Source of the DNA: Monocercomonoides exilis PA203
Taxonomy: Eukaryota; Protista; Preaxostyla
NCBI GenBank assembly: GCA_001643675.2
Contig: LSRY02000019.1
Span: 496,001 to 560,000 of the forward strand
Reading direction: 5' to 3'
DNA length: 64,000 nucleotides
Of the stretch, positions 1 to 64,000 are shown one piece after another. The notes below the pieces were generated by a model. That model saw only the letters and a program-made list of their open reading frames with translations. It was not told the DNA's origin and searched no databases. The position numbers and the translations under genes are program-made. Positions within the stretch are counted from its first letter, which is position 1. Each line of letters opens with the position of its first letter.

Positions 1-529
1 AATAGCATTAAAATTTAATAATAATAAAATAAAATAATGCATTGTCCGCTTCACTTCACCACCAACTTCGCCTTTTCGCCTTGGTCACGAAGACCAGAGG
101 GCAGGGGGCATTGCCCCTCGGAGCTTTCTCCTGCAGTCAGTGCAGGGATCCGGTGAGGCGAGTATTCTGGTCGGAGCAGAAAGAAAAACCACTCTCGCTT
201 CCGCGAGGCGTGGAAAAGAAAACTGCGTGTATTATGCTCTGCCTCCCACTCTTCTGCTGCATCAGCAGAGCAACCCCAATCATCACACACTGCATATTAA
301 ATATTCAATTCTTCTCTGTAAAAACAATAATAGTCTTGTAAAGGAGTAGGATCATGCTTGAACTTTTTATTTATTTCCACGTTTCTCAAAAAAGGTTCTT
401 GGTGCACATTAATATCTTCGGGCGGTTGATCTCTTCCTCTATCCTTTTATATCTCGCCCTTTTTCTCGTCATATTCCTCCAAATATGTTTCTCTCTTACG
501 CACCCAGCCGCATGAGTCTCTCCATCCGC

Positions 530-633
530 GTTAGTATTATTTCGGAGCAAATCCTGCTCACTGCGTTCTATCAATTCGCAATAGAGCGAATATACGAACG
601 CAAGGAGCAGGTTTGCTCCTCAATAATGAGTTT
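530..633. repeat. Internal complementary region (ICR) candidate of element 1
   Basis: 573-633 is a perfect reverse complement of the 5' terminus. 535-568 is an imperfect inverted copy of 596-628, as expected for the half matching the other terminus. Confidence 0.75.
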
Positions 634-741
634 TGAAATCCCTCGTTCTCTTCTCTCCTCTGATCTTAAACCCTCCTGCCTAGCACCTTGTCGTGCGGCG
701 GATGAACAGAGGGACTGCGGATGAAGGTGCGGCCTCTATCC

Positions 742-3700
742 CTACTCCCTCCCCCTCTTGCTCTGTTTTCGGGGGGTTCTCGATCGGGTCTTCTGTACCT
801 GAGCGGGCATGACAATTTGTCCTATGCTTCTCTCTCCGCGTTTCCTCCGATCGGTCTCGAGTTTCTTCTGCAAGGCAGGTTGTCTGCCCTCCGCCAGCTC
901 CATGATGCTGCGGGGAATTATGGAAGGTGTCTCATCACCCCTGGTGGGTTGTGTTATATCGTCCTCATGATGCGAACTCTTCTCTCGAGTCGACCCTCGT
1001 CTCTTCAAATTCTTTCTCTCGCTCGTCTCCGCTTCTCCCCCGGATTGTGATGTTTCTTCCGGATACTCCTTTGTTTCAGATTCTGTATTCTCATTTGAAA
1101 TCTCTTTTCCTTTGCTGTCCTTCTCAGACTTTCCTCCCTTCTCTGCCAGGGGTACTGGGCCACCTATTGTCTCCAGGATCCATCTCGTGTCCTGAACTGG
1201 TAACACGGTGTAATACTCCTGGGCTGCTCTAGAGCCTGGCGCCCATCTCGCGTACGCATTGATTGCTTTCCAATCTGCATCTTGTTGTCTTGCTAAGTGT
1301 GTTATCACAGCGTGTCTTATCGAGTACGCGGTAAATGTGTCGTGTATTCCGTTCTCTCTCAGGACAGCCACTAATTCTTCTTTGATCCTCTGCAAGTTTG
1401 CAGGTTGCCTCCCCCTGAGATCGAACCACACATGTTCGTCTCTAAAGGTTGTCTTTATATAATCCATCCAGCGTTGGAGCGCTACAACCGCATCGATACG
1501 TGGGTTCGGATGCTTATTTATAATAACCTTAACAGTCTCTCCCCCTGATGTTTTCGTTCGTCCTTGTGTCTGGACTAAATCCTCTTTAAGTATCGTTGTC
1601 CCTCTTCTCATCCTCTCCAGCTCTGCTGGTCTTAACGCACCAAATATCATAGTTAAAATTAGAGCCCTCCTTTGGAGGGTCTGTGGGTCTTTCATATCGT
1701 GAGTGGCCTCAGCCCATTTCGTGATGATTGTCAAGTCCCACATCGATTTGTATCGTTTGCCTCTTCTTGGTTTCTCCCCCACATAGGTCTTTAGAAATGT
1801 CTCTATGTCTTTCACGTCAACCTTAGTCTCTCTGAAGAGGTTAATAGAATCCAGCACCTTCCGTACTGTCTGATTTATCACTCCACTTGAGAGGTTTGTA
1901 TTCGCAAGTGTTTCGATGAACTCTGCCATAATCCATTTAGCATCTTTCGTTGTGAGGGGGTCAGTGTCATCCATGCTCTCCTTATCAAGGAATTGTTTGA
2001 ATCTTCGCAGGGCTCTCCACGTATCTCTCTCACTCTTCTGATTTCTAAGTATTGCTGCTGCTATGTCTTTTGCTCCAACGTGTTCTCCCCATGTTAAGAA
2101 GAGGTCTCTCCCCTGAATATTCTCTTCTCCAGTATAACGCTTATTACCTCTCCTGGGGGTAATTTCCAGCCTTCCCTTCTCATCTTCGTTCCCGGTGTCA
2201 TGCACTCCTGAAAGGTCCCCAGGGTCTTTGTCAAATGCCCAGGCTGCAGTAGCGGGGTCCAGGTCTGCCCCCGCCAGTCTGGCAGAATCAGAATCGTTAG
2301 TTCCCTCTGGGCTTCCTTCATCTTCTCTTTCAACACACGTCCAATATTTCTCAGGAACGGGTGGACTAGCACTATCTCGTTTCCTTGCATTTCTCTCCCT
2401 CTCTTCTTTCTCAGAGAGGATAGTCTCCAAGAACATCCGCAGGGCACTGGCGCAATCGGTTCTGAAATTGTTTCTAGTGTTTTCGGTGCGATTGTCTGTA
2501 ATATCTCTGCAACTTTCTCTCCCTTCAGTGCGTAGTCCGGCTTCTTCGCCATCCAGCTGAGTGTATCTGCTTCTGTGTTTTGTTCTCCCGGGAAATGTTC
2601 CGTCTGTGTTGTAATGTCCAGGCTGTTCAGCTTCTTCTCTAATGCTCTCAGTGTTGGGATGAGTGATGGCGCTCCCCTCTTCTTCTGTATTGTCCATCTG
2701 GTGGACATGTTGTCTGTCTTCAGACGAATATGGTCTATCTTCTGTTGTTGCAGCCATGCTTCCTTTTTCTCTTGAGCCCTCAACACTGCCCTGGACTCCA
2801 TCTCGTTTATTGCAAGCGTGCTTTCCTGGAGGGCCCAACTCCCGTGGACATATATTTTCTCCTCTTTGTTCTCTGTTGGTATTGTTAATACTGCACCCCA
2901 TCCCAGCTCCGAAGCGTCCGTTGTTAGCTCTGCTGGTCTGTTCCTTCTCCTCAGACTCCTTGGTCTGTTCTCTCGCAGAGTTTTCCTCCAATGTGTTAAT
3001 TCTCCTAACATCATTGGGTTGGGTATCACTGTCCCGTTCCAGCCTCCGCGGGCTATTGCATGCCTCAGCACGTATTGCATGCGCTTCATCCACAAGCTCG
3101 CTGGTGGGTGTTGTAACCTCACAAAATTCAGCCTCCCGAGGGGTGCTGCTAAGTCCCTCGTCTTTTGTCTCCTTCTTTCCTTTGCATGTGCTATCCATTT
3201 TCGCACATCCTCCAGGAGCAGCACTCTCTTCCTTTCTTGGAGCTTCACTTCCATTTTTTCCGAGTTCCAAAGCAATCACAGGAACTCCACGCTCCTTGCG
3301 GGTTCTAGCTTCAGCTTCTCCTCCGACAGTATCCAGCCCAGATTTCTCAGGAACTGGGCTATCTCCTGTGAGATCGATCTCAATGCATCCCTGTCTGGGT
3401 GCATGAGGAGGATGTCGTCCAGATATATCACCAGCTTTACCATCCAATGTTCTCTGATATATGACGCTGCCCGTCTCATTATCTTCGTGAATACTCTGGG
3501 CGCGTCCTTTGCTCCAAATGGCATCCCCACGTAAGTGTAGCATTGCTTTTGGAAGCTGAAGCACAGAAAGGGACTGAACTGCTCGTCCACTTTGACATGT
3601 TGATAAGCACTCGATATGTCGAGCGTGGTCATCCAATCGTTCTCCTCCAGGAGTTCCACAACTGTCTCCTGGGAATCCATCTTGAAGTGTTTCCCTAGCA

Positions 3701-3936
3701 CTTCCTCGTTTAAAATTCTGCAATCCAGGATCTTTCTCCACTTTCCGTTCTTCTTCCGGACCATAAATGTCGGGTTGAACCACTTTACCTCCGACTCCTG
3801 TATGGGTTTCACCACTCCTTCTTTCACTTCCTCCTCTAAGAGGGATAAATAATTGTTTGTCATCTCTGTTGTTCCCCGAAATTCTTGTCTGTGTTTTCTC
3901 TCCTCGAGTGAGATTGGGGATTGGGGACTCATCCAT
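742..3936 (-). CDS. Tyrosine recombinase ORF; YR domain in the C-terminal part, N-terminal part overlaps pol in another frame
   Basis: Motifs GALRPAEL (R), TKTS (K), YSIRH (HxxR position), ARW (W) and EYY (Y) in integrase order. Confidence 0.9.
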   Translation of the reverse strand: MDESPIPNLTRGEKTQTRISGNNRDDKQLFIPLRGGSERRSGETHTGVGGKVVQPDIYGPEEERKVEKDPGLQNFKRGSARETLQDGFPGDSCGTPGGERLDDHARHIECLSTCQSGRAVQSLSVLQLPKAMLHLRGDAIWSKGRAQSIHEDNETGSVIYQRTLDGKAGDISGRHPPHAPRQGCIEIDLTGDSPVPEKSGLDTVGGEAEARTRKERGVPVIALELGKNGSEAPRKEESAAPGGCAKMDSTCKGKKETKDEGLSSTPREAEFCEVTTPTSELVDEAHAIRAEACNSPRRLERDSDTQPNDVRRINTLEENSAREQTKESEEKEQTSRANNGRFGAGMGCSINNTNREQRGENICPRELGPPGKHACNKRDGVQGSVEGSREKGSMAATTEDRPYSSEDRQHVHQMDNTEEEGSAITHPNTESIREEAEQPGHYNTDGTFPGRTKHRSRYTQLDGEEAGLRTEGRESCRDITDNRTENTRNNFRTDCASALRMFLETILSEKEERERNARKRDSASPPVPEKYWTCVEREDEGSPEGTNDSDSARLAGADLDPATAAWAFDKDPGDLSGVHDTGNEDEKGRLEITPRRGNKRYTGEENIQGRDLFLTWGEHVGAKDIAAAILRNQKSERDTWRALRRFKQFLDKESMDDTDPLTTKDAKWIMAEFIETLANTNLSSGVINQTVRKVLDSINLFRETKVDVKDIETFLKTYVGEKPRRGKRYKSMWDLTIITKWAEATHDMKDPQTLQRRALILTMIFGALRPAELERMRRGTTILKEDLVQTQGRTKTSGGETVKVIINKHPNPRIDAVVALQRWMDYIKTTFRDEHVWFDLRGRQPANLQRIKEELVAVLRENGIHDTFTAYSIRHAVITHLARQQDADWKAINAYARWAPGSRAAQEYYTVLPVQDTRWILETIGGPVPLAEKGGKSEKDSKGKEISNENTESETKEYPEETSQSGGEAETSERKNLKRRGSTREKSSHHEDDITQPTRGDETPSIIPRSIMELAEGRQPALQKKLETDRRKRGERSIGQIVMPAQVQKTRSRTPRKQSKRGRE

Positions 3937-5378
3937 CGTGCTTTAATACCACGGCTCACTAATTTGTCTCCCCCAATCTTCCTCCACTCGTTCAGCCTGT
4001 TCACCAGTCTCCCAGGAAGTGGCTCCTTCGGTGGTCCCACTGCTACGCAACTCCCCACTTCTGGTGTCCTTTGACCAGTCTGTATCTGTGCGGTCTCTTT
4101 CCCTTCGAGAGTATCTGCAGTAGCTATCTTCCAGCTCTCCTCCAGGGCGCTCCCAATTAGGGACTCGATAACAGTCCCAGAAGCTCTCAAGGCTCTCTTC
4201 ACTACCTCCCTCTCGGGTTCCTGATCGTTCATCTGTACTGTCCCGTGGGGATATACGGAGTCTTCCTCTGTGTTTTCTCTCCTTGTTCCCCTCTCGCAAT
4301 CTATCGAGCTTTCTATCTCTATCCTCTTCTTTTGGTCGGAAGAGCTCAATGCCTCTTCGTTGCTCTCGCAGACTTCCCAGGGTTCCTCCCCTGTGCTTGT
4401 CTGTCTATTGATTGGGACCTCCCGTAGTACTGTCATTCCCCTGAACTCTGACAGCGTCATGTCCGTCCATGTCTCGCGGCGAAGCGCGGCTCTCTCTTCT
4501 CTCTCTGTCTCGCGGCAAAGCGCGGCTCTCTCTTCTCTCTCTGTCTCGCGGCAAAGCGCGGCTCTCTCTTCTCTCTCTGTCTCGCGGCAAAGCGCGGCTC
4601 TCTCTTCTCTCTCTGTCTCGCGGCAAAGCGCGGCTCTCTCTTCTCTCTCTGTCTCGCGGCATAGCGCGACTCTCTCTTCTCTCTCTGTCTCGCGGCAAAG
4701 CGCGGCTCTCTCTTCTCTCTCTGTCTCGCGGCAAAGCGCGGCTCTCTCTACTCTCTCTGTCTCGCGGCAAAGCGCGGCTCTCTCTTCTCTCTCTGTCTCG
4801 CGAAAAAGCGCGGCTCTCTCTTCTCTCTCTGTCTCGCGGCAAAGCGCGGCTCTCTCTTCTCTCTCTGTCTCGCGGCAAAGCGCGGCTCTCTCTTCTCTCT
4901 CTGTCTCGCGGCAAAGCGCGGCTCTCTCTTCTCTCTCTGTCTCGCGGCATAGCGCGGCTCTCTCTTCTCTCTCTGTCTCGCGGCAAAGCGCGGCTCTCTC
5001 TTCTCTCTCTGTCTCGCGGCGAAGCGCGGCTCTTTCTACGCCCACTGGCTCGTACCAGAAGCTGTTCCTGCTGCTGATTCTCCCTGTGTCCTCGGGGAGG
5101 CTGGAGGAAGGGGGACTGTGAACGAGGGGGCTCTCCCAGCTGTTGCTGGGGCCTGTTGTGGTCGAGTTTGTGTTGACCTCCTTCTTTGTTTGAAATTTGA
5201 GAAGCTTCCTTCGAAACCTTGCTTCTGGAATTGTCTGTAGGCAAAACCTTGAGCGTTCCTGCCTGTGCTGTACCTCCCTGAGCGCCCGCCCCTGACTGGG
5301 GCGAGGCCGAAGGTTGTGGGAGAAGCGGGGGATGCTCCATATCCTGGAGCATCCCCCCCTGGACGAAAAAAGCTGGTG
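2094..5378 (-). CDS. pol: reverse transcriptase, RNase H and methyltransferase-like domain; one in-frame TGA at 3276-3278
   Basis: RT: WRKILDCR, LDISSAYQHV, MPFG, YLDD. RNase H: TTDASELGWG, INEME, KTDN, NTEADTLS. MT-like: LILPDWRGQTW. ORFs 3276..5045 and 2094..3275 share a frame, which stays open up to the TAG at 5379-5381. Confidence 0.92.
4471..5035. repeat. 36-bp tandem array, about 16 near-identical units
   Basis: Unit gtctcgcggcaaagcgcggctctctcttctctctct; encodes (EREERAALCRET)n in the pol frame. Confidence 0.97.
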
Positions 5379-6289
5379 CTATCCACCAGTCTCCTGAAAC
5401 TCTCTGGGATGTCCTTGGACATTCCCCCGTCCAGAAAACACTTCACGTTCTCCCAGCTTGACTGAGGGATAACTTTCAGCAAGTTTATGCGGCTAATACA
5501 GTCTGCTATTAGGGCGTACGCGCAAAAGAGCCCCCTCAGTCGCTCTTTCTCTTCTTCCTCTAGGCGCGTCTTTTTCAATTCTCTTGTAGTGAGGGCTGCA
5601 ATCGCCTTCGCGGCTTCAAACCCCGATTCCAGGGCGGGCTGAAGCAGCTCGATAACCCGAGCGGCTTCTGGAGAGTCTTTTCTTCCCTCAGCAGTGACCC
5701 CCGTCACTGCTAAGGCGTTCCAACTGATGTCAGTGTGTCTTGTAAAAAAGTTCTTCTCCGTCTCCGGGATAAAGGTATTCAGGATATCATCATTTATTCT
5801 GATAGATCCGGCTTTGCAAAAGTCCATGAATCTCTTCAGTTCTCCTGCTTGTCTCCTAGGCGTTAACCATTCGTCTGGGAAAATTCCCAAGAAATCTTCG
5901 GATCTATCTTGCTCTTCTTCCCGCTTTTCTGTGTTTTCGGAATCGCTCTCGCTGGTTTCTACATCGTCCCATTTCTTCATCTGGTTACGACCGCGACTGC
6001 CCCTCAATCGCTGTCTGTGTCTCTTCTTTGCGATCATCTCTGTGTCATCAGATTCGGACTCAGATTCGCTTGATCCCGATAGAGATCTTCCTCTTGGTCG
6101 TTCCCTCTTCATCTTTCTCACTGGTAATATTCCTACTGCTCCCGAGCGGCTCGGAACTGCTCGACTTCTCGCCATTTCCTCAATCAAATTTTCTACTCTT
6201 GAAAGTCTAATTGCAAGATCAAATCCTCTGTCCTCGCTGTTACTGGTTTCCATTCTAACAGGATCCTGTGTCATTATTACTGCGGACAA
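5036..6289 (-). CDS. gag-like ORF1 of element 1 (first ATG near 6274)
   Basis: 417-aa ORF just inside the 5' terminus, overlapping the pol frame; assigned by position. Confidence 0.75.
   Translation of the reverse strand: MSAVIMTQDPVRMETSNSEDRGFDLAIRLSRVENLIEEMARSRAVPSRSGAVGILPVRKMKRERPRGRSLSGSSESESESDDTEMIAKKRHRQRLRGSRGRNQMKKWDDVETSESDSENTEKREEEQDRSEDFLGIFPDEWLTPRRQAGELKRFMDFCKAGSIRINDDILNTFIPETEKNFFTRHTDISWNALAVTGVTAEGRKDSPEAARVIELLQPALESGFEAAKAIAALTTRELKKTRLEEEEKERLRGLFCAYALIADCISRINLLKVIPQSSWENVKCFLDGGMSKDIPESFRRLVDSTSFFRPGGDAPGYGASPASPTTFGLAPVRGGRSGRYSTGRNAQGFAYRQFQKQGFEGSFSNFKQRRRSTQTRPQQAPATAGRAPSFTVPLPPASPRTQGESAAGTASGTSQWA
5327..5381 (-). promoter_or_regulatory. Putative -1 ribosomal frameshift signal (gag to pol), element 1
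   Basis: C_UUU_UUU_CGU in the gag frame, 8-nt spacer, perfect 13-bp stem GGGGGAUGCUCCA/UGGAGCAUCCCCC; same layout in element 2. Confidence 0.7.
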
Positions 6290-6320
6290 TGGTGTGTAAC
6301 AAAGGTTTATTTGTTAGCGA

Positions 6321-6414
6321 AGTTTGATCTTAAACCACCCATAATTTAAGATCAAACTCATTATTGAGGAGCAAACCTGCTCCTTGCGTTCGTATATTCG
6401 CTCTATTGCGAATT
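6321..6414. repeat. 5' terminal region of element 1 with hairpins
   Basis: 14-bp perfect stem 6321-6334/6345-6358; short stem ggagca/tgctcc at 6368-6383; the last 61 bp match the ICR. Confidence 0.8.
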
Positions 6415-8287
6415 AACTATGAAATAATTATTAATATTTCGAAAAATTAATCTTTTGCATACTCATGCTTTGTTTCTTTTTGAAATTACCTGATTTAAAT
6501 TATTTCAATAATTCTTCGAAGGAAAAGTATAATTCAGTTGAATCAAATGAATAAGCAATTCAATGGCGCAAATTTTAGATTTCTGTATTTTTCTTTTGAA
6601 ATTTTTAAATTGACTTTTTCGTTTAACAATCTCGAGTCTGAAAGAGCATTTTATATGTTTAAATCCAGTTGGGTGGAATTAGATTGATTCAAATTCTGCT
6701 GGCAGGCAATATTGCATTTTTGTTTTTTCGTTGACGGATTGTTTTCTTTTCTTGTGTCTTTTTCGATTTATTTGTTGTCTTTGTGTGTTACTCATCAAAT
6801 AACTTTATTATTTGATTATTGAATTGAATGTTCTGAATAGAAAATTAATCATATAAATATTTTTGAAAAATTAATCATAAAATATTAATCATAAATGTGA
6901 AAAAAGCAAACTTCAATTGAAATCAAGGATCTCACAATATCTTATGTTGAATTATTTTTCTGATGAAATTCTTTATTTGAAGAAAATGAAATTTGTTCTG
7001 CTTAAAGAACTCATGAAATATCCATTGTACAAGTTCAATTCCCTTTTAAGATTTGCGGCTTCAAGCATTGAAATTGTTTTGACAATGCTCGTATCATCCC
7101 ACATCCTCTCATCTTTTTTCTTTAAAAGCATTCCAATTTGCATCCCATAATATTTGAAGAAAACCAATTGGTATTTCAGTCATATAGCTATGATGTTCTT
7201 AGCATTTTATTATGGGGGCTAAATTGTCCAAAAATCTGATGGGATGGGTCATCCTCAAGCCTATTGCTCAAAATCTTCAAAAAAAATATTCGCATGAAAT
7301 TAAAGCAAAAATGGAATAATGTGTGAATATATGAATATAAAAACTTCATGCAAATTTGGGCTCGATATGGAATTCCTGTAAAAACTTAAGAAAAGTCATT
7401 TTCTGACATTTTCCTTGAGCCGCTCTGTAAATTTCGTGAACAGCCTTACTCTTCCCATATCTGCTTCAATGCTCACTGTCTAGTTGCTAATTCCGCAACA
7501 AAGTTGCAAGTCCAGTAGCTCCAGCCTCAAATAAAAAAAGAAAGGCAAAGGAAAGATGTGCCGAAGCTATTTCGCCTAAAAGTATTCCACAATTGAGTTG
7601 CTTTAAAACTGCTTATAGATTACGTGTGAATATTGAATAATGATGATTTCGCAATAAAGGAAGAATATCCTCCAATGCGTTCAAAAAAGACTTCTTGAAT
7701 TGATTTTGTTTTTCTCTTTTTTCTTATGGGGCAATGTTTTTTTCATAAGTTATTTATTTATTGAAAACATTCAAAAAAGCAAACAAAGCCATGAAACAAG
7801 AAAAAACATTTGGGACGAAAATTTTAGCAAATTGAATTATATTTCTATCGCTTTTTTCTTCAATTTTTCTGTAAAATTATTTTATTATTATTATTTACAA
7901 TAATTCATTTGAATGCTAAACTTGTAATTATTTAATATAGAAAATTGTTGGTACAAAGCATGGTTTTTTTGCAAACAAAACAATTTCCCAATCTCAGGTT
8001 CGATAATCCATTTAGCACTTCAAATTGATTATAAATTTATTTTCATAACAAAAAAATGAGTTGAAATTGGAAATGAACAAACAATGTTAATCACTTTTCC
8101 TATTGAAAGGTTCAAAAAAAAATTTTAAATATTTAAGTCATTCAATTATTTTTTCAAAATTAAATTTGACAATACTTTGGAAAAAATAAATATTTTGAGA
8201 AGTGTTAATTTCTAAAAAAAAAAAAAAAAGAAAGAAAGAAAGAAAAAGTTTTTTTTATTGTGAGTGTTGTGATATATTTTGTATCCT

Positions 8288-9519
8288 TTACGCTTCACTT
8301 TTCTGCTTTTTCTTTTTTATAATTTTGAGCCCTCCGTCAAGTCTTTTTTGAACCTAAAAACAAATTAAATGAATAATTTGAATAATAATTTAAAAAAATA
8401 TTTTTTTTTATAATTAATATGAATTTGCGAAATACATGTGCATTTGGATTTTTGAAAATACATGCATATTAACAAAATTAAATTCTAACATTAAAATCCA
8501 AAACAAAAACAAACCATCTTCCAGTCGATATGCCTAACATAATTTGTAAGATATTCCTTTCTCCCTGTAATTCCAAAATCTCTGATAAACCCATGTTCCC
8601 ACATATCAATTACCAATAAAGGATGCAAAGTTGCAATTGCAGAAATATCATTTCCATTTAAAAATCCAAGAAGCAATTCTTCTGTGTCGTAGTTAAGAAG
8701 AAGTGTAATCCATCCAATTCCTCCATCATTTTGGCCAAGCTCAATTATGTCCGACTGTAATGCCTGTATAGATTTACCGTACTGATATTAAAAAAAAATA
8801 AGATACATACAAAAACAAGCAACACAATTATAGTTTGTGGGGAATGTTGTTAAAAAATTAAGCATTCTTTGAATGATATCATTAAACATACATGTTCTTC
8901 AACAAAACTCTTCAATTTATCAGATGGCTCAGTCGCATTTGGATTAGTGTTCATGAAAAACAATTCATGAAGAACAATTACTGCATATTCATAAGCAAGT
9001 CTTCCATTCACATCTTGTAACTGCTGCTCCGATAGTGCAGGTTCCTATTGAAAATGTTTTCATGACATTTGACAAAACATTTTCATCAACCATGAATTAT
9101 TTGAAATCAAAATCGTGATTAAAACATATAAATAAAAAAAATTTTTTTTGTTCATCATACATGTGATTCACTGAGGAATCGCCTTAAAGCATTAAACGAT
9201 GCAACACTTGCTACAAATGTTTTTTTGGAAAAGACTAAATAACGAAGCTTCACAATAATAAAAGAAAACCCTCATAAAGTTTGAAGTGATCATTAATTGT
9301 TGTCAAAGACATGGCAGAGATCGGTCCACTTTGAAGATTTTTCAAAATAAATTGTTGAGGTTTATAAGGAGTAACTTCAGTTTTTGCCTGCATTGGTTTT
9401 AACAGCCTGGAGTGACCCTGATACTTTGCATTATCTAAGGCAGGATCTTTTTCATAAAATGCACTAATGCATGCTTTTTTCATTTCCGCAGAAATTGAAC
9501 TTGAAGGTTTTAAGTCCAT
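8288..9519 (-). CDS. Fe/Mn superoxide dismutase family protein (about 5 exons)
   Basis: Spliced reading gives INDHFKLYEG...VLHELFF...GGIGW...PLLVIDMWEHGFIRDFG...IDWKMVQKRL. All four metal ligands are present; GT-AG introns. Confidence 0.85.
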
Positions 9520-10391
9520 TTGCGCTTCATGAGATATGCATCGGATGCTTAACAAAAGCAATGAAAAATAGCGCAAGAGCAATAAAAGTCTCATGAATAA
9601 TCAGTCTAATGAAGCAATGGATCTCTGGAAAAAATTGCTTAAAGCTGTAGAAAAAAAACGCGTCATGATCATCAAATATCTTTCCGTTGCATCCTCATAA
9701 CATGAAAAATGCTTTTCATTACAGCAAATAGTTACAAGTGATTTGAAAAAATAACGCTTTCCTCAAAAATTGAACAGAATTTTGATAATGACAAAATGTT
9801 TATAATGGCTCAATTTATCAGAAGTTAAGTGAAAATTGCATAAATTGTTATTCTCAGAATAATTATTTTTTTATTTTTTTCAATCGCTTTACAAATTCAT
9901 TTGTAAAAAACAACAATCATAAAAATTATAACTAAAATAATAAAAAGACATATCAAAAATTTCTTGAGTTTGCTATTCTTTCAAATTTAATATCATTTTC
10001 ACACATTGACAAGCGAATGAAAAAACGCTACATTGTTTTTGAACAAAATCAAATCTTTATAATTATTATTATTAGTATTTTTTATTAGAATAAAAATTGC
10101 AACCATCCCTGATGCATTACGTTTTTCTATTGCTTGTGAAAGTTTTTCAGATTGCAAAAAATAGTATAGATAAAACATCATGCATATAATAACAGCATTC
10201 TTAGAAATTTCATATTCTTTGAAATTCAATTTCTCAAAAAAAGTGCAATGAATCCTCTGCAACCAAACACATTAAAACAAGATGAACCAATTGTTCAAAG
10301 GAAAAGCAAGGTGTTAAGTAATATTATAAAATATAGAAAAAATAAACATCTACAAAATTTTTCAACACTATCAATAAATAATTAAGGACTT

Positions 10392-10772
10392 TTATTCAAT
10401 TGGCTCAATCATTCGAACTGGTCTTTCAGGGAATTTTGATCCACCTTGGGTAACATATATATGCTCATAAAGAAGCTTAACTTTTTGCCCAGGTGTCAAA
10501 GTCCTAATTTGAGCAATAATTGCAGGATCTTGTTTGTCTTCGTCGGCATCTGCCTTCAACGAAACATAAATCATTGTTTGTTCTTCGTCCCCGTACTCGC
10601 CAAGTTTTTCATAATGTTCATATTCATCAACTTTGAAAAGTCCGATATCAGTTGCATGTCCACAGCGATCAGGGCATAAGGATGTCATAAAGCGGCAAGG
10701 CTGGTGCTTAATGCCTTGGAATGTTGCTTTCACGCGATGCACTGATAAAACATCAAAAGTACGTGTCTCCAT
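10392..10772 (-). CDS. Intronless 126-aa protein with a C-x5-CPDRCGH motif
   Basis: Clean ATG-TAA ORF with globular composition in AT-rich flanks. Confidence 0.75.
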   Translation of the reverse strand: METRTFDVLSVHRVKATFQGIKHQPCRFMTSLCPDRCGHATDIGLFKVDEYEHYEKLGEYGDEEQTMIYVSLKADADEDKQDPAIIAQIRTLTPGQKVKLLYEHIYVTQGGSKFPERPVRMIEPIE

Positions 10773-11060
10773 ATCTGTTAAAAATGTTTATTTCGTTAAT
10801 TGATCTTTTCGAACCATTACATACACGAAAATGGTCTCGAAGAGTGGGAATTCCAAATACGATGCCTTTTTGCAATAAACAATCAATTTTAACATTTATA
10901 ATTTGGAAATAAAACATTTAAGTGAAGTGAAGTGAAGTGAAATGACATTTGATGAAGATGAATTCTGAAAGTTGAAAGCTTCAAGAAAGCGAGCATAATC
11001 ATAAAATAGTTTCCTCTTTTATATCTTATCATCATTTTTTAGAAAAAATTCTATCGGCAT

Positions 11061-11906
11061 TTACTGCAAATCCAGGCGTTGGAGTGTACAAGACAGTCGG
11101 AATTGTTGGAAGATGAATATCCTTTCAAAAAAGAATTAAAAAAAATACATATTAATAACTTAAAATGAATCATTACAAACTAATTCTCTTGATATTTGTG
11201 TAACGACTCTTCAAAAAATAAAATGTTAAAAATGCAGAAAATATTTCCAGAAACACACTTTTTTCCCGCAGAATAACACTCATTCAATTGCTCCAGCACC
11301 AAAACAATATCTTTCATTTGTGACTTCAATTTGTCTCTCAGAGCACTTGTTTGATTGCGCTCAATCAAAGGAAGGCCCGCAAGTTGAATGTATTGGTTCT
11401 CCAAAATATTAAACAATGCTTCAAGATGTGTGACCAAAAGAGATAACTCTTGTGGATGATCCATATGACAATTGTTTAAAGACGATAAAAACAATGATAT
11501 TTAAACGTGCAAAATAAAAATTTAAAAAAACGAAATATTCAAAAAAACGAATGGTCCAATTGATCAGAAATTTTTTGTTTTGTCAACTAATTCCACTTTG
11601 AAATTCGAATAGTTGCCTTTCTTTATTTCTAAAATCTGATTCTAAAGAGCCTCCACGACATTTCATAACTGAGACGATTTGTATCAAAAAAAATAGATCA
11701 CGTACATGAACGGATCCTTGTCGTGTTGGAATTGATGCAGCGACTGCTTCAATCAAGATAAAATGTTCATGAAGTAATTTTCGTGCATGTGAGACAGATG
11801 CTTCAATGTTTTGATAATTTGAGTTATTGATGCTTTGGGGAATATTAATTGCATCTATTTCTGTTTTCACCTTAATCTCGTTATCAAGAAGTTGTGAAAA
11901 CGTCAT
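11061..11906 (-). CDS. Hypothetical multi-exon helical protein
   Basis: Consecutive coding-like segments separated by AT-rich GT-AG introns. Confidence 0.55.
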
Positions 11907-12307
11907 TTCAACAATATTTTGCTTAGAGCCTGTTTTTTTTTAAAAAAAAAAAATGATTTTACAGAGAAATAAGCAGAAAACCATTTTCCGAATGAAGATG
12001 TCATTTCTTTTGAAATATTGAGAAGAATAAAGCACACCATATTTAAAGTTAGCTATTTCAAGAGTTTTGTACAGCTTGTTGAGCATCGAAGAGCACAATT
12101 CACAGCAAAATGCATCATCTGGTAAGAGGCATTCAGATAGATAAATTTAAAAAATAAATATCAATAAATATAAATTAAAGAATAAAAGAAAATGAAATCA
12201 AAAGAAAGAATATGAATTTCCGCTTTCTATGCATCCTTTAAACCAATATTATCTTTGCTTAAAGCATTTTTCTTCTCTTTATCTTTATCTTTATCTTTAT
12301 CTTTACT

Positions 12308-15300
12308 TCACTCATCTTTTCTTTTCATTCTTTCTTCAAAAATCCGTTATGCACAAATCATTCCACACCTTTCTTTCTCTCTCTCACTTCGACAACAGGA
12401 GCGAATGAGATACCAAAAGGTCCGATGCATTTTGCACAGAAAGTAGAGCGGCAGGCAGCACATACACATCTTGTCGCCATCACTGAGAATCTTTGCCTGA
12501 TTTATTTATTTTTTTAATAATAAGAATGAATGAATGAATGAATGAATAAATAAATAGAAATTATTGAAGAAATGGTTTTTGTTTAACACAAAATGAAAAC
12601 AGAATGCTTTGCACACCTACAAGATATACAATAGGATGCAGGTTTTATTTTGCCTTGCAATTGTTCAGAAGAAAACTGTTAAAAATAGATAGAATAGAAA
12701 TGATTCGAATCCGAAATAAAATAAAATAAATTAAATTAAAAAAGTATTTATTTTCCCTTCTCAACAAAACACACTTCCTTTGCTTGCCGATGAAGCTCCT
12801 CCAGTTCCTGTTTTCGCCTCTCCTTCTGCGCCTGCTGTTTCTCTCTCAACTCTGCAAAATAAGATGTGTGTGAAATCGGGTGGAGATAACGTAGATGCGG
12901 AGGAATTATTGTTGGGCTAATGAAAATAGATGAAGAAAGTTGATAGTTGTAGCAGTAGTAGTAGTAGTATTAATATTAATATTAATAAACAAGAGAAAGG
13001 GGAAAAAAACAATGAATAAATATTAAGTTCAATTTTATTCAATAAGTTTAGAAAAGACAAGAATAAATATATTGTTCATCAATAAATAAAATAAAATAAA
13101 ATAAAATAAACAAATAAACAAATAACAAAACAAACATCTTCTTTTCTGCTTTTCTGCTGAACGCCAACGAAAGCTCGCTCGTGAAAAGCGACGGCGGCTG
13201 AGCCAATTCTTCAATAATCGGCACAAATCCAAGATTATCACCAAATCCAATTTCAGTTCTTGTTCTTGTTCCAATTCCAATAACATTTCTATTTTCATTC
13301 ACATTTTCATTTCTTGTTCCTCTTCCACTTCCTCTTCCACTTTCAACCCCGTTTTCAACTCCGCTTTCAACTTCACTTTCAACTCCACTTCCAATTCCAG
13401 GCACATCAACAGCTGTCCATTCGTCATCGAGTTCTTGGCTGACAAGTGAAGACAACAGAAGAGACGATGAAGGAGAATGAAGCAGAGCCCCACTTTTGGA
13501 CATTTCATTCGCATGTTTTGAATTTAACTTGGAAGTCAAAGAAGAAGGGGAGGTGGAGGAGGAAGAAGAAGATAAAGAAGAAGAAGAGGAGGAGGAAGAA
13601 GAAGAAGCAGACGAATCAGAATGCAAAAGGAGAGAATGATTTTTAGGTGGAGGCGGAGGAGGGGGTGGAGAAGGAGAAGGAGAAAAAGAAAAAGAAGATG
13701 AAGATTGCACAGGTGATTTCAGTGTTTGTTTATTAGAAATCGAAGATTGAGACACATTGGAAGGGGAATCTGTGTGCGAATGAGATGTGTTAAAAGATTG
13801 ATTTGTGGTTGATAATTCTTGTGATGATGCAGATGCAGATGAAGGTGAAGGTGAAGAGGAAGAGGAAGAGGAAGAGGAAGAGGAAGAGGAAGAGGAAGAG
13901 GAAGAGGAAGAGGAAGAGGAAGAGGAAGAGGAAGAGGAAGAGGAAGAGGAAGAGGAAGAGGAAGAGGAAGAGGAAGAGGAAGAGGAAGAGGAAGAGGAAG
14001 AGGAAGAGGAAGAGGAAGAGGAAGAGGAAGAGGAAGAGGAAGAGGAAGAGGAAGAGGAAGAGGAAGAGGAAGAGGAAGAGGAAGAGGAAAAGGAAGAGGA
14101 AGAGGAAGAGGAAGAGGAAGAGGAAGAGGAAGGAGAGGAAGAAGAAGGAGAGGAAGAAGAAAAAGAAGTTGATTGTGAAGAATGAGAGCGCATAGAAGAT
14201 GTCTTACGATGAGGCGGTGGAGGAGGCGGTGGAGGAGCCTGTTGAAAAGAAGAAGCAGAAGAAGAGGCAGAAGAGGCAGAAGAGGCAGAAGAGGCAGAAG
14301 AGGCAGAAGAGGCAGAAGAAGCAGAAGAAGAAGAAGCAGAGGAAGAGGAAGAAGAAGTGGAAGATGATGAAAAAGAAGGCGAAAATGGAGAAGAAGGCGA
14401 AAATGGAGGAGAAGGCGTAGAAGAAACAGCTACCGTTTCAGTCATAGACAAAGGATCAGCGTTGAGTGTTGATTGGCTTATTAATTGAAACGAAGACTGC
14501 GACAAAGAAACCGAAGGAGAAGGAGAAAGAGAAGCAGAAGCAGAAGCAGAAGGCGCATGTGAACAAGCCACTTTTGTTTCCGAAGTATTTTGTTTGTGTG
14601 AAGAAGATGGCTTTTGGGATGGCTGAGCATTGGAGAATGAACTGGATGAAGCTGAGGGATTCTTTGTGCAGTCTGCGTTTAAGTTGGAAGGTGGAGAAGA
14701 CAAAGTGAATGAAGACGAATTTGATACAGATGATGCGGATGATGATGAAAATGGCAATGGAAATGATGATGATGATAACGACGACGATGATGATGATGAT
14801 TGCAGATGAACAGAAGCAGAGCTGGATGAAGTGACTGAAGCAACTGAAGAAGCAGAAGAAGCAGAAGAAGCAGAAGAAGCAGAAGAAGAAGAAGAAGAAG
14901 AAGAAGAACAAGAACAAGAACAAGAACAAGAACAAGAACAAGAACAAGAAGCTGAGTTTTGAGAAGGCTTCGCTTGCTGTGTTGATGTCGTATTGTTCTT
15001 TTGTGCTTCACGAGATGCAATTTCCGTGCCAAAAGCGTTGTTTTGCTTTGAAGAATGGCCAAATTGAGAAGGAATCACACCAACTATTGGTACAATGTTA
15101 TTTCTATGCTGAGGCATTGGCTGCTGCAAAGCCACTCTTCCAGCGGCTGGTTGATTGGATGCTTGCAAATCCTGCTTCGCAGAGGATATGGCAGAATCAG
15201 GCTCGTTTCTTGTCTGCCGCTGCACCGCTTGTTTTGTTGACTGCTGCAAAGAAGTCAAAGTTGGTGCTGAAGAATCTTTTGTGGATGACGAAATAGAATC

Positions 15301-16208
15301 CAACTCAAAAGCAGATCGAATCTTTGCCGGATGCATTTCAAAACGGCGACCATCAAATGTTTGTGGAGATCCAGCTAAGCCTTGTGACGCTTGAGACATC
15401 CCCGAAATTGATGTACTGTCTCTAGATAGCTGCTTACTTGGAATTCCATTCGATAAAGTAAATTGGTCATTTGAGTTAAAAAAGGTAGAAGTCGATGACG
15501 AAGAAGTTATTGAAGTTGAAGATGGCATCGAACTAATCTGTTTGGTTGTGGACGCACCCTGAGAATAAGGAATTGCAGCTGTTGATGACGCAGAACAATC
15601 GCAAGCTGATGGGAGTTGTGGATGAACCGTAGATAAGGAATTCTGTGGATAGCAATCATTATAGTGATGAATATCTGCTTTTTCCGATCCGGTATGAGTC
15701 ATTGAGCTGTTATCTTGCTGCGTGGGATGAGCAATTATTGAAGGAGATGTCAACGGATCATTGACGCGCGGAGGGCGAGCGAATACAAACGAAGTATGCC
15801 TTGAAGCTTGCTGTTGACACGGAACAAATTGTGGAATATTTTGTCTTTGCGGAATCCAAGTATTGGAGCTAAACTGATTTGAGTCATATGCACATCCATC
15901 ATTCCACCCAAGCGTCTTTAATTCAGATGCATAAATTGGAGGATATATCCGAGAAACTGGGCATTGAGGAGGGAAAGGAATCTGTTGCCAAGAACGAGGT
16001 TTGGATGGAATTTGAGGAGGAATTTCGGGAACATATGTGCCCAAGGAATAGCCTTTTTGTGTCCAATGTCCGGATGCAGGCAGAGCTGGATACCAAACAT
16101 TTCCCGGCACGCTTCAAATATAAATAATTAAGATCCAAAAGGTGTAAAGAGGTAGATATATCTGAAATGTAATGACAATTCACGTAAAGTTGCACACTAG
16201 CTGGCCAT
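12308..16208 (-). CDS. Ser-rich low-complexity protein with a C-terminal FYVE-like zinc finger
   Basis: A 3-kb exon (ORF 13048..16110) plus small 3' exons splice to YCISCRQRFSVMATRCMCAACRSTFCAKC. The start at 16208 is inferred via a short intron. Confidence 0.7.
13855..14130. repeat. (GAGGAA)n microsatellite encoding poly-Ser on the minus strand
   Basis: Direct inspection. Confidence 0.97.
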
Positions 16209-16643
16209 CTTCGGATGTTCCCTTTCAAAAATTCAGTTATATTATAAAAAATAAATATTGAAAATAATTATTTTTCACAATAATTTTTGTATGGGTTTCT
16301 TTTTTTTTTCGTAAAGAATAAACAAAACTACAACACCTCTTGTCATGGGAGTAATTATAGTTGGGAATTGTTATAAATCTGCATGAATATGACTGGTCTC
16401 ACTTGTCTGAACTGTTCTAATTGTGGTATATTTAATTCTGCTGCATTCTCTTGTAGGCTCCACTGTCTGTGCGCTTGGAACTTGAGAGTTGAGTTGGTTG
16501 TTCAGTTCCACAATAGGTGGTCGAGGTAACGCAGTTGTTCTTGAAAAGAGGCTTGTTGTTTCCTGTGAGGCGGAGGCTGGGAGAAATGGTGCTTGGACAG
16601 TGGATGAGCAGTTGGAAGCAACAAGCGCGGTTTGATCTTCCTG

Positions 16644-17885
16644 TTAAGGAGCAATCAGCGCGTGGGCCATGTCGGAAGCAAGGTTGACTCTAAGGAAGGA
16701 GCGCGTTGGAGTGTGAGCTGTCGGGGATAGGCGAGCACGTTTCGCTATCAGCACTTCTCGGACCCCCTTCAAGATCAAGGCGGAAATGGCTGCATGCTTG
16801 ATTGTGTATGGTCTGAACTCCTGTGGGATCCCTACCTGTGTCATTCCGAGTTTTGCCAATTTTCTAATTCCTGAAGTCTTCAGCGGTGTGTGATGCGTCG
16901 TGTTCAGAAGAAATATGTCTCTCGATTCGTTGGTTCTTCGAACTCTTTCCCAAAGGCAGTTGACGGCTCTTGCTGAGCAGATCTTCTCATCAACATCTCA
17001 TAAGAAAGGAATTGTTACGTAACTCAATGGAATGGAAGTTTTCAGGTGAGTGTGGAGGTGGATGAAATCGTTGTTGAAAATGGATTTGCTCATCGATAGT
17101 TGTTCGAGTTCGTGGAAGCGGCATGCTGTTAACAGAACACATAGCAAAATGCACTTCACTGTAAGTTCGAAAAACGATAGGTTAGCATTGCATGGTCGTG
17201 AATTGGAATAGTCAAACACCAGTGAGTGCGACAACATATATGTGTAAGGTTTTCTTGGAACATGGGAACGGTGGAAGGAGTAGAAGATTGTCTTAATAAT
17301 TGGGACTTGCTTAATGTCTTCTCCATAACTAATTCTTGAGAATAGAGAAAATGCAAATCTCGAGGCGCACAAGCATGTGTAGGGGAATCCCTTTTCCTTC
17401 AGTTTGACAAAAATCATGGCACACCTTTGACACCATTCCACGAAGTCTTGTGGAAATTCTCCACAATTTTCCTCCGTCCATGCCTGGGCAAAATGCGCGA
17501 ATCCTAATGTGAAGGCTGTCCAAGTTGAAGTCGATGCACTATTTTTAGCTTCGGTGATTATTGCTTCGGGAACAATGCATCTACGAAGGTCGCTGTTCCA
17601 CCACTGCTCTCCTTTTTGCGCTACCAGTTGAGTCTTGCAGCCAAGAACACCCCCCGGGGAAGTGAAACTCCAGTCTTCTTTGGACCCGGTCCCGCCTTCA
17701 AAACTTTGTTCGAATTGTTTCATTTCATTCAACGTGTTGATATCTCCATAAACAGTTGGATCCAAATTTGGTTCCTCCAAGCTGAAAGATGAATCACTTA
17801 TTTTTCCTGTTCCTCCCGAATCTTCCTTTAGCAATGAAGAATCAGAGGTATTTGGGGATGAACAAGGGTTACTGCTCCTTTCCAT
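16644..17885 (-). pseudogene. Tyrosine recombinase remnant of element 2
   Basis: TACRFHEL, HLKTS and PYTIKHAAIS motifs; broken by a stop near 16998. Confidence 0.8.
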
Positions 17886-19636
17886 TTTGCTTGACGTCCA
17901 TCATCTATCACGTGGCTTCCTGGCCCAAACCAGATTGCAGCTTTGTGGTTTCGTCCGTTCGCGAAGGCATCCTGTTCGATTGTGATGTTCAGTCGTTGTT
18001 CTAGCTCTCTTTGTGCTTCACCTGTAATCTCGTAGTCTCCTGCGCGTTTAGGTTTTGAGAGGGCATCCGCCGTCGTGTTCTTTGCTCCTGGAAGGTGAAT
18101 TGCTCTCAGCTGAATGTTCCATTCTGTTGTCCATTGTCTGATCTTCCTCGTGAGAGACAGGAGATTCTTTCCAGCTGTCCAGCGATTGATGTCGTATACA
18201 ACAGCGGTGTTGTCCGATCTCAGAAGAATCCATCGGGCATTGTGTTTGGCAATGAGATAGAGCAAATGTTTGAGGGACAAAAGGACAGCTAACAACTCCT
18301 TGAAATTGGATGACTGGTTGAGGAATACTCGATTGAAAGCTTGATGGAAGTGGTATAGAGAGCTGCCTATTCAAAGGGTTGCACCACAGGCCCAGTGTGT
18401 AGCATCGGTTGTCAACGTCGCGTCTGGAATTGCAAACAACACCCAAGGTCTTTCCTCCTTCTCTCTCAGTCTCGTTTTCCAATATTGAAGCTGTTTCATA
18501 ATTGAATGATTCAGATTCATCGCACCAGTCCAACCGGTTTTCCTGACTGCATTGTTGAGTTCTTTGAATAATTTATTCATGCGCAGAGAAGCGTCTGTGT
18601 AGACGAATCGAGTTGCGCTGATTTCGCCTTCTGGTGATGTGAACTCTTTTGTCATTATCGGTGTTTCCTTCGATGCCAAACACATCCACCGTTTCATTTT
18701 CTTCTGCAACAAGGACCTGTGCTTCGTCTCCAACGCGACCTTCATAAATTGTGCATTCCATGTCCAACCAAGAAAGGAGAAGATTTTTCTTGGAGTTAAC
18801 CTGCTCTTCTCTTCGTTGACAACAAGTCCGAGATTGTTGAACCAGTGAACGATTCCTGTTGTAGCTTTCAACAAGGCGTCTTTGTCCTCGTGAAAAATGA
18901 TTATGTCGTCGAGATAATTAAAACATCTTTCCCTCCATCTTTTCCTTACCTGCTGCACGACCTTCCTCATCAGCTTTGAAAATATTCCTGGAGCATCTTT
19001 GTAACCGAAGGGGAGACCTTTGAATGCGAATGTCCTCTTTCTGAAGCCGAAAGCAAGGAAGGGAGTGAAATCTTTGTGTACGGGGACATGGATATAGGCC
19101 TGTGAGATGTCTATTGAAACCGCATAATCGTCCTTGCGGAGGAGCTTCTCCAGTGTCTTGTGATCCTCGGATTTGAAGTGAATGTCCTTTATTTCTTTGT
19201 TAAAGGGGCGATGATCGAGGATCTGTCGATATTTCCCGTTCTTTTTCTTTTTGAAAAACAGAGTGTTCAAACATTTTGCCTCTCCTTCTTTGATTTCGCA
19301 TAAGATGTTGTTGGACAAACTCTCCTGTATCCATTTGGCACACTTTTCATCTTCCTTTCTTGTGCCAATGTAGCCTCTTCGCAAATAAACCTCCTTCGTT
19401 AACTTTTCTTTCGCAGATTTTCCTTTCCAAACTGGGCGAACTCCAAACGTTGTTGTGTTCTTAACTCCATTGCTCCTCCATTCCTATGTAAACATCTGAG
19501 TCCTGCCTCCTTTTAAATCTTGGATGTCCCCCGGCTTCGGAACCATTTCACTGTTTGTCACTGTTGTCTGGATGATGTTCTCGTTCGGAACTGGGCAGGC
19601 CCGATGCTTCGGGCCGGAAGCCGAAAAAATCTTCTT
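17600..19636 (-). pseudogene. pol remnant of element 2 (RT, RNase H, MT)
   Basis: IDISQAY, LPFG, YLDD, TTDAT, RSDN, NTTADALS, QDAFA and LVHPQIPLI, with several in-frame stops. Confidence 0.88.
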
Positions 19637-19639
19637 CTA
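19598..19639 (-). promoter_or_regulatory. Putative -1 ribosomal frameshift signal, element 2
   Basis: A_UUU_UUU_CGG, 8-nt spacer, 7-bp stem GGCCCGA/UCGGGCC; pol-frame TAG at 19637-19639. Confidence 0.65.
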
Positions 19640-20208
19640 TTGTAAAGTTGGTACTGCGATGGTTGCGATCGAGCTCTCCTTGCCTCGAGAAATGGTTTGA
19701 ACTTGAACAATTTTTCACTCGAGACAATTGGGTCCTCTGTTACCATTCTAAGCGCTTTAGCTGCGGAGAATCCGTATTCTGCTTAAATCCTAGAGTTCCT
19801 TGCTTCTTGGAGACCCGAAATCACAAGCATCATCGCATTGGATAGTCCTTCCAGTTTCTCCGGCGCATCTGCGTGTGTTTGTATTAGTGCCTTCACTGCT
19901 TGAATTAAGTAGTGTTCAACTCTCCAGCCGCTGGAATTTAGTGCGTCCTTTATCTAATTTGATGGTCTTGCAAATTTGTGAACCTTGGATGGGATTAACG
20001 GTGGGAAGGATAAAAATACAAAAAAAGAAACTAAGTAGGCTATATGGTGTGAGTTGATATTCAGATCAAAAATGGATTCCGAGGTTTCTGACCCAAATAA
20101 TTCTTTGTATAACGTAGCAAAAATATCCTTTCCATTATGGGATGAAGCGGAAGAGGTATCTCCTGATGAAGATTGTGCTGGTTGCAGAAGTGGTACACTG
20201 CTTGAGGA

Positions 20209-20754
20209 TATACCTCTGTGACCTGACAAATAACTTGAAGCCTCGTCTGTCACAAAAAAAAAAGAAAGAAAAAGAAAAAGAAAAAGAAAAAGAAAAAGAA
20301 ATGAAATGAAATGAAAAGAAGAGAAAAGAATAGATTAGAATAGAATAGAATAATAAAATTATAAATAAAATAAAATAAAATTTAAACTAATTAAACGATA
20401 GCTAAAACTTTTAAAGATTTTCAAAGCATTTTGGAAAAGATTTGTTGATAGCATCTGTCATATCTTGTCGATTTTTCTCTTTTGTCAGTGACTGTCAATG
20501 ACAAATTGTGACAAAAATATGCCTCAACTGACATCTCGTGTCAAATAAAATAAATATTGGGAACCTGATCATTTTATTTTTATTTTAATTTTTACAAAAT
20601 AATAAGAATTATTTCATGAAGATTTTCAAATTAATTATTATAGTAATTATGAATTAAAAAATCGTTATAAATAACCCTTTTTGACAAGTCATAAATATCT
20701 TGTCAGTCATTTTGTCATTGTTACAATTTTCTTTTGTCATGTCACAGAGGTATA
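20209..20754. mobile_element. Non-autonomous DNA transposon (hAT-like MITE) nested in the gag region of element 2
   Basis: 22-bp TIRs tatacctctgtgac(c/a)tgacaaa; perfect 8-bp TSD cttgagga at 20201-20208 and 20755-20762; many TGACA/TGTCA subterminal motifs. Confidence 0.9.
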
Positions 20755-21469
20755 CTTGAGGAGGTAGGCTGAGATAAGCCCACGGCGCCCGTTGATCCGC
20801 TGAGCGTAAAAATACTACCCAGTCCAAATCCAGGTCTTGTTGCAGTGTTTTCAATATCTATGATCTGATAAGCGACTGAGCCCTTAATACAGACTCCACT
20901 TCCATGACAAGAGGTGTTGCAGTTATCGTTTGTTCTGGAGAATTAAGGTGCTCTGAACTTTAATTTTCTCTCTCTTCAGATAACAACCACTTTATTTCTT
21001 GTATATTTCATGATTTTCTTTCATTAAAATAGTTATGATTTCGGTTTATGAAGAAGATCCTGGTTTTTCATGATCACTGCCTTTTTTGTTTAATAGTTGA
21101 GATATATGGGACAAAATTTTTTGATTTATGAATTTTGTTCCATTCTGCACATAAAATTAGTTTCTCAATTTTGAAAATTTTCATATGTTTATTTGACATG
21201 AAAATGAAAGTTTCAGTAAAATAAAAGTGTATCGGAACTCCCAATTTTGCACAAAAAAATAGATAAAGTTATTAAGGTCATAAATTGAAATGCTTGATAA
21301 ATTTTCAGTGATTGAAAGGTCTTCCATAGAAGTTAGAAAATTTTGAAAAAGTCAAAAAAATTAAAAATCTATGGTTTATAATCAAAAGAGTTTTATGGCA
21401 AGATCTGAAGATGAAAAAAATAGTTAAACAGCATTTCAATAGAACTCGTTCTTCCATGATATAGAAAAA

Positions 21470-22092
21470 ATGCAGAATTTGTTTTTCCAATGTTTTCAAG
21501 AGTTCGCCACGAAGGATTGCCCGAAATACAGAAGCAAAAGGAGAACCAGGGAGGAAACAGAAGGATGCAAATATCTTTGGTTTCAAACTTGCTGGAAAAA
21601 AACCTCAAAATTTTAAAATTCACAATTTTCCAAAATGAAACTTCCGATTAATATTGTTTTGCAAAATCTATTGTTCTATTGGATTGGAATCGAATTGAAA
21701 TTAATTCATTTACTGACAGGTGAATCTTATCCAACAATAGGTCATTGGACAAGCGTTGTTCGAGTTGTTTGCACACAAACATTAAATGAAATGATCACTT
21801 TTTAGAAGGGTTCTGAAAATGTGTAGAAATCGATGAGTCTATTTGGACGAGAAGGAAATGTGGAAGAGGAAGAAAAAAGGAATTGATGAGGATTATCGGA
21901 GGTTTTGAGAGGAAGGAAGGAGGAGGAACTGGAATATTTTTTGTAATCATCGCGCTAAATAGAACAAAAGAAACATTGATTCCAATCATTCAAGAAAAAA
22001 TAGTTGATGGAACAATAATAATTAGTGATGAATGAAAAAGCAACAACTGTCTGAAAGACTTAAGTTATGAACAGATTACAGTCTGTCATTAG
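21470..22092 (+). pseudogene. Merlin/ISXO2-like (IS1595 family) DDE transposase remnant
   Basis: Manual translation from 21820: CVEIDESIWTRRKCGRGR...IIGGFER...NRTKETLIPIIQEKIVDGTIIISDE*...ITVCH. Upstream Zn-ribbon/HTH-like segment; stops and a frameshift. Confidence 0.85.
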
Positions 22093-22103
22093 GGAACTTT
22101 ATA

Positions 22104-23167
22104 TGGGTAAATTTTTTTGAAATCATAACTTTTTTCGGAGTGTGAATAATTAAGAAAGTTTTATGTATTCGAAAATAAAATATTTGTCGAAATGTTTTAT
22201 TCATTTTATTGAATCAAAAGACATTGTTTGATAAGAAAGAAAGACGGAAATGATTTTTGTTGCAGTTATTTCTTTTCTGTGTTCATTGACAAAATTCAAA
22301 ACAAAAATTTTATTCAAAAATTTTTCTTCGAATCAATATTTTTTCAAAAATAATCACTTATATGGGTGATTCTTTTTGAAAAGTCACAAATGTTTAATTT
22401 TCAAATACATCAATAATTTCATATTTTTATGAAATTTTTGTCCGCGAACACCAAACTTCACAAACATGGAATCAATATCTTGATAATGCTATTTCACACA
22501 TTCATGAGAAGATTTGTGAGTGGAAACAGAAAGTTGAGCAAAATATTTTATATTTGATTTATTTGAAAATTAAACATTTGTGACTTTTCAAAAAGAATCA
22601 CCCATATGTCATAATTTTTTTGTAAAGTTCCTTTTGTTTAATTTTCAAATAGAATAAAAATTTCATATTTCAATCAATTTTCTGTTCTCTCTCATGAAAA
22701 TTCACAAAAATGGAAAAAATAACATTGTCAAGTTATTGTTTTAATAACAGCGAAATTTGGTAAGTGGGAACAAAAATTTGATCGAAATACGAAATTTTTA
22801 TTCTATTTGAAAATTAAACGAAAAGAACTTTACAAAAAATTTAAGACATACATATCAAATAATTTTTGGAAAATTAATTTTGTTTAATTACATCTAAAAT
22901 TATTTAAGATTGGGTAATTATTTTTGATGTCATATTTTTCTTTTCGAAAATAACAGTTCTAAAATTTCCCTTTTATATCAACAAAAGAACAATGAAAAAT
23001 AAAGAGGCTTGTTGAAAAGACATCTTCATCTTTATTTGAACAATTTTATTTATTTTAAAGCAGTTGAGATAATATTTTATTTGAATAAAAAATCTTTTTC
23101 CAAAGCCAACCAACCATTGAAGAACAAATATCCCGAAAAAAGTTATGATTTCAAAAATAATCACCCA
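22104..23167. mobile_element. Cluster of four related MITEs (22104-22360, 22363-22604, 22607-22848, 22911-23167)
   Basis: Each has inverted termini (TGGGTGATT...AATCACCCA type, or TGTC...GACA). The first three are separated by single TA dinucleotides. Confidence 0.8.
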
Positions 23168-24009
23168 TCAGATCGAAAAACTTTAATTCAACATCGAAAA
23201 TAACACTAAAAACTATTCAAAATTGAAATAGTTTAGTCCAAGATGGAAATAAATTATTTGTAATCGAAAAAGAAGTCAATTTGTTCAGAATTTTTATTCA
23301 AATCAAAACCATGAAAATTGCATTGAAAAAGATGTTGATAATAACAAATGTTTATTTGTAGAATATGTTATTCTTTCATTTAAAACAACTGTTTTCAATG
23401 ATAAAGACTGATGTCAATTGATTCTTTTCTCATTTTGTAGATTGAAAATGTTTTTTTTTTTGTTTCAAATACGATAAAAAAATTGAAAAAGTTACGGTTT
23501 AAAAAATAAGATTGATTTCTGTCTTTTTGTGCATGAAACAAGATTAAGAAAGATCCTATATCGTTTTTATTTTCACAAATTCCTTATAATATCCAGAGCA
23601 CATGTGAAGAGTTTAATTATAATACAATTTTATTCAATTCACTCTGTTACACACAATCATATACCAAAAAAACATCAAAAATATTTTTTTCTGATTGAAG
23701 TTGACAAATTTCTCAGATTATTAACTGAAAGAAAAGTGACTGACATAAGCAATAATTTAAAAAATTTTCAAAATTTTTGGTGATAGAAAATTTTCGATTT
23801 CGAACAAAAGTTTTCCGATGTTGTTTAAGACTTTTTCGATGTTGAATAATTTTTGGTGTATCAAGTGAAAATGAAAATTGAAACTTTTCATTATAATTTA
23901 TTTCCAGTTTACCAATATTTGACAGTATGGAAATTATAACATTGCCTAGCATTTATTTCCATGCTTGTGATTATTTGAGAGTTGAAACGAAAATTTGATG
24001 AAAATTATC

Positions 24010-24400
24010 AATTTTCATTTTCACATGATAATTAAACAAAAGGAACTTTGCAAAAAAACTCAGACATATTCTGAAACATGTGCACATTTCAATACTGTTA
24101 AAGGGTTCCGGAGTCATTGAAGAGGGTTTTTTCCAATGCATGGAATCAGAAAAACATTTATTGAAGATTTCTTGTCCATGAAGTTTGTTAAAATGAATCA
24201 ATATCCAAGGTTTGCTGAAATTTTGCTAAAAAATAATTCATTTTGTTCCTAAAGAAAAAACCACAATTGCGGATGAAGAAACTGTTTTTCCAGAAAATGA
24301 GGATAATCCTGATGCTGATGACATTCTGCATGAGTTGCACAATACGGAAATTGAAGAAAATTCAAATGGACTTGATGACGGAGAGAATGCTTCAAATTAA
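24010..24400 (+). pseudogene. Second Merlin-like transposase C-terminal remnant
   Basis: From 24061: QTYSETCAHFNTVKGFRSH*RGFFPMHGIRKTFIEDFL, resembling the HTNTIEGFWS segment of the family. Confidence 0.5.
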
Positions 24401-24785
24401 TCTGATGAAAAAGCAGAAATCTTCAGTTGTTCAGTTTGAATGAAAATCTGTTGATTAGTGTTTTTAAACGTTTTCCGACAACTTTTTTCTCATTTCAATA
24501 CTTTATAAATTTAAAAGTGATCATTAGAAACAATTATAATCAAATTTTGAAAGTTTCGATATTCTTTTAATTTGCCAATTTTTATTCTTATATGAAAAGT
24601 TATCATAGAGTAATTAAAAAATTTTTCTGTGTTCTTTTTAAAGTGTCAACTCAAACGAAAATGTGAACAGCAACATTGTAAAGCACAATTCAAATATTCT
24701 TTACAAATAACAAAAAAAGAAAACACATAAAATTTATATTCACAGCTTAATAGAATACATGCATCCAATCCAATTTTTAAAAGGA

Positions 24786-25745
24786 TTAGTTAACTCTGTG
24801 AAGAATTTCACCTTTCTGGGCAAATGAAAGAACAACACGCAAAGCTTCTTCTCCAATTGCAGATTCTGCTTGAACTGTTGATGCACCGATGTGATGAGAA
24901 ACAAGAATTCCTGGAACTTCACCAAATGGGTGCTTAAATTCTCCTTCTTTTTCAGCTGGCTCATTTGACATGACATCAACACAAGCGCGAATTCCACGTT
25001 CTGTCACATGTTTGATCAAAGCTGGCTCATCAATAATTGTTGCACGAGAAGTGTTGATGATAACTGAACCTGGGCGCATTTTTGAGAGAAATGCATCATT
25101 AACCATTCCTTTTGTCTTTTCTCCTCCTGGAACATGGATAGTGATGAAATCGCAATTTGCTGCAATTTCATAAATATCAGATGTAACTTTTGCACCAGCC
25201 GCCTCCATGGTAGCTGCGGGGATGAACGGATCATATGCAATAATATTCATCTCAAATGCACGAGCTCGATCGCAAACAAGTTTTCCAATGTTTCCAAAGC
25301 CAATCAGACCGAGTGTGCTTCCTTTAATTCCGTGGCATTTGGCATATTTTCCTTTTGCCCACTTTCCTTCGCGGAAGAGTTGAATATTTTCGTGAAGGTA
25401 TCGATCTGATGTAAGGATAAAGCCGAAAACCAATTCTGCAACTGCTGTTGCGTTCATTCCTGGGGTATTGCAAACAGCAACATTTCTTTCCTTTGCAGCA
25501 GCTGTATCAATGGTATCGTATCCTGAACCAGCGCGCACAACCATCTTAAGTTCAGGAGCACCAGCATCAAGTTGAGGAACTTGTACCTTCGTGCTTCTCA
25601 CAACAAGGACCTCTGGCTTGTTTGCTTTCAGTCCTTCTGTTAAAAGGTCTCCCTTCATTTTTGTATCGTAAATAACCTCAATTCCAGCTGCCTTGAGCTC
25701 ATCCATTGCTTTTGCGGAAAAGGTATCAACAATAAGAACTTTCAT
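24786..25745 (-). CDS. serA: D-3-phosphoglycerate dehydrogenase-like D-2-hydroxyacid dehydrogenase (no ACT domain)
   Basis: VVRSTKV, RAGSGYDTID, NTPGMNATAVAE, GLIGFGNIG, INTSR, HIGASTVQAE. Confidence 0.88.
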   Translation of the reverse strand: MKVLIVDTFSAKAMDELKAAGIEVIYDTKMKGDLLTEGLKANKPEVLVVRSTKVQVPQLDAGAPELKMVVRAGSGYDTIDTAAAKERNVAVCNTPGMNATAVAELVFGFILTSDRYLHENIQLFREGKWAKGKYAKCHGIKGSTLGLIGFGNIGKLVCDRARAFEMNIIAYDPFIPAATMEAAGAKVTSDIYEIAANCDFITIHVPGGEKTKGMVNDAFLSKMRPGSVIINTSRATIIDEPALIKHVTERGIRACVDVMSNEPAEKEGEFKHPFGEVPGILVSHHIGASTVQAESAIGEEALRVVLSFAQKGEILHRVN

Positions 25746-25929
25746 TTGCTTTTTCTGAAAAATGAAACTGTTTCGAACAGATCGATAAACCCATTATTTA
25801 ATATAATTTATCATTTGGAACATACAAAATGATTTGTGTAATATCATTGACTAATTGTATGGAAGAGATAGATGAAAAAACAGAGAAAACTCTTTTTGAT
25901 GCCCCACTATAAAATATATTTATTTTTAA

Positions 25930-26646
25930 ATGAATGAAACAGAACTTTATTTATCGTTTCATGAAAGCAAGGAAGACATTGACTCTTTGAATCCAGCTCC
26001 ATTTAGAACACTTTCAGTTGAAGAAGGAAAGTTTCCACCAAGATTGCGGAACGTATTGAAAAAGATGATGCATGTTACAAAAAAATGGTATCCGATTCCA
26101 TTGTACATTCGTTTTGATTTAGAAAAAGTGAGATATACAAATGTGATTCCATCAAGAAAGCAAATATCTTCGCTATTCCCATTTACATTGCAGATTTTTG
26201 ATGTTTACAAGAGGAAAATAATAAAAGAAGTATCGAAACGAGTTCGCGAATATACTTCTCTTGAGATCGATCATCTAAATGACTTTGAAGCCCAGGCCAT
26301 CCGAAAACGTCTTTTAGACGATAAATCACGTCGTTCAAAATCAATGTGTCGAAAACAAATTATAAAAGAAGATAATTTGAGAAATGGTTTGGAAGAATCG
26401 ATTGATAAACTTGCTCGGATTGAACGAAAGATTGCAAAAAAGAATGCACATGAAAAACAATTACCAAGAATAGAAATACACAGGCGTAAAGAGCGCTGCA
26501 AAATTGTGCAAGATTGTTCTGAAGAAATGAAAAAATTTCAAAGTTCTTTTGAAAAAGAGTCTCAAGAAGCATCGAGTGCGGAAGGTGAAGAAGAAACGAA
26601 ACTTGAAAGTGAAGAAGAAGAAGAAGAAGAAGAAGAAGAAGAAGAA

Positions 26647-26717
<71 letters not shown>

Positions 26718-27120
26718 CGATGAAGAAATAGAAGAAAGTCTGGAAGATATAGAAACGAAAGATTATGATATCTACAAAAATGAAGTGCATATAAAAAGTT
26801 CATTGGTGATTGCCAAAAAGAGGAATAAAAATGAAGAAAAAATTTCAGATGAATCAGACAATGCAAGAGGCTCACTGGACATTGATCTTGAAAAAGAATC
26901 AGGTGAGAAGGCTTCGACCTCATCTACTTCTTCTGCATCATCATTTTCTCATCGATCTGCCGCAACTCAAATTAAAAAAAGGAGACAACAAGAGAAAATA
27001 TTTGTGGATAATCTTTCTGCCTCTTCAATGGACGATGATGAGGAATTCAATCATTTTCCGCAAAAAGATGAAAATATTAAAAAGTCTTCAGCAGAATTTG
27101 TTGAGAAAGAATTTGAATGA
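25930..27120 (+). CDS. Hypothetical protein with a poly-Glu/poly-Asp tract
   Basis: 396-aa ORF containing (GAA)n(GAT)n at about 26610-26722. Confidence 0.65.
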
Positions 27121-27888
27121 GCATTCATCGAGACAATCAAAAAACAATAATACAACAAGAACAAAGTCCATGAACAGAGCATGTTTATTGCTTCAACTTC
27201 TTATTCAATGAAGATGAACTTTTTTACCTTTGGGAATAGAATTAATTGGAGTTGACTGAGCAGTAAGAGAAATGATTGGAGAAAGAATCCTTCGACAATG
27301 CCAACATCAAATTGTTAACTTAGTTTTCGCTGTGCTTCGAAAAGTGAAGAACAAGAAGGTTAATTCGAATTAATATGAATTTTCCTTCTCTGCATATGAA
27401 TTCTTTGTCACATTAAATCAACATTTTTTTTATTTTTGCATTATTCGTGCTTTTTTCTCAGTAGCCTTTTTGCACTGGTAAAAAATGTTGTTTGTGCGCG
27501 TTCTTCATTACATCAAAATGACATTCACCTTCTCACTCTTTGTTCTGATTCCGTCTTTTTTAAATTTTCTTATTTATTAAGCATAGTTGTTCTTATTGAT
27601 TTGTAAATTAACCTTTTGAAGCTTTACTTTTTAAGGTGACAATTTTCCTTATGAGCTAATGAAAAATAAAATAAAATAAACACTTATCTTTTAAATGTGC
27701 TTTTTTTTTCGTCATTCCACAACTTTTAATATAAAAAAAATGAAGAGAAGCAAATGACTAAAAAATAAGCAATATATGCCATTTCATCTTTTCACTGCTC
27801 TAACGTCACTACACATTAAATCAAAATACCTAATGTGCAGTAAAAGCAAAGAAATCAATATGTCAAAAAAAAAAGAATAAAATAAAAC

Positions 27889-30810
27889 TTATTTCAATCC
27901 AAATCCCTCTGCATTCTGAATAGCCAACAGCAACTTCGCCTTCAGTTTTTCCTTTGTCGCATACTCTGGCAGCAGCAGCAGGTTGAAGCAAGTGTGCGAC
28001 GTCGGCAGCTGCTCAGTGTCTGGCCCGTTCCGCTGCAAAATAAGCTTCATCGTCTTCAGGCCCCCAATCGGCGCGCGCGAACACGACGTCACGAAATGCA
28101 GAAATCTTTCCCTTTCGTTTCCAGAGAACTCCCTCACAACCTCCCAGAACATCTTCACCGTCGGCGAGTCCTTCGTGAACCCGCCTTCGTAGATCGTGTT
28201 CGGCTCCAGCTCTGAGAAGTCCAGGTTGTCTGTTCCCACAACCAGCTCCTGCAGCTCCGCCGCGCCAATCCACCCGCTCAGGTTCCCCATGCACTGCGTA
28301 AACCCTTTCTGAAACGCATCAAACGCAATCTTGATAGAGTCTTCGAAAAACCACTTCAGATACAGCCGCACATACTCGTCTCGGTTCTCGTTCGTTATCT
28401 CCTTCTCTGCTCCCCCCTCACACAGCTCAATCGTCTCCACACTGCCAAACAGCTTCCGCGTCGCGCAAAACGTCATCCCGAGCGTCGAGGCGTCCTCCAT
28501 CTCGAGCATCAGTTGCAGGGAATGCGCAACCGATGGCCGGATTTCCGCGAGATCTGACAGCGTCGGCTTTTGGCCGAGCAGCTTGCGGTACACCGCCAAA
28601 GGAAAATGCACGTCGAGGATGACGTCGTTGTAGATCGCCAGCCCCATCAGCACGCCGATGAAGCGATATTCTCTCACGTCGTCACGGAAGAACGGGGCAA
28701 ACCAGTGGAACACAGACGGAATGCTGTCGGTAGACAAAGAAGAAGAAGAAGAAGATGCTGCTGCTGCTGATGATGATGAATATTTACCTATTGATTCAGA
28801 ATTTGACTTAATGTCATCACCACCACTTGGTTGCTTGTCTTTGCGAATGTTTTCTGATCCAGCAGGGTTCAGTATGCTTTTCATTTCAGCAATTTTCTCT
28901 GCTGTTTCAGACGAGACAGACGAAGAAGAAGCAACAGCCTCTTTTTCTTCTGGCTCGGACTCTTTCTCCATTCTGCTCTCTTTCTTGTCTTTCTCCTTTT
29001 TCGTCTCAGTCTCAATGCGCTGCGTAAGCGTTTCAATGAACGACTTGTCTCCCAGCGAATCTTTGCCACTAGCAGTTTTTGATTCATCTCCGCTTTCTGC
29101 CTCCATCTTTAAGCCATTCGCACCTTCAGAATCTTCCACTTGCAATTTGTTGCCTCTACTACCTCCGCTGCCTCTGCTGCTGCTGCTTGCTTTATCGTCG
29201 TCTTCATCGTCGTTGCCGTCTGGCTTTTCTGTGGTGAACATTCCGTATTCCGGGTTGAACAAGTCGCGGGTGATAACAACAAAGAACTCCTTCATCACTC
29301 CTCCTTCGTCGATCCCTTCTTCTCCTTCAAAACAGACCTTCAGAGGCTTCTTCAGCTCTGACACTTCAACATTGTCGAGCTGAATGATTCAAAAAAAAAG
29401 TGAATAATCACGTTCAATCATCAATATATTTTTACAATGAAATAAATAAATAAATAAAAAGCTCATACAGCCACCAATGCATCTTCCAGCATGTGATCTC
29501 TCCTCAAAAACAGTCTGAAGAAAGGCGATCCTCTTCCGGTGAGCAGCCTGTTGAGCATCGCAGAGCGGTACTTCTTCGCTCTCTTCTGGCGCGTCTCCAG
29601 CCGCAGCAGCTCGCCTTTCCGCTGGGCGTCAAACAGGAACGGGAAGAGGGTGAACGAGAACTGCCCGCGCAGCAGGCGGTTCACCTCCCACTCGAGCACG
29701 AGCGAATTCACAGCCACGTTGTAGAACACGTCGTCGTCCAGCGCCAAGTGCGAGGAGAAAGGCAGGTTTGACACAAACCGGTTGGCGTCCACAAACATCT
29801 GCAGGACCCCGCACACGTCGCTCATCAGAATGGCATCCACACTCTTCGCCATCACCTCAAGCGTCACATAAGACTCCAAGCTCCGAACCACTTTCAGCAC
29901 GTCCCTCTTCTTCCACCGGGCAAACCACGACCTCAGCACATTCTGTGCCGTCGGATCAATACTCATGATGCACCCAGTGACATTTTCAATGATGTTGTCT
30001 TTGAGTTCCAACACCAAACCGCGCTGAAGAAGAAGAAAAGGAATCACACGTAAGGCTTGCATTGACTTTTGCACTTCGCTTTTGACCTGATCAATATCCG
30101 CGCTCAATCGAAGAAGTGTTGATTCAAGCAACTCATCTAATTCTGAAAATTCTGAGTTTGCCCGATGAAGTGTATCATATATGTGTTTAATTAACGAAGG
30201 TGAAGGTGATACTACATATGATAAAATGTCAAATTAAAAATGATCTAGAACGATGAAAATGACACAAACAATCAAGAATAGGTTGTGGGCAATCAGTCGC
30301 ATCACGTAATGTATGAAGCTCAGGTTCCAGTGGTTTTTGCTCTTCCAAAAAGGCTGATGATAAAGAAGACACCTTACCAAATAGTTCATTTATCATGGTG
30401 GAGATTGGAGCAAATTTGTGTTCCTCACAAGAAAAATCGATTACATCCTTTTATTAGTTATTAAAATGAAAAGTAACGATGAAAAAGAAGCATGTAACAG
30501 AAATAAACCTGAAATTGACTCAATGAGTTCACTTTTTTTGCCCAATAATCCAAAGGGCAAAACTTCTGTTCATCAAGCTTAAATCACATAAAAAATAAAA
30601 CATTATGCAATAAATAACTGAAATTTATGCACATACTATATCCGATATTCTAGATTCTAATTCATCATGGTCAAATTTGGTGAATAATGAAGAACTGGCA
30701 CAATTTATGTTCTTACAATTTTCGTTTCCACATCCTTCTGTAAGCTGCCTTTCATATCGCCTTCTGCGTATTTGCTTTCGTTCTTCGTCAGTAAAACTCG
30801 ATTTCTGCAT
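27889..30810 (-). CDS. HECT E3 ubiquitin ligase with an N-terminal AZUL zinc finger (UBE3A-like), multi-exon
   Basis: QLTEGCGNENCKNINCAS (AZUL); FEGEEGIDEGG; LPTSHTCFN catalytic Cys; C-terminal EGFGL. Confidence 0.92.
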
Positions 30811-30986
30811 AAGTGTAAAATAATTTATTGATCTGAAATGTTTTAAAACATTTTTTCAATGAAGCTGAACTTTCGAGATTTTTATTCATCAAAATAAAAT
30901 TTATTGAAAAAATTTGAATATGGCATAAAAGATTATCTTGAATTGTTGATTGAAGATCATTATTCACCCATTTTTATTTAAGAAAA

Positions 30987-33900
30987 ATGGAGGCTCTTGA
31001 AAGAGCTGAATCTTCTGATACCGCAGGCCCTGGCGGCGCGCAAGAATTCTCAGTTAGAATTTGCGTAATTGAATGTAGAGATCTTAAAGCAAAGTTTGAT
31101 GAAAATTCGAAAGCAGAATTGATGCTAATAGATTAATTCGTTGTGGTTTTTCTTTAGAAACAAAAATGATATGTCGGATCCTGTTTGCTACGTCCGCGTT
31201 AATGGTCAATCGCAACACACTACCATTGAAAAGAAAACTCTTTCGCCATACTGGGATAAAATGTTCTATTTTACTGTGAAAGTTACAAAAGAGCAATTTG
31301 CTGATTGTAAAATTCAATTTCAAGTATTTAACGCCAACACAATTAAACGTAACGAACTTATTGGAGCTTTTGAATTTGATTTGGTTTGCTTTTGTTTTCT
31401 AAAGTGAATTTTTTTGAGGAATTTTTATAAAGGCGAGAGTCTATGGAGAAAAGAATCATGAGGTCTGGCGCCGTTGGGTTGGATTATATAACGCTGATTA
31501 TGATAGAGGTCTTCATGGATACCTTCGCTGCTCAATTGTTGTTCTTGGGCCGGGAGATGTTCCTGCAAATCATGAGGATGATGAAGATGATGAAGTTGTT
31601 TGCCCAATATATAATTTTTAAAATCAAATATTGTTGAATCAATTATGTACAACTTTTTGTTTGTAAATTATTTGTGTTTAACAGACGGATACAACTGATT
31701 TGCAGAAAATGGTGCTTCTTCCTCCAGAAGTTGAACGGATTGGATATGAATTGCTTGTGAGGGCATATCGAGCTGAAAATCTTCCAAAGCTTGACACTTG
31801 TTTGCATTGGCTTTTTATTATTTTTGTATTGTAATTGTAATTACTGATCATCTTTATAAAAATTGGTAATCATTCTCGAAATATTAATCTTTTGAAATAA
31901 CTTGGATTGTTGCAACTTCAAATTTAACACTAATTTTTTTCGCTGTTTATCGCAGTTGGAAAAGTTGATGGTTATATAAAGGCCTCTTTCACAGGATCAG
32001 AACAGGAAACGTCTGTTATCAAGAGTGACCTGAATCCAGTGTGGAACACTGAACTGAGGCTGCCTGTGTATGTTCCCACGATGAGTGACAGAATCGCGGT
32101 ATGAAAGAAACAGATGATTGAGGAGTCAGAAAGAAAGAAAGAAAGAAGACGAAAAGAAATTATTTGAATAATTTTAAAGGAGGGAGATACGAATAATTGA
32201 GATGTGTTTGCGTATTTGAGTGATTGAGAAATCTCTATTAATTTGACAACTTAGTTTTTAAAAAAAATTTTTTTATCGAATGAATTTATTCTTCTGCCTT
32301 TTTATTGCCATATCTGCTCATTAAATGTGTCATTCAGGTGAGAACGATGGATTGGGAACGAGCAGGCGATAATCGACCAATTGCAACAATGAACTTCAAA
32401 TGGTCATCTGTTCTTACTGATTCCTTTGGACCTGCTTGGGTGAACACGTTTGTTTCTATCATATTCATTATATCATTTACAACAAATTCATGTTAAATAT
32501 TTTTTAAATTCCAATAATATGTTTTGTATTTGACTTCCATTGTCCGCTGATAATGTTCCATATCTTCTTTTATCAACAAAATAATCACACTCATTCATTC
32601 ATACATTTATCTAATCCCAACATCCCCTTAATGTCACACTTCCTTCCCACAGCTATGGCTCTCCTCCATCCACCTTCCGCGACAAGACGCAGCTGGCGAA
32701 GTTTGTGAAGATGATCGCACGCATCGACTCCGGAAACGCCCCTGCTTATTACTACAAAGGACGTGTTCTTCTTTCTCTCATCGGCGAAAGGGCAGAGAAT
32801 CCGAGTCTGGGGAAGACAACGATAGCTCCGTGTGAAATCCCTCCTGTTCAAGGGTATGTGCTGCACTTTGACTTGTACCTTGCAACTGAAGTGCGGCAGA
32901 AGGCGACAGACAAAGTGGTGGTGAGCCTGCGGATCGGGCATTTGAAGTTCAGCAGCAAGGCACAGGAACTAAAAGGAGGCAAAGTGGAGTTCTTTGAGCA
33001 GTTCGACGAGGTGAAGTGTGTGTGGCCAAGGGATATAAGGCAGGTGCCTGACATCATTGTGGACGTGAAGGTGAAGAGCACGTTTAGCGGCGACTCCCGA
33101 ATCGGCTTTGTGCGGATGCGTGCAGAAGACGTGCTTGGCTTCGACCACAAGCCCGAGTGGCACACCATCACACCAGACACGACCAGTGCGATGTATGAAG
33201 AAGGGATAGTTTCCGGTTTTTTGCTGTTCAACATCGGGTTCGGCTGCGACACCGGGGCGAAGCTGAAGCGGGCGGTGGTGAAGAAGCCGATGGCGCTGCA
33301 GTATCAGGTGCGCGCCCACATCTATCAGGCGCGCAACCTGCCCGCCGCCGACGACTGTGGGACGTCTGACCCGTATGTGCAGATCTCCTACTGCGGTAGA
33401 GAAGCAAGGACGCGCTATGTTCCCACGACGCTGTTCCCCATCTGGTACGAGACGCTCCGGATGAACGTGGATCTGCCGCTCGACCCGCTGATTGCACCGC
33501 CACTTGTGGTGTTTGTGTACGACTACGACCAGGTCGGCTCTGATGACTTAATTGGGAGAGTGGAAGTGCCTTTCAGTGAGATGACACGCCACATCGCCCC
33601 GGAGCCCCGCTGGTATCCGCTCTACATGGGCACCACTGATGAACAAGAAGGAGAACTGCTCGCGTCGTTCCAGCTGATCCCGTCTAATCTCGCTGTAAAG
33701 GAACCCATCCCGGTTATCCGCCCTCCCTCCAAGCCGTCTATTGTTGAGTTCCGCTGCATCGGCCTGCGCGGCTTGCAGACAACAGGCACTTTTAACAGCA
33801 TCTCCAAGCCGTATCTCGAAATCGACTGTGGCAATGGAGGGCTGCTCAACCAGCTGAAGTCAGCAGCATCGGCAGCGGCGTCTGCAGCCACAGGCGGGCT

Positions 33901-35932
33901 GATCGGCTCCAAAACGAACCTGGCGCGGACAAAGGCATCAGATGCGCCCACATCCACATCGCCGAACTTCCTCGAGGTGATCCACTTCCACGTGAATCTG
34001 CCACTCAACCCGCTCTTTGCGCCCACACTCAATGCGCGTGTGTATGACTCGGGGCTGCTGAAGAAGAAGCTCATTGGCTCGTCCTCTATTCCGCTTGGCC
34101 CTTACATCCCGTGGTCGAATGAGGAGATCCCGCGGTACAACCTGCCGGAGAAGGCTGATACGGTTCCTGGCTCGTCAGATGAAATTGAGCAGAGAGAGGA
34201 AGTGATGAAGGAGGAGACAGCAGAAGAGAAAGCAGCGCGGCTGGCGCTGGAAAAGATGAAGGCGGAGAGAGAGCGGATGGACAAGATGATCCCGAAGTGC
34301 ATCACCGAAGCCAACGAAAAGAGCGGAGAAGAATACACGTTCGAGATCGATGCCGACGCAGCGCCTGGAAGCGGCGTGCGGACTTTACCAGATGTGGCTG
34401 ACACGAAGATTGGGTCATCGACCGAAGTGGCTGAGGAGCCAGAGCCGCCCAGCTACGACCACGAGCTCGAGTTCGAGCTGAAGAAGCCTCCGTTTGACGA
34501 GTTTCCGCTGTGGGTCGGGCAGAAGTACGGGCTGAGTGCGGTGTCGCGCGTGCTGTCAGACAAGACGAAGCCTGTGGGGAACCGCACAATCACGGGGAAA
34601 ATCAAAGCGAATCTGTCTGTGTTCACTGAGGATGAAGACGATATCAAAAGCTCAGCAGAAGTGCAGAAAGCACTCAGAGCACAGTACACGCCGCAGCCGT
34701 TTGTGGTGCGAGCATACATTCTGAGAGGCAGGCAGCTGGTTCCTGTGTCGTCGTCTGGGTCAGCCTCGCCGTTCATCACGATCTACAACGGCACAGCAAA
34801 GGAGAACATGATCGACGACAGAGAGAACAAGAAGGCGAAAACGCTGAAACCCGATTTCTACAAGTGCTACGAGCTGCCTGCGACAATCCCGGGCAATTCG
34901 GACCTGACGATCGAGGTGTGGGACCACAACGCTGTTGGCTCGAATGATTTGATTGGACGCACAGTGATCGACTTGGAGACAAGGCTGTTCTGCAAAGAGT
35001 GGAATGAGATGAAGCCGAAGCCGGTCGAGTGGCGGGCGCTGTGGAATCCTGGCTCGTCGTTTCCGCAGGGGAAGATTGAGCTGTGGCTGGAGATTATGAC
35101 ACCCGAAGAGGCAAGGCTGAACCCACCGAAGCCGATTGCGCCGCCGACGGTGGAGAACTGGGAGCTGCGGTGTGTTGTGTGGAACACGAAGGAGGTGGTG
35201 TTCAAGGACATCAAGTCTGGCTCGCCAATGAAGAATGCGCAGGAGCTGGAGGCGCTGACGGGGGGCGATGCGGCGCTGCAGAAGTTGCAGAAGAAGAACT
35301 TCTGCCAGGAGATGTGCTCGTGCAAGAACGACTTCCTCAACCAGGATATGAGTGATATTTATGTCTCCGGGAAGTTCGGCGCCGTGAAGGAGAGGCAGGA
35401 GACAGACGTGCACTGGCGCTCGACGAATGGAGAAGGGAACTTCAACTGGCGGTTCGTATTTCCCGTGGTGCTGCCTTGCCCCGTGCCTCGCTTGAAGATC
35501 CAAATATGGGACAAGAATGTTGTGCACGCGAATGCGTCGATTGCAGAGGCAGTGCTGCATCTGGGCGGCGTACTGAAAGTGGCGTACAAAACGAAGTGCG
35601 ACCAGTCCATCAGCAAGCAGTGGGTCACCATGACACACCCGATGTTCCCTGGGCCGCAGGGCAAAGTGGAGCTGTCGCTGGATTTCGTGTCAGATTCACA
35701 TGCCAAATCGAGTCCTGCAGGAAAGGGGAGAAACAAGCCTAACCAGGACCCCATGCTGGAGGAGCCGCAGCGGCCGGAGACGTCGTTCCCACCGTGGGCG
35801 GTGCATAAGTACGTGAAGTTCACCTTCCGTGCTTATAAGAAGAGAATACTGTTTTGGGGCTGTATAGTAATTGTTGTGATACTGGTTATTCTTATTTTAC
35901 TGCTGGTTCTTTATTTTTCGACGAAAAAATAG
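30987..35932 (+). CDS. Ferlin-family multi-C2-domain protein with a C-terminal TM anchor, multi-exon
   Basis: Repeated C2 motifs, YKGRVLLSL, QETDVHWRSTNGEGNFNWRF, GKGRNKPN and a terminal hydrophobic helix. Confidence 0.92.
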
Positions 35933-36757
35933 GTGAGGTGGAGTAGAAAAAGGAAAAAGGGGAGAAAGAAAGAGAAAGAAAGAAAGAGATGGAGAAATGA
36001 GTTTTTAATTTTTAAAAAAAGACAATTATTGAAAGTTAGTGAAGTGTGTGTGTGTATGAAAGAATTTCTTCATTTTTTGAATTCAACTTGTTGAAATTGA
36101 AACTTTCAATAATTCGTTAACTTCATTTCAATCTTATTCATTTCGAGTTTTCTTTTTTAAAACGTATTACTTTTGTATGTATGTGCGCAATTTATTTTAA
36201 TTTTTTATCTCTTTCCAGTGCTCCTTAAATCATGTTTTTTTTTATAATTATTAAACACATCATTTTTTTTATTAATTTTGAAGTTATTACGTAATTTTTC
36301 TGAAAAGTTATTGTCTATTTCCATTGCATCTTCGCAGCTTATTCGTAAGTTATATTCCATTTTAGCTTTTGTTGTAGATTATTAACCAAATTCTCTTTTT
36401 TTGCTTTTTCCATTTTTAATTTTATTGAAGTTGAATTGAAGTCTTGTTTGCAGATTAAAAAGTATTTTTTTTTTTTTTTTATTGTTGTTGTCATTCTTGA
36501 AGCCATGCTGAAAATTCCATTCAACAATATTACTGCACAACAAACACTATCATTGAATTTTTAAGTGAAAAAAGTTTTTTGAGCATTATTTTGTAAAAGG
36601 TGTACATTCACCGTTCAAAGATAAAGTCGAATGTGAAAATACAAACTTCAAAAGCATCATTTGGAAATTTTTTTCCATGCTTATGTAGTTATTTTGTTTT
36701 TATGGATGAACAAATCCGAGAAATTATTATTTTTGACCCATTTATGGATTTATTTTG

Positions 36758-39700
36758 ATGTCAAACAGGCCTGAACTCGCTGATGAATTGAATTATCTTG
36801 TTTACAGATATCTAGTCGAAAATGGTTTATTTTTAAGCAAGTGGCCATGTTAGCGTTATCCTAAAACTATTTTTCTTTTTTGTGAAATATTAGGATTTGC
36901 TCATTCTGCATTTACTTTTGCAAATGAGTCTATGGTCCTCTCAGCAAATCTTGAAAATGCAGACGTGCCAGCAGGGCATATGGCAAATTTAATATTGAAG
37001 GGGCTACATTTCACTGAAATAGAAACACACATTAAAGAAGTTTTTCTTTTATTTTTTCAATCATTATTTATATTTTGATTCTATGATGATGAAATTTTAA
37101 GGACGGAACAGAAGTTCGATGTTCTGAACCTTTTAGATTAACAGAGAAGCATGTATGCAAGGTGATTTGCGCATCTGATGATGAAAGAGAAAATGAAAGG
37201 TCAATGATCCCAAATGTGATTTCTGCTTTTCAAAATGTTTGCTGTCTTCTTTCGCCTTCATCGCAAAGTGTGTCATCTCAAGACTTAGAAGAAATAAAGA
37301 ATGAAAATCCTCCTGTATCGATGATGGCACTTGCTGGCCCAACTATCATTCGTCAGAGAATAGTACGATTTGGAGATGCGGGGCCTGATGGACTGTTTTG
37401 TATTTGGAATCCAATTGAGCAAGGAATAATAGCAAATGGTTCTTTAACAGGGTTACTCCAATTTGTAAATGCAACAGACGTTTTTGCGCAAAAATCTGGA
37501 AGAGCTTGTTTATGTCAAGGACTTTCGCAATTAAATGATTCTGAGGCTGCAGTCGGTGCATTTCCTATTGCAGATTCTCAATTCTTTCAAAAATCACAGT
37601 CAGATCGCACAAATGGCATTACAAGTGATGATTATTCATTTGGATCTGGATTAGAGAAGGAATCAAAAATGAGAGTACTGTCTGGTGGGGAGTGGAGTCA
37701 CAATGGCCAATATTTTGCTGCAGTGGGATTTAATGGCTGTAGCACTGTGTATGACATAAGTATGATCCTATATTAAGAAATTATTGATTTTATAAGAATT
37801 TCAATAGAAGCTCAACAATCTTAAATATATAAGAGTGTTAATAAAATGAACTTCAATTTTTTATTTTTGTTTCATTTTTGACATAGCATTTTTAATGTAT
37901 TCGCATTCAATTTTTTTTCTCTTTTCACTTATTTTTGTTTTGAAAACATTTTTTATTTTTGTTTTAAACATATTGTCAATTATTAGAAAATAAGACCAGC
38001 TTCTCTTTGGCTTCAATGTCTTTCCCAGTTGTCATCGTTCGATGGAGCCCATCCGATCTTCATTTGTTGATTGTTACATCTGATTCACTTTGTACTGTAT
38101 ATTCCTTTGATCCTTCCTCAGCGTCCGCACACAATCACACTCTTTCAACTCAAAAATCATCAGAAACTTCTCTTTCTGATTCAGCAATTGGTCAACCACT
38201 TTCTTCTTCATCATCATCGTTGTCAACTTCGTTATCTTCATCATCCTTATCGTCATCATCTTCATCATCATCATCATCATCTTCTTCTTCTTCTTTGAAT
38301 CCTTCTGCAACATCTTCCACACCTTCAGCGTTATCCTCCTCCTCTTCCATCTCTTCGGTTACTGCAACCACAGAACCATCCTTATTACCTCCTGCAATTT
38401 CCAATACAACCGCAATTTATCCTCTTTCAACCCCTTCAGTTAAACCTGAAGATGAAATGATCACATCTTCCAACCCTTCCTTGTCGTGTCTTTCGTCTCC
38501 TGAGCCAAGCACATCTGTCATTGACCTCACTGCCAGCTCAGATATCGAATCCTCTCCTGAGATTTCTTCTCAGCCAATGCTATCTTCCCCACTGTCGTTC
38601 CAATCGCAAGATCGAATGGAACCGTCTGCCACCCCTTTGGTCTCATCTCCACTCACTTCTCATCCGTCTCCTGCTTCGAACTCTTCTTCAGTCATTCCGG
38701 CAAAGCAGCTGCCGCTTGTGCACTGCACTCATTTCAGCACGGACAGCTTTTCGCTTTCAACAGACCGAGTCGCCGTCATCCAGCACTTCAGGATCACTTC
38801 GTCTTATTCCTTTTTGTCTTCTTCATATTTTTCAGTATCCTCCTCCTCCTCGGCATCATCATCGTCGTCCTCTCCTTCTCTTTCTTCTCCTGCTTCTGCT
38901 TCTTCCACAATCAATACATCTGTCATCCTCGACGCAGACTGGCGTGACGACTACTCGTTTGTCACGGCGTCGTCTGACTCTGTTGTTGCGCTGTGGCAGC
39001 TCGGCAGCACGCAGCCTCTTCAGCTTATGAATGCCCACAACGCATCAGTGAACATGTGCCAGTACAACTCTGACAGAACTTTGCTAGCCACATGCGGTGC
39101 TGATAGGAAAGTGGTTGTGTGGAAAAACGACCTCCCGCAGTCAACTGGGCTGTGTGAGGAGAGGTCAAAGGAAGCTGTGGATCCAAATGCAATGATTGAA
39201 ATTACAGATGCAAAAAATGAAAGTGAAGAAGCTGAATCCGAGAAGAAACGCCGGATATTGTCAACTTCCTCAACCCCTGCATCTTCAGATACAAGTTTGT
39301 CTGGAGTTCAAATTAATCCCATTTTCAATGGAACAGATCAAACACGGCAGGTAGCAAGGACGCAGTGGCATTCCCAGGCAACCCCTGTTGCAGTGATTGC
39401 GCAGGAATTTCCTGTTTCACTCATCAAATGGGTTCCGTTTGTGATCGGCGAAAAGGAGTTAAGTCAAAAGCAGCTGCTTCTGACTGCGGTTGAAGATTCA
39501 TCGATGGCTTTGTGGGATCCTCAATCGGAGACAAAAATAGAGTCATTAACAGCTCATCGGTATGCGATGTTCATGATAGCTTTCAAACGGAAAATTGCTT
39601 TATTTTAATTTTATTTTTTTTGGAAATTTTATTTTTTATATTCTTTAATCATTCGAATTGAATTTGTTCTTTATCGAATTTTATTTAAAAAAAAACTTTT

Positions 39701-40033
39701 TGCTTTTAGCGAACCATGCATTGTCTGTTCATATACAAAAGATGGGAAGTATCTGGCTACTGGCTCAACAGATGGTGCAATTCATATCTGGTCCATACAG
39801 GTTTGCTTTCAATATTCAATTTTCAACTGTTTCAAACATAAATTTTTTGATTTTTCTTTTTGAATCAAAAATAAATGTATAATGCATATTATTAATTGTA
39901 GAATGGAATGCATATTCTATCCATTCCTCTTTCCAGTGCAGTTATAAGTCTTGACTTTTCTCCTCATGACTATGTTTTAGCAGCCACCACAAAGAAATCG
40001 AAACTTATCTTGATAGATCTTCGGGGGCTGTAG
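36758..40033 (+). CDS. LisH + WD40 protein, TBL1/Sif2-like, multi-exon
   Basis: N-terminus [23 protein letters not shown]; WD repeats (ILDADW, LATCGAD, LATGSTDG). Confidence 0.85.
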
Positions 40034-40382
40034 TCAAATGGTTTTTTGTTGTATCTCCCTTTTTATTGGTAGTAGTTCTTTTATGTTCAATGAAATATTT
40101 CGCTCATAGAATTCTTCTTTTAACACATGAATTTCATATAATTTTTTTTTAATCTCCTTGTTTTGCATTACGCAATGAAAAAAACACTGTTTTTAAAAAT
40201 ATGTGTATAAAGTGCTAAATCCTTTTAAATAAAAAAACAAATCATTTTTATAATATTTTTATAATATTTCATTAAGTTTTGAAGAGTGTCATGCTTTTGT
40301 GTTTAAAATCAGTCATTTATTTAAGACTCTCAATGGCTTTACCAAAACGCATTATAAAATTAAGAAAAATGAAGCAAAATAT

Positions 40383-41026
40383 TTAGTGCTTATTTGTGTA
40401 ATAGTAATATCCCCCTGCTGCTGCTGCTGCGGCTGCAACAAGTCCGAGACCAATGTACAAGAACTTCATGCTCTTTCCCTTCTTTCCTTTGTCGATTTTC
40501 TTGGATCCGGCTGAAGTACGTGTTGGTGCAGGGCTTTTTGTTGGTTTTCTAGTGGCAGCTTTGTTTGGAGTTGGAGATTGTGACACCGAGGACTTTCTTG
40601 GTGTTTTTGGGGTTGCTAAAATTTTATGAATATTTCAATTTGGCCAATATAAAACAATAATCGCAATATTATTTCGAATAAAACAAATTTTAGAATTATA
40701 TAAAAGATTCTGAAGCTATTCAAACATGGAGCTGGGGATTTTGATGTTGGTTTCTTTTGTGGTGTTCTCTCGATGGCGGCAGTGGCTAAATTTGGTTAAA
40801 TTAAAATAAAATAGTTTGGAAATGTGACAAATAAATTGCGAATATAATAAAATTCTCTTAAAATCGCAATGATTTCAAAATAGGAGTAAACTGGCTCTTC
40901 TTTTAGTTTCCTCGACTTCACTTAAATTGTAAGATAGGATCGCGATAATCACCAATAGGAATTTGATGTTTAACGAATAATATCACAAATAAATAACGTA
41001 GCAAACGTTTGGCGTGATTGACTCAT
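40383..41026 (-). CDS. Small Lys/Pro/Thr-rich tail-anchored protein, multi-exon
   Basis: Last exon ends KKGKSMKFLYIGLGLVAAAAAAAGGYYYYTNKH*; short upstream exons with AG acceptors. Confidence 0.6.
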
Positions 41027-41435
41027 TCTGACTAAATTCCCAAAAGTTTATTTAACTTCAATGGGAAATGATCGCAATAATAATATCATGGGTCACAGAT
41101 TAGTTTGAGCTTTCAATAAAATTATTAACATTGTTATAATTGTTCAAAAAACAATAGTCAGTCAATTAATTTTCAAATGATCAGATGGCAAATTCTCCTT
41201 TATTACAAGTTATATGAAAATAAATAATATGATAAATACAAACAATCAAACAGTGAAAAGAAATAAATTAATGAGGTGACATAATTTAATGATGAAATGC
41301 AACTTTTTTCCAATATTCAACCAACTACACAATTTGCGAGAAGAGAAGCATTATGGAAATTATTTGCCTAAAGCACAATTAACACCCTCACAATTTCAAA
41401 AAAATGGGTTCTACTTTCAAAAAATATAATACAAG

Positions 41436-44400
41436 TTAACTCTGTCCTTTTCCTGCCACGCCGATGCTCTTCATCGAAGCCGCCAAGTTTGTGAATGTGT
41501 GTGTGATCGACGGGGCTCCCAGTGACGGTGCAGCAGACGCCGGAATAGCGCCAATCTGCCCGACTTCCCCAAACACCCCGTCCACCCGCATCCGCTTCAT
41601 GTTGTTCATCTTCATCACTTCCTCTGCCATCTGCAGCTGCCTCCTCCTGCTTCTTTCGCGCTCTTCTTCCATCTCTTCTTCTTCATCCAGGTCGTTTCCT
41701 GGGTTGTGCAGCAGCAGCTTCTCAATATCGCTCGACTCCTCCGAGTCCTCTTCATTCAGACTCGATGAATCTCCTTTCATTTCCGCTTTGCTCCTTCCCA
41801 AACTTTCACTAAGGAGCCTCTTCATCGGCCTGAACCCACTCATCGTCTGCCCCATTCCCGTTGCTCCTTCAAGTCCATTGGCTTTGCGGTACTGCGCTGC
41901 CAATGAAGCTGAAATTGCATTGGAAGTTTGCTGCTTCTGTTGCATTTGCTGCTGCATTTGCTGCTCTTTTGAGTTCAAATGATAGGAAAGTGGAGGATGT
42001 GACTGCGGAATGGCAAAGCTGCTACCCCCCGTTGACGACATCGACCGCTCAATGTCCATCTTCATTGAAGAGTCCAAAGAAAGAGACGAGGAAAGCGAAG
42101 ATGGAGGAGACTGATGTGAAGAAGAGGAAGGCGAAGAAGACGAGGAAGAAGAAGAGCCAAAGCGATCGCTTCCATCTTGTTGTGAGTCGAGCACAATGTC
42201 CATCTTCTGTGGCTGATACGTGGCCTCCAGCAAAGACGACTGAAACAGATCTCCTTCCAATGAAGGAGAGACAATAGAAGGCGATAGCGGGGAAGGAGAA
42301 TTAGGTGAAATCGGAGAAATAGGAGAGTTCGGAGAAATAGCAGAAGGAGGAGCCGTTCGTCCAGAAGGCGCAGATGTAGCAGCATCCGCAGCCTGTACGC
42401 CAATTGCTCCTTGTTTTGCCTTCTGGTCGAGCTCCAGTTGGAGTTTCTTTTGGAACTCGATCTGTTGCTGGAGGAGCATCTGCTGCTGGATGCGGTGCTG
42501 CTCGAAGGCGCTGAGTCCTGCCAGCTGCGGCGGGAGCGGCTGCTGTAAAAGCATCTGCTGGTGGAGGATGGCATCAGAGGAGAGCTGGAGAGGGGGTGAG
42601 GCCGGAGACGAAAGCGGTGGTGTGATGGCGGGGGTAGGCAAAGGAGGCGTCGCAGTGGGTGAGGTGGGGCGCGACATTGAAGAGGGGGAGTGCGAGCGGT
42701 CGATGGCTGCTTGTGAGAAAATCCCGCTTTCTGTGTATTCACTGGGTGGTTGATTTGATGAGGGAGTACTTGAATTGTATGAAGTGAAAGGAGCATTTGA
42801 GGAAGAAGAGGAGGAAGAAGAAGACGATGATGATGGAATTGATGACATGTAGTTCGAAGCAGCTGTCCTATCGTCGATGCCGGCAATGCTGTTCATCCGG
42901 CCGATACTGTCCTGCCTTGGCGGGTTCCTTTCAAACACCACGCCGTCCCCTTCCCCTTGCTTCACCCACGCAGACTCCACACAGTCCTCTGCTGTCAGCC
43001 GCTGCCGCGCATCCACACGCAGCAGCCCTTTCATCAGGTTCTTCGCGTCTTCCGACACGTCCTTCCAGATCTCCTCCACCCACACATACCGCCCGCGCCC
43101 AATTTGCTCCGCCAGTGGCAGCCCGCCGCGCATCTCGACCTCTGCAGAGAAAGGAGGGTATCCGCTCAGCATGATGAAGAGGATCACCCCCAAAGACCAC
43201 ATGTCTATCTGCTTTGTGCAGTGCGCCCTGTCAAAAAGCATCTCCGGCGCGATGTACTCCCTCGTCCCGCACAGCGTCGCAATGAACGTGCCTTGCCCCA
43301 CAATGCGGGACACCCCGAAGTCTGTGATCTTCACTGGAGACGCCTGGGACGAGTCGACTAGAAGAATGTTTTCGGGCTTCAAGTCCCGGTGGACGATGCC
43401 TCGCCGGTGGAGATAGTGCACAGCAGACAAAATCTGCCGGAAGTAGAATCTTGCAAGCGTTTCGGGGAGTCGGCCTTTCGAAACCACATCGAAGAGCTCT
43501 CCTCCAGACACGCTGTAAGAATTTCACACAATTAAATATAATCCATTGTTGTTTGTTTGTTTTTAAAAAAATTAAGTAACGCATTCATCTAAAGGTTAAA
43601 TTGATATAAAATGTTACATACTATTCCATAATGATATAGTTGTATTGCGACCCTTCAAAGCCATCAAACACTCGCACAATGTGTGGATGGTTCACATTCT
43701 TCATGATTGTAAATTCATCTAAAATAGATGTTTGACGATGCGGATTTGTTGAAGATGCTGCTTTCTTTTTATCTATCATTTTCACTGCAACTTTCGTTCG
43801 AGATGCCTTATGCACTCCTAAATATACAACACCAAAATTTCCCGAGCCAAGTGAATTTTTCAAATCGTACTCTTGCTCTAGCTTGTGGTCACCTGGATGA
43901 ACTTGTGATTGAGGTGCAACTGTAGGCTTTGCATAATAGATAAAAAAATATTCCAAAGGAAATTCTATTCAAAAAAAGAATATAAAATCCACTTCAAAAA
44001 CTTCTTTAAAATGTTCAAACGTTCTTTTTTCTGAATGGAAGGTGATAAAAGTCCAATGATATCTCCTTCTCGTAAAATAAGTCGTTGATTTTTTCCTATC
44101 TATGAATTTTTAAAAAAAAAATTAAGTCGTGAACTTTTTACAAAAGAATATGAAATAAATTTTCACCTTTTTCTTATTAAGGTATGTGCCATTTGTACTT
44201 ATTGTAAATGGAAATTTTTTCTTGTTAACAAAATACAACAAATGAAAAAAGTTACCTCAGATCCTCTATAAAGGCAATTTCGCCTGTGCTGCCATTTGCC
44301 TGTAAATAAAGTCGACAATGCCTTGAACTAATTCTTGGGTCATCAATGGTAATGTTGCATGTTTTATGTCTTCCAATCAGAATTTCTCTCTCTTCAATTT

Positions 44401-44569
44401 CATAATTCTTCAATTTTGGATGACTTGTTCTAAGAGCTCCCCATGCAGTTCTTCGAACGGGAGTCGTTATGATTTCATCGTCCATAATTTGCGTAGATGT
44501 AAAGCAAGTCATATCTTGTCCATCCATAAGGCTGCCAGATTCACACAAATATGATAAAGGGATAAACAT
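41436..44569 (-). CDS. FHA-domain Ser/Thr kinase, CHK2/Rad53-like, multi-exon
   Basis: FHA: IGRH...RISSRHC...STNGTYLN. Kinase: LGSGNFG, VAVK, HRDLKPEN, DFG, YIAPE. Confidence 0.92.
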
Positions 44570-44653
44570 TATCGAGTCTTAAAACTTATTGATATTTTGG
44601 GTTTCAAAAGATGATAAATTAAACAATTTTAGATATTACGCATTAGAAGAAAA

Positions 44654-45372
44654 ATGTTTTATCCCATACGAAAAGATTATTATGTATGTGGAATATAAAA
44701 AATTAGCTTCTTGGGATGCAACCACGACAAAACCAGGTTATCCTATTAAAAATATTATTGATGATAGTACAGCAACATTTTGGCAGTTTGTATATGCTTT
44801 GTTTATCTTTCCCGAGAGAAATATTGAATGAACATAAAATTATAGGAGTTGCGGTGAACAACCTCACGCGATACAAGCCCGTTTTGATAGGAAAATTTGC
44901 GTATCTGTATGCATATAAGGATTTGTTTTGTCTTTCATTAGAACTTTAAAATATTTTACAATAACGTGAGTTTTTTGATGTGTTCAGTTCTCCGCATGAA
45001 GATGATAATTTCACACCACTTTATGTTTCCCTTAGATACAGAACATTTGGGGGTGAGATGAAATATGTCAAAACGTTTGTGTATTCTCAAGAATGCCAAT
45101 GGCTAAGCTTTCCTTTGTTCGAGGATAAATCAAAGTGTGACATTCGAAATTGTTCATAAAAATAGAAATTGTGATATAAATTTAGGCCGTATGTATGGAC
45201 GGATCTCATTCAATTTGTTATTCATTCAAATCAAGAGGAAGGGATTGACAGTCGAATTCGTCAAGTCTCTATTCGAGGACCTGTTCCGTTTGTTATTTCA
45301 TATTTTTTTTGTTGTTGTTGTTGTTATTGTTCATTTGTTTTTTTTCATTTTACGTTTCTTCGTAGAATCTGA
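44654..45372 (+). CDS. APC10: Anaphase-promoting complex subunit 10 (DOC domain), multi-exon
   Basis: WDATTTKPGY...DDSTATFWQSCGEQPH...DDNFTP...NQEEGIDSRIRQV matches the DOC1 pattern. Confidence 0.78.
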
Positions 45373-46172
45373 TAGTGCATTGCTGGATTTCTATTTTTAT
45401 CATCTTTGTGAAGTGCTTGGATTTTTAAGGTTATAAATCTTTGAAATTTGCAAATTGCAAGAAACAAATAATTTTGTTGTTCGTGCTTTTGCGCGATGAA
45501 TATATGTATTAAAGACAATAATTGAAAATATTTTACTCGATGTGTTTCCCTTGCTAAATATTGTATTTTTTTTATTCTTAAAAATATATCATCCTCAAAT
45601 TTTTCTTATAATTGAATTGTTATTCACTTCGATTGAACTTTTTCTTTCTGTGAATTGAATAATGTCTTTTATCAAAAATAAAATTTTATTTTCATTCATG
45701 AATACCTCAAAACGTCGTTGATTTATATTGTTCAATAATTGGTAAATAGGGTGATTTTTTATTTGAGCATTGTTGATGTTTGCATAACACATTGAATAAT
45801 TGTCAAAAACAAAAAAGCAAACTTCTGCATATGTCTTATCCTTTTTGAAATCATTCTTACGTTCGAGTTTTGATCAAAAGATCAATCTCAAAGGGATTCA
45901 GAAAAAATGAGCAACATTATTCAACACAAACTGTTAATGATTTTGTTATTTAATAGATAAAGTTTTTCAAAAATCCCATTGAGAGTTAGAAAATTTAGTT
46001 CCTGATAAAATATAAGTGGCGGGGGTTTGTAAAATAACTCACCCTAATACAGAAAAAATATATTTGTTTTAAAAATAAAATAAGCTCAAAGTTATGTTGG
46101 ATCATTTATCAATGAAAATAAATTATAAATAAATAAATAAAAATAATTGTTAACAAAGAAAGTTTCATTTCA

Positions 46173-47624
46173 TCAAGCATTTACAAAATAATCTGCTAAA
46201 TTTTTTGATAATTCTTTATATTTTTTGTTTAGAAAAGAAATTTCTCCATAAAGGCTTACAATGCTATCTTCAAATCCTTCTTCTTCCATCTTTTCAAACA
46301 TCTCCATTTTCGTTGCCTTTCTTTTCATTTTCTCGGCTTCGTTATCAGTCTTTTCTTTCAGTCTTCCAGAAATTTTAAAAAAGAAAAACAAGCCATCCTT
46401 TATAATTTCATCATTCAAAGATGATTGTTTCATTTCCCCTGAAAACAGATCGACAATACCTTTCTTCAACGAGACATCGACATCTATAGCTCTTATATCC
46501 GCAATTCTTCTTAAAGATGTAGTGCACCAGCTGCTAACATCTACGCAATTGTCCTTTGCTGCTCGGAATACACTGACGACGCCTCCGAAAAGTCCGGTAA
46601 GTTCCTCGCTCAACAATTTGTATAAATATAAGAAGCATATCAATGTCAGTAGCCATCTCTTGATAACCAGTACTTCCTTCGCTTCTTTTCTTCCCCCCTT
46701 TTCTCCCTCTTCTTTTCCCTTCCAATCTGCACTCCCAGTTAGATCTTTCAGTTCTCTTCTTGCTTCTCTCACAAAATGTAGTTCATTCAAGGCAACATCT
46801 TCCAAATTCTCATCTTTTATTAATCGGTTAATTAAAAACTCCCAAATACACTGATATGCAAGTCGAGTCAAGTTGTGATGCTCCTGGTGATGTTTGATGA
46901 TCTCTTTGAGTTCACTCAAATACAGTTCTTTTGGCACATTCTAATCAGAATTAAAAAAAAACATTTAATCAAAATAAAATAGAAATTCTCAAACGCAAAA
47001 CATGTTAATGCAACTCAACGCCAACAAAGCCACTTCCACTTCTTCCAGAACTTCATCGTTTTTCTCATTCTTCGTGGCAACCTTCAGAAGGCAAGACATA
47101 CAAATCGAAAGCAATTCATCAGGAATGCCTTTGGAAAGCAAAAGATAGCATTCGCAAAGATCAACCAAAAGTATTTCGTGTTTTTCTTCATCTTTTTTCT
47201 TTTCTTCTTCAACAATCATCTTCTCAAATCTTTTGTTCAGAAAAGATTTTTCAAAGCTGTGAATCCATATCTTTTTCAACGTTTTGCAATATCCCATTCG
47301 CTTCAGCAATACAATTACATTTTCCATTGACATTTTCTTTTCTTCAATCATTTTTTGCATTTTATCGAATAGTTCTTTTGTGAAAGCAGATTCGATTTCT
47401 TCTTTACCCATTTTTCCAACAATTCTGTTTACTTCATTTATTTTCTGTTGCTGTTCATCTTCATTGCAATATTCTAGTTCAGAAAATAATTCTTTTATAT
47501 TTATTAATAACGGAAAACGCTGAGCATTCAAAAAAAAATTCAAAATGAACAAACTTGAAAACTTTTCCATTAAAGGCATTTCTTCAATTCTACAAACACT
47601 CTTATCATCCGTAGATGCTTTCAT
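46173..47624 (-). CDS. Helical E/K-rich hypothetical protein (3 exons)
   Basis: Introns 47492-47554 and 46941-46994 restore one continuous frame. Confidence 0.7.
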
Positions 47625-48599
47625 TCTTTTCGTGTATTGTGCTTCACTACTTGTCCTAAAATAGTTTTTTGCCGAAAAAATATATGATAAATACAAACAT
47701 CTTTCTTTTTCTATCGAAAAGAAAAAGAAATAAAGTCAAATTAAATAATTTGTTTTTGCTTAATAAAAAGAAGTAAAAAAAGTTCAACAAAACCACTGCT
47801 TTTGGTTATTGAATGCTAACGACGTAAAAATGTTTTTACTGTGATCCAACCAAAAGTTAATTTGAAGAAGGTATATCTTTGAATAAAACTCATTTTCATT
47901 TAAAGATCATTCGTCAATCGCGGAATTGAATAAATTTCTTGTTCAGAAATTGAGTTTGAACATAGAAAAGGAAACTGACAAACAAAATGAGTGAGTAAAA
48001 GATATTACTCAATTATTCACGAAGGATGAGAGTGAAAACAAAAACGTGTGATGATTGTCCATTTGACACATTATATCAATTGTTGTATTTTTAACTTATT
48101 TGTTAACGGATCTTTAAATTGTGGAGAATGACGAAAGGAAATATATTTCTGAGAATAAACACAAACTGGCTGAACAAAAAAAAAAAGAACATGGAGAACA
48201 TGGAGAATGTGCTTTCAGAGTGGCAGAAGAGCATGATCACAAGCTTTCATGGTTGAATTATCTTTTGTGATGAAGAAGAACATCCTTTGGAGAAAGGGAG
48301 ATTTATTCATAACTAACAGAAAAGATCCAAATCATAAAATTTGGTGAGGCTCCAACATCAAAAGACAATTTCTCATTTCTTTGTTTATTATCGAACATCT
48401 TGTACCGACAAATCCTTATTCTTTTTCCATAAATAAGATTGGAAGAGGAAGTCATAAAAACAACTTTGCCAAGAGATGAACACAAGAAACACATTTTCAT
48501 TGCTACTCATCTGTTCATGCAAGCGTGAATACGATTATTTAAATTAAATATTCTTCTCCAATTCGATTTCTGTTGCATCTGAATGAAGAGAATGAAATA

Positions 48600-49900
48600 T
48601 GTTTTGAATCATTTTCAAAGGGTTTTATAGATATATTGCTATCTTTATGACAGAGTCAAAAGACACTATTTCCATTTTTTTCTAAAAGATTTCAGTCGAA
48701 CGCATCAACTCAGGGAATGATGAGATGGTAATTGGATAGTGGCCTCAATCTTTTTTTCTGTTATGAACATCACTAAATAATGAAATGCCACCTTTGATTC
48801 CTTGTCTTTAATCCAACTTAACGAATTTTACTTTCTCATTCGCATCAATTTCATTTTCATCGTTTCCTTCCTGTTTTCTTCATTTTTTTTTTTTTTTCAT
48901 CAATTCTTTTCCGATTTCGACAAGAAAGGTTGCATATTGCTCTGATAAAAATATGCTCAGTTGTTTTTGGATGGTGCATATAAAATCATTGAATGTACTG
49001 TCTCTGAAGTGGATTCTTCATTGATGACTCTGGAAGAGAGGTTTCCGCGGGATAGTGTCGGTTCTCATTCCATTTCGCTTCATTGCAATTATTATCCTTT
49101 TCCTTTATATCCTCCTCTTCATCACCATAGTCATCTTTTTCTTTTTCGCTCAATCTATCAATAATGAACCTTTTATTTAGTTTCCGCAATAATAATGTAT
49201 CTTTCTGGGGACTTCCACATTCGTCTTTTTTGACATCTCTGTTCATGTTATTCTGCAAATAGAAAGAGAGGTGCATGGGATGTCGAATCCATGTTATGCA
49301 AGGAAATGATTTCCTAAGGATTGGGATGTATGTTGAAAAAACAGCTGAATAAGAAATAGTGTAGTCTTTCATTATTTACTGTTGGAATGGAACAAATCGA
49401 ATCAAGGAGAAGTAACTTTTTCAACTATTCAGCATTCAATTTTTAATTCTCATTTAATCTTCCATTAACTTCCTGATCTTGAATACCTTCTTCATCAGAT
49501 TCATTGATTGAATCAAATTTGTCACTGTTCCTCTTTTGCTCCACAACTCATAAAGAACCTGATGAACTGTTGCTACTCAATTTATTTGTCTTAAAGAAAC
49601 TCAGCTGCCTTTTATGGCTTCATCGGACAATTGCATGCTTTTCTGGTTCGAAAAATTTCCAGGTGATGTGACAAAAAAGATAAATATTTTTCATTCCTCT
49701 TGCGAGAAAGTTCACGGATTCCCTGTACCAATTCTAATATGTTGTTATTATTGCTTTTTCATGTCAATCCATGGCTCATCATCCTTCTTTTCCTTTTCAT
49801 ATTCCACTTTCTACTGCTCCCTTTTTTTCAACAGATAATTCGTCTAATCTGCATCATTATTGAACTGTTTACGATATTGATTACATTCGATGTGATAATA
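48600..49900 (-). pseudogene. Decayed coding sequence, possibly a Mutator-type transposase
   Basis: TISYSA...LRKSFPCITWIRHPMHL weakly resembles the MULE D...FP...CxxH segment. Confidence 0.25.
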
Positions 49901-51699
49901 CAGGACGAAATTTTTATTTCGTGAAATTTTTTCCATTCTTTATTTTCCAATTTTTAGTCATTTGTAATTTTTCAAAATAATTTTTGCATGAGAATGCTAC
50001 ACTTTTCATAATATGATCGCAAAAAAAGTTTTGAACAAATCCCTGTTTTTTCATAAATGCAATAATTGTGCCCCATATATGGTTTTGACTGCATAAATAA
50101 GTGGCTGATCCTTTTTGAAAAGGCATAAATGAAATTTTTACAGATTCATTGAATAAAGGTACTTTTTTTTGAATTCTTGCAATTGGTCTGCTTAAAAATT
50201 TCACTAAAAAGTTTTTTGATATGATAAAATTTTTTATCATGTAATAGATGAAATTCAAATAAGAAATTTCAATTTAAATAACTTCATTTTATTCGAATAA
50301 AATATAAGTTTATTTGAATAAGACACACTTTATGCAAATGAACTCACTTCATTTAAGGATTCCCAACTTCATTTGAGTTTCTGTTTTGTTATAATTTCAC
50401 TTAATACAGAATAAAGAACATCATAATTATGACTTTCTTTAAAAATTATTTTAATGTGTTTTTCACTTTTGTGAAAATGTGAGAAGATAATTTCTTTTTT
50501 TTAGTAATTGAATAAAATGAACATATTGATTTTGATGCATTTTAAGGAAATTCCAAATATGAAAACTTTTCAAATACATTAATCGATAACAATTTTTAAT
50601 GTTTCTCTGTTTAAGTGAAATATTTGTAATCAAAAATTAATAAAAATATGGAAAGTTGAAAATACAGATATTCGATATTTGAATAACAAGACAATGGATC
50701 ATTATGCAAACGTAATACATGGAGCAATCAAGTTCTTTGAAAGCAGTGGATCATAACTTTTGTGTCGTAAATTGTTGATGGAAGGTGAAATAAAGACAAA
50801 TAGTTCAAATGCATATTTATGGAGAAGTAATGAAGAATTATCCATTAAACGTTCATGCTTGAATCAAAATTAATGTTTGCAAGTTGTGTTGAATGTTTGT
50901 TTTCCTGAATAATATTGAATGTGTTGTTATACGCATTTGAATATTCGTGTTTTTATTAAGGCTGGCAAAATGAAAATGCAGAACAAAATGATCGAGCAAC
51001 AAACAGAGATATACCTTATAGTTTTGAAGAAGAAGAAATCCGTTTTCTGCAAGATGAAGAAAAGTGAGGAAAGGGTATTTTAAAGAAAGAAAGACAGATG
51101 TGAAAACGTGGATATACATAAATTAAGCGTGAACATGACATTATGAAACGCTTGACCTTAGTTCCAGTTGAGGAAATGCTTAAGTTGAAAGATATTTTTT
51201 TATCTAAGAAGAGGAAATAATAGAGAAAAATGAGAGTTGGTAGAAAAAGAAATGTGGATTACCATTTGTTTCCTTTTTTGAAGGAAAGAAGTAAAGGGGC
51301 AAGTTGAATGTTTGAAGGATTCAGTGGAAACTGCTTGCCAGAAGAATGTGCAACCAAAGAAGAATAATTCAGATTCACACTTGTTTCAACGAGAGTCTTT
51401 GTATTAATTATCGTTAACCTTCATTATTCCAAATATCAAATAATTTCATCATAACATCTTCTTTTTCTTCTTCATTTCTTTCGAACTGCAATGATCTCTT
51501 CCTGGCTTTTCGTCCTCACTATAACTTGAAAGGATTCAACGCAGAAACACTCGAAAGCGCATTCTTTCCCCTTCAATGAAATGCTGCTGCTCATGTACCG
51601 TAGAAAGCAATGGCTCATTTTCATCGTTTCATCATTCTTCTTCCTCCTCCTTTTTTTCTTCCATATCAAATCCCATCTTCCTTATATACTTCATCGTTC

Positions 51700-52755
51700 T
51701 GATCTGGAGCAGCACGCCGATCAACTTCGCCATTCCGGATGCGGAGAATCGAAGAGAAGAAATTTTCAGAGAATGAGCAGCCATCATTATCGGAGCTTGG
51801 GATTGACCCTTCGGATGCGTCTGTGGTGGCGGCTTCACACACGTCGGCAGCAGCGATGGACTGCATCGAAAGACGGCTGCGAATTGTGGTGCCAGAGGCG
51901 GCTGGGGTGCATGGGCGGCACATGCCGCTGTCGCTGCAGCTGCTGCGGGCGCTGTAGACGCTGCGGGGATTTGGGGATCGCCTCAGTCGAGGCGTGTGAT
52001 GGCGAAGCTGGACGAGGAAGTGATGGGGCGAGGGGTTGCAGTGTGTGAAGCGGGGGAGATTGTGGTGAAGGAGCTGGAGGCAGCGGGGATGAGGACGGAT
52101 GACGATGTGGTTCTATTGCCAGTAGATATTGAACAAACTATGCTGGAGGAGCGGGAAGAAGCAGAGGAAGGAGAAAGGGGAGGCAAAGAGGGAGAAGAAA
52201 ATGGAGAAGAAGATGGAAGGAAAGAGGGAAGCGAGGGGAATGAGGAGAAAGGCTGATATCCGACAGCGCACAGAGAGTTTGTAGAAAGAATTAAAGAGAG
52301 CCAGGGGAAGCTGGAAGAAGCAATTGCACCGCTGGTTGTGGAAGGGCTTGGGCTGGGTCGGCTGAGGTTTGTAAAGGCGTGTGTGGGGACGGAGGCAGAC
52401 AAACAGTAATAAACAGAATGTGACATGCGTAGTTGAACGCCAGGCGACGGCATTCAACAGGAGAACAGGAGAGCAGAAGAAGAAGCAGAAGATGGATCCG
52501 GGCATAACTTCAGATGGAAATTCATATGGAGTAAAGAAAGATGAGGAACAAATGCAAATGTCGAAGAATGATTTGGCAATGTTTGAGGAGTCGGGGATAG
52601 AGGGCGGTTCGATTGATTTGGAGAAGGAAAAAGAGGAGGAGGAAGAAGAGAAAGTTGATGGAGACATGAAGTTTATATTTAAGAAATGTAAAGGACAAAA
52701 GCAGAAAGAGGAAATAATACTTGAGGTTCTGGAGAAGTGGACACAGAAGAAGTAG
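51700..52755 (+). pseudogene. GC-rich decayed ORF of unknown function
   Basis: Consecutive coding-like fragments broken by stops and frameshifts. Confidence 0.45.
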
Positions 52756-52889
52756 CTTCAGCTTCACATCAAAAAGGTATATTTTCACAAACATAGTTGA
52801 AGCGGAAGGAATAGGAAGAGAGTGTGAGGAAGAAAATGAAGAAAATGAAGAGATGAAATTTCTCATGAATATCCATTTGAAAAAAAAGG

Positions 52890-53700
52890 AGATAAGATGA
52901 TTGGAAGTCAAATGTTGCACTCAGAATTATCAGCTGTATTGCTGTTCCACAATCTTAGTGTTGGAGTTGTTGAACCACATTGCTGGAATGGAGATTGGGT
53001 TATGGCATTGCTTCTAAAGAAAACAACGTTTCCTCTTCCATCAGTTGCAGTGTTGCCATCGAAGAAACAGAATGTGATGAATTTTACTCCATTCATCCAG
53101 GAATATGTGTCTCTGTTAAACATTGCAGCACCTCCTAATGAAGATGACGAATTTGTCAATTTGTTGTTTATAAACTGGCAGTCATAAACCAGAAATTGAC
53201 TTGGTTTGTTTCCTGGAGGATCATAAAATGTTAAAGAATCTGCAGAATCGCCACCGGTATTTGAGATGCACTTGCATTTGGTGAACAAAAATTAGCAAGT
53301 TGAGGTCATATTTTTGAGCCAAAAAAACCAACCGGTTCCACACCAGTTTGTTATTGAACAACATTCCACTCTGTTATCTGAGAATGTCCAGACAGAACTG
53401 GATAGAGGATAAGCTATACAAATTACTCCTCCATGCTTTGTTTGACAACTTGTGAAATGAGATTTTGCGATACTGATTTGCAATAAATTTTCACAAAACA
53501 AAGCTCCTCCTTCACCATTGCTTGATGTACATTTGTTGAATGAGCAAGAAGTGATTGTGAGGTTGGCATTTGTGCAGTTGACATAAAGTGCACCTCCTCA
53601 GGTACTTCCGCTATTTGAATCATTTCATTCGCATAACTCAAATCTATAGCTGTTAACATCGAATGAAGTCAGTCTTCCAGGTTTCTTTCTATCAGTTTCA
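52890..53700 (-). pseudogene. Cys-rich parallel beta-helix (FxxC/GGA repeat) surface-protein-like remnant
   Basis: FTSC...GGVI, FTKC, GGAAMF and FCFFDGNTATDGRGN fragments in shifting frames. Confidence 0.55.
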
Positions 53701-54913
53701 TTTCCAATATACTCAACAGGAGCATTTGTGGAAGAGCGTGTTTGATGAAGGAAAGAAGTGTTGAAAATTAGAGAGAAGTGGAGGCTGTTTTGAGTGGTAA
53801 GGAATGAACGAATCTGGAGGAAGAGAGAGAAAATATTGCAAAAAGGATGGAAATTAGAGGAAACAGAAGAAGAAGAAAAAAGAAAATCAAGTTTGTCAGT
53901 GTCCACGTTGCATTAAGTGTATTTTTGCGGTTATTTGTGTATTAGACATTGAAATTGTTCAGAGCATTTCACTTTTCCTCTTAACATTTTTATCCAAATA
54001 AAAATCGTATCATCTGCGTTTTTTTTTTTTTTTTAAATAAACATAAAAATATAAATGAAACAAACCTTCAACTCACTTTATTCTACATTATTATGTCTTT
54101 CAAGCTCATTTTGTTGTAATTTCGTAACATTTTTAATTAAAATCAAATAGATCAAAGCCGTTTTAAAAATTGAATAACTAATTCTTAAAAAAGCAACACC
54201 AAATGTTCCGATTAGTAATTTTGAAAAATAAAATATTATTTTTCATGGCTTTTTCATGATGGATTTCAGCGTTAATTTGCGTATGTAGTCTTTAATTAAA
54301 ATAAACCAACTTCATTTGAATTAAATGGGTTTATTTGAATTGAAGAAGTTTATTCAAATTTCATCTAATGAATAATATTATTGTCAAATTTGATAGATCA
54401 ATAACAAAAATTCAAGAAAAAACGCCTTATTTCAATGAACCAGAGAATAAACTATTTGCAATTTTTAAAAAAAATAAAATCGAAATGAAATGAAAAAACT
54501 AATTTTTCGATTATAAAAAAAAATTATGATTTTTTTCGTAGTGTGGATTAATTCCAAGAATAAATTTATGGAGAAGAATTATTGCATGGTGTGATAAAAG
54601 TGTTTTATATTTGGGGAAAAATATTTTTCTTCAAGCGTTCACATTGAAAAATTATGCACTTTTCATTGACTTTTTAAGATTAAAAAACACAATAAAAATG
54701 GATATATTTTTTGACATTTGTGTAATGTTTGAAAACTTTTTGTTTTGATTTCAACGATGCCTCCTTACGGATGTGAAAATCCAATTATTTGAAAATCTGA
54801 GAAAGCGAAATAAAGTTATGAGTGAAGCAATTTTTTTGTGCCTTGTGCAAAAAAAGTTTGAAAGTTCGTATTTTCCCCCATTTCTTCTTCTTTTTCTCCT
54901 TTTTCTCTTTATA

Positions 54914-55153
54914 TGGATGATTCTTTTTGAAAAATCACAAATGTTTAATTTTCAAATTCTTCAAAATTTTCATATTTTGCTCAAATTTCTGTTTTAGCTC
55001 ACAAATCTCCTCGAGAATGTTAGAAATAGCTTTTTCAAGTATAAGATTCATTTTAGTGAAGTTTGATATTTGTTTACAAAATATTTAGCAAAATTTGAAA
55101 TTTTGAAGTATTTGAAAATTAAACATTTGTGACTTTTCAAAAAGAATCACCCA
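54914..55153. mobile_element. MITE, inverted homolog of 22363-22604
   Basis: Same TIRs of about 45 bp, TA on both sides; the interior aligns in reverse. Confidence 0.85.
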
Positions 55154-55157
55154 TATA

Positions 55158-55558
55158 CACAGATTTTGCATTTAATGCCGGACATCACACATAATACCGG
55201 ACAAGATCGTTTTCTCAATAACCACTCAAAGAGAAAATCTGATTATATTCCTCTAAATATATCATAACAATACTAACTCATTTGACATACAAAACTTTCA
55301 AAATAGCTTCATTTGTGCTTAGAAAAAAATAATTTTCAAAATCTAGGAAAAAAAGGATTGAGAGTTTCTCCGAGATTACAAAAAATATTTTATAAATATT
55401 CAGCCTGCGCGGAAATGAATATCCGTCATGCCAGATGAGGAAGTGTTGTTGAGGTATATTTGGAAGAATATTATCAGATTTTCTCTTTGAGTGGTTATTG
55501 AGAAAAAGATCTTGTCCGGTATTTTGTACGATGTCCGGCATTTAATGCAATATCTGCA
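55158..55558. mobile_element. Element with about 115-bp imperfect TIRs abutting the MITE
   Basis: 55160-55273 is the reverse complement of about 55441-55555; TA at both outer ends. Confidence 0.75.
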
Positions 55559-56449
55559 TATTAACATTCCAGACAAAAGACAGACTGCAAAGATCTCAAA
55601 TGTCATTTTCATATAATTTAATTGAAATTCAGATTTTTCATGACAAATGCTTTAATCGAAAAACTCACAGTTGAAATGTCGGTGATTATTTTTGAAATAA
55701 AATATTTGGGTGAAAATTTTTGAAAAATCACTTTTTTTTAGCCTGATCTGTCCCACAAAAAATCAAAAACTGTTTTTCATTAACCGTAATTATTTTTTGA
55801 TTTATTAATTCAATCTTTTATCTCACACATAAGCGTTTGACATATTTCAAATTTCAATTGTCATTGTTAACATTTCCTAAATGCTTCAATAATTAAAGTT
55901 TATTTGTATTTATACCTGTTATTTTCCTGCAATGTATTCAACTTTAATTTTCCTTTGTAACTTTTGCAATAAAGCAAGTTTCACTTATATTTTATTTGAG
56001 TTATAACAATAATTATCAATAAAATCTTATTTTGAAATGAATTAATTTTATATTAGCTTAATATTGGATAATATAATATGTTTTATTTAACAATTTTTCG
56101 ACCTTTTCACTTCCAATGAATCCGCAAATACACAATATCAAATTGAAAAGAACTTGTTTTCATATCGATAGAAAAATAATCAATGATAAACGTATATTAA
56201 AGCAAAATAGTTATATTTTCAATAATTGAAATATCTGGTTCATTTTTGTTTTTGTGTTGAATCAACAATTCAAATTCATTGATCTTAGCAGTGTCATTAA
56301 TTTGGTAAATATAAAATTATGACGCTGTAAGGAGCTTGATAATTATGATGTTTGAATTTGAAAAAATGAATATAAATTGAAACAAACAATTGAGTTGAGA
56401 GCAACAGTAAAAACGTGGTTTTATTGTGGAGTTAAGTGATCTGCTGCAT

Positions 56450-58300
56450 AGGGGTGCATGCGCACGAGTGAAATGATATTTGGTGGGTTATACTTCTAAT
56501 TCAGATGGTGGAGCCGATTTCGCAGATTAGACATAGCTGTCCGCAGTGACGAAGAATTATTTGGATTTTTTTTGCAGTTGATGAGAATGATTTCACTTCG
56601 ATCTTCGATCTGATTGATGAGCCTTATTCCTCGTCTGCAATAACGCTGTTTGTTCCTCGATAGAGGCTGTCGAGGCTTGATGTGGTGAAACATTACAACT
56701 ATTTGATAGACGAGTGGTTGCAGTATGCGAAGTGTGAGAGATTATAGGGAAGTGGCTGGAAGAAGAAGGGGTGAGGATGGATGATGAAGTTCTATTGTGC
56801 GAATGGAATGAACTGGTAACACGAGAGGAAGGAGAAAAAGTGTTCGGGATTTTTCATGTTGCTGCAAAAGATCCGAGGCAACAAGAGGATATCGAAGAAG
56901 ATAAGCGGGCTGGTCGAGCAGCTGTGTGAGTAGGATAAAATAGTCCGGATAAGGAAGATGAAGATTTTGGAGCAAAGCAACGCAGTGGTGAAAGAGCTGT
57001 ATGAGAAGCTGTCAACGATGAAGGAGAAGGCGGAACAAATGGATGCAGGGACTGAGATGGTGAATAAGCGCTGAATACAGCTGGGAGTGCAGGTGAGTGG
57101 CGAAAGCGAGAAAGAGCTGGCGAACTTGTGGGTTCCGCTTTCCATGCCATCTTCACTGGCTTTTGTTTGTCGTGTGGAGGTTCCGTCTTCGGTTTCAGTA
57201 ATTCTGCTGTAATGTCTGTGTGAAAAGTGCCAGGAGATGTTTGCAGCGAACATCGGGGATGGCATTGTTTTTTTGCTTGGGTAAAACATCAGTTGGAATG
57301 AGATCGTTGTGATTGTTGGAAACAAGGTGAGTGTTGTGGGAGGAGCAAACATCGGCGAGGGAAAGAGTGTTTGCGGTGGTAGAAGAGCAGATGCTAATGA
57401 TCAACAAAAAATGAGCAAAATGGAAAGGGAAGCGAAGATGCAAACGGTGCTGCAATAAGTGCAGGAGGAGACAATAAACCTGCAGAAGGTACTTTTCAAG
57501 AAGGTTATTGCAAAGCAGCAGATGGAGCTTGCGTTTAAAAGAAGCTGGAACAGAAGAAAATGAAGGAGTTGTATGAAGAGATGATGGAGCGTCTGATAAG
57601 CGCAGTGTCTTTGTTGCTGGAACAGATGGCGTACTAAACTGCACATGTGCTTCGGATGCCGCCCACGCGGCGGTCGTCTGTGCGGATGGAGCGACTGTTG
57701 ACACCGCTGAAGACTGGTCTGCTACAGATACTGGCGTGGACGCTGAAGACTTTCCAGGGAGTATATGGAGAAAAGATATTGGTAGATTTGAGCGATGGCA
57801 GTGCTGGGTGGGCAGAGGTGGGGGCTTCGATGCACGGGTTTGGGTGCTTTGTGTACATGTAGCTGGGGGAGAAGCACGCGGTGCAGAAGAAGAGCGAGGC
57901 TGCGCGGTGAGCGATGGTCTACGGGGTGGAGCTGTTCCGGAAGGGCTTTGCGGAGGTGTGGCTGTTTGAAAAGTTTGTGCGTGAGGAGTTCACGGGAGAT
58001 GAGCTGTCGTTCTTCCTGTACTGTTACACTGTGCTGTTTAAAGGGGTGCTGCCGCAGCAGCCGATGGAGGAGAGCGAGAACTTCCTGATGGTGTCATTCA
58101 GGATGTGCCGGAAGTGTATCAATACGGTGCTTGAAGCGGCGTAGGAAAAGAAGATCAAGGTGTTTTTTTAGGAGTTTGAGGGGCTGCAGTTGGAGAAATG
58201 AAAGGAAGAGTTATCTGTGTTTCTGGAGTACTTGCTGGACTTATATCGTTCAGAAGCAGCGATGCGGAAAGAGGAGAAAAGGTTCTGTGATGTCAAAAGA
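56450..58300 (+). pseudogene. Decayed coiled-coil protein gene
   Basis: Coding-like fragments (WTLKTFQGVYGEKILVD...EVWLFEKFVREE) with many stops. Confidence 0.5.
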
Positions 58301-60560
58301 AAAAAAACGCATTGACTTCTTCGTGTTCGTTTTCGTCATCGGGCGTGGCTAGTTGAGGCATCGCGTAAGATGATATGGAGTCTCTTCTGTGTGTGTGATC
58401 CACAGACACCACAGTCATAGTCGCTAAAGTTATTCTGAGATGAGTTCCAGCTGTCTGGTCGCTGTCTTCCTTCGTTCACATCTGCACTGGAAGTATTCCA
58501 GAGCAAAGATTTCTTCACATTGTGCCTGATTCATCCAGATGTGTGCAATGCTGCCAAGTGCAGATCTACTCTTTTCCTATCACTGAACAGCGCAGTTTTG
58601 AAGACGGTTAGCCGGTGCTGGATGATCAGGTGCAGGTGCTTACGTATGTGTCAGCGGAGGCAGGGATGAAAAGGCGGGTGGATGTGGTGCAGTTGGCGGT
58701 GAGAAAGAAAGAAAGGTGGCGAGCGCTGTTCGGGGTAGTGAGGCTGGCTGTGGAGTTGGTAGGACTGCAGCTGTGAATGAACGAGGTGGAAGGGGCAGTT
58801 TATTTTAAATTTCCACTGAGTAACGGGCAGTGAGTAATGAAGCTTCACTAGGCGATTGTTTGGAACAGAGAGAGAGGAAGGAGCCGATGTATTGCTAAGT
58901 TTTGTCTATATCATCTTCTTTTGTGCAGCTAAAATAGGTTCATTTGAAAGAGAGTGTTTTCGACAGCATGCTGCTGAACATTGAGTGTACATTGAGCGAA
59001 ATTGTTTCTTTGATTTCTCCGTTTTCACAAATATAAGCATTGTCATTTCCTTTTCAGCAGTCTTCTTTTTTGTATTCATCTTCTTTTTCTTTCTTTTTCT
59101 TTTTTCTCTTTTCTCTTCTTCAAACATCCCTCATATTTCTATTTTGATTTTTCATTTTTTTCTTCCTTTTCATTCAAATCATCTCTTTCATTCATATTTC
59201 TTAAAAATGTCTGCTTCTTCGCATTTTTTTGACAGATATCTTCTTCGGACTTATCATCATTTTCTATTTCCCTCTTTTTGTTTATTCATGATTCGTCGTA
59301 TATGTCTTCACAAACCATCAAAGGCCTCCTCTTCTATTCGCTTCAATTTTTGCTCCTTCTCGCTCCTCAACGCGCCACTTCATTTAAAATCCTCAGTTTT
59401 TATAAACGAGTCTGATACGCTCTTTTTCCACATTCCATGTTCATTCATTGGCATTAAATATACCTGTAAAAATATTCTAATTTCATGAGAAAAATTATGA
59501 ATGATAAAAACATTAATGAAAATAGCAAACATATGACTTTTATACAAATGAAATTAAAAAATGTTTTCTTCTCCTCCAAATATCGTCCCTTTATCAAGCA
59601 CAACCCGTCTGTCTCTTCTTCACTTTGCCTTTAATTCCTCAAAAAAATAAATAGCCAAAACCCAATTCTGCTTCCACTTAAATAATCTCCACTAACTCCA
59701 TTCATAAAAAATCGACGACGATGAGGAGGAAGAATAAGATAATTAATTCGAACTCTCAAGTTGATGTTTTTGAAAATTTTCATGTTTGCTAAGCAGATTT
59801 TTAGTGGAAAATGCTTGAATCCATCATTACAGTTTGTTTTCATACAATAATAATAAATGGTGAAGACAAATGTTCAAAGATAAATAAATCAAACCATCTG
59901 AAATATATAAAATGCAAAAAATTTATAATTTCATCATCTGAAACATTCTTTAAATACCACGCTCCGAAATTTCACTTTGTTCTTTAAAAGTTCAATGGAC
60001 AGTTTTCCTACGAAAATCCATCTCTTTTCGCTTTCGGTTATTTCTGTAAAATCATAATTTTTTTGATCTAAATATGAAATATAAATTCAATTTTTTTCAA
60101 GTCTTTAAACATTACCATGATATGTTCGAATAAAATTTCACTCATGGAAAAAACGAATATAAAGCAATTTAATGGAAGAGAACATTGAAAAATAATATTA
60201 TTACGGTATCTTATTTTTGATCTGTGGTGATTTTTCAAAAATTTTCTCCCATTTACTGTTTTAAATTTTTGTCTGAATATTTATTTTGAATATTCATATA
60301 TGAACACTAAATAGTGATGGATCCATTAATTGATCCATTTTCTATTTTTTCGTTCCAATATTTGGCTTTTGGAATAAAAAACATGCATTCAAATTTTGGA
60401 TGAATATTATTTAGCAAATGACGAAAAACCTTTTGATATTCAACACATGGAAAAAAGTTGTGATCTGAAAAAAAAATTACCCATTTGATTTCAAAAAGCA
60501 TTTCATCGATTTTATTTGTGATGTTCAAAGAATTACAATACTCCATTTATTATTTGAATA

Positions 60561-61241
60561 TGGTAAACTTTTTATTCAAAATTAATAAATTGAGTATTTT
60601 TTAAAAAATTTTTTTGTGAAAAATTGGTTTTTTGCTGAATATCAGAAAATATTGAAAATATTATATTCTCTCAATATTCGAAATATAGATGAGAATTTGA
60701 ACCCAGATTTTTATTATTTGTGAATAAACATGAAAATTTCTGATTTTTCAGAAAAAAAATCATCATCAAGGAAATAGGATAATTTTTGAATTATTTCACC
60801 TCACATCGATAAATAATGCATTATTCAACCAAGAAAAGTTGTTTGCATCAATGATACAAACAGAATATAAATGTTTTTCAGAACTGAATAAATCCACGAA
60901 TACAGTTTCTGAATTCTTTATTTGTTTTTTATTGTTTTTCTGAATAAACTTAAATTTATGTAACTTTTCTTGGTTGAATAATGCATTATTTATCGATGTG
61001 AGGTGAAATAATTCAAAAATTATCCTATTTCCTTGATGATGATTTTTTTTCTGAAAAATCAGAAATTTTCATGTTTATTCACAAATAATAAAAATCTGGG
61101 TTCAAATTCTCATCTATATTTCGAATATTGAGAGAATATAATATTTTCAATATTTTCTGATATTCAGCAAAAAACCAATTTTTCACAAAAAAATTTTTTA
61201 AAAAATACTCAATTTATTAATTTTGAATAAAAAGTTTACCA
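60561..61241. mobile_element. Foldback element: about 280-bp essentially perfect inverted arms, 121-bp spacer
   Basis: 60561-60840 is the reverse complement of 60962-61241; atttgaata lies on both flanks (possible 9-bp TSD). Confidence 0.88.
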
Positions 61242-61608
61242 AATTTGAATAATAAAAGGTGTACATTTGTTTTTTCTAAAGAAAAAATAGAAATAATCGT
61301 CAAATGTTGTGTGTCAGAATTTCTATAATTCTTTTCTCATAACAATGCTCGCAGAGAGGAAATCTTGTGTTTATTTGTAATTCTTTCAAAAAATGATTTT
61401 GTATTTCGAGAAAAAATTTATTATCTTTGCAAAATAAACAGTTCATAGCGTTTCACTCTTTTTCTTGGAAATTTTTTCCTCATGCGTGAACTTATCGAAA
61501 AATATTTTTTTGATTCAAATGGGATTATTTTTAGAAATATTTTGAATGAAACAAAATAACTATATGAAGATACTATGATGAAAATAAACAGATATGAAAA
61601 TTGTATTA

Positions 61609-62653
61609 CCATCGTTCTAAAACCCGGACTTTTTATTAAAATTCATATATGTCGACAAATTTCTAAAATTAAATTATGATAATACATACATTCATATACA
61701 GTATATAATACATCAAACCATGTACAAATTTTTATTTGTTGTGCAGTATTAATGAAGAAATAAATAATTTTTATTTTTGAAAATCCGACTTTTGATGAAT
61801 TTTTCTATTTTAATATGACGATTCAGTTCATCTTTTACACATATAACTTATTTTTTCTTTGTTGCAAACTGTTCTGGTTATTTTTCATTTTCGGCAATTT
61901 GCTCCTTCTGACGAAAAAAAAACTATAATTTTTTTTGAAAAATCATTATCAATGGGACAACTAAAAAAATATTTTTTGCAAAACGCAAAAACATACAAGT
62001 GAATTTTACACATGCAATGATAAATATTATGGTTATATAAAATTTCTTTATTGATGAAATTTAAATAATTCAGTCGGTATTTTATAAATAAAGATTATTT
62101 TCATTATTGATGATGTATAATGAACATTTTCATTGAATTTTCTACCAAATTGTATTTAATGAATGAATATAAATTCTATCATAATTTCATCAATAAAAAA
62201 ATTTATATAACCATAATATTTATCATTGCATGTGTAAAATTCACTTGTATGTTTTTGCGTTTTGCAAAAAATATTTTTTTAGTTGTCCCATTGATAATGA
62301 TTTTTCAAAAAAAATTATAGTTTTTTTTTCGTCAGAAGGAGCAAATTGCCGAAAATGAAAAATAACCAGAACAGTTTGCAACAAAGAAAAAATAAGTTAT
62401 ATGTGTAAAAGATGAACTGAATCGTCATATTAAAATAGAAAAATTCATCAAAAGTCGGATTTTCAAAAATAAAAATTATTTATTTCTTCATTAATACTGC
62501 ACAACAAATAAAAATTTGTACATGGTTTGATGTATTATATACTGTATATGAATGTATGTATTATCATAATTTAATTTTAGAAATTTGTCGACATATATGA
62601 ATTTTAATAAAAAGTCCGGGTTTTAGAAAAATTCCCGGGTTTTAGAACGATGG
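61609..62653. mobile_element. Foldback element: about 455-bp near-perfect inverted arms, about 120-bp spacer, TA flanks
   Basis: 61609-62062 mirrors 62183-62653; the right arm has an extra ccgggttttagaa copy. Confidence 0.9.
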
Positions 62654-62928
62654 TAATTCAAAAAATAAAAAATGTTAATGAAGTTATTCGAGAAAAGAAT
62701 TTTCTATGCGAAGTGCTAAAAATGCTTGAAAATTCATATTTTTCCCCAAACAAAAAATAAAAAACCGCAAATGATGTTAAACGAATTAAAAACTTTTTTT
62801 ATACGCAAAAAGCAAACAACATACTTAAAAATATTTATATAAAAAAAAATTCAAAAATTCATTTGAAAAAAGTCAAAAAAAATTGTTTTGAAAAACTGCT
62901 GGATTACAATAAAAAAATATTTTGCCTA

Positions 62929-64000
62929 TTAATGAGAAGAGAAAATAGAAAGAAAAGGATGACGAACCCTTTCAGCTTGGTTTTTATGTTCTATGATATG
63001 CTCTTGATACTTTGAAAACCAAACCTGTGCTCCACATTGATCACATTCAATCTGAATATCTTCGTCAGCTTTCCCGCCTTCAATGCTTGTATTTTGAGGC
63101 TGTTCTGTTTCATTATATTCTTCTTTGTTATCTTTCTCAAGCACACTCTCTTCGGCAATTGTATTATCTTCTTCTTTTTCTTTTTGCTCTTCATTCTTAT
63201 CCTCTTTTTCAATATCTTCCTTCACATTTTCAACAGTTGACTGTTCCAAACTGGGTTCATTTTCATGAGGTACTGAGACTGATGGCGGCTGAGGAAATAC
63301 GATAGGTGGAGATAAAACCAATAAAGGAGGCTTTGGAGCCTCTGGCAAAGGCACATCAGCAACATTTTTAGAATCTTGAGCTTCTTTCTGAACCAATTCA
63401 GAAGCAATATTCGATTCCTTCGAAATTACTGGCTTTTGTTCATTTATTTCATTATCTCCAGAGTAGCTGGGATCTTCCTTCGTGATCTGTTTATCAGTAT
63501 CAAGACTTTTTAATGGCTGAATTAGAGGGTTTGACAAAGATATTGATTCCATAGACGTATCTAATGTAATTCCAGACTGTTCACTACGACTACTTTCAAC
63601 AAGCTTTGAATTCTCTTTATTAATAGATTCTGGCAGTTCATGCGAAGGTTGTGGAGATACTTCTGATTTATTATTAAAAGCATTTGTAGAAAAAGTAACT
63701 CGCGACAACTCTGAGACTGTTGTTTCAATTCCATCAAGCCTCCCTGTGAATTTTGATAAATTTTCATTCATTTTCTAAAAAAAAAAAGTAGTTTAAGTAA
63801 AACAGATATTCATTACATCAAAAAATTAGTTGAAATAAAAAAACTTGATTTATTTCTTCAATCATTCCATAGAGTTGATTAAATTTGTCATTATTAGTTG
63901 CATCAACAACTTTTTTATCATCCATCTCTTTCGGCAGATTGTTTGATGTTATTAAGTTATCAATGTGACGGACTAAATCATAATAAAACAACTTCAAATT
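62929..64000 (-). CDS. Internal exons of a hypothetical acidic protein with a CxxC-x11-HxxxH zinc finger (UBZ-like); partial
   Basis: IECDQCGAQVWFSKYQEHIIEH; AG acceptor near 63775 and a further exon near the window end. Confidence 0.6.

Follow-up and report, generated by a model that had tools for sequence, protein, structure and literature searches.

DIRS1-like retrotransposons such as Dictyostelium DIRS-1 carry a gag-like ORF, an ORF for reverse transcriptase (RT), RNase H and a methyltransferase (MT), and a third ORF for a tyrosine recombinase (YR); they have inverted terminal repeats (ITRs) and a long overlap of the pol and YR frames (PMC3266345, PMC5633606, PMC9210276), the overlap being recorded for half of 28 elements in PMC3266345. 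The accessible text of these three papers names no translation signal for ORF2 or ORF3, and how the overlapping pol and YR frames are translated is left unexplained in the available portions of the DIRS papers searched. For YR retrotransposons frameshifting has been suggested before: Poulter and Butler (2015), as quoted in an excerpt of PMC13003380, proposed programmed frameshifting as the way from RT to YR in Ngaro elements. The first-pass annotation of the DNA described here knew of no description of frameshifting at a DIRS gag/pol junction; that stands insofar as we found no DIRS frameshift signal in the literature, but the general idea had been put forward for Ngaro. The papers of Goodwin and Poulter (2001-2005), Cappello (1985) and Gao (2003) and the Repbase entries may mention such a signal; the accessible part of PMC5009743 has no mention of DIRS.

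The window, the whole 64,000-nucleotide stretch of Monocercomonoides exilis DNA that was analysed, holds two DIRS-like YR retrotransposons, E1 and E2, full-length but both broken, with their ORFs on the minus strand. Their RTs are 38% identical, and their gags give no significant alignment (P=0.2), the best stretch setting the Phe-Phe-Arg (FFR) of both in register. The left ITR of E1 (6354..6414, 61 bp) is a 100% inverted match to the right one (573..633), and aligned contigs have loose ends at its edges, 6413-6416 and 6354-6356. E1 ORF1, the putative gag (5036..6274), is intact at 412 aa and 99% identical to MONOS_13851; a search with it returned 27 matches, all named M. exilis proteins, while Pfam gave no match, an Atlas lead at 0.87 pointed to a cluster with 14% PF11560 (LAP2alpha), and the AlphaFold model was unusable (pLDDT 34). 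The pol frame of E1 (2094..5378) lies -1 to gag and has one internal stop, at 3278; it matches RVT_1 (E 3e-26) and RT_RNaseH (E 2e-8), and its tail, which on motif resemblance may be methyltransferase-like, drew no Pfam hit even at E values up to 5. The YR frame (742..5442), +1 to gag, runs to the end of the recombinase with stops only at 4407 and 3945 and matches Phage_integrase (PF00589; E 4e-9, 36.8 bits) above the curated cut-off. Both the pol and the YR frame stay open through a 36-nt tandem array of about 16 units (~575 nt; 4470..5045), the copy number of which varies between elements.

E2 is the more compact in its ITRs (27 nt; left 20898..20924, right 16326..16352, matching at 93%). 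Its ORF1, again a putative gag (19513..20861, true stop at 19515), is 79% identical to the intact MONOS_13/P0063 and is broken by loss of the start codon, three stops and a MITE insertion at 20209-20754. The pol frame (17828..19636), -1 to gag, encodes RT and RNase H with internal stops at 19486 and 18373 (RVT_1, E 1e-28; RNase H region by tblastn to E1, E 1e-20), and the YR frame (16644..19739), +1 to gag, is decayed, yet stop-depleted over pol; its Phage_integrase match (PF00589; E 9e-6, 26.1 bits) falls just below the curated cut-off of 27.1. Both elements differ from the DIRS1-like ones in the shortness of their ITRs (61 and 27 bp), and no internal complementary region was found in E1 by exact-word and blastn searches, the right end of that element being uncertain.

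Near the opening of the pol frame within gag, both elements carry an in-frame U6 run followed, after 8 nt, by a hairpin. In E1 the candidate slippery run (5366..5371) is read in gag as UUU UUU (Phe302-Phe303), with C before it and CGU after it; the 8-nt spacer (5358..5365) leads to a perfect 13-bp stem (5357-5345 with 5339-5327) closed by a 5-nt loop, the whole hairpin (5327..5357) including YR-frame ATGs at 5352 and 5340. In E2 the run (19624..19629), also UUU UUU and part of an FFR in gag, has A before and CGG after, and the GC-rich hairpin that begins 8 nt later (19598..19615) has a perfect 7-bp stem (19615-19609 with 19604-19598) and a 4-nt loop. Both stems open with G-C pairs, and their sequences are unrelated. 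This geometry had been described correctly in the first-pass annotation, as had the -1 position of pol in both elements and the TAG shortly upstream of the run (5379..5381 in E1, 19639 in E2). That the TAG is the last pol-frame stop holds in E1 but not in E2, where a further stop lies at 19486, before the RT, and the TAG does not belong to a conserved cassette: the position at which an Asp codon creates the TAG is Glu in 16 of 25 E1-family gags. Nor is U6CG invariant; FFQ stands in 11 of 20 distinct paralog segments, and only U6C is kept.

The motif TTTTTTCG has 14 matches in the window, and a stem of at least 7 bp begins 3-12 nt behind it at two of the 14, namely the E1 and E2 sites. In neither element is any other local hairpin as stable as the one at the site (32-nt windows over 5.8 kb for E1, 20- and 32-nt windows over 3.6 kb for E2). 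Compared with shuffles, the E1 fold has z-scores of -3.9 and -4.2, and the E2 hairpin alone is marginal (-1.7 and -1.9). By a Markov estimate, an in-frame U6 together with a 7-bp stem would arise in E2's 40-codon overlap with a probability of 2e-5 if the offset must be exact, and of 1e-4 if it may be anything from 5 to 9. U6 by itself is not rare, because E1 has a second in-frame run at 5749 with no stem adjacent. The E1 overlap also holds a canonical heptamer, A_AAU_UUC near 5198, which is absent from the peptides of the other subfamily and from E2; an Rfam search gave five matches, at chance level.

The distribution of stops in E1 changes at the site: over the 301 gag codons that precede it the pol frame meets 18, and over the 111 that follow none, where 3.9 are expected (p=0.011; p=0.005 if the expectation is based on upstream codon usage). 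In the gag overlap of E2 there are none against 2.3 expected (p=0.06). The recurrence of one cassette geometry, with unrelated stems, in two distant families supports -1 frameshifting out of gag into pol at N_UUU_UUU, which on sequence grounds is the best-supported reading and one that we think probable. The hairpin 8 nt past UUU_UUU_C would stall the ribosome, its base presumably lying against the mRNA entry channel when the two Phe codons are being read, and a minority of ribosomes would move one base backwards and so produce a Gag-RT-RNase H-(MT) fusion; the efficiency is probably low. Both tRNA-Phe might slip, which would leave the P site mismatched at the first position (UUU to CUU in E1 and to AUU in E2); alternatively, a single P-site tRNA-Phe on the second UUU might re-pair perfectly while the A site waits at CGN or CAR. 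Either route predicts the same junction, ...STSFF/SSRGG... in E1, where a product of 1393 aa would accompany the 412-aa Gag, and ...RRRFF/SASGP... in E2. Neither C_UUU_UUU nor A_UUU_UUU conforms to X_XXY_YYZ, a tandem slip on them leaving the mismatch just described. The available portion of PMC3458567 describes first-position P-site mismatches as tolerated and proposes single P-site slips on U runs, but it also reports that among U6A mutants those with C as first base gave the weakest -1 shifting; the non-canonical heptamer, with its C in E1, therefore counts against the -1 reading.

The paralogs could be followed as predicted proteins plus aligned contigs, the DNA-level comparison being one of two families in one species. 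FF is present in 24 of 25 E1-family gag paralogs and the next residue is R or Q in all 25; a gag profile search gave 19 matches, apparently all of one family. Among 20 segments, the residues encoded by the basal stem are G in 17, D in 19, A in 15, A in 18, S in 20 and P in 16, and those encoded by the spacer and upper stem are less conserved (8/20 and 9/20). The differences listed for the aligned contigs include none at 5352-5357, while all five loop positions vary. None is listed at the third positions of Phe302-Phe303 either, but this carries little weight, because differences within about 30 nt of a piece's end seem to be omitted from the listing. The covariation check proposed earlier gave a divided answer: five of the ten listed substitutions keep pairing and five break it. 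A possible C-G to U-A double change at 5349/5335 is suggested by matching depths rather than by haplotypes; the pair-breaking changes include 5339 (53% of X2 depth), 5349 G>C (20%) and 5351 (10%). Between E2 and P0063, an identical run of 23 residues spans the site, as against 76% identity upstream; at a fixed site the chance of such a run is about 0.002. Part of this conservation could be due simply to the overlap of two or three coding frames.

The main rival is that the U tract is the polypyrimidine tract of a 3' splice site, with an upstream exon joined to pol or YR, or with ATG 5352 exposed, and that the hairpin has another role or steers the choice of acceptor; we think this unlikely. 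The E1 spacer does contain a possible acceptor, CAG/G, 5-7 nt after U6, FFQ paralogs could presumably read U6-CAG directly, and host introns in the window end in a U-rich tract plus YAG. In E2, however, no AG occurs until an AAG at the hairpin loop, 16 nt downstream, and no CAG within less than 32 nt. The gene models P0067 and P0079 join gag to YR by a 106-nt intron corresponding to 5519-5414, but its acceptor differs from the U6 site, and with 48% GC and a purine-rich 3' end it does not resemble the AT-rich host introns. In those same two models Thr stands in place of ATG 5352, E2 is without a YR-frame ATG before 19481, and splicing predicts neither the in-frame UUU UUU nor the fixed 8-nt distance to the strongest hairpin.

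Translation of pol might also begin anew, by termination-reinitiation or internal initiation at an ATG near the gag stop (4460 in E1, 19546 in E2), with no fusion made; LINE-1 ORF2 offers a precedent for reinitiation. The earlier remark that E1 lacks a pol-frame ATG for some 0.9 kb after the site is literally accurate, the first, at 4460, being 906 nt downstream, but about 575 nt of that stretch is the 36-nt array, which is shorter in other copies, and the absence does not extend to E2, with its ATGs at 19546 and 19495. Models P0025, P0028, P0031 and P0056 likewise have a pol-frame Met near 4460, and with a short array it would lie about 75 nt past the gag stop (an estimate from P0025); the E2 ATG is 31 nt before the true stop at 19515. 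The two families have their ATG on opposite sides of the gag stop, and the gap in E1 has widened to some 575 nt. Since reinitiation also leaves unexplained both the stop-free pol frame across the 111-codon gag overlap (p=0.011) and the position of U6 and hairpin at the opening of the frame, we regard it as quite improbable.

It seems equally improbable that the hairpin serves replication or packaging, that FF[RQ] is an ORF1 protein motif and that the spacing is coincidental: about half of the Phe codons are UUU in both elements, so that four UUU would arise by chance about 1 time in 10 to 1 in 16, and the other E1 FF at 5749 is UUU UUU too, but that two families should share an 8-nt offset from U6 to their best hairpin has a chance of about 1e-4, and an offset of 8 nt suits ribosome geometry. 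Polymerase slippage on U6, which shares that low standing, can point to HIV RT slipping at its own U6A (PMC5737442, in the part accessible), but here U6 deletions occur only in run X1 and look like platform error, because that run shortens G7 and C5 likewise.

Beside the -1 reading stands a further possibility concerning the recombinase. The YR frame of E1 is open from 71 nt before U6, close to where pol opens, so that the site may serve two frames, a point that the first-pass annotation overlooked. Across pol, it has 2 stops in E1 and 9 in E2 against 31.7 expected in each, and paralogs P0067 and P0079 read through both of the E1 stops (4407, 3945); in the gag overlap there are 0 against 0.6 expected, not significant given the gag residues. 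A +1 slip at UUU_C into the YR frame, whereby one bidirectional site would express the whole element, is a speculative proposal that we hold to be rather unlikely. The tRNA-Phe on the second UUU would re-pair either -1 (UUU, to pol) or +1 (UUC, to YR), and one hairpin-stalled ribosome could yield Gag, Gag-RT/RNase H/MT or a Gag-YR of 1843 aa, with a predicted +1 junction ...STSFF/VQGG.... If this is true, a single natural site feeds both frames, and the kilobases-long stop-free frame over pol, the pol/YR overlap typical of DIRS, is explained as a bridge to the recombinase. Two other entries into YR were rejected. A tandem -2 shift is unlikely, a non-U first base having abolished -2 shifting in the data available from PMC3458567, and canonical pol-frame heptamers near 3714 and 19517 as pol-to-YR sites are at chance-level frequency with weak downstream folds, the YR frame being in any case already open far upstream of 3714.

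Searches for related elements of other species gave none in viral contigs and none in metagenomes. The one viral-contig candidate, L007, was a Ty3-like element with an integrase; of six further loci, L001-L006, three matched RT weakly (E 1e-4), looked decayed, and were dropped with the other three, matches to gag, RNase H and YR being found in none of the six. The cassette as it stands is a defined 45-nt candidate signal in two distant families, with exact predicted junction peptides, and if only the -1 shift is real it would extend gag-pol frameshifting to YR retrotransposons, at a non-canonical slip site and in a metamonad.

What the Ngaro proposal has in common with this one is a programmed ribosomal frameshift that gives access to an ORF lying further downstream in a YR retrotransposon. 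As quoted in the accessible part of PMC13003380, it concerns a short RT/RNase H-to-YR overlap in the -1 frame, with no cis signal given; the junction here is gag to pol, has a concrete motif and structure, and lies in elements of the ITR type. The HIV-1 gag-pol signal, U_UUU_UUA, shares the U6, a simple stem-loop, the 8 nt, strong basal pairs and the -1 shift from gag to pol (PMC3561942, PMC3458567, in the portions available); its efficiency depends on the 3-4 bp that the ribosome encounters first, 8 nt past the slip site (PMC3561942). In contrast to HIV-1, the U6 here already forms two in-phase codons, UUU UUU, ahead of the shift, the first heptamer base is C or A rather than part of an XXX, and C follows. 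The UUU_CGN class of +1 sites (influenza PA-X, amalgaviruses, fijiviruses; PMC3498833, as accessible) is matched by UUU_CGU in E1 and UUU_CGG in E2, with a +1 frame opening just upstream, but the preceding codon is UUU here and UCC there, a hairpin follows here while the accessible text of that paper describes no stem-loop, and CGN in the A site is not conserved, Gln (CAR) taking its place in about half of the E1-family paralogs (11/20 distinct segments). The arterivirus nsp2 -2/-1 site would share with a bidirectional slip the use of one U-rich site for two frames (PMC4937337, PMC7939443, in their available portions); that site is stimulated by protein, whereas the stimulator here would be the hairpin, and the second shift is more readily taken as +1 than as -2.

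The window DNA is eukaryotic and AT-rich, with host genes split by introns; those in 24786-43523 encode a D-2-hydroxyacid dehydrogenase, a HECT ligase, a ferlin, a WD40 protein and a protein kinase. It holds two minus-strand DIRS-like retrotransposons, E1 and E2, both broken by stops. E1 (6414-573) has 61-bp inverted ends identical to each other and encodes, all on the minus strand, ORF1 (gag, 412 aa), reverse transcriptase (RT) together with RNase H in the -1 frame relative to ORF1 (the pol frame), and a tyrosine recombinase in the +1 frame (the YR frame). Its ORF1, which carries the cassette discussed below, shares 99% identity with MONOS_13851 of Monocercomonoides exilis; a protein search gave 27 matches, every one of them named M. 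exilis. E2 (about 20924-16326, minus strand) has 27-bp inverted ends and an ORF1 79% identical to the intact MONOS_13, interrupted by a MITE at 20209-20754 (546 bp, AT-rich; its terminal inverted repeats measure 22 nt and its ends are of TA type). The two RTs share 38% identity. Both elements appear to function in the manner of DIRS1 elements; a search for an ICR in E1 found none, and a Pfam search gave no match for a methyltransferase (MT) domain.

An 82% copy of the E1 ITR sequence lies directly outside the right ITR, inverted relative to it (536-580); the loose ends of many further copies consist of similar letters, and the sequence outside the ITR could represent either an extension of the terminus or a favoured target. 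Over the E1 ITR (6325-6414) the contigs are about 10 times as deep as over the element body; this excess, a depth and not a copy number, suggests many more termini or non-autonomous derivatives. Long inverted repeats with short spacers at 61615-62628 (434 nt, 100%) and 60510-61292 (331 nt, 95%), and an AT-rich family of inverted repeats that looks related (22341-22850, 54892-55561), are probably foldback or MITE elements. Locus L007 (1185-6188), in a viral-contig record, is a Ty3-like element, unrelated to DIRS, whose gag and pol frames differ.

Of central interest is the cassette of an in-frame U6 read as Phe-Phe in gag, an 8-nt spacer and a hairpin, whose coordinates, frames, spacer and stems are as the first-pass annotation gave them: U6 5371-5366, spacer 5365-5358 and hairpin 5357-5327 (13-bp stem) in E1, and U6 19629-19624 and hairpin 19615-19598 (7-bp stem) in E2. 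The cassette is real and non-random. TTTTTTCG matches the window 14 times, and a stem of at least 7 bp follows closely at only two of these, the E1 and E2 sites; in each element, taken over its full length, no other local hairpin is as stable as that of the cassette, and an in-frame U6 with such a stem would arise by chance within the E2 overlap with a probability of 2e-5 to 1e-4. The E2 fold taken alone is marginal against shuffles. E1 gag has a second in-frame U6 (5749) with no adjacent stem; a hairpin of 11-13 bp lies about 30 nt downstream (run and hairpin together at 5694-5749), too distant to act as a frameshift stimulator, and the -1 frame runs only to 5732.

In E1, the pol frame is interrupted by 18 stops over the 301 gag codons that precede the U6 and by none over the following 111 (3.9 expected, p=0.011, synonymous resampling); in E2 it has none in the gag overlap against 2.3 expected (p=0.06). 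These sequence features, within two families of one species, suggest that low-level -1 shifting at the cassette would probably yield Gag-Pol. Some details of the original proposal did not survive: the TAG thought to be a shared, conserved feature is absent from 16 of 25 E1-family paralogs (Glu in place of Asp), and in E2 it is not the last pol-frame stop, another lying at 19486. Pol-frame ATGs occur in E2 at 19546 and 19495. The reported stretch of about 0.9 kb of E1 without one exists, but is mostly taken up by a tandem array of 36-nt units that lies past the gag stop and before RT (4470-5045); its unit number varies among copies (about 1-16), and it leaves the pol and YR frames both open.

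Among 25 E1-family ORF1 proteins, picked out by the five residues that precede the motif, FF occurs in 24 and the next residue is R or Q in all 25. The expected U6CG is conserved as U6C but not in its G, FFQ occurring in 11 of 20 distinct segments (from 24 rows, one short row having been dropped). The basal stem codes for residues conserved in 15-20 of the 20 segments, spacer and upper stem for residues conserved in 8-9, counts over related and hence not independent sequences. In the E2 family the gag of MONOS_13 (P0063) equals E2 over 23 residues across the site, with 76% identity upstream. In contigs from four DNA runs of a single sample, no change is listed for 5352-5357, and each of the five loop positions has changes. 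Covariation of the stem is not established, since five of ten stem changes keep pairing and five break it, and the one possible double change, in E1, is inferred from matching depths.

Splicing, with the U tract as part of a 3' splice site, is an unlikely source of the downstream frames: CAG|G directly follows the tract in E1, host introns terminate in a U-rich tract plus YAG, and two public gene models link gag to the YR frame through an intron (5519-5414); the GC content of that intron, however, is 48%, its end does not coincide with the U6 site, and E2 has no nearby YAG. Reinitiation as the supplier of pol is improbable, leaving the stop-free overlap unexplained. Coincidence or polymerase slippage, equally improbable, would not account for the fixed offset.

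The YR frame of E1 has 24 stops before the U6, then two in 1090 pol codons against 31.7 expected; over pol, E2 has nine against 31.7. The two E1 stops over pol are private: contigs differ at base 4406, the paralogs P0067 and P0079 read through both, and P0079 extends as far as the end of the recombinase, with a single gap of 36 residues. P0063 has Gly where E2 has Val, which implies that the first E2 stop (19550) would be private too. In the gag overlap, the openness of the YR frame reaches significance when the pol residues are taken as given (0 vs. 3.2, p=0.015) but not when the gag residues are (0 vs. 0.6), so the 5' start of the frame is placed only approximately. When the P site holds the second UUU, tRNA-Phe could also re-pair one base forward on UUC, which would lead into the YR frame; slippage of this kind is the preferred explanation for influenza PA-X at UUU_CGU in the available text of PMC3498833. 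That the site gives such a +1 slip besides the -1 shift is possible but doubtful: about half of the paralogs have a Gln codon in the A site, and entry could instead use the frame's own ATG at 5352, which is Met in E1, P0020 and P0024, and Thr in P0067 and P0079; E2 has no nearby YR-frame ATG.

A long pol/YR overlap is a known DIRS trait (available part of PMC3266345), and for Ngaro elements frameshifting has been suggested at the RT-to-YR overlap (Poulter and Butler 2015, as quoted in the accessible portion of PMC13003380). The accessible portions of PMC3266345, PMC6681497, PMC3783388, PMC7192593, PMC5633606 and PMC9210276 name no slippery site or stimulator, and that of PMC5009743 does not mention DIRS. 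The literature searched, which did not extend to Repbase or to primary papers on DIRS from subscription journals, gave no description of such a signal. The cassette would most likely be a form of gag-pol frameshifting new to that literature. Its heptamer is non-canonical for -1 frameshifting. In U6A mutants, according to the available passages of PMC3458567, a changed first base lowers -1 shifting, C most, and abolishes -2 shifting; first-position mismatches are tolerated, and single P-site slips have been proposed. In HIV-1, -1 efficiency is set by the 8-nt distance to strong basal pairs (available part of PMC3561942).
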